In this document: piece by piece, positions 1-64,000 of the stretch
Layout: each line of letters opens with the position of its first letter
How positions within the stretch are numbered: position 1 is the stretch's first letter
NCBI RefSeq assembly: GCF_022045235.1
Contig: NW_027266266.1
Span: forward strand, 6,200,001 to 6,264,000
DNA: 64,000 nt
Source of the DNA: Haliotis cracherodii
Taxonomy: Eukaryota
Reading direction: 5' to 3'
The notes under the pieces: generated by a model
What the model saw: only the letters and a program-made list of their open reading frames with translations
Database searches by the model: none
What the model was told of the DNA's origin: nothing
Program-made: the position numbers and the translations under genes

Positions 1-2329
1 GTATGCCAATTGCATGGATCGATGCTCATGGTGTCAATCACTGGATTGTCTGGTCCAGACTCGATTATATGCAGACCGCCGTCATATAGCTGGAATATTG
101 CTGAGTTTGGCGTTAAACAACAAACAAACGTTATTCATCATGTGACAGGTCAATACTGATTATGTGATGAGTCAATATTCGAGGCCAGTGTCAGTCACAT
201 GATTTAAGGGTCTATATTGAAAAGTATTGTTTCGTCATGTTTTGAATTGACCAATAAAAAGGTAAGATTCTTAATAGAGGTATAACAATTATTAATGTTA
301 ACCTGTCAAGTTACTTCTGCCTTCATAGACTGTAAAAAGTGTGACTTGTCTGTTGTTTAACTCAGCAATATTCCAGCTATATAATGGCTGACTGTAAATA
401 ATCCAGTCTTACCAGACAATCCAGACTTTTATTGTGAACAACAATCCATGCCATCGGGGTACAATACCACTCCATCATCCACGTCACCTTGCCTGACCAC
501 CCATCCATTTGTCGCATGTTATGTCCAGCATAGGTTGCTGCGGACCTATTCTAACCCTCAATCCCATGTGGTGCTTGATTGTAGCTGATGCCACTGGCAT
601 AGTCCCACGGAAATCTGAAGTAGAGCTGAGGTATGATAGCCCTTCGGCTGTATATGGTATACAGGGTTAGAAACTAACAGTTTTTGTCCACTAGTCCTCA
701 TAATGATAACATATAGCAAAACCCTTAAAAATGGCCAATTTCTACTAGTCCTTAGGATACCTTTACCATTGGGCAGTTTGCTAAGGACTACAGGACTAGT
801 GCCAATTTCTAACGCTGGTATATAGCGTGTAAATAGAGTAGAGAATAAGGTCGCCATTTGCAGATGTATCAATGCATATTTACACCTGATACAATACACC
901 ATTTGTCTACCCTTGTATCCATTCCTGTTTTAAGTTGGCGTCCATCTTTAAAAGTAAAGTCTTTCTTAACAAAAGATATTACTCACTTGATAACTATAAG
1001 GGATACCTTGACGTTAATCACTAATCAATATGCTATGAATAATGCTATTAGTAAGAGTGTAATTTGGCCATTTAGTCGAGAGAATGTCACTTTGCTGAGT
1101 AGGAACATGAATTTAACTTTGAGAAATGACTTAGATACAGTATCACGATAAATATTGTACTGTGACTCGGGTAACGATATGTATTGCAGTGAGGTAGGCG
1201 GGTATTAGGCATTGACATTGAAGTGGAGGACTGCTATGTATCTGCCCATAGGTGGAACTTTGCGATTACTGTGGATGTTCTCTCTTGACATTGCCCCTAC
1301 TGGGTGCCTCATCCATCTTCATCTTGACCTGAGAACCTCCTTATCTTCTCTGTACGATACAGTCCCAAGATAGTTAAGCACCACCCCTTTTGGGGGATGG
1401 GTGGGAGGTGGAGGGGGAGGTCTTTTGTCCTGTACTTACAGGTATGTGTCAGAGATCTGTACATACGCCATTGACTTCAGTTTGATATACCAGGGTATGT
1501 CTCAGAAACCACCATGGCTGCTGAAACAAATGAGAGGAACACTATGTTTCTCCAGATGGTAACAAGTCCTGCGTGGTACTGTTGGCAGAGGTGACGCAAT
1601 GCGCTGTGCAGAGTTGCTCCCCTTGGGCAGGCCAGAAGCTTGTTATTGTGGGTCCGAATCCCAGTTCGCCCCGATTATGTTTTTAGGTTTGTCAGCACCA
1701 TACCCGTGCTCATGGGTTTCAGAAAAGTGGTAAACATCTGAGACCCATCATCACCTGGCCTGCAGAGTGGCTATCTTCCTTACAGGTTCCTACATACTGC
1801 AATCATTGCTGTGGTACATGTTTCAAGGTTGGATTCATAACAAGCTTTCCTGTATTTCTAGTGACTTTAATTGTTTGTAATTGTTCTGTTGTAAGTCATC
1901 ATGAATACTGTTTACATCACGTCAGCCCAGGTCCACGTTCTTTGTCGATGACTCTGAATATGATCTTTGTACTATTTCTCTCTTTGTTGTAGACTGTTGA
2001 TGAAATGATTGAGTTCATGATATGGAGATCGGCAAGCGCTGGTTTTGGATGCTTGTGACCTTCATGTGTATTGCTATGTTCTGTGAGTGAGTGATACTGG
2101 ATGTTTCATATGGAAAACTCTACATATATATTGTTATGTTTCCATTGTAAATATTTTTCTTACATCATAATAAAACATTTTCATCATGAAATACTTTTGT
2201 CGTAGTTTCCATAAGCTGAAGCTCTACGAAGTCCACAACACCTTTTTCAAAGGAAATCTCTGCCAAAAGCAGAGTCCATTGTACAATTCCGACTCCGTCA
2301 TGAGCATGTTGTTATGAAGCTCTATCAAG

Positions 2330-2640
2330 TACTGATGACACCAGGTGTTCACGGTGTCCTGCTCCCACCGGTGGCACCATCACAAACACATGCAAGGGCA
2401 AGTCAAAATTGTTGACTTGTAAAAAACACAGGAACATATTATGGTACAAGTCAAAATAGGGAATTGCATCTGACATCATTTTTGTCACTGATGCCTCAAA
2501 TTTGGAAATGTCCCCCACATGTCTACCATGAAACTTGAATGAATGGTTTAAATTTGATCAAACATTTTTTTAACAAGAGCTGTGTGACACACTTTGAAAT
2601 CTTCGTAGAAATATACACAAACCAGCCTGTACCAGTGGTT
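2330..2640 (-). mobile_element. Same Naiad-like PLE 3' fragment family
   Basis: YEDFKVCHTALVKK ... KFHGRHVGDISKFEASVTKMMSDAIP plus the shared tail. Confidence 0.7.
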
Positions 2641-2809
2641 GATTATCAGATAGCATGAGCAGCAACCCACCTTCTGCCGATTCAACATTGGTTCATATTG
2701 TTTCAAGAACCTTTTTATTTTTCATTTTAAGAAAGGATCAACCATCTCATATTGTTGTTGCTAAAATGGTGTCTTGATTCGTGGTGGAAATTTTTAATCA
2801 AACTCAGAT

Positions 2810-5800
2810 AAGACACACAGTGTAACCACCCAAGGCGCACAGTGTAACCACCCAAGGTAAACAGTGTAACCACATAAGACAGGCATTGTAACCATCCAAG
2901 ACATACAGTGTAACCATCTAAGACACACATTGTAACCATCAAAGACACACAGTCTTACCATCAAAGACACACAGTGTAACCACCCAAGGTAAACAGTGTA
3001 ACCACCCAAGGTAAACAGTGTAACCACCCAAGACACACATTGTAACCATCAAAGACACACCGTCTTACCATCAAAGACACAGTGTAACCACCCAAGGTAA
3101 ACAGTGACACCACATAAGACAGGCATTGTAACCATCCAAGACATACAGTGTAACCATCTAAGACACACATTGTAACCATCAAAGACACACAGTCTTACCA
3201 TCAAAGACACACAGTGTAAACACCCAAGACACACAGTGTAACCACCCAAGGTAAACAGTGTAACCACCAAAGACACACATTGTAACCATCAAAGACACAC
3301 CGTCTTACCATCAAAGACACACAGTGTAACCACCCAAGGCACACAGTGTAACCATCCAAGACACATAGTGTAACCACCCAACACATTGTAACCATCAAAG
3401 ACACACAGTCTTACCATCAAAGGCACACAGTGTAACGACCCAAGGTTAACAGTGTAACCACCCAAGTCACACATTGTAACCATCCAAGGCACACATTGTA
3501 ACCACCCAAGGCACACAGTGTAACCGTCTAAGGCACACAGTGTAACGACCCAAGGTAACAGTGTAACCACCCAAGACACACAGTGTAACCATCCAAGACA
3601 CATAGTGTTACCACCCAAGGTAAACAGTGTAACCATCCAAGACACACAGTGTAACCATCCAAGACGCATAGTGTAACCACCCAAGGTAAACAGTGTAACC
3701 ATCCAAGGCACACATTGTAACCATCCAAGACACACAGTGTAACCATCCAAGACACACAGTGTAACCATCCAAGGCACACAGTGTAATGACCCAAGGTAAA
3801 CAGTGTAACCACCCAAGACACACAGTGTAACCACCCAAGACACACAGTGTAACCATCCAAGGCACATAGTGTAACCATCCAAGGCACACATTGTAACCAC
3901 CCAAGACACACATTGTAACCACCCAAGACACACAGTGTAACCACCCAAGGTAAACAGTATAACCGCCAAAGACACACATTGTAACCATCCAAGACACACA
4001 GTGTAACCACCCAAGGTAAACAGTGTAACCGCCAAAGACACACATTGTAACCATCAAAGACACATAGTGTAACCACCCAAGGTAAACAGTGTAACCACCC
4101 AAGACACACAGTGTAACCCTTCCAAGACACACAGTGTAACGACCCTAGGTAAACAGTGTAACCATCCAAGGCACACAGTGTAATGACCCAAGGTAAACAG
4201 TGTAACCACCCAAGACACACAGTGTAACCACCCAAGACACACAGTGTAACCATCCAAGGCACATAGTGTAACCATCCAAGGCACACATTGTAACCACCCA
4301 AGACACACATTGTAACCACCCAAGACACACAGTGTAACCACCCAAGGTAAACAGTGTAACCGCCAAAGACACACATTGTAACCATCAAAGACACATAGTG
4401 TAACCACCCAAGGTAAACAGTGTAACCACCCAAGACACACAGTGTAACCCTTCCAAGACACACAGTGTAACGACCCTAGGTAAACAGTGTAACCACCCAA
4501 GACACACAGTGCAACCATCCAAGACACATAGTGTAACCACCCAAGACACAGTGTAACCACCCATGGCACACAGTGTAACCATCCAAGACACATAGTGTAA
4601 CCACCCAAGACACAGTGTAACCACCCAAGACACACAGTGTAACCATCCAAGACACATAGTGTAACCACCCAACACATTGTAACCATCAAAGACACACAGT
4701 CTTACCATCAAAGGCACACAGTGTAACGACCCAAGGTTAACAGTGTAACCATCCAAGGCACACATTGTAACCGCCAAAGACACACATTGTAACCATCCAA
4801 GACACACAGTGTAACCACCCAAGGTAAACAGTGTAACCGCCAAAGACACACATTGTAACCATCAAAGACACATAGTGTAACCACCCAAGGTAAACAGTGT
4901 AACCACCCAAGACACACAGTGTAACCCTTCCAAGACACACAGTGTAACGACCCTAGGTAAACAGTGTAACCACCCAAGACACACAGTGCAACCATCCAAG
5001 ACACATAGTGTAACCACCCAAGACACAGTGTAACCACCCATGGCACACAGTGTAACCATCCAAGACACATAGTGTAACCACCCAAGACACAGTGTAACCA
5101 CCCAAGACACACAGTGTAACCATCCAAGACACATAGTGTAACCACCCAACACATTGTAACCATCAAAGACACACAGTCTTACCATCAAAGGCACACAGTG
5201 TAACGACCCAAGGTTAACAGTGTAACCACCCAAGTCACACATTGTAACCATCCAAGGCACACATTGGAACCACCCAAGGCACACAGTGTAACCGTCTAAG
5301 GCACACAGTGTAACGACCCAAGGTAACAGTGTAACAACCCAAGACACACAGTGTAACCATCCAAGACACATAGTGTTACCACCCAAGGTAAACAGTGTAA
5401 CCATCCAAGACACACAGTGTAACCATCCAAGACACATAGTGTAACCACCCAAGGTAAACAGTGTAACCATCCAAGGCACACATTGTAACCATCCAAGACA
5501 CACAGTGTAACCATCCAAGACACACAGTGTAACCATCCAAGACACACAGTGTAATGACCCAAGGTAAACAGTGTAACCACCCAAGACACACAGTGTAACC
5601 ACCCAAGACACACAGTGTAACCATCCAAGGCACATAGTGTAACCATCCAAGGCACACATTGTAACCACCCAAGACACACAGTGTAACCACCCAAGACACA
5701 CATTGTAACCACCCAAGATACACAGTGTAACCACCCAAGACACATAGTGTAACCACCCAAGGCACACAGTGTAACCACCCAAGACACACCGTGTAACCAC

Positions 5801-6350
5801 CCAAGACACACATTATAACCAACCAATACACACAGTGTAACCATCCAAGACACATAGTGTAACCATCCAAGACACACAGTGTAACCACCCAACTGCAAGG
5901 CACACAGTGTAATTACCCAAGGCACACAGTGTAAATACCCAAGGCAAACAATGTAACCACCCCAGGCACACAGTGTAATTACCCAAGGCACACAGTGTAA
6001 CCATCCAAGGAACCCAGTGTAACCATCCAAGGCACATAGTGTAACCATCCAAGGCACACAGTGTAACCATCCAAGACACATAGTGTAACCACCCAAGGCA
6101 CACAGTGTAACCACCCAAGCCACACAGTGTAACCACCCAAGACACACAGTGTAACCACCTAAGACACACAGTGTAACCATCCAAGACACATAGTGTAACC
6201 ACCCAAGACACACAGTGTAACCACCCAAGGTAAACAGTGTAACCACCCAAGACACACAGTGTAACCATCCAAGGCACACAGTGTAACCACCCAAGACACA
6301 CAGTGTAACCATCCAAGGCACATTTAAACCACCCAAGACACACAGTGTAC
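2810..6350. repeat. 22-bp minisatellite (AAGACACACAGTGTAACCACCC and variants) with higher-order blocks
   Basis: Continuous 20-22 bp units. Rare variants recur at 331, 477 and 1768 bp spacing. Confidence 0.97.
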
Positions 6351-7323
6351 CTGCCCAATTCTTGTAATCTTCATGTTGGAACTGTGTCCAGCATGACAGG
6401 TTTAGAGTCGCCCATGTAATTGTAATAGCATTGTGGGTTAATTAAAACATATCCTTTTTTATCATATAATGGGTAGGTTTCTCGGCAGAATAAAGCCAAC
6501 GGATAAAAACGATATCCGTTGGGGTCATATGCGGATAAAGATGCAAATATCAAAGGTCAAGTAGGGACAACCTTTTGTGTTTATAAACAAACATGGCGTC
6601 GCCCTTGTCTTTCGTCAATCGAATCAGAATTAACCATCGGGAATCTGGATAAACTACAGAGATAATTGCTATCATAAGCAAAAGAACAGTCTCATATACT
6701 TAAAATCAGTGTCTAACTGTGACGTCGCTAAGGCATTTTATAAGTTTGGGCAACTTTGGAGATATAAATTTCGAAACAATTTTGCGAGGGCACTAGCCCA
6801 TGCCAAGCGGGATCAGTAGCCATATCTGTGCTTGTAGACCTCTATGGCTTGAAACCTTTTCCACAAATTAAAATAGTTGGATTTGGCCGAAATATATTTG
6901 AATTGTTACCTTGTTTCGTTTTGTCGCTGTGTGTACATCTGATTGCACTTCTAACGTTTTGACAGGACAGGCCGACTGTCAACAACGTCTGATCGTGGCC
7001 ATGACGTCTCATAGACTAGGGTTAGAGTAGCTTCCCTTTGACAAAGGGCAGTTACTCTAGCGGACAGACCGATGGATTGCCGCGAAATGCAAGTGAAACA
7101 ATTTGTTGTTATGCGTATATATTTCTTCGCCACTGTAAAAGAAACAGATTTCTATTGGAACTATATTGGCTACTGTCACTGTCCGACTGACACTTCATTT
7201 ACCCTGTGACGTAATAAATATTAATGCGCGCATTCCAGGAAAACTCGCAATGTTGAGGTAATGTTTGTGAGAGAGGGAAAGCGATTTTCAAGCACAAAAT
7301 TAAAGAATGACATTATATGATAA

Positions 7324-7503
7324 AGAGGTTATCACGCTTGTGTGTTTGGGGATGGTAAATATTCTGTATTAGGAATAAACACTATGTATTTAGCTCGCCA
7401 AGGCTCGCTAAATACAATGTTTTCGCCAAGGCTCGCTAAATACAATGTTTATTCCTAATACAGGATATTTACCATCCCCAAACACACTCGCGTGATAACC
7501 TCT
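7324..7503. mobile_element. Palindromic foldback element, possibly Crypton-derived
   Basis: ~70-bp imperfect arms AGAGGTTATCACGC...TATTTAGC around a duplicated TCGCCAAGGCTCGCTAAATACAATGTTT centre. Confidence 0.6.
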
Positions 7504-7909
7504 ATATATTTGTGCACACAATTCATCCTGAAGTGACCAAGTACGGGGACTGGAAGGCTATAGGTTTGCTGTGGAATCTGCTGACCACTTGAGTGACAGA
7601 ACAAGGTAGTTTGACAAAGGATAAACATTTCTATGTATTATTTCTCAAAATAAACATCAACACACATACATCAACGCTTCATTCATGCAATACAGTGCAT
7701 TTTAGAAGTTTTCATCTCCTTAAATAAACATCGCTTCAAAACAAGACAATCTGTCTTCATGTTGTCGGGTGAACTGGCGATACCGCGCCTCCAACTGAAC
7801 GTCCGTTATAACTCATCTTTAAGACCGCTTACTTCCTAACTTCCTTGTGTTATTATCATTGGGAGTTGCGGTGGGGCTTCTTTAGAGAGAAGGCCTGTCG
7901 CAGGAAACT

Positions 7910-7970
7910 TATAAAAGCAATCTTTTCGCACAATAATCAAATCACACAGCCAAGCCCCAGGAACCACCAG
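7910..7970 (+). promoter_or_regulatory. TATA box and probable non-coding exon 1 of the insulin-related peptide gene
   Basis: TATAAAAG at 7910-7917, likely TSS near 7940, strong donor CAG|GTAAGC at 7970/7971. Insulin-family genes typically have a 5'-UTR intron, and the next strong acceptor context leads to ATG 9749. Confidence 0.6.
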
Positions 7971-8109
7971 GTAAGCGCGAGTGAGTGAATGCATGTTGTT
8001 TAACGCCGCACTATTCCAAATATATCACGGAGGCCGTAATTACTCGAATGTGGACATGGTAAACCATTGACTGACGTCATGAACACGGCTTGTGCAGTAA
8101 GGGCAATAT

Positions 8110-8286
8110 CCTCGTACCCGATAGGCTAGTCGACTCTTAACGGGGCATCAGGTATACTCCCCAGGGAGCTGAGAATGATTCTTGAGTGGACATTGATCCA
8201 GTGACTGGGGTAATAATAGCGCTTTGAGCATGCCCCTGAGTGGTGTGGAAGTATGCGCAATATAATTAGCCTTTCATTTTTATTAT
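8110..8286 (+). mobile_element. L2-type 3' tail (L2 LINE or L2-tailed SINE remnant)
   Basis: CTCCCCAGGGAGCTGAGA ... AGCGCTTTGAGCA ... GCGCAATATAA ... TTATTAT end motif. Confidence 0.55.
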
Positions 8287-8289
8287 GTA

Positions 8290-8735
8290 CAGATTAAAAT
8301 AAAAAATTCAGCAAAGTGGGTTTGGGTGATCCTGGCACAGTCAGGCTGGTTAGGTCCATCATCAGCTCAGGGCCCTTGCCCCCTCTACACGCCGCCCAGA
8401 CAGCGATGGGACTTCTCCCAGGAAGCGCTGCCTAATTAAACCCACCGAGAACCTTTCGGAGAATGTTTAGACTTCCCAACACTGCAGCCTTCTGCATTTC
8501 CCAGATTGTCAGAAGGGCTGTATTCCTGGTAGCTAACCCGGGTACTCTCCCAATGTCAGTCAACAGATTGGGAGGTACGAGCAAACCTAAGGCACCGAGA
8601 CAACTTGGTACTTGGGATGCAAGCATGACATTTCGAACGCGAAGTCCGCATATTTGCCATGTTTTTCCTCAATCTTGTCAATCACATTAGTGTTAAAAGG
8701 GACAGAAAATTCAATAATATAAATTATCAAAAAGG
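8290..8735 (-). mobile_element. 3' fragment of an RLE-type (R4/Dong-like) non-LTR retrotransposon
   Basis: Frameshifted IIEFSVPFNTNVIDKIEEKHGKY..E..VVSVP / GALG..MQKAAVLGSLNILRKVL, typical of the restriction-like endonuclease C-terminus. Confidence 0.8.
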
Positions 8736-8854
8736 ACAAGAACAGGTTTGTATGCCTGGATACATATGAGGCTGTAAACGGGCCTATTCCAAAGAAATTT
8801 ATATTTATCATTTTTCAATGACGCCCTCTCCGTTTGTCTGGATGACATGATACT

Positions 8855-9753
8855 TATGTCGTATATAAGATTCATAACCAATGGTATATGTTTCTTTAAG
8901 CTATGTCGTATATAAGATTCATAACCAATGGTATATATTTCTTTAAGCTATGTCGTATATAAGATTCATAATCAATGGTATATATTTCTTTAAGCTATGT
9001 CGTATATAAGATTCATAATCAATGGTATATATTTCTTTAAGCTATGTCGTTTATAAGATTCATAATCAAGGGTATATATTTCTTTAAGCTATGTCGTATA
9101 TAAGATTCATAATCAATGGTATATATTTATTTAAGCTATGTCGTATATAAGATTCATAATCAATGGTATATATTTCTTTAAGCTATGTCGTATATAAGAT
9201 TCATAATCAATGGTATATATTTCTTTAAGCTATGTCGTATATAAGATTCATAACCAATGGTATATATTTCTTTAAGCTATGTCGTATATAAGATTCATAA
9301 CCAATGGTATATATTTCTTTAAGCTATGTCGTATATAAGATTCATAATCAATGGTATATATTTCTTTAAGCTATGTCGTATATAAGATTCATAATCAATG
9401 GTATATATTTCTTTAAGCTATGTCGTATATAAGATTCATAATCAATGGTATATATTTCTTTAAGCTATGTCGTATATAAGATTCATAATCAATGGTATAT
9501 ATTTCTTTAAGCTATGTCGTATATAAGATTCATAATCAATGGTATATATTTCTTTAAGCTATGTCGTATATAAGATTCATAATCAATGGTATATATTTCT
9601 TTAAGCTATGTCGTATATAAGATTCATAATCAATGGTATTTATTTCTTAAAGCTATGTCGTATATAAGATTCATAATCAATGGTATATATTTCTTTAAGC
9701 TATGTCGTATATAAGATTCATAATCAATGGTATTTATTTCTTTAAGCTATGTC
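8855..9753. repeat. 47-bp satellite, ~19 near-identical units
   Basis: Unit AGCTATGTCGTATATAAGATTCATAATCAATGGTATATATTTCTTTA; period 47 (e.g. 9134 and 9181). Confidence 0.97.
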
Positions 9754-9941
9754 CATCAATGTCCTATGGTCGATCTGCTTGGTGTTCGGACTTCTGTGTG
9801 GTGCGCGGCCGGTATACGCAGGAACGACACGTGTTTGTTTCCTCAATGATCGCAACCCCGACCCCAGGGGTATCTGCAACAATGTCCCTGAACAAGTGTC
9901 GAAAATCTGCAGTGTATACGGGAGAAGCGTGCGTTCAGTTG
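9749..9941 (+). CDS. Molluscan insulin-related peptide, coding exon 1 (signal peptide, B chain, start of C peptide)
   Basis: Acceptor tttctttaag|CT-ATG. Reads MSINVLWSICLVFGLLCGARPVYA (signal), GTTRVCFLNDRNPDPRGICNNVPEQVSKICSVYG (three Cys, PxPRGIC as in MIP B chains), then RSVR (furin-type RxxR). Donor G|GTAAGT, phase 1. Confidence 0.92.
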
Positions 9942-10230
9942 GTAAGTTTGTGTCTTCTGTTTGTTTGTTGTTTAACGTCGCGATCAACAATATTTCAGCT
10001 ATATGATGGCGGTCTATTAATAATCGAGTCTGGACCAGATAATCCAGTGATTGTTATCATGAGAATTGATTCAGGCAATTATGATACGATGACATGCATC
10101 AACCAAGTCAGCGAGCCTGACCACCCGATCCCGTTAGTCGCCTCTCACAACAAGCATAATTACCTTTTACAGCAAGCATGGGTTGCTGACTCGGATAGTC
10201 ACTGGTAATGTGTCTACTATTAAAACAATC

Positions 10231-10498
10231 GGCACGGGTGGCCCAGTCGTCTAAGGCGCCGCGATTCGTTGTGCAGAGCTGCGTCCCTTGGGCACGCCAG
10301 AAACCTATGATTATGGGTTCGAATCCCGGTTCACCCCGATTATGTTTCTAGGTTTGTCAGCACCATAACCGTACTCGTGGGTTTCACCGAAGTGGTAAAC
10401 GTCTGAGACCTGCATCACTTCGGGCTTTCCTCCCACATTAAGTAGACACGCCGTGCAGTTAAAAGCGGCGCTAAACCTAACTCACTCACTCACTCACT
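10231..10498 (+). mobile_element. tRNA-headed SINE with V-domain-like body (family V)
   Basis: A box TGGCCCAGTCGTCTAAGG, B box GGTTCGAATCC, CGTGGGTTTC..TTTCCTCCCACA, (ACTC)n tail. Degenerate copies at ~1575-1760, 16655-17010, 21520-21695, 44527-44645 and 57829-57940. Confidence 0.9.
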
Positions 10499-10896
10499 CT
10501 GTTAAAACATTTAGTGTCTAATGACTACACTACAGACAGGAGGCTGCGTGTGTGTATGTGTATGTAATTTTACAGTACTTTGAAATTAAGTAAAAATTCA
10601 TTTCGATTACTTGTGTTACCTTTATCCAAAGTTGCGTATAGTCTGTGGGGTATATAGAGTTAAAACTTTAATAATTAATAATTAACTTGATTTAAAAAAT
10701 AAGATAATAAAATAGAAGAAAGTGTGGTTTACTCGATATATATTACGGTAATGTCCCTTCCAAAACCTCCATAAAATTTTGTTTTGTTTTCGTAAAGTTA
10801 TTAACATATGCTCGTTGCGAAGAAATCAAAACTGTTCACAACGTTTCTATTTTATTCACATAGTCTTACATTTTAAGTTGGTCGTAAATGAACAAA

Positions 10897-13360
10897 ACGT
10901 CTTAGTAAGTACGTGATGGTAAATCAACACGAGGCCTCAGTAAGTACGTGATGGTAAATCAACACGAGGCCTCAGTAAGTACGTGGTGGTAAATCAACAC
11001 AAGGCTTCAGTAAGTACGTGGTGGTAAATCAACACGAGGCCTCAGTAAGTACGGGATGGTGAATCAACACGAGGCCTCAGTAAGTACGGGATTGTAAATC
11101 AACACGTCTTAGTAAGTACGTAATGGTAAATCAACACGACGCCTCAGTAAATACGGGATGGTAATCAACACGAGGCCTCAGTAAGTACAGGATGGTAAAT
11201 CAACACGAGGCCTCAGTAAGTACGTGGTGGTAAATCAACACGAGGCCTCAGTAAGTACGGGATGGTAATCAACACGAGGCCTCAGTAAGCACGTGATGGT
11301 AAATCAACACGAGGCCTCAGTAAGTACGGGATGGTAAATCAACACGAGGCCTCAGTAAGTACGTGGTGGTGAATCAACACGAGGCCTCAGTAAGCACGTG
11401 ATGGTAAATCAACACGAGGCCTCAGTAAGTACGTGATGGTGAATCAACACGAGGCCTCAGTAAGCACGTGATGGTAAATCAACACGAGGCCTCAGTAAGT
11501 ACGTGATGGTAAATCAACACGAGGCCTCAGTAAGTACGTGGTGGTGAATCAACACGAGGCCTCAGTAAGCACGTGATGGTAAATCAACACGAGGCCTTAG
11601 TAAGTACGGGATGGTAAATCAACACGAGGCCTCAGTAAGTACGTGGTGGTAAATCAACACGAGGCCTCAGTAAGTACGGGATGGTAAATCAACACGAGGC
11701 CTCAGTAAGTACGGGATGGTAATCAACACGAGGCCTCAGTAAGTACGTGGTGGTAAATCAACACGAGGCCTCAGTAAGCACGTGATGGTAAATCAACACG
11801 AGGCCTCAGTAAGTACGGGATGGTAATCAACACGAGGCCTCAGTAAGTACGTGATGGTGACTCAACACGAGGCCTCAGTAAGTACGTGATGGTGAATCAA
11901 CACGAGGCCTCAGTAAGTACGGGATGGTGAATCAACACGAGGCCTCAGTAAGTACGTGGTGGTAAATCAACACGAGGCCTCAGTAAGTACGTAATGGTAA
12001 ATCAACACGACGCCTCAGTAAGTACGGGATGGTAATCAACACGAGGCCTCAGTAAGTACGTGATGGTGAATCAACACGAGGCCTCAGTAAGTACGGGATT
12101 GTAAATCAACACGTCTTAGTAAGTACGTAATGGTAAATCAACACGAGGCCTCAGTAAGTACGGGATGGTAAATCAACACGAGGCCTCAGTAAGTACAGGA
12201 TGGTAAATCAACACGTCTTAGTAAGTACGTAATGGTAAATCAACACGAAGCCTCAGTAAGTACGGGATGGTAAATCAACACGAGGCCTCAGTAAGTACGG
12301 GATGGTAATCAACACGAGGCCTTAGTAAGTACGTGATGGTAAATCAACACGAGGCCTCAGTAAGTACGGGATGGTAAATCAACACGAGGCCTTAGTAAGT
12401 ACGGGATGGTAATCAACACGAGGCCTTAGTAAGTACGTGATGGTAAATCAACACGAGGCCTCAGTAAGTACGGGATGGTAATCAACACGAGGCCTCAGTA
12501 AGTACGGGATGGTAATCAACACGAGGCCTCAGTAAGTACGGGATGGTAAATCAACACGAGGCCTCAGTAAGTACGGGATGGTAAATCAACACGAGGCCTC
12601 AGTAAGTACGGGATTGTAATCAACACGAGGCCTTAGTAAGTACGGGATGGTAATCAACACGAGGCCTCAGTAAGTACGGGATGGTAAATCAACACGAGGC
12701 CTTAGTAAGTACGGGATGGTAATTCAACACGAGGCCTCAGTAAGTACGTGATGGTAATCAACACGAGGCCTTAGTAAGTACGGGATGGTAATCAACACGA
12801 GGCCTCAGTAAGTACGGGATGGTAATCAACACGAGGCCTCAGTAAGTACGGGATGGTAAATCAACACGAGGCCTCAGTAAGTACGTGATGGTAATCAACA
12901 CGAGGCCTCAGTAAGTACGTGATGGTAATCAACACGAGGCCTCAGTAAGTACGTGATGGTAATCAACACGAGGCCTCAGTAAGTACGGGATGGTAATCAA
13001 CACGACGCCTCAGTAAGTACGTGATGGTAATCAACACGAGGCCTCAGTAAGTACGGGATGGTAAATCAACACGAGGCCTCAGTAAGTACGTGATGGTAAT
13101 CAACACGAGGCCTCAGTAAGTACGTGATGGTGAATCAACACGAGGCCTCAGTAAGAACGGGATGGTAAATCAACACGAGGCCTCAGTAAGCACGGGATGG
13201 TAATCAACACGACGCCTCAGTAAGTACGGGATGGTAATCAACACGAGGCCTCAGTAAGTACGGGATGGTAATCAACACGAGGCCTTAGTAAGTACGGGAT
13301 GGTAATCAACACGAGGCCTCAGTAAGCACGTGATGGTAATCAACACGATGCCTTATTAAG
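10897..13360. repeat. 34/35-bp satellite, subfamily A
   Basis: Unit CAGTAAGTACGGGATGGTAAATCAACACGAGGCCT; lies in insulin intron 2. Confidence 0.97.
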
Positions 13361-13377
13361 GTTTCCACATGTATAAA

Positions 13378-13570
13378 TGACCCGTGAAGATCCGGGGTAG
13401 AATAGGTCTTCAGCAGCCCATGCTTGCCGTAAAAGATGACTATGCTTGTCGTAAGAGGCGACTGACGGGATCAGGTGGTCAGACTTGCGGACTTGGTTGA
13501 TGCATGTCATCGATCCCAATTGCGTGGATCGATGCACATTATATCAATCACTGGATTGTCTAGTCCAGAC
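13378..13570 (+). mobile_element. Family N element, 3' truncated, between satellite subarrays A and B
   Basis: Matches the 5' two-thirds of 23482-23752. Confidence 0.88.
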
Positions 13571-15710
13571 TTAGTAAGAACGTGACGGTAATTCAACATA
13601 GCTCCTTAGTAAGGGCGTGATGGTAAATCAACACAGCTCCTTAGTAAGGACGCGATGGTAAATCAACACAGCTCCTTAGTAAGGACGTGAAGGTCAATCA
13701 ACACAACTCCTTAGTAAGGACGTGGTGGTAAATCAACACAGCTCCTTAGTAAGGACGTGAAGGTCAATCAACACAACTCCTTAGTAAGGACGTGATGGTA
13801 AATCAACACAGCTCCTTAGTAAGGACGTGCTAGTAAATCAACACAGCTCCTTAATAAGGACATGCTAGTAAATCAACACAGCTCCTTAATAAGGACGTGC
13901 TAGTAAATCAACACAGCTCCTTAATAAGGACATGCTAGTAAATCAACACAGCTCCTTAGTGAGGACGTGGTGGTAAATCAACACAGCTCCTTAATAAGGA
14001 CGTGCTAGTAAATCAACACAGCTCCTTAATAAGGACATGCTAGTAAATCAACACAGCTCCTTAATAAGGACATGCTAGTAAATCAACACAGCTCCTTAGT
14101 GAGGACGTGATGGTAAATCAACACAGCTCCTTAGTGAGGACGCGGTGGTAAATCAACACAGCTCCTTAATAAGGACATGCTAGTAAATCAACACAGCTCC
14201 TTAGTGAGGACGTGGTGGTAAATCAACACAGCTCCTTAATAAGGACGTGCTAGTAAATCAACACAGCTCCTTAGTGAGGACGTGATGGTAAATCAACACA
14301 GCTCCTTAATAAGGACGTGATAGTAAATCAACACAGCTCCTTAGTGAGGACGTGCTAGTAAATCAACACAGCTCCTTAATAAGGACGTGCTAGTAAATCA
14401 ACACAGCTCCTTAATAAGGACATGCTAGTAAATCAACACAGCTCCTTAGTGAGGACGTGATGGTAAATCAACACAGCTCCTTAGTGAGGACGTGGTGGTA
14501 AATCAACACAGCTCCTTAATAAGGACGTGCTAGTAAATCAACACAGCTCCTTAATAAGGACATGCTAGTAAATCAACACAGCTCCTTAGTGAGGACGTGG
14601 TGGTAAATCAACACAGCTCCTTAATAAGGACGTGCTAGTAAATCAACACAGCTCCTTAATAAGGACATGCTAGTAAATCAACACAGCTCCTTAATAAGGA
14701 CATGCTAGTAAATCAACACAGCTCCTTAGTGAGGACGTGATGGTAAATCAACACAGCTCCTTAATAAGGACGTGATAGTAAATCAACACAGCTCCTTAGT
14801 GAGGACGTGCTAGTAAATCAACACAGCTCCTTAATAAGGACGTGCTAGTAAATCAACACAGCTCCTTAATAAGGACATGCTAGTAAATCAACACAGCTCC
14901 TTAGTAAGGACGTGATAGTAAATCAACACAGCTCCTTAATAAGGACGTGATAGTAAATCAACACAGCTCCTTAGTGAGGACGTGCTAGTAAATCAACACA
15001 GCTCCTTAATAAGGACATGCTAGTAAATCAACACAGCTCCTTAATAAGGACGTGCTAGTAAATCAACACAGCTCCTTAATAAGGACATGCTAGTAAATCA
15101 ACACAGCTCCTTAGTGAGGACGTGGTGGTAAATCAACACAGCTCCTTACTGAGGACGTGATAGTAAATCAACACAGCTCCTTAATAAGGACATGCTAGTA
15201 AATCAACACAGCTCCTTAGTGAGGACGTGGTGGTAAATCAACACAGCTCCTTAATAAGGACGTGCTAGTAAATCAACACAGCTCCTTAATAAGGACGTGA
15301 TAGTAAATCAACACAGCTCCTTAATAAGGACGTGCTAGTAAATCAACACAGCTCCTTAGTGAGGACGTGATGGTAAATCAACACAGCTCCTTAATAAGGA
15401 CGTGATAGTAAATCAACACAGCTCATTAGTGAGGACGTGATGGTAAATCAACACAGCTCCTTAACTAAGGAAATGAAGGTAAATCATAACAACATCTCAG
15501 TAAGGACGTGCTAGTAAATCAGCACAGCACCGTAGTAAGGACGTGATGGTAAATTAACACGTCTTAGTAAGCACGTGGTGATAAATCAACACGTCCTAGT
15601 AAGCACGTGATGGTAAATCAACACAAGGTATTAATAAGGACGTGATGGTAAATCAACACGTCCTAGTAAACACGTGATGGTAAATCAACACAGCGCCTTA
15701 GTAAGGACGT
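13571..15710. repeat. 35-bp satellite, subfamily B
   Basis: Unit TA(G/A)T(A/G)AGGAC(G/A)TG(A/C/G)T(A/G)GTAAATCAACACAGCTCCT; homologous to subfamily A. Confidence 0.97.
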
Positions 15711-16031
15711 TGTGGGTTTTTCAGCTTGGCTTCAGAAAACTTCTTCCTGTCTGGAATTGAAAAGCTGTACTTACTATCGATATGAAAAGTGTATTGAAAA
15801 GTACTCACACACTCACTCACTCACTCACTCACTTGATTTATTATGTTGATTTACTAATTGAGAATTAAAAACACTTTGTTGGCTTGTTGGTTTTGTTTGT
15901 TAGGCTTACAACTTTTTGATCAGCCCTCGTGTCACCTCCTTCCTATCACCTTTCACAACCACCCGTTCGTAGCGACCCCTACACATCTACCTCTGAATAT
16001 CCACCCCTTTTTATGTGAATGTCTTCTTCAG

Positions 16032-16195
16032 ATGGCGAGTCCGGCAAGGAATTAGTGAAGTACAGAGCGTCCAAGAAGTCTGCGTTCTCCTTCCTGGACA
16101 AGCGGACCGGGTCGCAGGGATTTATCTGCGAGTGTTGCTGGAACCAGTGTTCGGGCCGAGAGCTTGTTGAGTACTGCCATGCCGGTCAACAGTAA
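16032..16195 (+). CDS. Molluscan insulin-related peptide, coding exon 2 (C peptide and A chain)
   Basis: Acceptor gtcttcttcag|AT is phase-compatible. Reads (D)GESGKELVKYRASKKSAFSFLD-KR-TGSQGFICECCWNQCSGRELVEYCHAGQQ*. A-chain pattern C-x-CC-x3-C-x8-C follows a dibasic site. Spliced total 118 aa. Confidence 0.93.
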
Positions 16196-17425
16196 CAGTG
16201 AACACAAGCGTTTACGTGACCTAAAGTGCCCTTTAAGCTGCAGCTTAGTGTCATACATATTCGCCAGACACCCTGTATAAATAGTCGACCATGAACACAT
16301 TCGAACGAAGGTTGGTTGGAAATGTGAGTCATATTTAACGTGTCATTGTGTTAAATACACTGATAGTAATTATTTTTGTCAGTTGCCCAAATATACATGA
16401 ACGTCTTAGAGGCAACGTTTATTACAAAAATGTATGTTTTCAACAAAGGAAATTTTGTATAATTGTTAAATGATTGCTATGAACGAATGTTACATGTCAG
16501 CCAGTCATACAGTCGTCTAAAGGATAAAACAATCCTCCACAAAAAAAACAAAAAACAAACAAAATATAACCACAAATTATTGAATTAAGATTATACTTAT
16601 TAAAATAGTTTTAATACATTTTGAACAGTTTACAAAAGCCAATATTCTGATAGTAACACGTGTGGCCCACTCAACTTTGGCGCCATATATCGCTGTACAG
16701 AGTTGCCTCCCTTGGACGTGCCCGAATCTACATTCGTGACCAACTCATGCCATTCCGGGACAAGCACAATGTAGCCGTGTTGGCTACGGGAACATATCCG
16801 AGTGGTGTCGAATGGGAAATCTATTGTGGGTATGAGCATTTCTAGGTTTGTCACTGCTATATTCGGGCTTAGCGCTATGATTGACGTACGTCTATATTTA
16901 AGTATGGGAATCACGATCGACTTAGCGCTAAGATCGCTTTGTGGAACAGGGCCCTGCATGACTTCGGGCTTCATTCCTACCTGTGATGGCACGCTGTGGC
17001 ATAACTGAAATACCCTTAGCGCCGGTAGAGCCAACTCCTGTAGTCATTCTTAAGCTCCACTCCAGAGCGTGATACCCCTGTTACCTTCCAGGTATCATAG
17101 TATGTAGAGAGCCCCGCGAACGGACTATGCCTGTGAGGAGCTCGAATGAGCATATTCTACTCTACTCAAAGCGCAACTGTTCTTATGTCGGTTTTGAGAA
17201 TGTCAAAGACTGGGAAAGCTATAGGCTTTACTTAGTTTCGTTCAATATCCTATAAAAAAGCTATCCTTTAATTTTGTGAAACGAGAAATTCGATTCCGGA
17301 AAATGATTATTTCACAACCACGACCACTGGATCTGAAAACTTACGTGTGTGAATATTGTGTGCCAATAAACATGGATTGGACCATTAGTTACCTCCTAGC
17401 ACTTGGCTTGTGTTTGCATATGAAG

Positions 17426-17705
17426 AGTGAGTGAGTGAGTTGGGTTTAACGCCGCTTTTAACACTATTCAAATTATATCGCGGCGTGTCAACTTAATGTG
17501 GGAGGAAAGCCCGAAGTGATGCAGATGTCAGACGTTTACCACTTCGGTGAAACCCACGGGCACGGGTATGGTGCTGACAAACCTAGAAACATAATCGGGG
17601 CGAACCGGGATTGGAACTCACAATCATAGGTTTCTGGCGTGCCCAAGGGAAGCAACTCTGCACAACGAGTCGCGGCGCCTTAGACGACTGGGCCACCCGT
17701 GCCCC
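17426..17705 (-). mobile_element. Family V SINE
   Basis: Full-length reverse copy; TATGAAGA on both sides. Confidence 0.9.
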
Positions 17706-18140
17706 TGACTATGAAGACAGTCTGCCAAGTGTGTAGATCGATGCTCATAATGTCAATCACTGGACACAAGTACGTGTACTTAATTTGATGATACTTAGAA
17801 CAAAATAATTTGTGTCAAAAGTCCTGGAAATATATAATTTGGCTTGAGGTTTAACCTGAAAAGATGGGTTGTTCGCTGTACACGTCGGATCATGATGTCA
17901 ATCACTGGACTGTCTGGTCCAGAGTCGATTATATACAGACTGCCGTCATATTGCTGGAATATTGCTTTGGTGGCGTTAAACAACAGATATTCAAACATAA
18001 TGTAGACATTCAGTTGTGTTTTGGCCTGTATACCTCGAAATGCGTTGCAACAAAGCTGGCTATGGTGGTAAAATGAAGTAATTGTGTTTTACAAGAAAGA
18101 CACAATTCTATGGATAACAACTTCTTTAATACTGTGAAAA

Positions 18141-18178
18141 GCGACGTTTCGGTATAGATCCTTATACCGTTGTCAAGC
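18141..18178 (-). ncRNA. Minimal hammerhead-ribozyme-like motif (U3-A8 variant) of Penelope type
   Basis: GC-UUGACAA-C-GGUAUA aggauc UAUACC-GAAA-CGUC-GC. Second copy at 19389-19426 has one stem mismatch. Confidence 0.6.
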
Positions 18179-18193
18179 AAGACTGAATGAGGG

Positions 18194-19288
18194 TACTTAC
18201 TTACTTATATTGGAGATTTAACGTGCGCTTTCCGACTGCAAGCGTATGTCGCACACGGGCCCGGCCAGGCCATTTAATGTGTTTCCAAAAAGGGGAAAAG
18301 TGAGTTTGTGCAACCCAGGAGGGGGCTTTAGGGGTTACTTATATAGTAATTTTGAAATTTTGAGATTTGGAAAGAATGCCAAGAGTGGGTGGGGGACGAA
18401 CTAAGGGAGCTGTGTGTGTTGGGTGGTTATCTAATAAGGTAGTTTTGATTTTAATATTTTATTTGGGGTTTAAATGCGACTAATTAGTCCTGTTTTTATT
18501 AGGTATATGCCTAAGGCTTTGAATTTTTCTAATTTATTTTGTGGATTTAGGATTGATTCTAGTGTAAGTCCGGTTTTAAGATTTAGGGTGGTCTGTAGTG
18601 TTGTTCGATGTGTTTGGCAGTGTGTGCAGTGAATGAGTACGTGTTCTGGTGTTTCTTGTTGTTTGCAATGTGGGCAGTTTCCTGTTGTGTGTAGTTTAGC
18701 TATTTTACGGTGATTATTTAGTTTGGTGTGGCCTGTTTGTAGTTTGGTAATTATTCTGTCGATTTTTTTGGATGGGTGTAGTATTTTGGGTTTATTTAGG
18801 GTTTTTTTGAGTACTTTCCTGATTTGGCTATTTGAGTTTTGGTATATATTTTGCCATTTTTTGTTAATTTTTTGTTTAGTGACACTTTTGATTTCTGATT
18901 TTGAGCTGGGTAAGTTTAGGCTTATTTCTGGGAGTTTAAGGGATAATTTTGCTGCTTTATCTGCCTTTTCATTTCCAAAGATTCCTACGTGGGCGGGGAT
19001 CCAAATGAACTCTATTTGTTTACCTACCTTAGTTAAGTTGTTTGAGCTATTGAGTATTTGATTTATTAGTTTGGGGCGGTTTTTAGTGTTTTTATTTTTG
19101 AGGGCTTGTAGTCCACTGAGGGAGTCGGTTAGGATGAGGATTTTTTGGTGTTTTTTAGATTGCTGATTGTGTAGTGCTGAGGCCATGCCCATTAGTTCGG
19201 CCGTGAATATGGATTGGTTGTTTGGGAGTCGGTAAGATTGTGTGTCTTTGGTTGGTTGTGCGATGTGGACTCCGAAACCTGTGTGTTT
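18194..19288 (-). mobile_element. 5'-truncated I/Nimb-group LINE (RNase H, C-terminal zinc finger, 3' UTR)
   Basis: Frame 19288-18470 is uninterrupted: SIFTAEL, ILTDS, WIPAHVGIFGNEKADKAAK, CPHC..ETPEHVLIHC. Tail CACGTTAAATCTCCAATAT(AAGT)n. Flanked by a 153-bp direct duplication. Confidence 0.9.
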
Positions 19289-19475
19289 TGCGTTGCAACA
19301 AAGCTGGCTATGGTGGTAAAATGAAGTAATTGTGTTTTACAAGAAAGACACAATTCTATGGATAACAACTTCTTTAATACTGTGAAAAGCGACGTTTCGG
19401 TATAGATCCTTATACTGTTGTCAAGCAAGACTGAATGAGGGACATAGTACAGAATATATATAGTAGGTGGAGGAT

Positions 19476-19599
19476 TAACAGTAGAGGATTAACAGTAACA
19501 ACAATTGCATACATGAGTGGGATAACATTGGTAGGTGATTGGTGGGATGTTATCCCACTCATGTATGCAATTGTTGTTACTGTTAATCCTCTACTGTTA
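19476..19599. repeat. Perfect 53-bp inverted repeat with 18-nt loop
   Basis: 19476-19528 is the reverse complement of 19547-19599. Confidence 0.92.
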
Positions 19600-20665
19600 T
19601 GCCTATCAAACAATTTAATTGTGTTTTATCTTGTACTTCTTTGTTTACATCGCACTCGGCAATATTCCAGACATATCACGGCAACCTTGAAGTGATCGTG
19701 TCCGGATAAACCATGAGTTGGTATAAAAAGCAATCCCCTATTCGAGGGTCACGATAACCTGCGTCAACGAAGTCACCAAGCCAGCACACCTGATCCCATC
19801 TGTTCGCCTCACACAACAAGCCAAGAGCGCCCGACTACCCTTAAACCTAAGGGCTACCTAACCCTAACCCTATAATCTAAGGGCTACCTAACCCTAAACC
19901 TAACCCTAACCCTAACCCACCTGATCCAATCTGTTCGCCTCAGACAAGAAGCCAAGAGCGCCCGGCTACCCTATAATCTAAGGGCTACCAAACCCTAACC
20001 CTAACCAACAAATCGGTGCATCGGGGTATCCAACAATTTCGGTTTAGTTTCATGTTATGTGTTTATATCCACTTTGATGTCCTACTTCTTATGCATTCGA
20101 TCTCCTGTGTAATATTTAACGACTGGCTTATACTCGCTGTATATGATATGCAGTATCACAGCTGTGGCCCCCACTACAATGTTACCATGGCAACATGCCT
20201 GCATTTTGGTATGTTTCTTACTCAACTCGGGTGTTGACGTAATAACAGTAAAAACGCAAGTACTTAATTTGATCATATTTAGAAAATATAATTTGTGTCA
20301 AAAAGTACTAGAAAGATATTATTTTGCCTCAGGTTTAACTTAAAAAGATGGGTTGTTCACTGTACATGTCTTGACACAAACGTGCAAAAAAATGGAGAAA
20401 ACAAATTTACGTTTTGAAGTATTGACCAAAATAGAATATGATGTGTCTAACAAACATTCCAAACTGCGGTTGAGCTGTGTGTATGAAAGCCCAGTATCTG
20501 ATGATGCCCCGGACAGTGTCTTGTCCACCAAAACAACAACCTCAGTATCAAACTACTGTAGATTTAAGAGTTTTGCTCTGTGCACATTTACTAAAGTTTT
20601 ATCGCTACACCAGGCACAGACACCAGACTATTCATGTAGTCAATCGTGAAGGCTTCAGACCAAAA

Positions 20666-20831
20666 GGGGGGCGGTCGGGTAGCCTAGTGGTTAAAGCGTT
20701 CGCTTGTCACGCCGAAGACCCGGGTTCGATTCCCGACATGGGTGCAATGTGTGAAGCCCATATCTGGTGTCCCCCGCCGTGATATTGCTGGAATATTGCT
20801 AAAAGCGGCGTAAAACCATACTCACTCACTC
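20666..20831 (+). mobile_element. Short tRNA-Asp-like SINE (family D)
   Basis: TAGCCTAGTGGTTAA A box, GTC anticodon-like loop, GGTTCGATTCC B box, tail GCTGGAATATTGCTAAAAGCGGCGTAAAAC then (ACTC)n. Confidence 0.9.
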
Positions 20832-21901
20832 AGATCTAAAGGATTTTCATGGGAAGATGACGATGAACTCAGCCCAAGATGATGTAGACTCTCCATGCCG
20901 TGTTCCGTCTTTGACGGACCAGATGGAATAGTAAGACACATCATAAAAATATAGGTTTTGACAGTGTCAGGAAGGATGGTGTTGCTGGAAAGGTAACGCG
21001 CACCGTTAGAGCTACAGAGATGTTATATTCCAGTAAATAAATACAGAAAGAGCTATGAAATATGAAGACAAAATACCAGGATGGATCGGCACATGACGCT
21101 TTTGTTGACACATATAGAGTTCTGTATCACCAGATTGGCCTATGAGTCACCGCCTCTATGTAAATTTATGATCCAATATATCTCGGGTCAAGTTTCACTA
21201 CGAAAGTCAATGCTTTTACACAATGCTTTTAAAATTAAATGGAGAGCCAATACTATTAAACATCTAGGTGGATTAAGGGTCGAAGTTGCGTGTTGGTCAA
21301 AAGGAGTTTCTGACTCCATTGACACTGGGTACACATGCCAACTCAGGCCTAACAGGGGGTGGCGTTTACACTCGCCAAATGTTGCAATAGCGCGGGTGCA
21401 AAATCATGTACTGAAACTCTAAAACTAAAACAACAGAACATTATGAAAAGTCCAAACTAATGTAACATGGTGTTCCCATTGTAGTAATATATTGTATGTG
21501 TTGTTGATAAGACAGTAGAACTGGAGTGTTCACCAGTGTGATGAAACCCACAAGCCTGGGTGTGGCGCGGACAGACCAAACCTAATCGTGTAGAATCTGA
21601 GATTCGAACCTTGGGTCAGCTGATCTCGGCCCTGCTGAAGGACACAATTTTGCGCATCATGAAATTGCGTCTCAGACAGCCTGGCCACCCATGACCTGAA
21701 ATAGTAAAGTAGGACTTCATGGCTTTACCGACATACGAGTATACTGCAATACCTTTTCAATAGATACATATTGCAATATTTTGTTCTGTGTTCCGGAATA
21801 TTGAGTAAACATAATGTAACAAGTTTGGTTATTTTGTTTTGTTTAACATAAACCCTTCACAGAAATGCTTTCACAAATGATGTTTCCCTTCGAAACTGAA
21901 T

Positions 21902-22063
21902 GGGGGCGGTCGGGTAGCCTAGTGGTTAAAGCGTTCGCTCGTCACGCCGAAGACCCGGGTTCGATTCCCGACATGGGTACAGTGTGTGAAGCCCATTTCT
22001 GGTGTCCCCCGCCGCGATATTGCTGGAATATTGCTAAAAGCGGCGTAAAACAATACTCACTCA
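21902..22063 (+). mobile_element. Family D SINE
   Basis: TSD TTCGAAA(C/T)TGAAT. Confidence 0.9.
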
Positions 22064-22397
22064 TTCGAAATTGAATGACAAAATGGCGGAAACGAGGAAG
22101 GATTTTTCCCTCACGTTGGCGTGGTCAGACCATGCAGACTTTGACTTCGTAATACTAGTATTGACTTTACTGTGTAGCAAATATGACCTGCATGTACAAT
22201 CAGTGTCAAAAGCTTCATCTCCCATTATATCGCAATACGTATCGCAGTACACTTCCGCTGGTGGTAATCCTTTGATTCGTGAGAAGTGACACTGAGTTAC
22301 GTTTGAGACGAGCTTGTTTATTGGACATGTAATCCCATTCGATAAATATGGCGTCTGTGGAGGTCAGAGGTGAAAGTTGTGACTTCAAACTGTGAGT

Positions 22398-22882
22398 ATG
22401 GCCTGTCAACCAGCGAAACGAAAGCGACACGTTACAGCACGCGAAAAAGGGAAATTTGTCTGTTTAAGGAAAAACACCCGTCAGCAAGTTTGAAAACCAT
22501 CAGCAAGCATTATGACACTGAATTTGGACATACCATAGGAAAATCGACAATTGGTGACATTTTAAAAGACAAACAGAAGTGGCTAAATCTCCCGGGAAAA
22601 TTCAAATGATCCCGTGTAGCAAAACACCAGAAGCTGGAAGATGCATTATATCTTTGGTTGTGTGACATGACAAGTCGTAATGTGCCCGTTAATGATGAAA
22701 TGCTGATAGAGAAAGCTCGCGATTTTGGTGGCAAAATGGACATTTCTGACCTTGATTGCATATTACATATTTGAAGGGAAGTAACTCTTCAAGTAAGAAG
22801 CTGGTTTCAGTTATACGGAAATTCGTTTATACGGACGAATTGTGAAATGACGCAAGTGTCCGTATAAACGAGGCACGACTGT
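22398..22882 (+). mobile_element. pogo/Tigger-family transposon remnant (CENP-B-type HTH domains plus right TIR)
   Basis: MACQPAKRKRHVTARE / KREICLFKEKHP..IGKSTIGDILKDKQKW..* ..KHQKLEDALYLW..NVPVNDEMLIEKARDF; ends CGAGGCACGACTG-TA. Confidence 0.85.
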
Positions 22883-22963
22883 ATATTGCAATATATTGTG
22901 TTTACCAACATACAGCCAGCCAATAATATAAGGAAACATACAACTTATACAGGTGACATGATT

Positions 22964-23439
22964 TTATTTTGTGCAAAGAGCGCATGTCAGCTCCCAGCCC
23001 TCAACATATGGTGGGCAAGGTAAAGTACCGCATTTAGAGTCGACCAGGTACAAGATATGACCGTTGGTGTTTGCCTTACCCCCTGCGATAGCTTCTGCAT
23101 CGCCATCAACACAGACATAATCAGTATGACCAGTATATTGTTCAGTGGCTCCCCCGAAGAGGTACCCCTTGTATTCCAGGTGCCACCCAGGGAAGCACTC
23201 ATTCCTGGCAGGGACCATGGCAGCACTCCTCCTGTGACGACTGTGACACACCACACACGGGATATCATCTTGAAACAGTTTATGAAGAGGCGCTGTCTCT
23301 GCATCAGTTTGGTACTCGGCACCATAGAGATCGCTTTGTGATCCTACTGGAGAATGGTTGGCGTAGATAGGCGCCTCGGGGAGGCACAGAGTTGTCCCTG
23401 GACCACCCGTGGCCTGGTAATGGCTTCCTCCTGCATAAC
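22964..23439 (-). CDS. Secreted short-chain collagen C4-like protein, exon 4 (last)
   Basis: Acceptor atgtcag|GT. Reads YAGGSHY...LCLP...LYGAEY...DIPCVVC...PARNECFPGWHLEYKGYL...YVCVD...LPCPPY...ELTCALCTK*, the Cys pattern of this invertebrate C4/NC1-like family. Confidence 0.9.
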
Positions 23440-23481
23440 CTGACATTAGCCCAACTGTATTTTAATGTGTGATAAGATAAA

Positions 23482-23752
23482 GTTGGTTTGTTGGTTGTTT
23501 TGTTGTTTAACGCCGCACTCCACAATATTCCAGCTATTTGACGGCGGTCTGTAAATAATCGAGTCTGGACCAGACAATCTAGTGATTGACATCATGAGCA
23601 TCGATCTACGCAATTGGGATCGATGACCTGCATCAACCAAGTCAGCGAGCCTGACCACCCGATCCCGTTAGTCGCCTCTTACGGCAAGCATAGTCGCCAT
23701 TTACGGCAAGCATGGGTTGCTGAAGACCTATTCTACCCCGGATCTCCACGGG
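23482..23752 (-). mobile_element. Nin-domain non-autonomous retroelement without tRNA head (family N), full length
   Basis: Starts CCCGTGGAGATCCGGGGTAGAATAGGTCTTCAG, contains ATGCTTGCCGTAAGAGGCGACTAA, ends GCTGGAATATTGTGGAGTGCGGCGTTAAACAACAA. Other copies at 1-129, 350-557, 9958-10187, 17726-17985, 36135-36370 and several fragments. Confidence 0.85.
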
Positions 23753-23954
23753 CAGTTAAGATAAAGATACTATTTGACTATAGTAGTATGTTTTTTCTTA
23801 TCTACCCGTAAAGATCCGGGGTAGAAGATAAAGATACTATTCGACTATAGTTATTGATTTTCATATTTATGAAATAATAAATACATAAATGTTACATTCA
23901 GTTTTGTGGAGTGGAATTCTGGCACAACTACTCATAAAACCATCTGAGGGAAAG

Positions 23955-24180
23955 TAACTCTTTCAAAATGTTTAATGCTAGACATGTGGAGAACATTTCC
24001 AAATCTGAAACATCAGTGATCAAAGTGATGTCAGATGCGATTCCTTGTATTGAGTTGCACCATATGTTCCCGTGTTTTTCCAGGTCAACAATTGACTTGC
24101 CTTTGCGTGTGTTTGTGACTGGTAACACTGGTGGGTAGGATACGCTGACCGTTTCGGGACCACCTGGTATTATCACTTTT
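23955..24180 (+). mobile_element. Same Naiad-like PLE 3' fragment family, in intron 3 of the C4-like gene
   Basis: AGACATGTGGAGAACATTTCCAAAT...GATGTCAGATGCGATTCC...GGTAGGATACGCTGACCG matches the other copies. Confidence 0.68.
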
Positions 24181-24263
24181 TGATAGTGATTCATATGCAC
24201 ATGCTCATGATACAGTCGGAATCGTACACTCGACGTATAAAAGAGTTTTGTTACATTTTTTAC

Positions 24264-24332
24264 CTTTATACATGACATCATTTCCTGACGGACATGTTGT
24301 CCTCCCCCACCGAGTGAACACAGCTCCTCCTT
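24264..24332 (-). CDS. C4-like protein, exon 3
   Basis: tctag|AA GGAVFTRWGRTTCPSGNDVMYK G|GTAAAA. Phase 1-1, joins in frame to exon 4. GAVFTRWG..CP is the usual start of this domain. Confidence 0.88.
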
Positions 24333-24535
24333 CTAGACATGGCCAGACAAAAAAAACAGATTTCAGTACATACAAATAAATGCACAATGTAAAGACGTTT
24401 TCCGGTGCAAAATGACATGGTTGTGAAACCACGTAAACCTTTGTTGATTTTTATTTGTGCGGTATGGGTTACGAAAGCCTAAACGTTTTCATAGTATTGT
24501 GTCATGTTGTGTCAAAAGACAAAGATAAGTTATAC

Positions 24536-24670
24536 CCAGGTCGCTTCCATGTGGAGTGAAAGTTTCTGGTTGCAGAACCTTCTCTCCCAGATAGAGTCTC
24601 AGCAGTGACCTCAGATCATGCAAGAACCTCCGGTTGGTGGACGGATGTGTGTACGGATTGTAGATATCAG
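24536..24670 (-). CDS. C4-like protein, exon 2
   Basis: ttttttcacag|CT DIYNPYTHPSTNRRFLHDLRSLLRLYLGEKVLQPETFTPHGSDL G|GTATAA. 135 bp, phase 1-1, no stop. Confidence 0.75.
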
Positions 24671-24739
24671 CTGTGAAAAAATAAACATATTCGGTGAAGG
24701 AGCTTCTCTAAGTTTAATTTAGTATCAGATTGTCTGACA

Positions 24740-25635
24740 TACTCACATGATTTGTTCATATTGTAACAGGACATGTCATTAACATAACCACGTGATTTGT
24801 TAATATTGTAACGGGACACGTCAATAATATAACCACGTGATTTGTTCATATTGTAGTGGGACACGTCATTGATATAACCACGTGATTTGTTCATATTGTA
24901 GTGGGACACGTCATTAACATAACCACGTGATTTGTTAATATTGTAGTGGGACACGTCATTAACATAACCACGTGATTTGTTCATATTGTAGTGGGACACG
25001 TCATTAACATAACCACGTGATTTGTTCATATTGTAGTGGGACACGTCATTAACATAACCACGTGATTTGTTCATATTGTAGTGGGACACGTCATTAATAT
25101 AACCACGTGATTTGTTCATATTGTAGTGGGACACGTCATTAATATAACCACGTGATTTGTTCATATTGTAGTGGGACACATCATTAATATAACCACGTGA
25201 TTTGTTCATATTGTAGTGGGATACGTTATTATCATAACCACGTGATTTGTTCATATCGTAGTGGGACACGTCATTAACATAACCACGTGATTTGTTCATA
25301 TTGTAATTGGACACGTTATCATCATAACCACGTGATATATTCATATTGTAGCAGGACACGTCATTAACATAACCACGTGATTTGTTCATATTGTAGCAGG
25401 ACATGTATTTACCAAAACCACGTGATTTGATCATTTCGTAGCAGTTGACGCCATCAACATAAGCACGTGATTTGTTCATATTTTAGTGGGACACGTCATG
25501 AACATAACCACGTGATTTGTTCATATTCTAGCAGGACACGTCATCAACATACCTACATGATTTGTTCATACTGTAGCAGGACACGTATTTACCATAACCA
25601 CGTGATTTGTTCATTTCGTAGCAGGACATGTCAAT
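24740..25635. repeat. 45-bp minisatellite in intron 1 of the C4-like gene
   Basis: Unit AACCACGTGATTTGTTCATATTGTAGTGGGACACGTCATTAACAT, about 20 copies. Confidence 0.96.
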
Positions 25636-25753
25636 TAAGACGAAAATATACACCATGTGTTGTAGGGACGCTTATTCCTTGTTTCATAGAATGCCTGGAT
25701 GTGGAAGGAAAATTGATAGTCGATCGTCTCAGTGTGAATAAACGAACACTTAC

Positions 25754-25808
25754 CTTTGACCATCTCTGCCGCCAGGACGATGATGGTAGCATGCAGCGTT
25801 AACGTCAT
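25754..25808 (-). CDS. C4-like protein, exon 1 (probable signal peptide)
   Basis: ACAACC-ATG, MTLTLHATIIVLAAEMVK, then G|GTAAGT consensus donor, phase 1. Spliced product 244 aa. Confidence 0.7.
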
Positions 25809-25816
25809 GGTTGTGG

Positions 25817-25849
25817 ACTGAATACAACCCATGCGGTTGTGGTTATAAA
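25817..25849 (-). promoter_or_regulatory. TATA-like box plus initiator of the C4-like gene
   Basis: Minus-strand TTTATAA (25849-25843) lies about 30 nt before TCAGT (25821-25817), directly ahead of the ATG. Confidence 0.5.
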
Positions 25850-26627
25850 GACGTATACTACACGGTTGGGACATAGACAGCTGGACATAATTTCAATATT
25901 TCCACTGTCCAAACACATCAAGGTGTTCCTCAATCAACGTTTTCAAAACACGCTGAGTACCAGCAAATGGAATGTTTATTTGCCCAGCTGTTGGTGCGCA
26001 TTTAAATACTATATCTCTAAAGTGGGTCTTAATGCAGATCGATATTAAAGTTTGAAGACATCATATTGTGTGATTTATATAAGGTACATATATGTAAATA
26101 TAAAACGTCAATGCAAGAGAATAACCAGTCTTGATTATCCTCCGAAACAAATTCCATTTGGCGTATAGGTAAAAATAGCTGCTAAAATATATGAATGGAC
26201 CACTGAACCACTGGACCAGTGATTGGTCAGTAGGAGAGGCATAGAAAGGACATAACTCGCAATAGCCACTGGTGGCGTTACGATCGAGCCTACGAATTCC
26301 AGCCTAGTTCGGCAAGGGTGGAAACTGGACTTTTATAGTCAGTTAACTCCCTTGCCTCGGGAAGATGTGATGACACCAGATGTTCGCAAAGAGGGTAAGC
26401 ATGTCCTGCCCTACCTGTAGGTAAAAATAACCAACGAAAGTTAGAGGCATGACGTGGCTTAACAGCTTGCGACGGCGGCCTGTGAATAAACCAGACAATC
26501 AAGTGATCGATCGACCAGACAATCCAGTGACGCCATAGCGCATTTACTGATTTCGTTGAAACAAATAAAGTGTGAAATACGCCTGCTGCGTACAAGTGCA
26601 GAGATTATATTACTTATATGTGAATTA

Positions 26628-26692
26628 GGTGAGGTGAGGTGAAATGGGGTTTAACGTCGCGTCCAAGATTATTGCACTTATGTAGCGACGTG

Positions 26693-26761
<69 letters not shown>

Positions 26762-27015
26762 TTCTTTATGGTCTCAAACCTATCGTTTACAGAACTGTCT
26801 TGTCGTTTAGTCTACGTCTTTAAGCGTAGGTGTCACCCTCTTATCTGCCGCAGTTTCACATAATAACCCCACCCAAACACAGTACACTGACTCCGAGCCG
26901 ACCAGTCCTTGTTTTATCCCCTCAATGCCGAGCGCCAGACAGGGTAACAACAAGTACCATCTTCGTCTTTTGGTATGACGCGGCCGGGGATCGAGCCCCG
27001 GACCTTCCGCTCTCC
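26628..27015 (-). mobile_element. Family M SINE with expanded (GT)n and a foreign ~85-bp segment
   Basis: Homology to 36521-36877; (GT)n at ~26696-26760. Confidence 0.85.
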
Positions 27016-27159
27016 GAAGATAAACCTACTGTGCTTTGATATTGGATGTAGTCCCACTGCAGAGTCTTATTGTAATTTGGAACCGAGCAGTGTTTTCTGA
27101 TGGACTTTCAAATCCCCTACGTTGGTGGTTGACTCAGATGACGATGAATATCGATCCCA

Positions 27160-27396
27160 GTGAGTGAGTTCCAGTTATATCGCGGCGTATCAGCTTAATG
27201 TGGGAGGAAAGCCCGAAGTGATGCGGGTCTCAGACGTTTACCATTTCGGTGAAACCGACGAATGCTGACAAACCTAGAATTATAATCGGGGCGAACCGGG
27301 ATTCGAACCCACAATCATAGGTTTCTGGCATGCCCAAGGGACGCAACTCTGCACAGCGAATCGCGGCGCCTTAGACGACTGGGCCACCCGTGCCCC
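27160..27396 (-). mobile_element. Family V SINE
   Basis: 13-bp TSD AATATCGATCCCA. Confidence 0.92.
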
Positions 27397-27949
27397 AATA
27401 TCGATCCCATAAAAAGGTTTGTAAACAACATGTTATCATGAATAGTTTTTAAAAATAGTTTTTATAATGCTTTATTTTACCTTTATTGTCGTTTGTTTTA
27501 ATGAGGAAATTACCGAATATGACCCAAAGCAGTTTTATTAACGATATCATTTGTATGCAAAAGATCTGTCTTCGTTAAGCCTTGTCATCTCGTCATCAAA
27601 CCAGTAAGAGTTGCGGTATAGGACGTGAACATCGTAGCCAAAACATCCGATATCAAAGGTACCGTATTACACCTGTTAGGCGCCCGGGCGTCTATTGATT
27701 TCTCGAGCCGTTGACCCCGCGTGTATGAGAGACCCAGCGTGTATAGGTGAAATATCGTATACAGTTCTGATGGGCTATGGCCAGCCATTTATTTAAGGAT
27801 GGATATGTATGCTATCTATGAATATATGCTTTGTGTGAAAAGGTTTAAAGTAAAAGAGGTCTCAGTAGGAACAAGGATGTCCCGTTTTAACCATTCAAAA
27901 TGAAGCATTCTTCAATGTCATGGTAGAATAAACAATAATGACTTTTGTG

Positions 27950-28455
27950 AATTACAACTTCGTTCTTTCAGTGCGTCGCTTCCGTACCGACGGCGGTACC
28001 GTTATGGTAAACAGGTGTTGTCGTTGTACAAAGGCATTGAAAACTTCATATTAGCATGTCACATCAGGCCACAAGGTTGCGCTGAACTCAATATCTCGTG
28101 TGACCGCCCGGGCAGCAATGACGGTTCTTCTGCATCTCTTCGGCATTGACTGGATAAGTGTACGAATTCTGTCCTGCGGAATTCTGCGCCATTCTGCTTG
28201 TAACGCGTTGGCCAGTTGTGGGAGTGTCTGCGGCGTGGTCTGACGTTTACGTACACGTCGATCGAGTTCATCCCAGAGGTGTTCGATTGGGTTGAGATCT
28301 GGAGATCTCGACGGCCAGGGCGTTTTGACACACGGTTTGTCGAATATCAGGCCACAAACGTTTTCCAATAACATATATCCAATTAATATACCGTGTCTTT
28401 TTGTGTAGTCAAGTTCAATTCACTACTACCTGTGCGTTTCTTTTTTGGAAGTTTC
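27950..28455 (-). mobile_element. Internally deleted Tc1-type transposon
   Basis: WPSRSPDLNPIEHLWDEL..L..EW..IP..I..LI.SMPKRC transposase C-terminus. TIR-like AAAAAAGAAACGCA at ~28433-28446 also occurs at ~44495-44508. Confidence 0.85.
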
Positions 28456-28669
28456 ATTTTTTTGTACGAGGGGCCTATTTATCTTGGACTATGTTGATGG
28501 AATTAATGCTTAATATTTTTCCCCATAATCCCCTCTGTGATCCACTGACTTCTGTAAATATAAGCGAACAAAAAAAACATTTCCATAATCAAAACAGAAA
28601 TATCTGCCCAAAATTGTAGTCCATTGTATTCCGACCATATCATGATCATGTTTGAATAACTGTCAAATA

Positions 28670-29000
28670 GTGATGACACCAGGTGTTCGCGAAAAGGTGA
28701 GCGTATCCTCCACCACCGGTTGTACACGTCAAACACACATGCAAAGGCAAGTCAATTGTTCAACTGGAAAAAAACACGGGAACATGGTACATCTTAATAC
28801 AGGGAATTGGATCTGACATCATTTTGGTCAGATTTGGAAATGTCGTCCACATGTCTTCCATAAAACTTTGTGAAAGCTTTACCGAAGCTTTTAAAGTTAT
28901 AACCGTGATCGAACAACTTCGGAGCAAGAGTCGTATGACGGTCTTTGAAATCTTGGTAGAAAGAGAATGCTCAATAGCACCTCAAAAGTTGTGAAATGGG
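28670..29000 (-). mobile_element. 3' fragment of a Penelope-like element with no endonuclease after the RT (Naiad/Chlamys-like)
   Basis: ISQLLRCY*AFSFYQDFKDRHTTLAPKLFDHGYNFKSFGKAFTKFYGRHVDDISK, then a conserved short 3' tail. Confidence 0.75.
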
Positions 29001-29522
29001 CTAGAACTGCAGGAATAGAGCTTGACATAAAGGGAAAGCTGTCGTTTGTTTGTATTCCAGGCGCCAATTAGTGAAGCACTTATTCCTGGCAAAGTCCACA
29101 CACGTCATAAACATAAGGCGCTGCCTGTTAGACATCCATCAGTTTGGTTTAAACATATTTTATTTCAAAAGAAATCTGGATCAGTAAACAAGCCAAGCCT
29201 GCTTATGTAAATACCTCTCCAGGTAACAACTTAACAACAGCTGGTTATATATAAAATTGTGCTAAACATAAACATACCAAATGCACAAATGAAATACATG
29301 AAGCCAATACATTAAAGCAAGTTGAAGCCCTCAATATCCCAGTATAGTACAGGAAACACTGAATGTGTGCATAGCGCATATCGACGTGCTTACCTGTGCC
29401 TCGAGCTTTGTACCAGAACCGATGTGCGTGTCGCAGGGACGACGTCCACAAAGACGTTAACGAATAATGACACACAAATGTGTGTGACATTCAGTTTTAA
29501 TGTCGACGAAAGTTGCGCGTAG

Positions 29523-29799
29523 GGTGAGTGAGTTGGATTTAACGCCGCTTTTAACAGTATTCCATTTATATCACGGCGTGTCAGCTTAATGTGGGAGGAA
29601 AGCCCGAAGTGATGCAGGTCTCAGACATTTACCACTTCGATGAAACCCACGAGCACGGGTATGGTGCTGACAAACCAAGAAATATAATCGGGGCGAACCG
29701 GGATTCGAACCCACAATCATAGATTTCTGGCGTGCCCAAGAGACGCAACTTTGCACAGCGAATAGCGGCGCCTTAGACGACTGGGCCACCCGTTCCCCC
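29523..29799 (-). mobile_element. Family V SINE
   Basis: 11-bp TSD GTTGCGCGTAG. Confidence 0.92.
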
Positions 29800-30123
29800 G
29801 TTGCGCGTAGAAAATGGTCCTGATTAGAGTCAGTCTCTCCTGGTGAATGGTTTACAAGAAGATAAGAGGGTGACACCTACGCTTAAAGACGTAGACTTAA
29901 CGACAAGACAGTTCTGTAAACGATAGTTTTGAGACCATAAAGAATCACACGCACATACGCACGCACGCACATACGCACACACGCACGCAATGAGCACACA
30001 CATATTACAAGATCCTCAAAGGCAGATGCAGTCAGCTTTAGAACGAATTAAGGATGTCAATGGTTGATCGCCCGGAAATGATACATTCGTGAAATGTTTG
30101 GAATCTCCCACTGCATGTACATA

Positions 30124-30440
30124 CCGCCTCCGTGGTCTAGTGGTAGAGCGTCCGCCCGGAGACGTACCAAAAGACGTTAACAGGTGGTACTTGTTGTTAC
30201 CCTGTCTGGCGCTCGGCATTTAGGGGCTGAAACAAGGACTGGTCGGCTCGGAGTCAGTATACTGTGTCTGAGTGGTGTATTCATGTTAAACTGCGACATG
30301 GTATCTCAGTGAGCTAGCACTATAAATCGGCATCAGTCCGGACTAGTACAAGCAGCCACACAAACACACACATGTACATGCACGTCGCTATATAAGTGCA
30401 ATAATCTTGGACGCGACGTTAAACCCAATTTCATTTCATT
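30124..30440 (+). mobile_element. Family M SINE
   Basis: Homology to 36521-36877; B box deleted. Confidence 0.87.
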
Positions 30441-32009
30441 TTGTGTTGAGGATACAACTTTGATCTCAAGGTACAGTCGCTATGCACGTTGTGTTCACTA
30501 TACTTCATCCATTGACAGGAACGACAGGCACAACCAGGTGTACCTCATCACAGCTCTTTGACTTAATATGGTTTCATGTTCTGACAATGTGTCATTTCCC
30601 AACATTGCCAATGACGCCGGTAGCAAAGCAACTACATGATGAACACATTGCACGAGAACACATTTAATGCAAGTCTATAATGAAGGTCGGCCTAGTAGTA
30701 CTGTGTCAATGGCTTGTCTACCCTTCCTCTGGGTACACGCTCAATCACTGACACGGTTGCTGACACATCCTTCATGGTATACACCAACAAGCAAACCCTT
30801 TTCCCCAAATTCCATACTTTCGAAACTCTCCCAGTCAGCCTAAAACTCATCCCCCTGGAACTCTTGTCAAGGGTAATCTCCTCTTCTAAGAGGGTTTGAG
30901 CTTTTATGTTTGCCTAAAGCAAAATCGCCTTTACTCTGTTGTCCGAGGTTCGACCTTGTTTCTCTGCCATTACGTGTGTAGATTCGAAATGTCATCGCCA
31001 GAAATCAACCAGTCTTGATTATCCCGCGATATGCCAAGGAGAGGCACGGGCCACCGAGCCATGGATGCCCGTGCCTGTAATAAAAACACAAGATGAGATT
31101 GGGTTAAATGGCCGAGGGTGTGCAGGTACTAGTGGGCTACTAAGCTGCTAGTTGTGTATACCAAAATGCTGCCGTTGCCATGGCCACTAGCGTGGCCAAA
31201 GGCGATTCGCAGCTAGCGCTGATGGCCTGAGACTGCTACCGCTGTCCGCCCCCCACGGTACCATATTTAAACGCTACTATTGCTTGGCAACTACCACGCT
31301 GCCAAAAGCAACTACCGCTGCTGACCTAAATCAGACTACCGCTGCCCGGCCCCAGGTAGCCGGCCAAAGCAGATACCACTGCCTGGCACAATTAGCAAAA
31401 CCATTGTGCGACTACCGCCGCGGACCCAACTGTCAGCTACTGCTTGACAAGACGACTTCCGCCGCCGGGCCGATATACGTGGCAATTGGTTGCCCAACGT
31501 ATGTTATTTTACGATTCCGCGGCTGAAAAGTCGGGAAAGACAAGGTTCCCACTGAGAAGCAGTTAACCCCGGAAAGGTTCCTGCTGAAAAGCAGGTGGCC
31601 TTAAGCACGAGTATTAATTTGGAAGCTAGTTACTTTGTTACTAGCAGTGTAGCCCACAAGAACTCCGCCACAAAGCAGTCTTGAATATCTGCCAAAACAT
31701 TCCTCAGAGAAAAAAGCAGCAACATAATGATAAAAAGTATATCAACGGAACACTAAAATTCAGTGATGACACACGGTGTTCTCACAAAAAGGGAGCACGT
31801 TCATGTTGTGAAAAGCATCAGATTAACATTGACAACAGCAGGTAATAGATATTTTAACAAACAGATAATTGGATGAAGCCAGATGTCAAGTAAGAAGAAC
31901 AAATAGCACACGGATAATGACGCCAGGTGTTCAGTAAGGATAAGGATTAAAAGAATTAATAGGATTAAACAGTTGTGACAAGCTGATTAGATCCTAATTA
32001 AAATATTCT

Positions 32010-32645
32010 GTTGCTTGATCAGATCTTCACTGGCAGACGGGATGTATTACCCACTGTTGATGAAAGGTTTGTGACGGCGGATTTCTGTAGCTTCTGAGAG
32101 TTTTCTTTCTTTTGGTGAATCTCTGATGTCTGGCTGAGAGGATTTTGACTTTGTTAAACTGATTTTGATGGCTAAGGAACTTTTGCTGGTGACTGATTTG
32201 CTGTCTGCTTTGGCTGTTGAAGTCTCATGGTCTTTGATGCGGGTATCTCCTGGACGGGAGGTTTCACCAAAGTATAGGCACCACAGTCACAATTAATCTT
32301 ATAGATTACTCCTTTGGGGAGTTGCCTGTAGGAGGGGGGTTGCGACCATTAGCTTGGAGGATGGTTCTGAGGGATGGGGAGACAATGAAGAAGGTGTCGA
32401 TGCTGTTTGGTGCTGTTTGGTAATCTGCTGATTTGATGAGGGGTCTTGCCAATGCTGGATAGGGTGACTGTGTTTGGGGCGGATTCGGGTCTGGTTGGTT
32501 GGTTGGTCTGGATGCCACACTTTGTATTGGGGTTGGTTAGAGTTTAAATGAATGTACTGGTCTGAATGGGTAGGTTTTCTGTAGACAGTGGTTTAGATCT
32601 TGCTGTTGGGGTCTCTGGATACAAGGACGTGTAGGAAGGGAGCTG
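32010..32645 (-). mobile_element. Decayed Penelope-like element (RT C-terminal motifs plus GIY-YIG endonuclease)
   Basis: PFLHVLVSRDPNSKI*TTVYRKPTHSDQYIHLNSNQP, then GVIYKINCDCGA / YFGETSRPGDTRIKDHE ... KVKIL ... EATEIRRHKP; stops and frameshifts present. Confidence 0.9.
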
Positions 32646-35062
32646 TTGGTTGTTGTCTCTGTTGTGCTCTGGATACAAGGACGTGTAGGAAGGGAGCTGT
32701 TGGTTGTTGTCTCTGTTGTGCTCTGGCTACAAGGACGTGTAGGAAGGGATCTGTTGGTTGTTGTCTCTGTTGTGCTCTGGATACAAAGACGTGAAGGAAG
32801 GGAGCTGTTGGTTGTTGTCTCTGTTGTGCTCTGGCTACAAGGACGTGTAGGAAGGGAAGGGAGCTGTTGGTTGCTATCTCTGTTGTGCTCTGGCTACAAG
32901 GACGTCTAGGAAGGGAGCTGTTGGTTGTTGTCTCTGTTGTGCTCTGGCTACAAGGACGTGTAGGAAGGGAGCTGTTAGTTGTTGTCTCTGTTGTGCTCTG
33001 GCTACAAGGGCGTGTAGGAAGGGATCTGTTGGTTGTTGTCTCTGTTGTGCTCTGGCTACAAGGACGTGTAGGAAGGGAGCTGTTAGTTGTTGTCTCTGTT
33101 GTGCTCTGGATACAAGGGCGTGTAGGAAGGGATCTGTTGGTTGTTGTCTCTGTTGTGCTCTGGATACAAAGACGTGAAGGAAGGGAGCTGTTGGTTGTTG
33201 TCTCTGTTGTGCTCTGGCTACAAGGACGTGTAGGAAGGGAAGGGAGCTGTTGGTTGCTATCTCTGTTGTGCTCTGGCTACAAGGACGTGTAGGAAGGGAG
33301 CTGTTGGTTGTTGTCTCTGTTGTGCTCTGGCTACAAGGACGTGTAGGAAGGGAGCTGTTAGTTGTTGTCTCTGTTGTGCTCTGGCTACAAGGGCGTGTAG
33401 GAAGGGATCTGTTGGTTGTTGTCTCTGTTGTGCTCTGGCTACAAGGACGTGTAGGAAGGGAGCTGTTGGTTGCTATCTCTGTTGTGCTCTGGATACAGGG
33501 ACGTGAAGGAAGGGAGCTGTTGGTTGTTGTCTCTGTTGTGCTCTGGTTACAAGGACGTGTAGGAAGGGAGCTGTTGGTTGCTATCTCTGTTGTGCTCTGG
33601 CTACAAGGACGTCAAGGAAGGGAGCTGTTGGTTGTTGTCTCTGTTGTGCTCTAGCTACAAGGACGTGAAGGAAGGGAGCTGTTGGTTGTTGTCTCTGTTG
33701 TGCTCTGGATACAAAGACGTGTAGGAAGGGAACTGTTGGTTGTTGTCTCTGTTGTGCTCTGGATACAAAGACGTGTAGGAAGGGAGCTGTTGGTTGTTGT
33801 CTCTGTTGTGCTCTTGATACAAAGACGTGTAGGAAGGGAGCTGTTGGTTGTTGTCTCTGTTGTGCTCTGGATACAAAGACGTGAAGGAAGGGAGCTGTTG
33901 GTTGTTGTCTCTGTTGTGCTCTGGATACAAGGACGTGTAGGAAGGGAGCTGTTGGTTGTTGTCTCTGTTGTGCTCTGGATACAAGGACGTGTAGGAAGGG
34001 AGCTGTTGGTTGTTGTCTCTGTTGTGCTCTGGATACAAGGACGTGTAGGAAGGGAGCTGTTGGTTGTTGTCTCTGTTGTGCTCTGGATACAAGGACGTGT
34101 AGGAAGGGAGCTGTTGGTCGTTGTCTCTGTTGTGCTCTGGCTACAAGGACGTGTAGGAAGGGAGCTGTTGGTTGTTGTCTCTGTTGTGCTCTGGATACAA
34201 GGACGTGTAGGAAGGGAGCTGTTGGTTGTTGTCTCTGTTGTGCTCTGGATACAAGGACGTGTAGGAAGGGAGCTGTTGGTTGTTGTCTCTGTTGTGCTCT
34301 GGATACAAGGACGTGTAGGAAGGGAGCTGTTGGTTGTTGTCTCTGTTGTGCTCTGGATACAAGGACGTGTAGGAAGGGAGCTGTTAGTTGTTGTCTCTGT
34401 TGTGCTCTGGCTACAAGGACGTGTAGGAAGGGAGCTGTTGGTTGTTGTCTCTGTTGTGCTCTGGATACAAGGACGTGTAGGAAGGGAGCTGTTGGTTGTT
34501 GTCTCTGTTGTGCTCTGGCTACAAGGACGTCTAGGAAGGGAGCTGTTGGTTGTTGTCTCTGTTGTGCTCTGGATACAAGGACGTGTAGGAAGGGATCTGT
34601 TGGTTGTTGTCCCTGCTGTGCTCTGGCTACAAGGGAGTGTAGGAAGGGAGCTGTTGGTTGTTGTCTCTGTTGTGCTCTGGCTACAAGTGCCTGTAGGAAG
34701 GGATCTGTTGGTTGTTGTCTGTTGTGCTCTGGATACAAGGACGTGTAGGAAGGGAGCTGTTGGTTGTTGTCTCTGCTGTGCTCTGGCTACAAGGACGTGT
34801 AGGAAGGGAGCTGTTGGTTGTTGTCTCTGTTGTGCTCTGGCTACATGGACGTGTAGGAAGGGAGCTGTTGGTTGTTGTCTCTGTTGTGCTCTGGCTACAA
34901 GGACGTGTAGGAAGGGAAGGGAGCTGTTGGTTGTTGTCTCTGTTGTGCTCTGGCTACAAGGACGTGTAGGAAGGGAGCTGTTGGTTGTTGTCTCTGTTGT
35001 GCTCTGGCTACATGGACGTGTAGGAAGGGAGCTGTTGGTTGTTGTCTCTGTTGTGCTCTGGA
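32614..35062. repeat. 54-bp satellite, ~45 units, derived from a Penelope-like RT coding segment
   Basis: Minus-strand unit ATCCAGAGCACAACAGAGACAACAACCAACAGCTCCCTTCCTACACGTCCTTGT. The last unit runs in frame into PLE RT sequence. Confidence 0.95.
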
Positions 35063-35487
35063 TCCTTTGACAAAAATCTGCGGAGTCTGCACTATAGGAT
35101 TTAGCGTTATGTTGCCATGGAGACAGAGAACAACCACAAACTCCTCTTCCAGCAACAATTGAAAACCTGATGTTTAGCCTACACGAACCTCCATCAGTAT
35201 CGCTACTGATGTCTGGGACTCTGAACATGCATTGTAGAAAATAAAGTGCAGACATTACCGGCTCACATCACGGAAATGTGTGCAGTCAGTCGCCCGTGAA
35301 ATTACTAGTCGTTCCAGTGTCGACTGTTTTGATGGTTATTACCATCACTTAACAAACCATGCCCAATAGACACATGGCGTGTTTAGCGGAGAATGGTACT
35401 TTCTGATTAGATGCTGTATCTGCAATTTGCTATGTTGCTTAGTGATGCCAGAAGTCCGAGCAAAGACGTGCATGGGACGGTTTGATC

Positions 35488-35908
35488 TAGGGCTGGGACG
35501 AGTCCAAATTCACTACCCGGGTACCCACCCCCCTATTACCCGACCCTACCCGGGTACCCACTGTGGGCCTCAGGAGATGTCTCAAAATGTCCGATTGGGA
35601 ACATTTTTAGCATAGCCCTGGCAAAACGTATTTAGATAAACGTATTAAACAATCTGGTCATTCATACACCGAAGCTGAATTAAGTTATATCTTTATTCAC
35701 CCATATGAAAAATCAGAAGAAATGGGTGCACAGTCAGAAAGAAATGCGAACATTAGTGACTTGTAGTGTAGCCATAGAGTTCTGGATAATTTTTGTCATA
35801 AAACAATATAACACGTGACTAACCACGGGTCAGGGTAGTCCTGTGGGTACCCGGGTCCTACTCAGTACCCACCCGACCCGGGTGCCCGAGTTAACCGTCC
35901 CAGCCCTA
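35488..35908. mobile_element. hAT-type MITE
   Basis: TIR TAGGGCTGGGACG / CGTCCCAGCCCTA, exact 8-bp TSD GTTTGATC (35480-35487, 35909-35916), subterminal ACCCG repeats. Confidence 0.9.
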
Positions 35909-36520
35909 GTTTGATCCCAGTTTGCCTACTGAAACTACTGTAGGCACCCTGGAAACTCCCTATTTATGCAATTGTATTGGACCACTATTGAAGTCTTTGA
36001 AAGGTATTTAGAAGTTGGAAGAACACGGATACATGACATTCGTCATGTATAACAATTTGTAGTTTGTAGTCTTTGTAGGCCAACTTCTTGCTCCTTCTTC
36101 AGTTGAATAGAGTTAGCATGTAGAGATGTGAAATATTGTTTTACGCCGCACTCAGAAATATTCCTGCTGTATGACGGCGGTCTGTAAATAATCGAGTCTT
36201 GACCAGACCATCCAGTGATTGACATCATGAGCATCGATCTACACAATGGGATACGATGACCTCAACCAAGTCAGGGAGTATGGCCATCGTTAGTCGCCTC
36301 TTACGATAAGCATAGTCACCTTTTACGGCAAGCATAGGCTGCTGAAGACCTATTCTACCCAAGACCTTCATTGGTCAAATATTAAATAATAATACTTCAA
36401 GAGATAAATAATATGTTTACAAAAGGAACAATGTTTACATATGGCGGGAATAATGTACAAATATAACAATAAAACAACGAAGTCAATGAGATAAAGAGAC
36501 ATTACAATTAAGTACAATGA

Positions 36521-36877
36521 AGGTGAGGTGGGGTGTGGTGAAATGGGGTTTAACGTCGCGTCCATGATTATTGCACTTATATAGCGACGTGCAAGCACGT
36601 GTGTGTGTGTGGCTGCTTGAACAAGTCCGGATTGATGCCGATTTATAGTGCTAGCTCACTGAGATATCATGCCGCGGTTTAACATGAATACCCCACTCAG
36701 ACACAGCATACTGACTCCGAGCCGACCAGTCCTTGTTTTAGCCCCTTAATGCCGAGCGCCAGACAGGGTAACAACAATTACCATCTGTTCACGTCTTTTG
36801 GTATGACGCGGCCGTCATCGAACTCCGGACCTTCCGCTATCCGGGCGGACGCTCTACCACTAGACCACGGAGGCGGT
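36521..36877 (-). mobile_element. tRNA-headed SINE with Meta-domain-like body (family M)
   Basis: Head CCGCCTCCGTGGTCTAGTGGTAGAGCG, body CGTCATACCAAAAGACGT..CCTGTCTGGCGCTCGGCATTAAGG, internal (CA)n, tail GCGACGTTAAACCCCA. TSD AGTACA(A/G)TGAAGG. Confidence 0.88.
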
Positions 36878-37027
36878 CAGTACAGTGAAGGCGTAGTGAA
36901 GGGGTTGGGTGAGATAACACGGAGCTGACTATAGTAACATCAACCATGAGGTAATCAAGATTTCGAAATGGGTTGATGATATGATTAAGTCACTGTGAAG
37001 TACACGCTGGTATGTATTTGTTGCCTG

Positions 37028-37255
37028 TGGGGTAACGGGTGGCCCAGTCGTCTAAGGCGACGCGATTCGCTGTGCAGAGTTGCGTCCCTTGGGCACACCA
37101 GAAACCTATCATTATGGGTTCGAATCCCGGTAAGCCCCGATTATGTTTCTAGGTTTGTCAGCACCATACCCAAGCTCGTGGGTTTCACCGAAGTGGCAAA
37201 CGTCTGAGACCTGCATCACTTCGGGCTTTCCTCTCACTTTTTGCTGTCAGACGCC
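37028..37255 (+). mobile_element. Family V SINE, 3' truncated
   Basis: Head and body match the other copies. Confidence 0.88.
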
Positions 37256-37439
37256 GCACTGCACTACCTCCGCCATGCGATGGAGGCCTGTTAAAAAACC
37301 GGACAATCAAGTGATGGACCAGCACATTTAGTGACGTAGCACATTTACTAATTTTGTTGAAACTAAAAACGATACATAAGAAATCTCTTGTAAAAGCAGA
37401 GTCGTTTGTTGATTCCGGCTAAAACATGAACATGTCAAA

Positions 37440-37720
37440 TAGTGGTTATATCTGGTGTTTGCAAAACGGTGAGCGTATCCTACCCCACCGGCGGCACCCG
37501 TCACAAATACATGTAAAGGCAAGGCAAGTGTTAACCTGAAAAAAAGCACACAGGAACATATGGTACAAGTCACAATAGGGAATTGAGTCGGACATCGTGT
37601 TGGTCACTGATGCAACACATTTGGAAATGTATTCCACATGCCTCCTATTAATCGTTTTGAAAGCTTCACTGAGGGCGTGCATGTTCTTATCCTGATCAAT
37701 CAACTTTTGAGCAAGAATTG
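37440..37720 (-). mobile_element. Same Naiad-like PLE 3' fragment family
   Basis: LAQKLIDQ..AFKTINRRHVEYISKCVASVTNTMSDSIP plus tail. Further pieces at 26368-26450, 31764-31800, 44940-45140 and 59437-59520. Confidence 0.68.
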
Positions 37721-38243
37721 ACATCAAAGGCTGGGGCTGCTGGCAGATTGCTCGAGATGAAGCGAAAGTCATCACACTTGGCAAAATGGCAAAATACCCA
37801 TTTTTTCATCATACAAGAACAGCTCCAATAATATACATATAGCATTTACACTATTTACGTTTACGAGAAGTCTTCCAAATTGAAAGGCAGAGGCTAACCC
37901 AGAAATTGGCACGCACAGTGCCAGTCCACACAAAACGAGAGCAAATGCTATGGATACCAGTAAACAGTATCACTGTACTTTAACACTATATAGTTAATAC
38001 GGTAATTTACAGACTGCTCACTCAGACTGCCCACCCCCTCCTATGTAAATCCTTGGCATTTCTCTTTGTAGATGTCTTATTCTCTCTATTAATTTCAGAA
38101 GGCCCTCAAACTTGAAGCATAATCGTGAAATGCAGATAGTATGTGAAGAAATAACATTCATGTTAATTTTTACCCTGGATACAGAATTATATATATTGAC
38201 TATTCTCGGTTAGTTTTATTGTTTTTATGCGATTTTCTTGGTA

Positions 38244-38419
38244 CAGTAAAGTACGGTTTTAACAAACTCAAAGGGACTACTAATTTTAGTTCGTTATAAC
38301 CGTAGTTCGTTATAAGCATATATAAAGCATAACTACAGCAAATAGTCGGGACCAAAAAAGTAAGTTCGTTAAATCCGTCAGTTCGTTATAATCGTGTTCG
38401 TTATAACCGTAGTTTACTG
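38244..38419. mobile_element. pogo/Tigger-type MITE
   Basis: TA-CAGTAAA...TTTACTG-TA with internal TTCGTTATAA repeats. Confidence 0.88.
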
Positions 38420-39177
38420 TATTTGTGTCTTGCCTTTCTTAGATGAGTCTGTGTAACCGAAAACACATTGTGTGATGAGTGCAATGCATCTTTCTCCCTG
38501 CATCATATTCTTCTTTATGGGATTCACATTGAGGCCACAGATTTGATCTACCTTCCATTCCCACTGAGTAACGCTCATGTTTCAAACAGTTGGAACTTCC
38601 GGTTGTTCCAGATGGCCGAGAAATCCGAGCACTGCGCAGAACTGATCTGAACATAGAGCAATACCAACCATACGCATACACTGGAAGTAACCAGTCATTA
38701 CCACAGGATAAGGTCTGTTGGTTTAAGAGTTAACTACACAATAAACGAGAGGGTATCAAATGTTATTTAGACAGAATGTAACTACTGGTTCCGTACATTA
38801 TCACCAATGTCGGACATTTGTGGGTAAATCGTGTTGTTTCGAGCGATTTGGCATTGGGTGTAACTCTACACTGTGGCGCGTTATTATTCCTCTCTTTGTC
38901 CTTGGGTGTCCTTGGGTGTCCTTGGCTGTTTGTGACACGATACATTGTTTTTGATGTCCCTAATTCGTGTTTTATTGGTGATAAATGACCAGATCACTAT
39001 GCGTGGCACTCCAGCAATACTTCTAGTTCGATATATCAACACACCCTGATGGACTCACATACACGGAAGGAAGTGTTTCCGCACATTTCAGTATCAGTTT
39101 GGATTGTCAAGGTACACAGGACATATACAAAAAGGTCAGCAAAAAGCTTTGATTCTGTTCACCTGTTTGTCATTTCC

Positions 39178-39287
39178 GGGCCCATTTCCACAAAGCCATC
39201 TTAGCGCTAAGACGACCATAGCTCTCATTCTTTAACACAGAGTTACGACAACCGTATCGCTAAGCTCGCTTTGTGGAACGTGACCCC
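39178..39287. mobile_element. PIF/Harbinger-like MITE
   Basis: GGGCCCATTTCCACAAAGC...GCTTTGTGGAACGTGACCCC with CTTAGCGCTAAG palindromes. Related half copy at ~16868-16954. Confidence 0.6.
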
Positions 39288-40837
39288 AGACAGAATAGGT
39301 TTGCAAGATGTTTTAAGAACTGACTTACAATTGAGTGTGACATGGCTGATTATGTCTGCGGATGGAGTTCGTTGCTCATGTAATAATCTATTTGTTTGTC
39401 TGACCAATACTCGATTATTCATCAGATGACGTGTCGCTGAAAACCTCTCGAAAGTGTCGTAGTTAAACATCCATTCACTCACTAACCTTTTTAATTGTAT
39501 TGTAATAAAATAAATTCAAATTTTGTTAAATACGTATTCAAACTGATCGGGTTTTGTGAGGATCTGGCTTAGAATAGGTCGCAAGCAACGTATGCTTTTG
39601 TAAAAACCATCTAAGATGGATCGGGTCGGTCGTCTCTGTGACTTGATTGATTCATAGACTCAAACCACAAGGTACTTATGACCTATCCGGCCATAGCATC
39701 CCAACGTGGAGAAGAGTACCGAAACAGGATGTGGTTCGGGCAGGCAGACAGACGTTTTATGATAATCCCCATGTGGCAAGGTATTTTTAAAGACCGTCAG
39801 TTAACTGATAAATCTGCTAAAATCTGTTAAATCTGCGTAACTTGACTAAAAATCTAATCATGTACATCACGTGACAAATGTTAATATCCAATCTGCATTG
39901 TAGTATGGGCCTTGATATAAATTACTGAATAAGATGTCTGTCTGTCTGTCTGTCTGTCTGATTTATGATAAATTATTCTTTTGAGTTTCGTTTGTTGTTG
40001 ATGTTGTCTTGTCCAGTCTAATGCAGAAATTAGTCAATTTCATGAATTGTTTAATAAAGTATGTATGATCAATCTGGAATTTACTTCTTAATAACACGGC
40101 TGTGAGGAGTTTCGTCACTTCTTGTTGTTTGTTTTATCACATCTTGTTGTTGTTTGTTTTTCTATGCCCCAGTCAGTTCTATTCAGTTATAGACAGCAGC
40201 CTGTAAATAATGTGCCTGTGCCTAGGAGCAACGTCGTTCACCGTCGGGGTTCCATGACAAGCGATCCGCCAAGTCGCAAAGTCGCCAAGCATGACCAACA
40301 GTTCCATTTAGTCGCCTGTTTTGCGAATAGAATAGTTTACTTGTCATTAAAATAAAAAAAGGTCATCGTTAAAAGAAAACCCTATCATGATTGTGATGAG
40401 ATATATGAGGAAAGCACATACGCTTTTGTCAAGTCATAAAATGGTGCACGTCTTTCCTGTAGTTGAAGTAGAGCTGGCAAAAACACTGTGCCTTGCTGAG
40501 AATATTGCGGTGGCCGGAGATAGCACGAGATGATAAGCGACAGAACGAGGCGAGAAAGCAATAAATAGTTAAAGCAAGTAAGCGATAGAGCAAGAAAACG
40601 ATAAAGCGAGAAAGCAATATAGAGCGAGAAAGCAATATTTCACATAATGCGGTACATGTTACCCTTTATACCTAGGATTTTGAACTTTGGTTGATATAGA
40701 CACAGAATGCTATCTCATTTCGTGTGGATCAAACTGGCCCGTTGGCTAAATTCTCTCAATTTTCCGCTACAGGCCACATTAGAACTGTATTACCCTACTC
40801 ACTCGAAGTAACTATCAACACAGATTTTCTGTTACAG

Positions 40838-42115
40838 ATGCGGGCACTGCACATCAGCATATCCGTCCTTTCAACACTTTTACTTACTGAATGTTCTCTC
40901 GCCTTAGACGTCGGTGTGAGTAAAGCCTCGACTACGACAATAAACCACAGCACCCACTCGTCAACACCGACTACAAGGACAAACACGTCTACCTTGACGA
41001 ATGTTACCCAGACCAAGCCAAAAGTCACTCGTCGGACAACGCCTGATAATGTACCCGGATTAGTCAGCGCAGAAGTGTCGAGAAAAGGAACATTCATCAT
41101 TAATCTAATTCTTAAACCCATCTTGTGTATTTCCGGTTTTGTGATGAACGTCATCGGATGTTGTGTACTTCTCCACAAGTCGTTACGTCACTCTTCCTAC
41201 CATTATCTGTTGGGTCTATTAATAGCTGACTGTGGGTTTCTTCTCTGTGGCATCCTGCACATGCCGACGCATATATCAAGAGAGTACGACGTTGTGTATG
41301 CAAGCTACCTGTCATCTGTGCTGGTTATTCCCGTTTGGCAATATATGGAAAGAGCCTTTTCCAAAGTGTCGTGCTACATTATCTGTATCTTAGCTCTGGA
41401 GAGACTTATAGCTATATCCTTCCCGCTCAAGGTCAAGACTTTGTTCCTCGTCCGCCATTCGGGAAAACTCACCACAGCTCTGTTTGTCATCATATTCATG
41501 TTACATATTCCACGCATATTCCTGATACGCTTTGTATGGAGATTCAGCCGACAGTTCAACGTATCCATGTATGTTAGAGAACCTAAAGCCTACCACGAGC
41601 CACTGAGGTCCTTTATGACAATTTACATCAATTTCGTCCTGAAAATTGTCATGACGTATATCCCACCGTTCCTTCTTCTTGTGTTTAACATCGGTATCTG
41701 GATTCAATTATCTGTCATCAGAAGTCGACGCAAGTCCCTCTTCGGTACGGTATCAGATGAGCAATGGAAAGTGACCTTGACCTTAATGATCATTTCTACG
41801 TTTTTTCTGATAGTTTACATTCCACTTATTGCAGTTAATGTTCTGGAAACACTGGATCCAGCACGATTTTCCCGCGTGGGCACAGAACGCAATTTTAGAG
41901 AACTATTCAGCAGTATCTCGTCTCTCGGCTGGACCATCAACAGCGCCAACGACTTCATCATCTACGTCGTCACCAACGTCAGGTTCAGGGTCACGTTCAA
42001 AAAAATGTTTTGTTGCAACAAGGAAACCCTAAACGTGACGCCTTCGACACAAATGTCAAGTTCAGGGTCACGTTTAAGAAGCTATGTTTTACCAAAACAA
42101 AATGGAAACCCCTAA
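40838..42115 (+). CDS. Orphan class A GPCR (FMRFamide-receptor-like / molluscan chemosensory-like), copy A, 425 aa
   Basis: ATG directly follows acceptor ttttctgttacag. Signal peptide, Thr-rich N-terminus with sequons, 7 hydrophobic segments, GxxxN, LLIAD, LERLIAI, FLIVYIP, NSANDFIIY, helix 8 RFR, CC. Confidence 0.92.
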   Translation: MRALHISISVLSTLLLTECSLALDVGVSKASTTTINHSTHSSTPTTRTNTSTLTNVTQTKPKVTRRTTPDNVPGLVSAEVSRKGTFIINLILKPILCISGFVMNVIGCCVLLHKSLRHSSYHYLLGLLIADCGFLLCGILHMPTHISREYDVVYASYLSSVLVIPVWQYMERAFSKVSCYIICILALERLIAISFPLKVKTLFLVRHSGKLTTALFVIIFMLHIPRIFLIRFVWRFSRQFNVSMYVREPKAYHEPLRSFMTIYINFVLKIVMTYIPPFLLLVFNIGIWIQLSVIRSRRKSLFGTVSDEQWKVTLTLMIISTFFLIVYIPLIAVNVLETLDPARFSRVGTERNFRELFSSISSLGWTINSANDFIIYVVTNVRFRVTFKKMFCCNKETLNVTPSTQMSSSGSRLRSYVLPKQNGNP

Positions 42116-42271
42116 CGTGACGACAACTCCATCATCTACCTCATCACTAACGTTCAGGGCCAACGTTTTATTGCCATAGTAACAGGGACACATTGAACGT
42201 GAAAACTGACGACAGTCGAGTGTTGATTTGTGAAACTAGTGGCTCAAAACATGATGAACATTCTATGTCGT

Positions 42272-43402
42272 CGGCGTACTATGACACCTTGATAGCGTAC
42301 TATGACACCATGACGGCGTACTATGACACCATGATAGCGTACTATGACACCATGACGGCGTACTTCGACACTTTGACGGCGTACTATGACACTTTGACGG
42401 CGTACTATGACACCATGACAGCGTATTATGACACCATGACGGCGTACTATGACACCATTTCGGCGTACTATGACAAGTTGACGGCGTACTATGACAAGTT
42501 GACGGCGTACTATGACACTTTGACGGCGTACTATGACACCATGGCGGCGTACTATGACAAGTTGACGGCGTACTTTGACACTTTGACGGCGTACTATGAC
42601 ACCATGATGGCGTACTATGACAAGTTGACGGCGTACTATGATACTTTGACGGCGTACTATGACACCATGACGGCGTACTATGACACCATGATGGCGTACT
42701 ATGATAATTTGACAGCGTACTATGACACTTTGACGGCGTACTATGACAATTTGACGGCGTACTATGACACCATGACGACGTATTATGACACCATGACGGC
42801 GTACTATGACACTGTGACGGCATACTATGACACTATGATGGCGTACTATGACACTTTGACGGCGTACTATGACACTATGGCTACGTACATTGGCACTGTG
42901 ACGGCGTACTATGACACTATGGCTACGTACATTGGCACTGTGACGGCGTACTATGACACTATGGCTACGTACATTGGCACTTTGACGACGTTCTATGACA
43001 CTATGGCTACGTACTTTGGCACTGTGACGCCGTTCTATGGCACTATGGCTACGTACATTGGCACTTTGACTGCGTACTATGACACTATGGCTACGTACAT
43101 TGGCACTGTGACGCCGTTCTATGGCACTATGGCTACGTACATTGGCACTGTGACGGCGTTCTATGACACTATGGCTACGTACTTTGGCACTTTGACGCCG
43201 TTCTATGGCACTATGGCTACGTACTTTGGCACTTTGACGGCGTACTATGGCACTATGGCTACGTACATTGGCACTGTGACGGCGTTCTATGACACTATGG
43301 CTACGTACATTGGCACTGTGACGGCGTTCTATGACACTATGGCTACGAACATTGGCACTTTGACGGCGTTCTATGACACTATGGCTACGTACATTGGCAC
43401 AG
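42272..43402. repeat. 21-bp minisatellite downstream of GPCR copy A, turning into a 42-bp dimer after ~42870
   Basis: Unit ACGGCGTACTATGACAC(TTTG/CATG). Confidence 0.96.
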
Positions 43403-43736
43403 TCATTGTAACCAGTGGCACCCGATCCACCGTGTCGACCCAATGATCAGCACGAGGTGATGCTGTTCTATTTTCCCTTGGGAATAAGAGAGTTGTATCC
43501 GGAATGTTTCGTAATGGGAAACAGAGAACACATGTGTACAGATTAAACCCCTTTGGTGACGTCACACTATTGTTATAGCAGTTGATTCTGAGCCATCCAT
43601 TGGCCATTTTCAACAAATCTTTTACAAATATAACTATCGGTCATTATGCACAATTATAGAACAATTATATATCAACCATGACATAGTTTCAGTCGGAGAA
43701 ACCACGCGATTTCTCAACACAGGTCATGCACAATGT

Positions 43737-43905
43737 GAGTGAGTGAGTGAGTTTGATTTTACGCCGCTTTTAGCAATGTTCCAGCAATATCATGGCAGGG
43801 GACACCAGAAATGGGCTTCACACATTGTACCCATGTCGGGAATCGAACCCGGGTCTTCGGCGTGACGAGCGAGCGCTTTAACCACGAGGCTACCCGACCG
43901 CCCCC
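43737..43905 (-). mobile_element. Family D SINE
   Basis: TSD ATGCACAATGT. Confidence 0.9.
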
Positions 43906-44669
43906 ATGCACAATGTAACACCCGTACTCTTCCCTAACATTAATCCTAAAAGAGGGTTCGATGTCAGAATGTGTCGTGTTTGTCTTCAGATACGACAGAA
44001 ATGGGGATTAGTGGCCAGGCTCTGTGACGAGGTTGATTTCGTACCATCATACCCAACAGCTGTGTCGCTGACTATAAAGTACAGTCCGCTGTGATATGTC
44101 TGCAATATTGCCGACTGTGGCGTTAAACATCATTCACTCACTCAATAACCACATATCATATATCACGGTGTAGTGGTTATGGTGAATACGATGTTGGATA
44201 GTTCACTTGCTGTATACACGCGTTTAGCAATAGAAGAATTATTTAAACAAAGAAAACTTGATTAAAAGGAATGAACTTGAAGAAAATAAATTAGACAAAA
44301 CAATTAAGTAGACATGTCACGGAATAGTTTGTTCACATTCATCCTATGTGAGCATAAGGCAATTCTGCAATGTACACAGCTGTGTCATATTTGTCCACTG
44401 GGCCCCATTAATGCTCTTGTCTTGGTATGTATTCTAAAACCGCAGTTGTTGATATTTAAGTTAATTTAAGAGCTCTATAATATGTATACTCTGCAAAAAA
44501 AGAAACGCAAAACGTCTTAGAGACGTACGGGTGGCGCTGTCGTCTGAAGCGCCGTATTCGATGTGGATAGTACGTCCCTTACAGTGAAGTAGTGTGCCAG
44601 AAACTCATGATCGTGTGTCTGAATCCCAGATTAGCAATGATTATGTGTGTGTCCATTTGTCAAAACATA

Positions 44670-44837
44670 CAGGAAACTACGGTTATAACGAACTCAAAGG
44701 GACTACTAATTTTAGTTCGTTATAACCGTAGTTCCGTACATATAAGCATGACTACAGCAAGTAGTCGGGACCAAAAAGTAAGTTCGTTATATCCGTCAGT
44801 TCGTTATAAGCGTGTTCGTTATAACCGTAGTTTACTG
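44670..44837. mobile_element. pogo/Tigger-type MITE, same family
   Basis: Near-identical to 38244-38419; TA flanks. Confidence 0.88.
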
Positions 44838-45587
44838 TACATCAAAGTGGTAAGCATCAAAGATCGTGAAGCCTAACATTGTCTCGCTCAGTATCTCAGC
44901 AACTGAAAGTACTAGATTGGACAAGTTACAACATTCAGTGCCTCAGTAAAGCTTTCAAAAAGGTTGATGGAACATGTGGTGGACACGTCCATATTTTAAT
45001 GCATCAGTGACAAAAATGATGACCGATGCAATTCTCCCGTTTGACTCGTACCACATTTCCGTGTTTATTGTTCAGTTTGAACAATTGCCTTGCCTTTGCG
45101 TGTGTAAGTGGCGGATGGGGCAAGATAAGCTCAACGGGAATCTTCGCTATGTGATAGAGATTCATAAACACTCGCTCGTAATATATTTGGAATCGTACAA
45201 ACGATGTTGCTTTTAGGAGAGATTTCTTAGGAATATGGAAAGGATTTTGTCACTTTTATTTAAGTCACTGTTCCAGAAAGAAGTGTCATATAAACCAGTT
45301 TATCATATATTCGCAATAACTGAGTAAACTTGTCATCTATAAGTTTTTTCAATCCATTTACATTCCAAGAAAGAAGCTTAAGATGTTGTCTTTCTCATGT
45401 ACTTTGGCCTTGGCCACTCCCGATCCACTGGCCCGTTGCCCGTGATGGTAAGGACTAACTACCTTTGGCTACCATCTTAGATGCTGTTTAATCAAAGGCC
45501 TGCACTCGCCCTTTCACCACAGTGCAGTCATACTGGGTAGTCACAGTAGCCTCCTCTAGCACTATCATGGTATTGTCTCCAAAGATA

Positions 45588-45827
45588 CATGGTCTAGTGG
45601 TAGAGAGTCCGCCCGAAGGGTCCTGGGCAGCGTCATACCAAAAGACGTTAAAAGATGGTACTTGTTGTTACCCTGTCTGGCGCTTAGCATTAAGGAGCTA
45701 AAACAAGGACTGGTCGGCTCGGAGTCAGTTTACTGTGTCTGTGTGGCGTATTCACATTAAACTGTGGCATGGTATCTCAGTGGGTTAGCACTAAAAAATC
45801 GGCATCAGTCCGAACTAGTACAAGCAG

Positions 45828-45873
<46 letters not shown>

Positions 45874-45923
45874 CGCGACGTTAAACCCCATTTCACCTCA
45901 CCTCACCTCACCTCACCTCACCT
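45588..45923 (+). mobile_element. Family M SINE with (CA)n and (CCTCA)n tail
   Basis: Homology to 36521-36877. Confidence 0.87.
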
Positions 45924-46159
45924 CAATAAAGATAAAGGGGATAAGATATCCTTTGCGTTTATCTCTGACGTCACTACACATGTCCACTTTTATGGCGACA
46001 GGGGGTTCTTTGGGGTATTGCTCTTTGAAAAGCTTGCGGTATTTTATGTACGCTTCTAACACTAAGGACATGTGCTTCAGTGTTTATATGTACTACATCC
46101 TCAAATATTGATTGAGCGATTTTAACATTTCAATGAAGGTAGACTTTTTATAACTTCAG

Positions 46160-46303
46160 AGGCGGTCGGGTAGCCTCGTGGTTAAAGCGTTCGCTCGTCA
46201 CGCCGAAGAACCGGGTTCGATTCCCGACATGGGTACAATGTGTGGAGCCTATTTCTGGTGTCCCCCCGGCGTAAAACCATACTCACTCACTCACTCACTC
46301 ACT
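46160..46303 (+). mobile_element. Family D SINE with tail deletion
   Basis: ATAACTTC on both sides. Confidence 0.88.
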
Positions 46304-46610
46304 CTGATAACTTCGTCCTACTCATATGGTCACGTGATCGGACCTCTGTTGTCTTCTCTGGTAAACCAAAGTTCGCAGGTAGACTAAATGTTACAGGAAG
46401 ATGTTCTGATCCACTTAAAAAATGTATTATCACACTTCATAATGAGTATCACAACAATCAGGATCAATAACAGACAATATTTATTATAGATTTTCCAAAT
46501 GTGTTAGTTTGTGAGTCAACATTACCGATATTATACAACCGTGGTAAAGAAGATGTGCAACAGACACTAAGTTGCTCGATTTTCAATACATGTATATTCG
46601 CCACACAGTA

Positions 46611-47122
46611 CAATCTCATTAAAATCAGATCTATGACCGACCACTGAAACTACTAACAAGAAGTCGACATCAGCAAATTAGAAAGCAGCTTTCTCGAGCT
46701 TTACGGCACTCGTTTCAACCTGGCAACTTCCATTTCAGACTACGCTTGAAAAAATATGTTGCCACAGTTCTCGATTAAAATTTCGAAAACTGAACAAAAG
46801 AACATTCCAGAATGACTAATATATGGGTGCGATTGTATGACAGTGTTTCCCACACACTGTGCAACGCCGTTCAAATGTTTATCCCACTGAAGCGAGAGAT
46901 AGACGATAATTTTGACGGAATTAACAGTCGTTCGGAATACCCTGTGTTTACGTTTTCGAGGTTGCGTGATTAGAAAACCCATTCCGACTGTCACTTTCAC
47001 GATCTGGTAAGCGACGCTTTGATTGGTCGGATGAAAGGTCGTTCTGACGTGACCCGTAATTGGATGTCCTCAGATCTTTGTTCAACGTTAGCGAGAACTA
47101 AGATCTGATTATAATGAGATTG
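46611..47122. mobile_element. Second copy of the AcademH-like TIR element, opposite orientation
   Basis: Ends CAATCTCATTAAAATCAGATCT ... AGATCTGATTATAATGAGATTG; internal homology to 62053-62516; TSD degenerate. Confidence 0.75.
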
Positions 47123-48574
47123 ACACACATCATATATTAAAAATTAATTACAAAAGATGAAAATAATAGATAAAAATATTTGTACTTTTTGTGGGAATGA
47201 ACCGGAGAAAAGAAACATCTCTTTGTTTCCTATGAGCACGTGAAGCGATCGGACTGGAACGACCTGACTCTGTTTATTACAGGCACCTTGATATCAATGT
47301 TATTTTCACTGGTCTCCTCCCATTAGTAAGACAGCCCAGTTGTGAGACACCTTAAAACAACAAGGTCATACCTGGTTGCACATGTTAATCAGGTAATTAA
47401 CCCCTATCATGAAAATGGACTTGTCTTATTATAGACTGACTTTGAAATACACACAAGGAATTAACACCGGCCATAATTTCTTCAATAATAGTATGTTATC
47501 TGAACAGGTATATCTATATCTCAAGTATCAAAAACAATAAACCTACGCTTTCTTAAGAAAGATTAACGATAGTGTTCACGTGGAACAATTTATTACAAGA
47601 AAGAACCGCTGTGTTGCATAGTCTGAGGCAAAAAGACCAATGCAATTACTGAAATAATTTAATAAGAAAACGTTGCCAGGGATGTAAATACGCATTTATA
47701 TTCATTCTCCGACCAATATTACACTTTGTCCTTATGTCAAGAAATATGATTTTTGTCTGTACAGTTATACGCATTCAGTTCGATCTTAAAGTCACATACT
47801 TATCCTGACAATGCACGTGAAAACAAATATGCCTGAACATGTAACATGTAACATGTAACATCCTACTGGAATGAATAAAAAAATGGATATAAATGACTGA
47901 AATTATCATCAGTATAATCACCAAGTTGTCCGGTTCTATCTTTTAATACCCAACAATGTATAGTTTCTACAGGTGGCAAGTTAGCCGCCAATTCAACATA
48001 AGAACCTAAGTTTAATCAGTGCAATGTTTCGAACTCTTATCGTCATACAGTCAAGACCCTTCTCGTTTAACATCTGAAAAGATACATGTTTTCTTCACAT
48101 GAGAACAGATTATTGTCATACAAAGTGAAAATAGGATTTTAAAAATTTCGAACACTTTAATACATTTTGAAATATTATCTCTTTTTAACAATAGTTAAAC
48201 CACTCATCATTACAGATGTAAAATCTTGAAACGTAATTTTCACCACCCCTTGTAGTTGCGACTTAAAAAGTAGTTCCGAGTTTCCAAATCTTTAAAAATA
48301 TAAAAAATTGTAATAAAAATATTTGATCATACATTTGGATATGATCATATAACAGATGAACTAAAACATATCTTGAAAGCTACGAGACTGCTGTGGGAAG
48401 CGAAGGAATGCACGCTGGTCAAGTAACAAAGGTGGCGCTTTGCGAAACGGACAGTCTCCATCGACAAGTGAATGAGAATTTTACAGTTTGAAACGAAACA
48501 TTTTCAAGAGAATAACAAACGTCAAGAAGCGATATTTACTCCATAAATAACCATCTGTCATTAGTTGGCCTTGT

Positions 48575-50155
48575 TAAAGTATCATAGTACGCCGCCAAAG
48601 TGTCATAGTACGCCGCCATAGTGTCATAGTACGCCGTCAAAGTGTCATAGTACGCCCTCAAAGTGTCATAGTACGCCCTCAAAGTGTCATGTTACGCCTT
48701 CATAGTGTCATAGTACGCCGCCATAGTGTCACAGTACGCCGCCATAGTGTCAAAGTACGCCGCCATAGTATCATAGTACGCCGCCATAGTATCATAGTAC
48801 GCCGCCATAGTGTCATAGTACGCCGTCATAGTGTCTTTGTATGCCTTCATAGTGTCACAGTACGCCATAAAAGTATCATAGTACCCCGTCAAAGTGTCAT
48901 TGTACGCCGCCATAGTGTCATAGTACGCCATCAAAGTATCATAGTACGCCGTCATAGTGTCATAGTACGCCGCCATAGTGTCATAGTACGCCGCCATAGT
49001 GTCATAGTACGCCGCCATAGTGTCATAGTACGCCGTCATAGTGTCTTTGTATGCCGTCATAGTGTCACAGTACACCATCAAAGTATCATAGTACGCCGCC
49101 ATAGTGTCATAGTACGCCGCCAAAGTGTAATAGTACGCCGCCATAGTGTCATAGTACGCCCCCATAGTGTCATAGTACGCCGTCATAGTGTCATAGTACG
49201 CCGTCATAGTGTCATAGTACGCCGCCATAGTGTCATAGTACGCCGCCATAGTGTCATAGTACGCCGCCATAGTGTCATAGTACGCAGTCATAGTGTCTTT
49301 GTATGCCTTCATAGTGTCATAGTATGCCGTCAAATTGTCATGTTACGCCGTCATAGTGTGATTGTACGCAATCATAGTGTCACAGTACGCCGTCAATAGT
49401 GCCATAGTACGCCGTCATAGAGCCATAGTACGCCGTTATGGTGTCGTAGTATGCCGTCACAGCGTCATAGTGTCATAGTTCGCCGCCATAGTGCCATAAT
49501 ACGCCATCATAGTGTCATATTACGCTTTCAAAGCGTCATAGTAAGCCGTCATAGCCTCATAGTACGCCGTCATACTGTCATAGTACGGTATTAATGTGTC
49601 ATAGTACGCCGTCACAGTGCCATAGTACGCCGTCATAGTGTCATAGCCGCGTCCTAATGGCATAGTACGCCGTCAAAGTGTCATAATACACCGTCAAGTG
49701 TCACAGTACGCCGTCATAGTGTCTTAGTACGCTATCAAAGTCTCATAGTACGCCGTTATTGGGTCATAGTACGCCGTCACAATGCCATAGTACGCCTTCC
49801 TAGTTTCATAGTTCGCCGCCATAGTGTCACAGTACGCCGTTAAAGTGTCATAGTACGCTATCAAAGTGTCAAAGTAGGCCGTCATCGTGTCATAGTACGC
49901 CATCATAGTGCCAATGTAGGTAGCTATAATGTAAAAGTACGCCGTCAAAGTGTCATAGTACGACGTCAAAGTGTCATAATACGCCATCAAAGTGCCATAG
50001 TACGCCGTCAAAGTGTCATAGTACGCCGTCAAAGTGTCATAGTATGACGTCATAGTGTCATAGTACGCCGTCAAAGTGTCATGGTACGCCATCAAAGTGT
50101 CATAGTACGCCGTCAAAGTGTCATAGTACGCAGTCAAAGTGTCATAGTACGCCGA
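48575..50155. repeat. Same 21-bp minisatellite, inverted, downstream of GPCR copy B
   Basis: Reverse-complement units GTGTCATAGTACGCCG(T/C)CA(A/T)A. Confidence 0.96.
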
Positions 50156-50310
50156 CGACATAGAATGTTCATCATGTTTTGAGCCACTAGTTTCACAAAA
50201 CAAGACTCGGCTGTCGTCAGTTTTCACGTTCGATGTGTCTCTGTTACTATGGAAACAAAACGTTGGCCCTGAACGTTAGTGATGAGGTAGATGATTGAGT
50301 TGTCGTCACG

Positions 50311-51588
50311 TTAGGGGTTTCCATTTTGTTTTGGTAAAACATAGCTTCTTGAACGTGACCCTGGACTTGACATTTGTGTCGAAGGCGTCACGTTTAGGGG
50401 TTCCTTGTTGCAACAAAACATCTTTTTGAACGTGGCCCTGAACCTGACGTTGGTGACGACGTAGATGATGAAGTCGTTGGCGCTGTTGATGGTCCAGCCG
50501 AGAGACGAGATACTGCTGAATAGTTCTCTAAAATTGCGTTCTGTGCCCACGCGGGAAAATCGTGCTGGATCCAGTGTTTCCAGAACATTAACTGCAATAA
50601 GTGGAATGTAAACTATCAGAAAAAACGTAGAAATGATCATTAAGGTCAAGGTCACTTTCCATTGCTCATCTGATACCGTACCGAAGAGGGACTTGCGTCG
50701 ACTTCTGATGACAGATAATTGAATCCAGATACCGATGTTAAACACAAGAAGAAGGAACGGTGGGATATACGTCATGACAATTTTCAGGACGAAATTGATG
50801 TAAATTGTCATGAAGGACTGCAGTGGCTCGTGGTAGGCTGTAGGTTCTCTAACATACATGGATACATTGAACTGTCGGCTGAATCTCCATACAAAGCGTA
50901 TCAGGAATATGCGTGGAATATGTAACATGAATATGATGACAAACAGAGCTGTGGTGAGTTTTCCAGAATGACGGACGAGGAACAAAGTCTTGACCTTGAG
51001 CGGGAAGGATATAGCTATAAGTCTCTCCAGAGCTAAGATACAGATAATGTAGCACGACACTTTGGAAAAGGCTCTTTCCATATATTGCCAAACGGGAATA
51101 ACCAGCACAGATGACAGGTAGCTTGCATACACAACGTCGTACTCTCTTGATATATGCGTCGGCATGTGCAGGATGCCACAGAGAAGAAACCCGCAGTCAG
51201 CTATTAACAGACCCAACAGATAATGGTAGGAAGAGTGACGTAACGACTTGTGGAGAAGTACACAACATCCGATGACGTTCATCACAAAACCGGAAATACA
51301 CAAGATGGGTTTAAGAATCAGATTAATGATGAATGTTCCTTTTCTCGACACTTCTGCGCTGACTAATCCGGGTACATTGTCAGGCGTTGTCCGACGAGTG
51401 ACTTTTGGCTGGGTCTGGGTAACATTCGTCAAGGTAGACGTGTTTGTCCTTGTAGTCGGTGTTGACGAGTGGGTGCCGTGGTTTATCGTCATGGTCGAGG
51501 CTTTACTCACACCGACGTCTAAGGCGAGAGACCATTCAGTAAGTAAAAGTGTTGAAAGGACGGATATGCTGATGTACAGTGCCCGCAT
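50311..51588 (-). CDS. Orphan class A GPCR, copy B (inverted duplicate of copy A), 425 aa
   Basis: Same length and same acceptor-ATG context as copy A; 11 amino-acid differences by manual comparison. Confidence 0.92.
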   Translation of the reverse strand: MRALYISISVLSTLLLTEWSLALDVGVSKASTMTINHGTHSSTPTTRTNTSTLTNVTQTQPKVTRRTTPDNVPGLVSAEVSRKGTFIINLILKPILCISGFVMNVIGCCVLLHKSLRHSSYHYLLGLLIADCGFLLCGILHMPTHISREYDVVYASYLSSVLVIPVWQYMERAFSKVSCYIICILALERLIAISFPLKVKTLFLVRHSGKLTTALFVIIFMLHIPRIFLIRFVWRFSRQFNVSMYVREPTAYHEPLQSFMTIYINFVLKIVMTYIPPFLLLVFNIGIWIQLSVIRSRRKSLFGTVSDEQWKVTLTLMIISTFFLIVYIPLIAVNVLETLDPARFSRVGTERNFRELFSSISSLGWTINSANDFIIYVVTNVRFRATFKKMFCCNKEPLNVTPSTQMSSPGSRSRSYVLPKQNGNP

Positions 51589-51824
51589 CTGTAACAGAAA
51601 ATCTGTGTTGATAGTTACTTCGAGTGAGTGGGGTAATATAGTTCTAATGTAGCCTGTAGCGGTAAATTGAAGAGCATTTCGCCAACGAGCCAATTTCGAG
51701 GATAATCAAGAAACTGCAAGTCCCGAGGCTTGAGCTTCATCATAAATTTCACAGAGGACACATAATCCGCTTTTTCGCGGTGCCAGTCAATTATTTCACA
51801 CAAAAAAACATTTATTCGTGAATT

Positions 51825-52062
51825 GGGAGCATGGGTGGCCTTGACGTCTAAGCCGCCGCAATTCTGTGTGCACACCAAAACCTTTGATCGTAGGTTCGAA
51901 TCCCGATTCGCCCCGATTATCTTTCTAGGTTTGTCAGTACCCTACCCGTGCCCTTAGGTTTCACCAAGTGGTAAACGTCAGAGACTTAAATCACTTTCCT
52001 CCCACGTAAAGCTGACACACCGTGATATAACCTGGAATACTGTTCAAAACTCACTCACTCAC
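51825..52062 (+). mobile_element. Family V SINE, diverged
   Basis: A and B boxes, body and ACTC tail. Confidence 0.85.
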
Positions 52063-52910
52063 GTTATTCATCAATTAAGCTTATAAAAAACACTACTTAG
52101 TCGTGCGCAATACATAAGTGTGCTCATTAGATAACGGGAAACTTTATTCACATGCGCCATAAACGGATAACTTGGCTCCGCCCATTAAGACAGTGACGGT
52201 AACACGGACATGGGAAGGCTGTTCTCATTGGATAACTGTAAGGGTCATGTTATAACGATGGTTGCCGTGTCAAAATTATTTTGTCTTTTCCAGTATTAGA
52301 TCAAATATGTTCGAGGTTTGATTAAGTACCCGGTTTGGTCATGGAAAACTCTGGGTAATATGCTTGGGTCAAATAATTTTATGAGAGCATTTAAGCAGTG
52401 AGGCAAACATAATTATACAGTTCAAAAACTACAATGTTTGTCTTTTCTGTAGTCTGTAGATATATGGATGTTCAGCACATATGCAAATATAGAAAGGGTG
52501 GAGGTTACTTTTTTCCAAGTATATGAATAGAGGATATTTGTCTTTTCTTGTCGAATAACATATTTATCACATCAGGTGACCTGGAAATGTTTCTACTGTA
52601 CGAGTGACTCATATATGAGTGAAAACATCATCTTTGTCGGGTCACAAGTTGAAACAATAATATTATGTGAAAAGACAAATGATCTGCTTCTTATGTATTT
52701 TCAAACACGATCACGCTGAATAACTTAGTGTCACTGAAACCGACTGAAAGGAGTTTCGGCGATTCACTCGAGTGAGGTATCAATTTCATTGTTTCAGATA
52801 AATGCACATATAGTATTTCATCACTTAATGACTGATACAATATCAATGTCTACCCAACAAAATGAAAAACATCCACCTTTTAAATTGTAATGTTGCATTC
52901 ATACTGAAAC

Positions 52911-53416
52911 ATCTTCCCGAGGCAAGGGATTTTACTGTCTTTAAAAGTCCAATTTCCACCCTTGCCGAATTGGCTTGAAATTCTAGCGCCACCAGTGGAT
53001 ATTACGAAGTATGTCCCTCCTACTGACCAATATTCCACTTCTCATATCTCTTGCATTTACTTCAAACAAAATGGCGGCGCCCAGTCAAGACGATCACATC
53101 GATAATAAAGATCTTTATTGTAATAAAGTGCGTCTTACTTCACGAAGTGCATCAAATCACTTGAGCACCTTGATTAAAAATGTGAAAAAAATGGAAAATA
53201 TGTTTCGACGCCCAGTTGAAGGTACACGTGCTCTGCAAATCCTGTAATCGAACGAATTCGCCATAGTGGTTGCCATGTTGTTTCGGAACCGGATGTCGAT
53301 GACGTATTTTGATTGCATAGACTATGCATAGACTCGTTGGTCCAGCCAAAATATAACTCCATAATTCCAACCTAGTTCGGCAAGGGTGGAAACTAACCCT
53401 TACCTCAGGAAGATGA
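52911..53416. mobile_element. Non-autonomous TIR DNA element, superfamily not determined
   Basis: Imperfect ~50-70 bp TIRs starting CATCTTCC(C/T)GAGG. Solo right ends at ~26296-26367 and ~60734-60924. Confidence 0.7.
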
Positions 53417-55913
53417 TTTTGAATGGACTTACTAAACTGCTCATTTCCAAATTAATATAAAGAGGCATATTATCTTCCACCACCTCACAATAAGATAACC
53501 CAGTAGGTTTTTTCTCCTAATTAACCCGATTTACTTTTGAAAATGTGACTAGTTGCACAACCATTGCCCACAGAAACACCTCGAAGAATGTCTTAATACT
53601 TCCAATGTTTAGCTGAAGACAAGCCGGCCCTGTGATGCGGATCATTAGGTCGATGTTTTCATGCGCAAGTTTTAGTGTGAAAAGGCATGTTCATATTTAG
53701 GTATCGAATGGAATTACATATCTGATTTTGACCAATCAGAATCGAGCTTTTTTCAGCGACAGGGAAGAGTTAGTATTCATCCGGGAATACAGCCACACAT
53801 TGTTTGGAGTACTGGTGAATTCAGAGTGGTGCTATTTGTCGTGGCAACGACACCTCATGCCCTGAGTGAACACACAAGATCATTGAGCATGTGTCACTTG
53901 TCTGGGTAAACCATTTGTGATTTTTCGTAAGTTTGATTATCGGGGTCGACGATAATAAGAAAGACTGGAATTAATCTTTTTTTCACATTGCTGATTTTAA
54001 GGGTCGGCAGGTCGGGAAAGAAAGTAATAAAAAATATAAAGCCTCATCCGAGCTGGGAATGTGGGGATTTTGCTCGTTCCGAATCGTTAGTCACGTGGCG
54101 ATGTCACGCGAGAGTGTCTGGTGGTCAGGCTCGGTGACTTGGTTGATTCAACGTCATCGAACCCAGACTGCTGTTTGTTGCTCAGTTAGTGATACCCCAT
54201 AAGTCAGACACCCGATTAGTCAGACAGTTTAGTAGGGATGGCTTATAAAAACATGCGAGGCTTACCTGTTGTGATAATGGATCAGTCCTAGATTTAAATA
54301 GACTGGTAGCTATGTTTAAGAAGTAAAATCAGTAAAATGATGAAATACTGAGACACAATGTCATGCGGTAAAACTCTGTGTGGATATAGAAATATAGAAG
54401 TACCAATATAAACTAGAAAATGTGCAACAATCATAATAGATTCTAAATGTTTATTAAAACATATGTACATTGGGACATATTATTATATATAAACTATAAC
54501 AGCATTATGTATATATGTTCTGTGGTGTAAAACTTCATATTTCGTAGATAGACATACTATATTTACCTACAGATTAAACGGCGCAATACATACTGTAATA
54601 ACAGAATGCTCATGCACACATAGATTAAAATGATGGACAGTTTGGAACACTTTAAATAGTATTCCGATTGTTGGTGTGCTTGTTTTCCAAAAGCTTCCAG
54701 CTTCGGTGTACGGCCAGGCGTATGTTGTAATACATAAATACCGTCTTACATAAAGTGAAACCCCAGTCCTCCGGACGGTGTTGTTCCTTGTGAAATCATC
54801 CGGAATAACAAATGTGTTGGATTATTTTACAGGTGCATATGTATGTAGACTGATATCAATAGAGAAGCTATGGTCACATATGAAAACATTCAACATTCAT
54901 TAAATTTCTGGTCTTGGTGTTAGTTATTCTTTGACTAAATAAAGGTTAATAAAAATACTTTCATTCCATGTTGTGTGAATAGTGGAATAAGTTAGATGTA
55001 TAAACGTCTCGCTACATGAAACCGCCATCGTTTTACTGCATGATACATTCTACAAGGTAAAGTATGGCCACTTGTGCTATTTCCTTCCATATCTCTGTAT
55101 TTCACTGTATTTCCTTCTACATGCCCTGTACAAATACACGTGCATACCTCCACATAACATGGGTATTGTTGCAGTTTGTGAACATGAAAGGAAAGCATGT
55201 GTACAAAATTCCTATCGCCTGTTCCACTAGTCACGGTTCACATAATCCACAGCACGAATCCACATCTATAAACTCCGAGGCTTGCTATATTTGATCTGAA
55301 AATACACGAGGGTAAAATACTACTTATCTTCCGAAATCATTCTTCCATTTATTTCGGTAGTAAACAGTGTCTTTAATGTAAAAGGTACAGCTATCCAGCT
55401 GAAGTGGCAGAAAGAGTTGTGACGTCATTCAGTTGTGATGGCGTGATAACGATGACGTCACAGTGGTCTGCAAAGCCATGTGATATGGTTTGTTATCGCC
55501 CACGCGATAGCTCGTGTTAAAAAAACAGTTTTGCATGATAAATATGCCTCTCAGTTGTATCTCTTGACTGTCCTAAATAACTAGTCCTGCTAAAAAATAA
55601 CAAAATGTTCGTTTCTTCCGTCTTGCAATGGAACTTTGGCCATGATGCTCTCAGCACCGATGCAACAAACGCTGCACTATAAATTATAGCGCAAGAAAGA
55701 TGCAGACAGTTTCTGAACAACTTTTGGAAAATATTCATTGCCCATCTTATGAGAACAAGAATCCTGTTTTCACATATCTCAATATCACACACAACTTTCA
55801 GTCGTATTCTCAACCAAATATATCTTTCCCATTGATTTTTTAAAATTTGTTTCGCTCTGTCGCTCACTCTGAAGTGTAGGGTGGAGATGTAAACACACTG
55901 AATATTGGACGAC

Positions 55914-57323
55914 CTAATAGGATTCGTGATTTATAGCTTCTTGTCCCTTCAACCCTTCAGGATGAATATTACTTGGTTGTCCCCAAACGTTATCACTATC
56001 TTTCACAACGGAAGCGATGTCACTGCGCGTGCTCTGTGGAGAGTTGCTGCCCGTGTGACTGATGGTTGAAGGACTGCAGCCCTTCTTCGGGCCCAAAGGA
56101 CAGCTGCGTCTCTTTCCCATATTCCTTCGCCTCCCACAACACATTTTGTAAAGGGCCAGCCTGAAACGATCGCTGGTCCCCAAATAAACGGTGAAGTCGA
56201 TGGCAGCATTGATCGACCAACCCAACGAAATGAACGATGGAAAGACCATCACGAGGTAATGTTCACGCTTAAAGGGGCGATAACCCGGATCGTTTTGTGT
56301 TAGGTTGCGGACCGCTATCAACGGAATGTAGACCATGAGAAAGAACCCCGATATGACGAACACGGTAATAATTAGTTTTTGTTGTTCAATATTATTTGAA
56401 TACGAAGTTTCGGCCATTAAGCGCTTCCTGAAGTTGCGGATTTTCTGAATCTGGACTATTATGCATATGTTCACCACACAGATGAACACCGGGGGAAGAT
56501 ACGTAAACAGGATGTCGTATGTCATGTCGTAAACAGTCAGCACGGTGGCCATGACGCTTCCGTCTTCGTGCCTGACAGGTGTTAACCCCGTGAAGCTCAT
56601 GTTCAATTCCTGATCAAATAGGGTCGCATATTCGAAGTTGGTGACTTTAGGGATGTGAAACACCAAGATGATGATACCCACCGTAAAGGATATGGATTTG
56701 GAATGGCGGGATAGGACAAAGTCTTTGACCTTGAGTGGCCGAAAAATGGCGATTAATCGGTCCAGCGAGAACAGCATGATGCAGTAGGCGCCTAGTTTAC
56801 AGAAAGCGATCTCGATTAGCTTATCTGGGTAGGGTATGATGGTGTTTTCTATATTCGTAGCTTCAACTGGGTCAAAATATCCATAGAACTTGACTGCCGA
56901 GCGGAGAAGTCCACACAGAAGATATCCCGAATCAGCGATGGACAATGCAGCTAGGTAGACGTAAAACCCGTGCCGTAAGGCTGGTTGAAGAAGTACACAT
57001 ATACCGATGACGTTTAACACAAGTCCTACCAGGCAGACGATTGGTTTGATGACGATGTCAAGCGTGATTTTTATTATTTTGTATTGTTGACGAGACACCA
57101 AGCCTCTGTCGATGAGAGGGGGTTCAGTTGGTTGAGTGGTGTTCGACTCTGGGTGTGTTCTTGAGACATTGCCCCCAGCTGCATCATTGACATACGTGTC
57201 ATGCTGGTCTTCGTTTTGTCTACTTGGTAAAGGTGATGGGTCTTGGCGTGGAACGTCTGTTGCTTCGCAACCGTGTATGAAAATGATTGCAGTCAGAACC
57301 AAGGTAGCTAGATAGGTTGTCAT
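55914..57323 (-). CDS. Orphan class A GPCR, diverged paralog, 469 aa
   Basis: GCCACCATG Kozak 18 nt after acceptor ttttcatag. Signal peptide, 7 TM, LSIAD, LDRLIAI, FLMVYIP, NAAIDFTVY, RFR, CC. Confidence 0.93.
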   Translation of the reverse strand: MTTYLATLVLTAIIFIHGCEATDVPRQDPSPLPSRQNEDQHDTYVNDAAGGNVSRTHPESNTTQPTEPPLIDRGLVSRQQYKIIKITLDIVIKPIVCLVGLVLNVIGICVLLQPALRHGFYVYLAALSIADSGYLLCGLLRSAVKFYGYFDPVEATNIENTIIPYPDKLIEIAFCKLGAYCIMLFSLDRLIAIFRPLKVKDFVLSRHSKSISFTVGIIILVFHIPKVTNFEYATLFDQELNMSFTGLTPVRHEDGSVMATVLTVYDMTYDILFTYLPPVFICVVNICIIVQIQKIRNFRKRLMAETSYSNNIEQQKLIITVFVISGFFLMVYIPLIAVRNLTQNDPGYRPFKREHYLVMVFPSFISLGWSINAAIDFTVYLGTSDRFRLALYKMCCGRRRNMGKRRSCPLGPKKGCSPSTISHTGSNSPQSTRSDIASVVKDSDNVWGQPSNIHPEGLKGQEAINHESY

Positions 57324-57510
57324 GGTGGCCGCGTTGTGGGACTATGAAAATAAAACAGGATAATAACCGATATAATATGAATGTATGAGAACATGGAAAA
57401 ATGAATATGTCGTAAATACATTATGTATCACGCAATGCAATCACGGGCGCGGGGGAACCCTTTGTACTTACAGGGAGTTAGATAGTTATATATGAGAGCA
57501 TAGTTTCACT

Positions 57511-57770
57511 GAGGGGGCATGGGTGGCCCAGTCGTCTAAGGCGCCACGATTCGCTGTGCAGAGTTGCGTCCCTTGGGCACGCCAGAAACCTATGATTGTG
57601 GGTTCGAATCCGGGTTCGCCCCGATTATGTTTCTAGGTTTGTCAGCACCATACCCGTGCTCGTGGGTTTCACCGAAGTGGTAAACGTTGGAGACCTGCAT
57701 CACTTCGGGCTTTCCTCCCACATTAAGCTGACACACCGTGATATAACTGGAATACTGTTAAAGCGGCGTT
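57511..57770 (+). mobile_element. Family V SINE
   Basis: Full body; TTTCACTGAG on both sides. Confidence 0.9.
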
Positions 57771-58728
57771 TCACTGAGTGAGGGAGTCAAAGCTTGAACA
57801 GTGTACAGTTATAGACTATAAAACGACAAACGTCAAACCTAGAAACATAATCAGCGCGAATCTGGGAATTCAAACCAACCACCATAAGTTCCTGGCACGC
57901 ATAAGGGACGTAACTCTGCACGGCGATTTCTGGTGCCTTACATCCCGCATCTACGGAGGCTCTTACTCGGATGCTAACTTAGCCGAATATACCACTGCTA
58001 CAATAGACCCACGTGCAAATAGACGACTGCATCTGTCCTGAGTACCTTTTCCCAGGAAGTTTATTCAGATGTAATCTTGTATTTTTTTAATGTGAAGTTT
58101 GCCCGATATGCGGCTTTTCCATTGGACGAGAAGTCGGTGACATGACCAAAAATTGACGTTCACAAGTGTATGAATGACACAATTTGACGTTCATACGTTT
58201 ATCAAGAGACTGTATTCTTGAAATGACGTTAACACTGACGGACAAGTTTCACATTCCTGGGGAATCCCCTAGGAATTCCATTGCAAAAATACACACATAA
58301 GCGTTGTAACTGATCATGTAGACCCTTTAATCTTGAACTCGGCGTTTTAACATACATTGAGAAAAGTCAGAGAGTTTGACTGAATGATCGTTCACGAATA
58401 TCCTCGCTACGACTCATACTAGTGAACAAAACGAAAAATGCCCTTGCAAACGTTCTTAGTATCGACATCCTCCGTGCCTTAACTAACAGTGACAGTATAC
58501 ATAAATCTATTAATTAACCTTAGTATCTATTTGACACATCTTTATAATCACCTTTCAATTATCGGCCAACTGATCAATGATGACCAACATATGCAACTGC
58601 TACATAAACAACTTCGGAAATCTCCCCCGTCTCGTGTATCGTGTCGGTCATTGTGACGATTTGTACTTGATGTAAATGTATTATGACGCGCTGTCATTGT
58701 TACTGACTTACTGAGGGAGCTCTTAACA

Positions 58729-58883
58729 GTGAGTGAGTATGGTTTCACGCCACTTTTAGCAATTTTCCAGCAATATCACGGCACCGGAAAATAGGGTCAA
58801 GCATTGTACCAATGTGGGGATCCGAACTCGGGTCTTCGGCGTGACGAGCCATCGCTTTAACCACTAGGCTACACCACCGTCCC
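58729..58883 (-). mobile_element. Family D SINE, diverged
   Basis: TSD AGCTCTTAACA. Confidence 0.85.
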
Positions 58884-59536
58884 TAGCTCTTAACACACCA
58901 GCCCCGACGGTCAATTCTTAAGTGTATACTCTCTGTATTACCCGCCGAAGTACAGCTGCCATGGCTTTATCAGGCATGGTGTCTAGGACCATGTTCTTTC
59001 AGTGGCCTTGATGGTGTGGAGGAAATATACAATATCTGCCCCATCTCTGTACTGAATCCTTCCTTACAAAAATAAGTTTGTGTAAATCGTATCTACAGCT
59101 GTCCACCATCGAGGAATATGACATTTAAGAAATAGATTGAGAAAGATTGCGTCACCTGACCCAGCTACAGTTTATCCCACGGCACCCTCGGAGACTTAGA
59201 GAGACGTTAAACTAATGTAAGCAAGGCTGTTCGACGGACTGAACAGATGTTCATAAGGCAAAACACAACGCACAGTCGAGCATAATATAGGACACTTAAC
59301 CGGGGTAGTATAAACCTTGGACTGCAGTGTGAGAGAAGGCATTCTTCATGTATTGGTAATTTCTTGAAAGTTAATAGTCGTCTCAAAGATGAGGTGAGGT
59401 GAAATTGGGTTTAAGGTCGCGATCACTGAAAATCAGTGATGACACCAGGTGTTCGCGAAAAGGGCAAGTATGTCCTGCCCTACCTGTAGGTAAAAATAAC
59501 CTAGTACGAAAATTAGAGGTACGTACTGAATCGCGT

Positions 59537-59678
59537 NNNNNNNNNNNNNNNNNNNNNNNNNNNNNNNNNNNNNNNNNNNNNNNNNNNNNNNNNNNNNNNN
59601 NNNNNNNNNNNNNNNNNNNNNNNNNNNNNNNNNNNNNNNNNNNNNNNNNNNNNNNNNNNNNNNNNNNNNNNNNNNNNN
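59537..59678. other. Assembly gap
   Basis: Run of 142 N. Confidence 1.
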
Positions 59679-60539
59679 TCAACATTTTAATTTTACTCAC
59701 TTTAGAAAAACCTCGAAACGATGCCGACTGACCTCAAGGTAGCGCACGTATCTCTGCAGATACGCGTGGCGTACATGGAGAACCTCCCCCTGCCTATATG
59801 TGTACACAGAACTCCCTTCGGTAATATAACGGGAGGTACATGTCTGCCTGCTAAAGTAGACTGGCCATTAATCACACGAAATCCAGGTAACCACATCCAA
59901 TCTCGGCGAGATGAAACAATATGTTTATAGACGTCGGATGGATAAACGATCCGATTATAAGTACCATTCCATTAAATGAAAAATGATAATTTGCGAAACA
60001 AGCTTCCGAACAAAAGCGACATGGGAAACTAAGAGCCTGATAATGAAGAGCAAATCCTGTATTAATTCCCGCGTGGTCTGACTAGCACCAGACAAACTAC
60101 ACATTGTTCTTGTTCGTTGTTTGATGGCGGTATGGGCAGTTTACAGCGGGGTATATGGGAACTTGCTGAACGAACATATATTAAGTTTTTCTCCCTACTT
60201 GTAAGCAGCAGAATATCTGCCCTTGCCCAGCAAATGTAATTAAAAATTAACATGTCGGTTTTTGTATCAGCAAAATCAATAAATGAGCTATCATGTTGCT
60301 GGATTATCTTGTCAAGACTATTGTTTACGTGCCGGTGCCGTAAAACTGTGCGGCGTGAGGCAACGAAAACAAACAATTACTTTTTATTTGATATGCTCCA
60401 GACTGTTGAAAAGAAAGGAAAATGTCTGTCACCAAAGTTACTTCGTAGCAAGGTGATATTCTTTAAATAAAATTCAGGCTGAGCGTTTTAAAAAAAAGAA
60501 GCTGGTTTTGGTGCTGTAGCTATAAAATAAATCTAAATA

Positions 60540-60714
60540 CAGTAAACTACGGTTATAACGAACTTAAAGGGACCACTAACTTTAGTTTGTTATAACCGTA
60601 GTTCGTTATGAGCATATATACAGCATAACTATAGCAAATAGTCGAGACAAAAAAGTCAGTTCGTTATATCCGTCAGTTCGTTATAAGCGTGTTCGTTATA
60701 AACGTACTTTACTG
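60540..60714. mobile_element. pogo/Tigger-type MITE, same family
   Basis: Near-identical to 38244-38419; TA flanks. Confidence 0.88.
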
Positions 60715-61854
60715 TACAAAACAAAATCCCGCCATTCCAGCCTAGTTCGGCAAGGGTGGAAGCTGGACTTTTATAGTCAGTTAAGGATAAGGATAGGTTT
60801 TATTCCGTACTGAAAGGCCTCAGGCCGATAGTACAATTCTGTTTTCGGGAGTGGTTACAGATCTGTTTAACAGGTCATATTCTAATTGACATAGCATGAT
60901 AATTCCCTTGCCTCGGGAAGACGATATTAAGAATACACAAATACAATAGTGTAGATAAGATGAATCAACAAATAATAAAAAGTATCTACCACTCACCCTT
61001 GATAAAAATATTTCCTGCGGTAAGTCAGTGAGCCGTGGTCCACATGCACAGTGATGCAGACAACATCACATTGACATGACATGCATAACCTCAGTGACAT
61101 GAGCCAAATAACATTCAGTGTCGACATAAGGGTTTTAACAGAAGCGACAGGCCTGTTGGTCGTAATTACACCCCTTTGTTCAACGTGTTTTATTTTGATG
61201 AAATGTCTGTCAAGCCATTGTTGCTCCATATGGCCCTTTCCGATCAATTGCAAAATTGAGGTTAATAAGTCCGGAAATTCATATCTGTATAATTGAAAAC
61301 TTGTTTGCAGAATATGTATTTGATAGGGAATGAATGCTGTCAGATAATGATTATAATAAAGGTCCCCAACACAACTGTAGCACGCCGTCAATGGTATTTT
61401 TGTAGCACCGTGAAGAGCCATTTGTACATAGCCAAAACGTATTTTCCTGACGACGTATTGAATGGAACATATTTTAATGGTTTTAAAGTACGTGAAAAAT
61501 TAAATTTGCTTTATTTGTCATTTGATCTTTAAATCTTCCTCAAGGCAGCATTACGTTAAAATAATACCCCCAAATTATATGTTGATGTTACCAATGGGGA
61601 AGTCCGGTATTTCATTTATTGTTTTCTCATTAAACTTCAGATGGCAGGAAACGATTGATTAAATTTTTTTAATAGACATCATGTTAAATTCAGCCTTGAA
61701 ATCTGCATTGTTGAAGGAAAGGATATTATCGCAATATATATTGCAATGGTTAAAATTTATGATATTTTACAATGAATACACAATGCCTTTTAGAATGTGG
61801 TCAAATTTAATAAACTTCTTTCAGTGGCATTTAGAAGTTGGTGTGATGAAGAAA

Positions 61855-61980
61855 GACAAGTTCTATGGATGAACAACTTCTTTATTACTATTAGTGCGAC
61901 GTTTTAGTGTAGATCCTAACACCTTTATCAAGCAAGTAATATCATTTGCTTGCTAAAGGTGTTAGGATCTACACCGAAAT
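61855..61980. mobile_element. Penelope-derived terminal repeat in inverted arrangement with two degenerate hammerhead-like motifs
   Basis: Arms ~61903-61935 and 61946-61979 (TTGCTTG(A/C)TAAAGGTGTTAGGATCTACAC). The flank matches 18095-18150 and has minus-strand AATAAA. Confidence 0.65.
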
Positions 61981-62052
61981 AAACCCCTCCTATTCGCTAT
62001 CTACAGTTGCCATAAATCCTCCATATAACAAGGCGATAATTTTAAAAAATCC

Positions 62053-62516
62053 CAATATCATTAAAATCAGATCTTAGTTCTCTCTACGGCTAAACAAAGA
62101 TCTCAGGACATCCCATTAGGGGTCACGTCAGAACGACCTTTCATCCGACCAATCAGAGCATCGCTTACCAGATTATGAAAGTGACAGTCGGAATGTGATG
62201 CAACCTCGAAAACTCCGAACGATAGTTACGGGTTTAACGACTGAATCCATACAATCTAGACCATCTATAAACCATTCCAGAATGTTATTTTGTTCGGGTT
62301 TCAAATTTGTAATCGAGAATTTGTCAAAATATGTTTCGAAGCGTAGTCGCCAATTTGAAATTAGTGCCGTAAAGCATGAGAAAGCTGCCTTCTGATTGGT
62401 CATTCCATTGGTCGGTCAAAGTTCGCGCAAGGTCGGCCTGACGTGACCCGTAATGGGATGTCCTCAGATCTCTGTTCAGCGGTAGTGAGAACTGAGGTCT
62501 GATTTTAATGAGATTG
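62053..62516. mobile_element. Non-autonomous TIR element, AcademH-like
   Basis: TIR CAAT(A/C)TCATTAAAATCAGA, exact 9-bp TSD AAAAAATCC, minus-strand remnant FSITNLKPEQNNILEWFIDGLD resembling a RecQ Q-motif region. Confidence 0.75.
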
Positions 62517-62802
62517 AAAAAATCCTCTCCTTCTCGCTATCTAAAGTTGCCATGAAACCTCTAATACAACAAGACGATAATAAACAAAACTCTCCTACTC
62601 CCTATCTAAAGTTGTCATGTATCCTCTTTACAACAAGACGATAATAAAAAAATCCTCTTCTTCTCGCTATCTACAGTTGCAATGAATCTTCTATATACCA
62701 AGACGATAATAAAAAAAAAATCCTCTCCTTGCTATCTACAGTTGCCTTGAATCCTCTATACAACAAGACCATAAACAATCCTCTCCTTCTCGCTATCTAC
62801 AG

Positions 62803-62919
62803 GTGCGGTCGGGTAGCCTAGTGGTTAAAGCGTTCGCAATGTGTGAAGCCCATTTCTGGTGTCCCCGCCGTGATATTGCTTGAATATTGCTATAAGCGGC
62901 GTCAAACCATTCTCACTCA
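62803..62919 (+). mobile_element. Family D SINE lacking B box, inserted in the satellite
   Basis: 14-bp TSD CTCGCTATCTACAG. Confidence 0.85.
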
Positions 62920-64000
62920 CTCGCTATCTACAGCTGCAATGTATCATCTATACAACAAGACCATAAACAATCCTTTCCTTCTCGCTATCTAAAATTGCCA
63001 TGAATCCTTTAGATAACAAGACTATTAACAATCCTCTCCTTCTCGCTGTCTACAGTTGCAATGAATCCACTATAAAACAAACGATAATAAATAAAATCCT
63101 CTCCTCGCTATTCCCAGTTGCAATGAATCCTCTATACACCAAGACAATAGCAAACACAACTCTCCTTCTCGCTGTCTACAGTTGCAATGAATCCTCTATA
63201 CAACAAGACAATAGCAAACAGAACTCTCCTTCTCGCTGTCTACAGTTGCTATGAATCCTCTATAAAACAAACGATAATAAATAAAATCCTCTCCTCGCTA
63301 TCACCAGTTGCAATGAATCCTCTAAACAACAAGACAATAGCAAACAGAACTCTCCTTCTCGCTGTCTACAGTTGCAATGAATCCTCTATAAAACAAACGA
63401 TAATAAATAAAAGCCTCTCCTCGCTATCCCCAGTTGCAATGAATCCTCTAAACAACAAGACAATAGCAAACACAACTCTCCTTCTCGCTGTCTACAGTTG
63501 ATATGAATCCTCTATACAAGACAATAGCAAACAGAACTCTCCTTCTCGCTGTCTACAGTTGCTATGAATCCTCTATAAAACAAACGATAATAAATAAAAT
63601 CCTCTCCTCGCTATCCCCAGTTGCAATGAATCCTCTAAACAACAAGACAATAGCAAACACAACTCTCCTTCTCGCTGTCTACAGTTGCAATGAATCCTCT
63701 ATAAAACAAGACAATAGCAAACAGAACTCTCCTTCTCGCTGTCTACAGTTGCAATGAATCCTCTAAACAAGACAATAGCAAACACAACTCTCCTTCTAGC
63801 TGTCTACAGTTGCAATGAATCCTCTATACAACAAGACAATAGCAAACACAACTCTCCATCTCACTGTCTACAGTTGCAATGAATCCTCTATACAACAAAC
63901 GATAATAAATAAAAGCCTCTCCTCACTATCCCCAGTTGCAATGAATCCTCTATACAAAGCAATAACAACATCAACTCTCCTTCTCACTGTCTACAGTTGC

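What the first reader, a model, noticed from the sequence alone, without database searches (positions are those of the whole stretch)
32010..35062. A 2.4-kb satellite born from a conserved reverse-transcriptase motif of a Penelope element
Seen: on minus each 54-bp unit reads ..PFL(H/D)VLV(S/A)R, and the final unit continues in frame into DPNSKI*TTVYRKPTHSDQYIH and then a GIY-YIG remnant. Known: LPFLDVLV.R...T.VYRKPTH.DQY is the standard PLE RT C-terminal core. A CCAGAG microhomology bounds the unit, and a few units show the ancestral-type Asp. Inference: the 5' truncation junction of the insertion was amplified ~45-fold, a direct record of satellite birth from TE coding sequence. It also creates a mucin-like open frame (STTETTTNSSLPTRPC) as raw material for a de novo exon.
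Basis: partly seen in the sequence, partly recalled or inferred. Interest (0 to 1): 0.7.

Follow-up and report, generated by a model that had tools for sequence, protein, structure and literature searches.

The report
Satellite seeded by a Penelope deletion
This 2.4-kb run of 54-base repeats, likely in an abalone, is a multiplied scar inside a dead jumping gene, where a deletion brought two identical 8-base words close together; a related species carries the unit once and another likely hundreds to a thousand times, so the site likely records a repeat array growing from one seed by an already known copying slip.

Summary
The array is real: 45 units plus one extra 8-bp word, 32613-35063, found only here in the genome. 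It comes from a dead Penelope/Poseidon-type element. It does not sit at the 5' truncation, however. Each unit spans an internal deletion of about 410 bp (RT motifs A-D). The unit joins about 12 bp from just upstream of motif A to about 42 bp of the LPFLDV region. The word ATCCAGAG is native to both sites, and the deletion put the two copies 54 bp apart. The true 5' end is a 48-bp inverted fragment. One contig of organism C crosses the orthologous site with exactly one unit. Depth on the unit is about 5x (B), 20-60x (E) and 450-1,200x (D) that of single-copy contigs. All units share changes that arose after insertion, so amplification was likely late and at DNA level. Whether C's one unit is ancestral or a collapse is unresolved. 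The mucin-like frame shows no coding constraint. The mechanism is known (Haber-Louis flanking repeats); the 1-to-about-1,000 series is unusually complete.

The parts
31802..32009 (-). 3' non-coding end of the Penelope-like copy, with one copy of a 44-bp motif that forms tandem arrays in sister copies
   Evidence: alignments of family loci stop at 31802-31803; motif match; arrays in L026, L051, L071, L008
32010..32500 (-). decayed linker and C-terminal GIY-YIG endonuclease remnant (GVIYKINCDCG), with frameshifts and stops
   Evidence: (69-85% to 39 other places)
32511..32612 (-). RT C-terminal core/thumb start (DPNSKI*TTVYRKPTHSDQYIH); a second internal deletion of about 60 codons lies at 32500/32511
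   Evidence: tblastn to P0001 aa 578-614, 68% identity, E 2e-14; next match starts at aa 677
32613..35063 (-). array of 45 units (41x54, 3x59, 1x52 bp) plus one extra 8-bp word; each unit spans the deletion junction
32613..32620 (-). downstream 8-bp direct repeat ATCCAGAG, native to the VLVSRDP codons
   Evidence: exact in 8 of 10 family copies that hold this site
35056..35063 (-). upstream 8-bp direct repeat ATCCAGAG, native to the CQKIQS codons just before RT motif A
   Evidence: exact in L053, one mismatch in L002, L057, L061
35054..35105 (-). 52-bp RT piece (AKSYSADSADFCQRIQS), the 5' side of the roughly 410-bp deletion
   Evidence: 82-86% to L002, L053, L054; matches P0002 aa 174-193
35103..35150 (+). 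48-bp inverted fragment of the RVKFTMETENNQQLPF region, head-to-head with the sense copy (3-bp overlap); the true 5' end of the insertion
   Evidence: 84% to L051, 85-89% to L004, L005, L054; pairs with the first unit, z = -2.6
33654..35267 (-). 538-codon open frame, mostly STTETTTNSSLPTRPC repeats, with an ATG at codon 5; no sign of coding function

Best explanation
The array is a single-locus minisatellite whose 54-bp unit spans an internal deletion junction in a dead Penelope/Poseidon-type element, and it likely grew by DNA-level slippage or unequal exchange between two 8-bp direct repeats long after the element inserted. Step 1 (shown): a 5'-truncated copy with a short head-to-head inversion lies at 31802-35150. 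Step 2 (shown): about 410 bp of RT is missing, which places two native ATCCAGAG words 54 bp apart. Step 3 (inferred, about 55%): deletion and inversion arose together at insertion, by twin priming or a template jump, because the deletion's 3' breakpoint lies inside the 46-nt stretch that templated the inversion; otherwise the deletion came later on DNA. Step 4 (inferred): the one-unit form aged for most of the element's history. Step 5 (inferred from the anatomy and the known model): misalignment between the 8-mers duplicated the unit. Step 6 (shown for this array): multi-unit block duplication and spread of shared variants enlarged it. Step 7 (shown by depth, not by assembly): copy number now differs among related species from one to likely about a thousand.
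For: Junction anatomy. The length equals n units plus one extra 8-mer. The junction word occurs only in this array, 33 of 33 matches. The RT motif occurs singly at 17 of 17 places outside the array. One-unit allele: a 757-nt X8 contig lies on 35002-35478 (record 114-590) and on 32444-32674 (record 529-757); the overlap is 62 nt = 54 + 8. X8 has zero depth in both unit-unit junction bins. An X14 contig (other study) shares its private changes. Late amplification: the copy is 8.5-9.3% diverged from its family; units differ by 3.2% from the modal unit and 5.0% pairwise; orthologous DNA of C, D and E differs by 3.9-4.3%. All 45 units share a 1-bp loss and an A>G change that family copies lack, and the edge units are not more diverged (2 and 0 differences). 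DNA-level growth: 12 of 23 variants are shared, and a 5-unit block recurs at a lag of 7 units with 1 difference. A conspecific run shows the same 50:50 variant split (75.7 of 153.3; 21 of 45 in the window), so the array is not an assembly artefact.
Against: Polarity is unresolved. C is no more distant from this genome than D or E, which carry arrays, so C's single unit may be a collapse. It carries a derived change (unit position 30) also seen in 6 of 45 units; chance coincidence is 17-50%. Concerted evolution can make an old array look young. Adjacent units are not significantly more alike than random (p = 0.14). Depth comes from summed Logan contigs, which the tool says is no copy number: it gave 8-10x for a conspecific run against 45 units in the window. 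I did not see the letters of the X8 contig, only its placement. The coincidence of inversion and deletion is one event (about 3% by chance, my estimate).
Confidence: 0.8

Rival explanations
1. The array arose once in the common ancestor of these species, and organism C collapsed back to one unit by recombination between the terminal units. The mechanism of birth is the same, but C is not the ancestral state.
For: Arrays are indicated in A, B, D, E and in part of the X14 data. Divergences are star-like. Unit diversity (5.0% pairwise) is about equal to species divergence (about 4%). C shares one derived variant with 6 units.
Against: The shared variant has a 17-50% chance probability. D's units lack the commonest variant of A. 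Unsorted ancestral polymorphism would give the same pattern. No species tree was available.
Confidence: 0.45
2. The Penelope RT made the first tandem copies during insertion by re-aligning on the 8-nt repeat of a deleted RNA, as telomerase does on its template; later homogenisation erased the trace.
For: PLE RTs are sister to telomerase RTs (PMC8557442, passages). The 8-nt repeat has the layout of a template alignment region. PLE insertions are often partial tandems.
Against: All units, edge units included, and C's single unit share indels that family copies lack. The array is about three times younger in divergence than the insertion. No dispersed deleted template exists in the genome. None of 45 family loci has a coding-region array with period of 40 bp or more.
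Confidence: 0.05
3. One reading: the host/PLE 5' truncation junction was amplified, with part of the unit coming from the target site.
For: The unit is a junction sequence bounded by microhomology.
Against: The 5' side of the junction is PLE RT, at 82-86% to three family copies, and PLE sequence continues to 35150.
Confidence: 0.02
4. The array is, or is becoming, a mucin-like exon.
For: A 538-codon open frame with an early ATG, on the same strand as a host gene whose start codon is at 25832.
Against: Five of six frames are open in the modal unit; 6 of 21 variants are synonymous against 25% expected; there are four frameshifting units and one stop; no Pfam match; one unit only in C.
Confidence: 0.04

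Closest known systems
TE-derived minisatellites begun by flanking 5-10 bp direct repeats (Haber and Louis 1998 model; Alu cases of Jurka and Gentles; both as described in PMC3389668 and PMC6947457, passages read; originals not read)
   Same: Unit flanked by a short direct repeat, local in-place expansion inside a TE copy, different unit numbers in related species. PMC3389668 counts 300 such arrays among 7,276 human TE-derived ones.
   Different: Here the two repeats lie about 460 bp apart in the intact element and became neighbours only through a deletion; the source is RT coding DNA of a PLE; the range appears to reach about 10^3 copies.
Maize CRM1TR/CRM4TR tandem repeats (PMC3648361, passages read)
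   Same: The monomer junction is an internal deletion junction of a retrotransposon, and later growth is by DNA-level exchange.
   Different: Those come from LTR/UTR of centromeric Ty3/gypsy elements, and the authors found no single-step direct repeats; this unit is 54 bp, coding-derived, intergenic, with the repeat in place.
Penelope-related satellites and retrozymes (PMC11955569 and PMC11846391, passages; 10.64898/2026.07.22.740005, abstract)
   Same: Tandem DNA derived from PLE sequence.
   Different: Retrozymes come from the pLTR, carry hammerhead ribozymes and spread to many loci. This unit has no Rfam match and one locus. The passages read report homology only, with no precursor locus; their supplementary tables were not read.
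Penelope/Poseidon EN+ PLE insertions (PMC8557442, PMC3846280, passages read)
   Same: RT followed by C-terminal GIY-YIG, 5' truncation, head-to-head inverted 5' copy, microhomology-mediated internal deletions.
   Different: The inverted copy is only 48 bp of internal RT rather than a run to the pLTR; no target-site duplication was found.

Membership tests
Penelope/Poseidon EN+ PLE | PLE-type reverse transcriptase | tested here: met
   window tail 68% to P0001 aa 578-614, E 2e-14; P0001 has RVT_1, and relatives P0007 and P0011 have RVT_1 plus GIY-YIG. Direct Pfam scan of the decayed frames: 0 of 9 hit.
Penelope/Poseidon EN+ PLE | C-terminal GIY-YIG with two cysteines between GIY and YIG (CCHH motif) | tested here: met
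   GVIYKINCDCG downstream of RT; family copies read on to YIG and both histidines; the window copy has lost the second histidine region
Penelope/Poseidon EN+ PLE | no CX2-5CxxC zinc finger in the RT-EN linker (separates it from Neptune and Nematis; PMC8557442) | tested here: met
   by inspection of the linker in L002, L005 and P0001
Penelope/Poseidon EN+ PLE | 5' truncation with adjacent inverted copy | tested here: met
   35103-35150; 12 of 45 family loci have an opposite-strand piece within 60 bp (L007 and L010 may be one duplicated locus)
Penelope/Poseidon EN+ PLE | pLTR with hammerhead ribozyme; target-site duplication | tested here: inconclusive
   no Rfam match at E<=1 in 29500-38000; no TSD seen; the copy is about 9% decayed, and TSD-less insertions are described (PMC3846280)
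Penelope/Poseidon EN+ PLE | phylogenetic placement in the clade | not tested
   no labelled reference set was on hand
Minisatellite begun by flanking direct repeats | 5-10 bp direct repeat at both ends; length = n units + one repeat | tested here: met
   8 bp; 2,443 + 8 = 2,451 bp; 0.7% of non-array positions have an 8-mer repeat 20-100 bp away
Minisatellite begun by flanking direct repeats | single-unit form at the orthologous site | tested here: met
   X8 757-nt contig
Minisatellite begun by flanking direct repeats | the single-unit form is ancestral | tested here: inconclusive
   star-like divergences, no root
Classical satellite DNA | long, abundant arrays | tested here: not met
   2.45 kb at one intergenic locus in G000; depth suggests it may be met in organism D
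Non-LTR retrozyme | pLTR-derived unit with hammerhead ribozyme, many loci | tested here: not met
   coding-derived 54-bp unit, no Rfam match, one locus
De novo exon or gene | coding constraint | tested here: not met
De novo exon or gene | spliced, translated transcript | not testable with these tools
   no RNA holder listed, which is no evidence either way

The most novel reading that the evidence does not exclude
One retrotransposition accident (twin priming with a template jump) left a dormant seed: two 8-bp repeats 54 bp apart beside an inverted repeat. The seed survives unamplified in one species, where a point change has broken the upstream repeat. It grew to about 5, 45, about 50 and about 1,000 copies in sister species, becoming a true satellite in one. 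That would be a complete, dated birth series of a satellite from reverse-transcriptase coding DNA at one orthologous site.
Probability: 0.35. Interest if true: 0.62.

Novelty: new member of a known kind. Interest (0 to 1): 0.44.

Why it matters
The first duplication of a minisatellite is rarely seen. PMC3389668 states that known models explain only 6% of TE-derived arrays. This locus gives the source sequence, the reason the seed repeats are adjacent, a one-unit allele and a range up to likely about 10^3 copies among species about 4% apart. The flanking-repeat model, and the step from minisatellite to satellite, can therefore be tested by PCR and long reads. It adds a simple route: deletions in dead elements manufacture the seed. 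It is not a new mechanism, and no function is indicated.

Tried and rejected
Pfam scan of the decayed frames with X at stops: no hit; identity was then established through homologues. Rfam: nothing. TSD search: nothing convincing. Gradient of similarity along the array: not significant. Whether the three Asp-type units are retained or reverted: undecidable; all three carry the derived variant at position 53. Hairpin between the inversion and the first unit (z = -2.6, 2 of 200 shuffles): expected from the shared origin; its geometry does not obviously favour duplication, so it is not used as support. Literature: 8 searches found no description of this repeat or of a minisatellite from PLE RT coding DNA with its precursor. 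The library lacks most subscription journals, and no supplements were read.

Full report
Setting. The window is G000:C3:6200001-6264000 in a 1.18-Gb genome. The nearest named proteins are from Haliotis, so it is likely an abalone. The window holds eight long tandem arrays, so arrays as such are common here. The feature lies between a four-exon short-chain-collagen-C4-like gene (25832-22967, minus strand) and an intronless GPCR frame at 40700-42112. Untranslated exons could not be mapped.

The array. TRF reports period 54, 45.1 copies, 94% matches. There are 41 units of 54 bp, three of 59 and one of 52, 2,443 bp in all. One extra copy of the word ATCCAGAG completes 32613-35063. Units differ by 5.0% pairwise and 3.2% from the modal unit. 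Twelve of 23 variants are shared, and a five-unit block recurs seven units later with one difference. Neighbours are not significantly more alike than random pairs (p = 0.14). A conspecific run shows the commonest variant at 49% against 21 of 45 in the window, so the array is not an assembly artefact.

The element. The tail matches 39 other places in the genome at 69-85% (40 of 314 candidates scored). An open stretch of sister copy L005 finds 11 proteins with RT and, in some, GIY-YIG domains. The window tail aligns to P0001 aa 578-614 at 68%. Domain order, the two cysteines inside the GIY-YIG motif and the lack of a linker zinc finger fit the Penelope/Poseidon clade as defined in PMC8557442 (passages read); no tree was built. 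Direct Pfam scans of nine decayed frames gave nothing. The 3' end is at about 31802.

What the unit is. About 42 bp align to the family's TENNQQLPFLDVLVSR region, with a 1-bp loss that splits it over two frames. The DNA beyond the array's far end is not host: 35054-35105 matches L002, L053 and L054 at 82-86% and encodes the stretch just before RT motif A. In L054, which holds both sites, they lie about 410 bp apart. ATCCAGAG is exact at the downstream site in 8 of 10 copies; at the upstream site it is exact in L053 and one base off in three more. So a deletion of RT motifs A-D set two native 8-mers 54 bp apart, and the unit is the interval between them. Beyond that lies a 48-bp inverted fragment (35103-35150), head-to-head with the sense copy. 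Such inversions are typical: 12 of 45 family loci have one within 60 bp (the window's own and duplicate loci were dropped first), and PMC8557442 and PMC3846280 describe them and microhomology-mediated deletions (passages). The deletion's 3' breakpoint falls inside the 46 nt that templated the inversion. I estimate about 3% for that by chance and infer, at about 55%, one event at insertion; twin priming is recalled from L1 work and comes from no call.

One locus. The junction word matches 33 places, all in this array. The RT motif matches 59 places: 42 in the array and 17 single copies elsewhere. Arrays of period 40 bp or more inside family sequence occur in 4 of 45 loci, all from a 3' non-coding 44-bp motif.

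Other species. Of 21 listed runs, six were laid. Contigs at single-copy depth and about 96% identity show the same insertion in organisms C, D and E. In X8 (C), a contig of 757 nt and depth 34.1 lies on 35002-35478 with record letters 114-590 and on 32444-32674 with letters 529-757. The overlap is 62 nt: one unit plus one 8-mer. X8 has zero depth in both unit-unit junction bins, so a collapsed loop is unlikely. I saw its placement and listed differences, not its letters. It aligns to the first unit without gaps, so it shares the array's indels, and it has a private change inside the upstream 8-mer. X14 (C, another study) has a 350-nt contig with the same private changes that leaves the array after one unit. 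X14 also has unit-junction contigs and a second haplotype sharing two changes with D, so it is polymorphic or mixed. Depth on the unit relative to single-copy contigs is about 5x in B, 23-57x in E and 455-1,186x in D, confined to the unit in D. D's flank contig begins inside the unit, at 35034. The tool warns that summed contig depth is no copy number, and X1 gave 8-10x where the window has 45. Whether D's copies sit here or have spread is unknown.

Timing. The copy is 8.5% (three-point) to 9.3% (43 of 463 sites) diverged from its family. Species differ by 3.9-4.3%, about 2% per lineage, and units by about 2.5-3% from their ancestor. All units share derived changes, and the edge units are not outliers. 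The simplest reading is long decay as one unit, then duplication near the time these species split. Homogenisation could hide an older start.

Polarity. C is not more distant than D or E, so its single unit may be ancestral, an unsorted old allele, or a collapse. It shares one derived base with 6 of 45 units, which chance gives 17-50% of the time. I put collapse at about 45%. Either way the mechanism of birth is unchanged.

The exon idea. A 538-codon frame with an early ATG exists, but five of six frames are open in the modal unit. Six of 21 substitutions are synonymous (25% expected), four units shift frame and one stops it. There is no Pfam match. Expression was not testable.

Comparison. 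It works like the flanking-repeat minisatellites summarised in PMC3389668 and PMC6947457 (passages) and meets that test. It resembles maize CRM repeats, whose monomers span a deletion junction (PMC3648361, passages). Penelope-related satellites are reported (PMC11955569, PMC11846391, passages; retrozyme preprint, abstract only). It is not a retrozyme, and not a classical satellite in this genome. Eight searches found no account of this repeat. The scan's own notes held nothing near or similar, and three other Penelope-linked arrays in other genomes.

Verdict. A new member of a known kind, valuable for its one-unit allele and its range across species. Interest 0.44.

Noticed in passing
window 31870-31945; L026:1913-2643, L071:361-780, L051:1849-2051, L008:1299-1443: A 44-bp motif in this PLE family's 3' non-coding end forms tandem arrays in 4 of 45 loci (up to 16.6 copies at 99%). 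Contig depth near it peaks at 27,000-156,000 in all four related-species runs, so it may be a second, dispersed repeat source from the same family.
   Followed up: partly
window 35480-35909: A very high-copy MITE with 14-bp terminal inverted repeats. It is absent at this site in D (joint skipping 429 bp with 8 shared letters) and apparently in C, so it is likely a lineage-specific insertion.
   Followed up: partly
window 40700-43392 and 48576-51705: A near-identical inverted duplication: an intronless rhodopsin-type/Srw GPCR frame plus a 21-bp array on each arm, in opposite orientations; a third, more distant GPCR lies at 55917-57341.
   Followed up: no
window 22967-25832, minus strand: Four-exon short-chain-collagen-C4-like gene; a 45-bp array (24737-25638) fills most of its first intron.
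   Followed up: partly
run X14 on window 35303-35390: Two haplotypes, one like X8 (organism C) and one sharing two changes with organism D: polymorphism, hybrid or mixed sample.
   Followed up: no
window 18473-19336 and 28054-28419: An RNase H-bearing LINE 3' fragment with a long open frame, and a DDE_3 transposase remnant.
   Followed up: no
L111-L122: Younger, less decayed Penelope-like families exist in the genome (88-95% to P0001; open frames to about 700 codons), distinct from the old family studied here.
   Followed up: no
window 2810-6349, 8855-9753, 10901-15710, 62920-64000: Four further long arrays (22, 47, 35/70 and 63/126 bp); none matched the PLE copies tested; origins not traced.
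   Followed up: no
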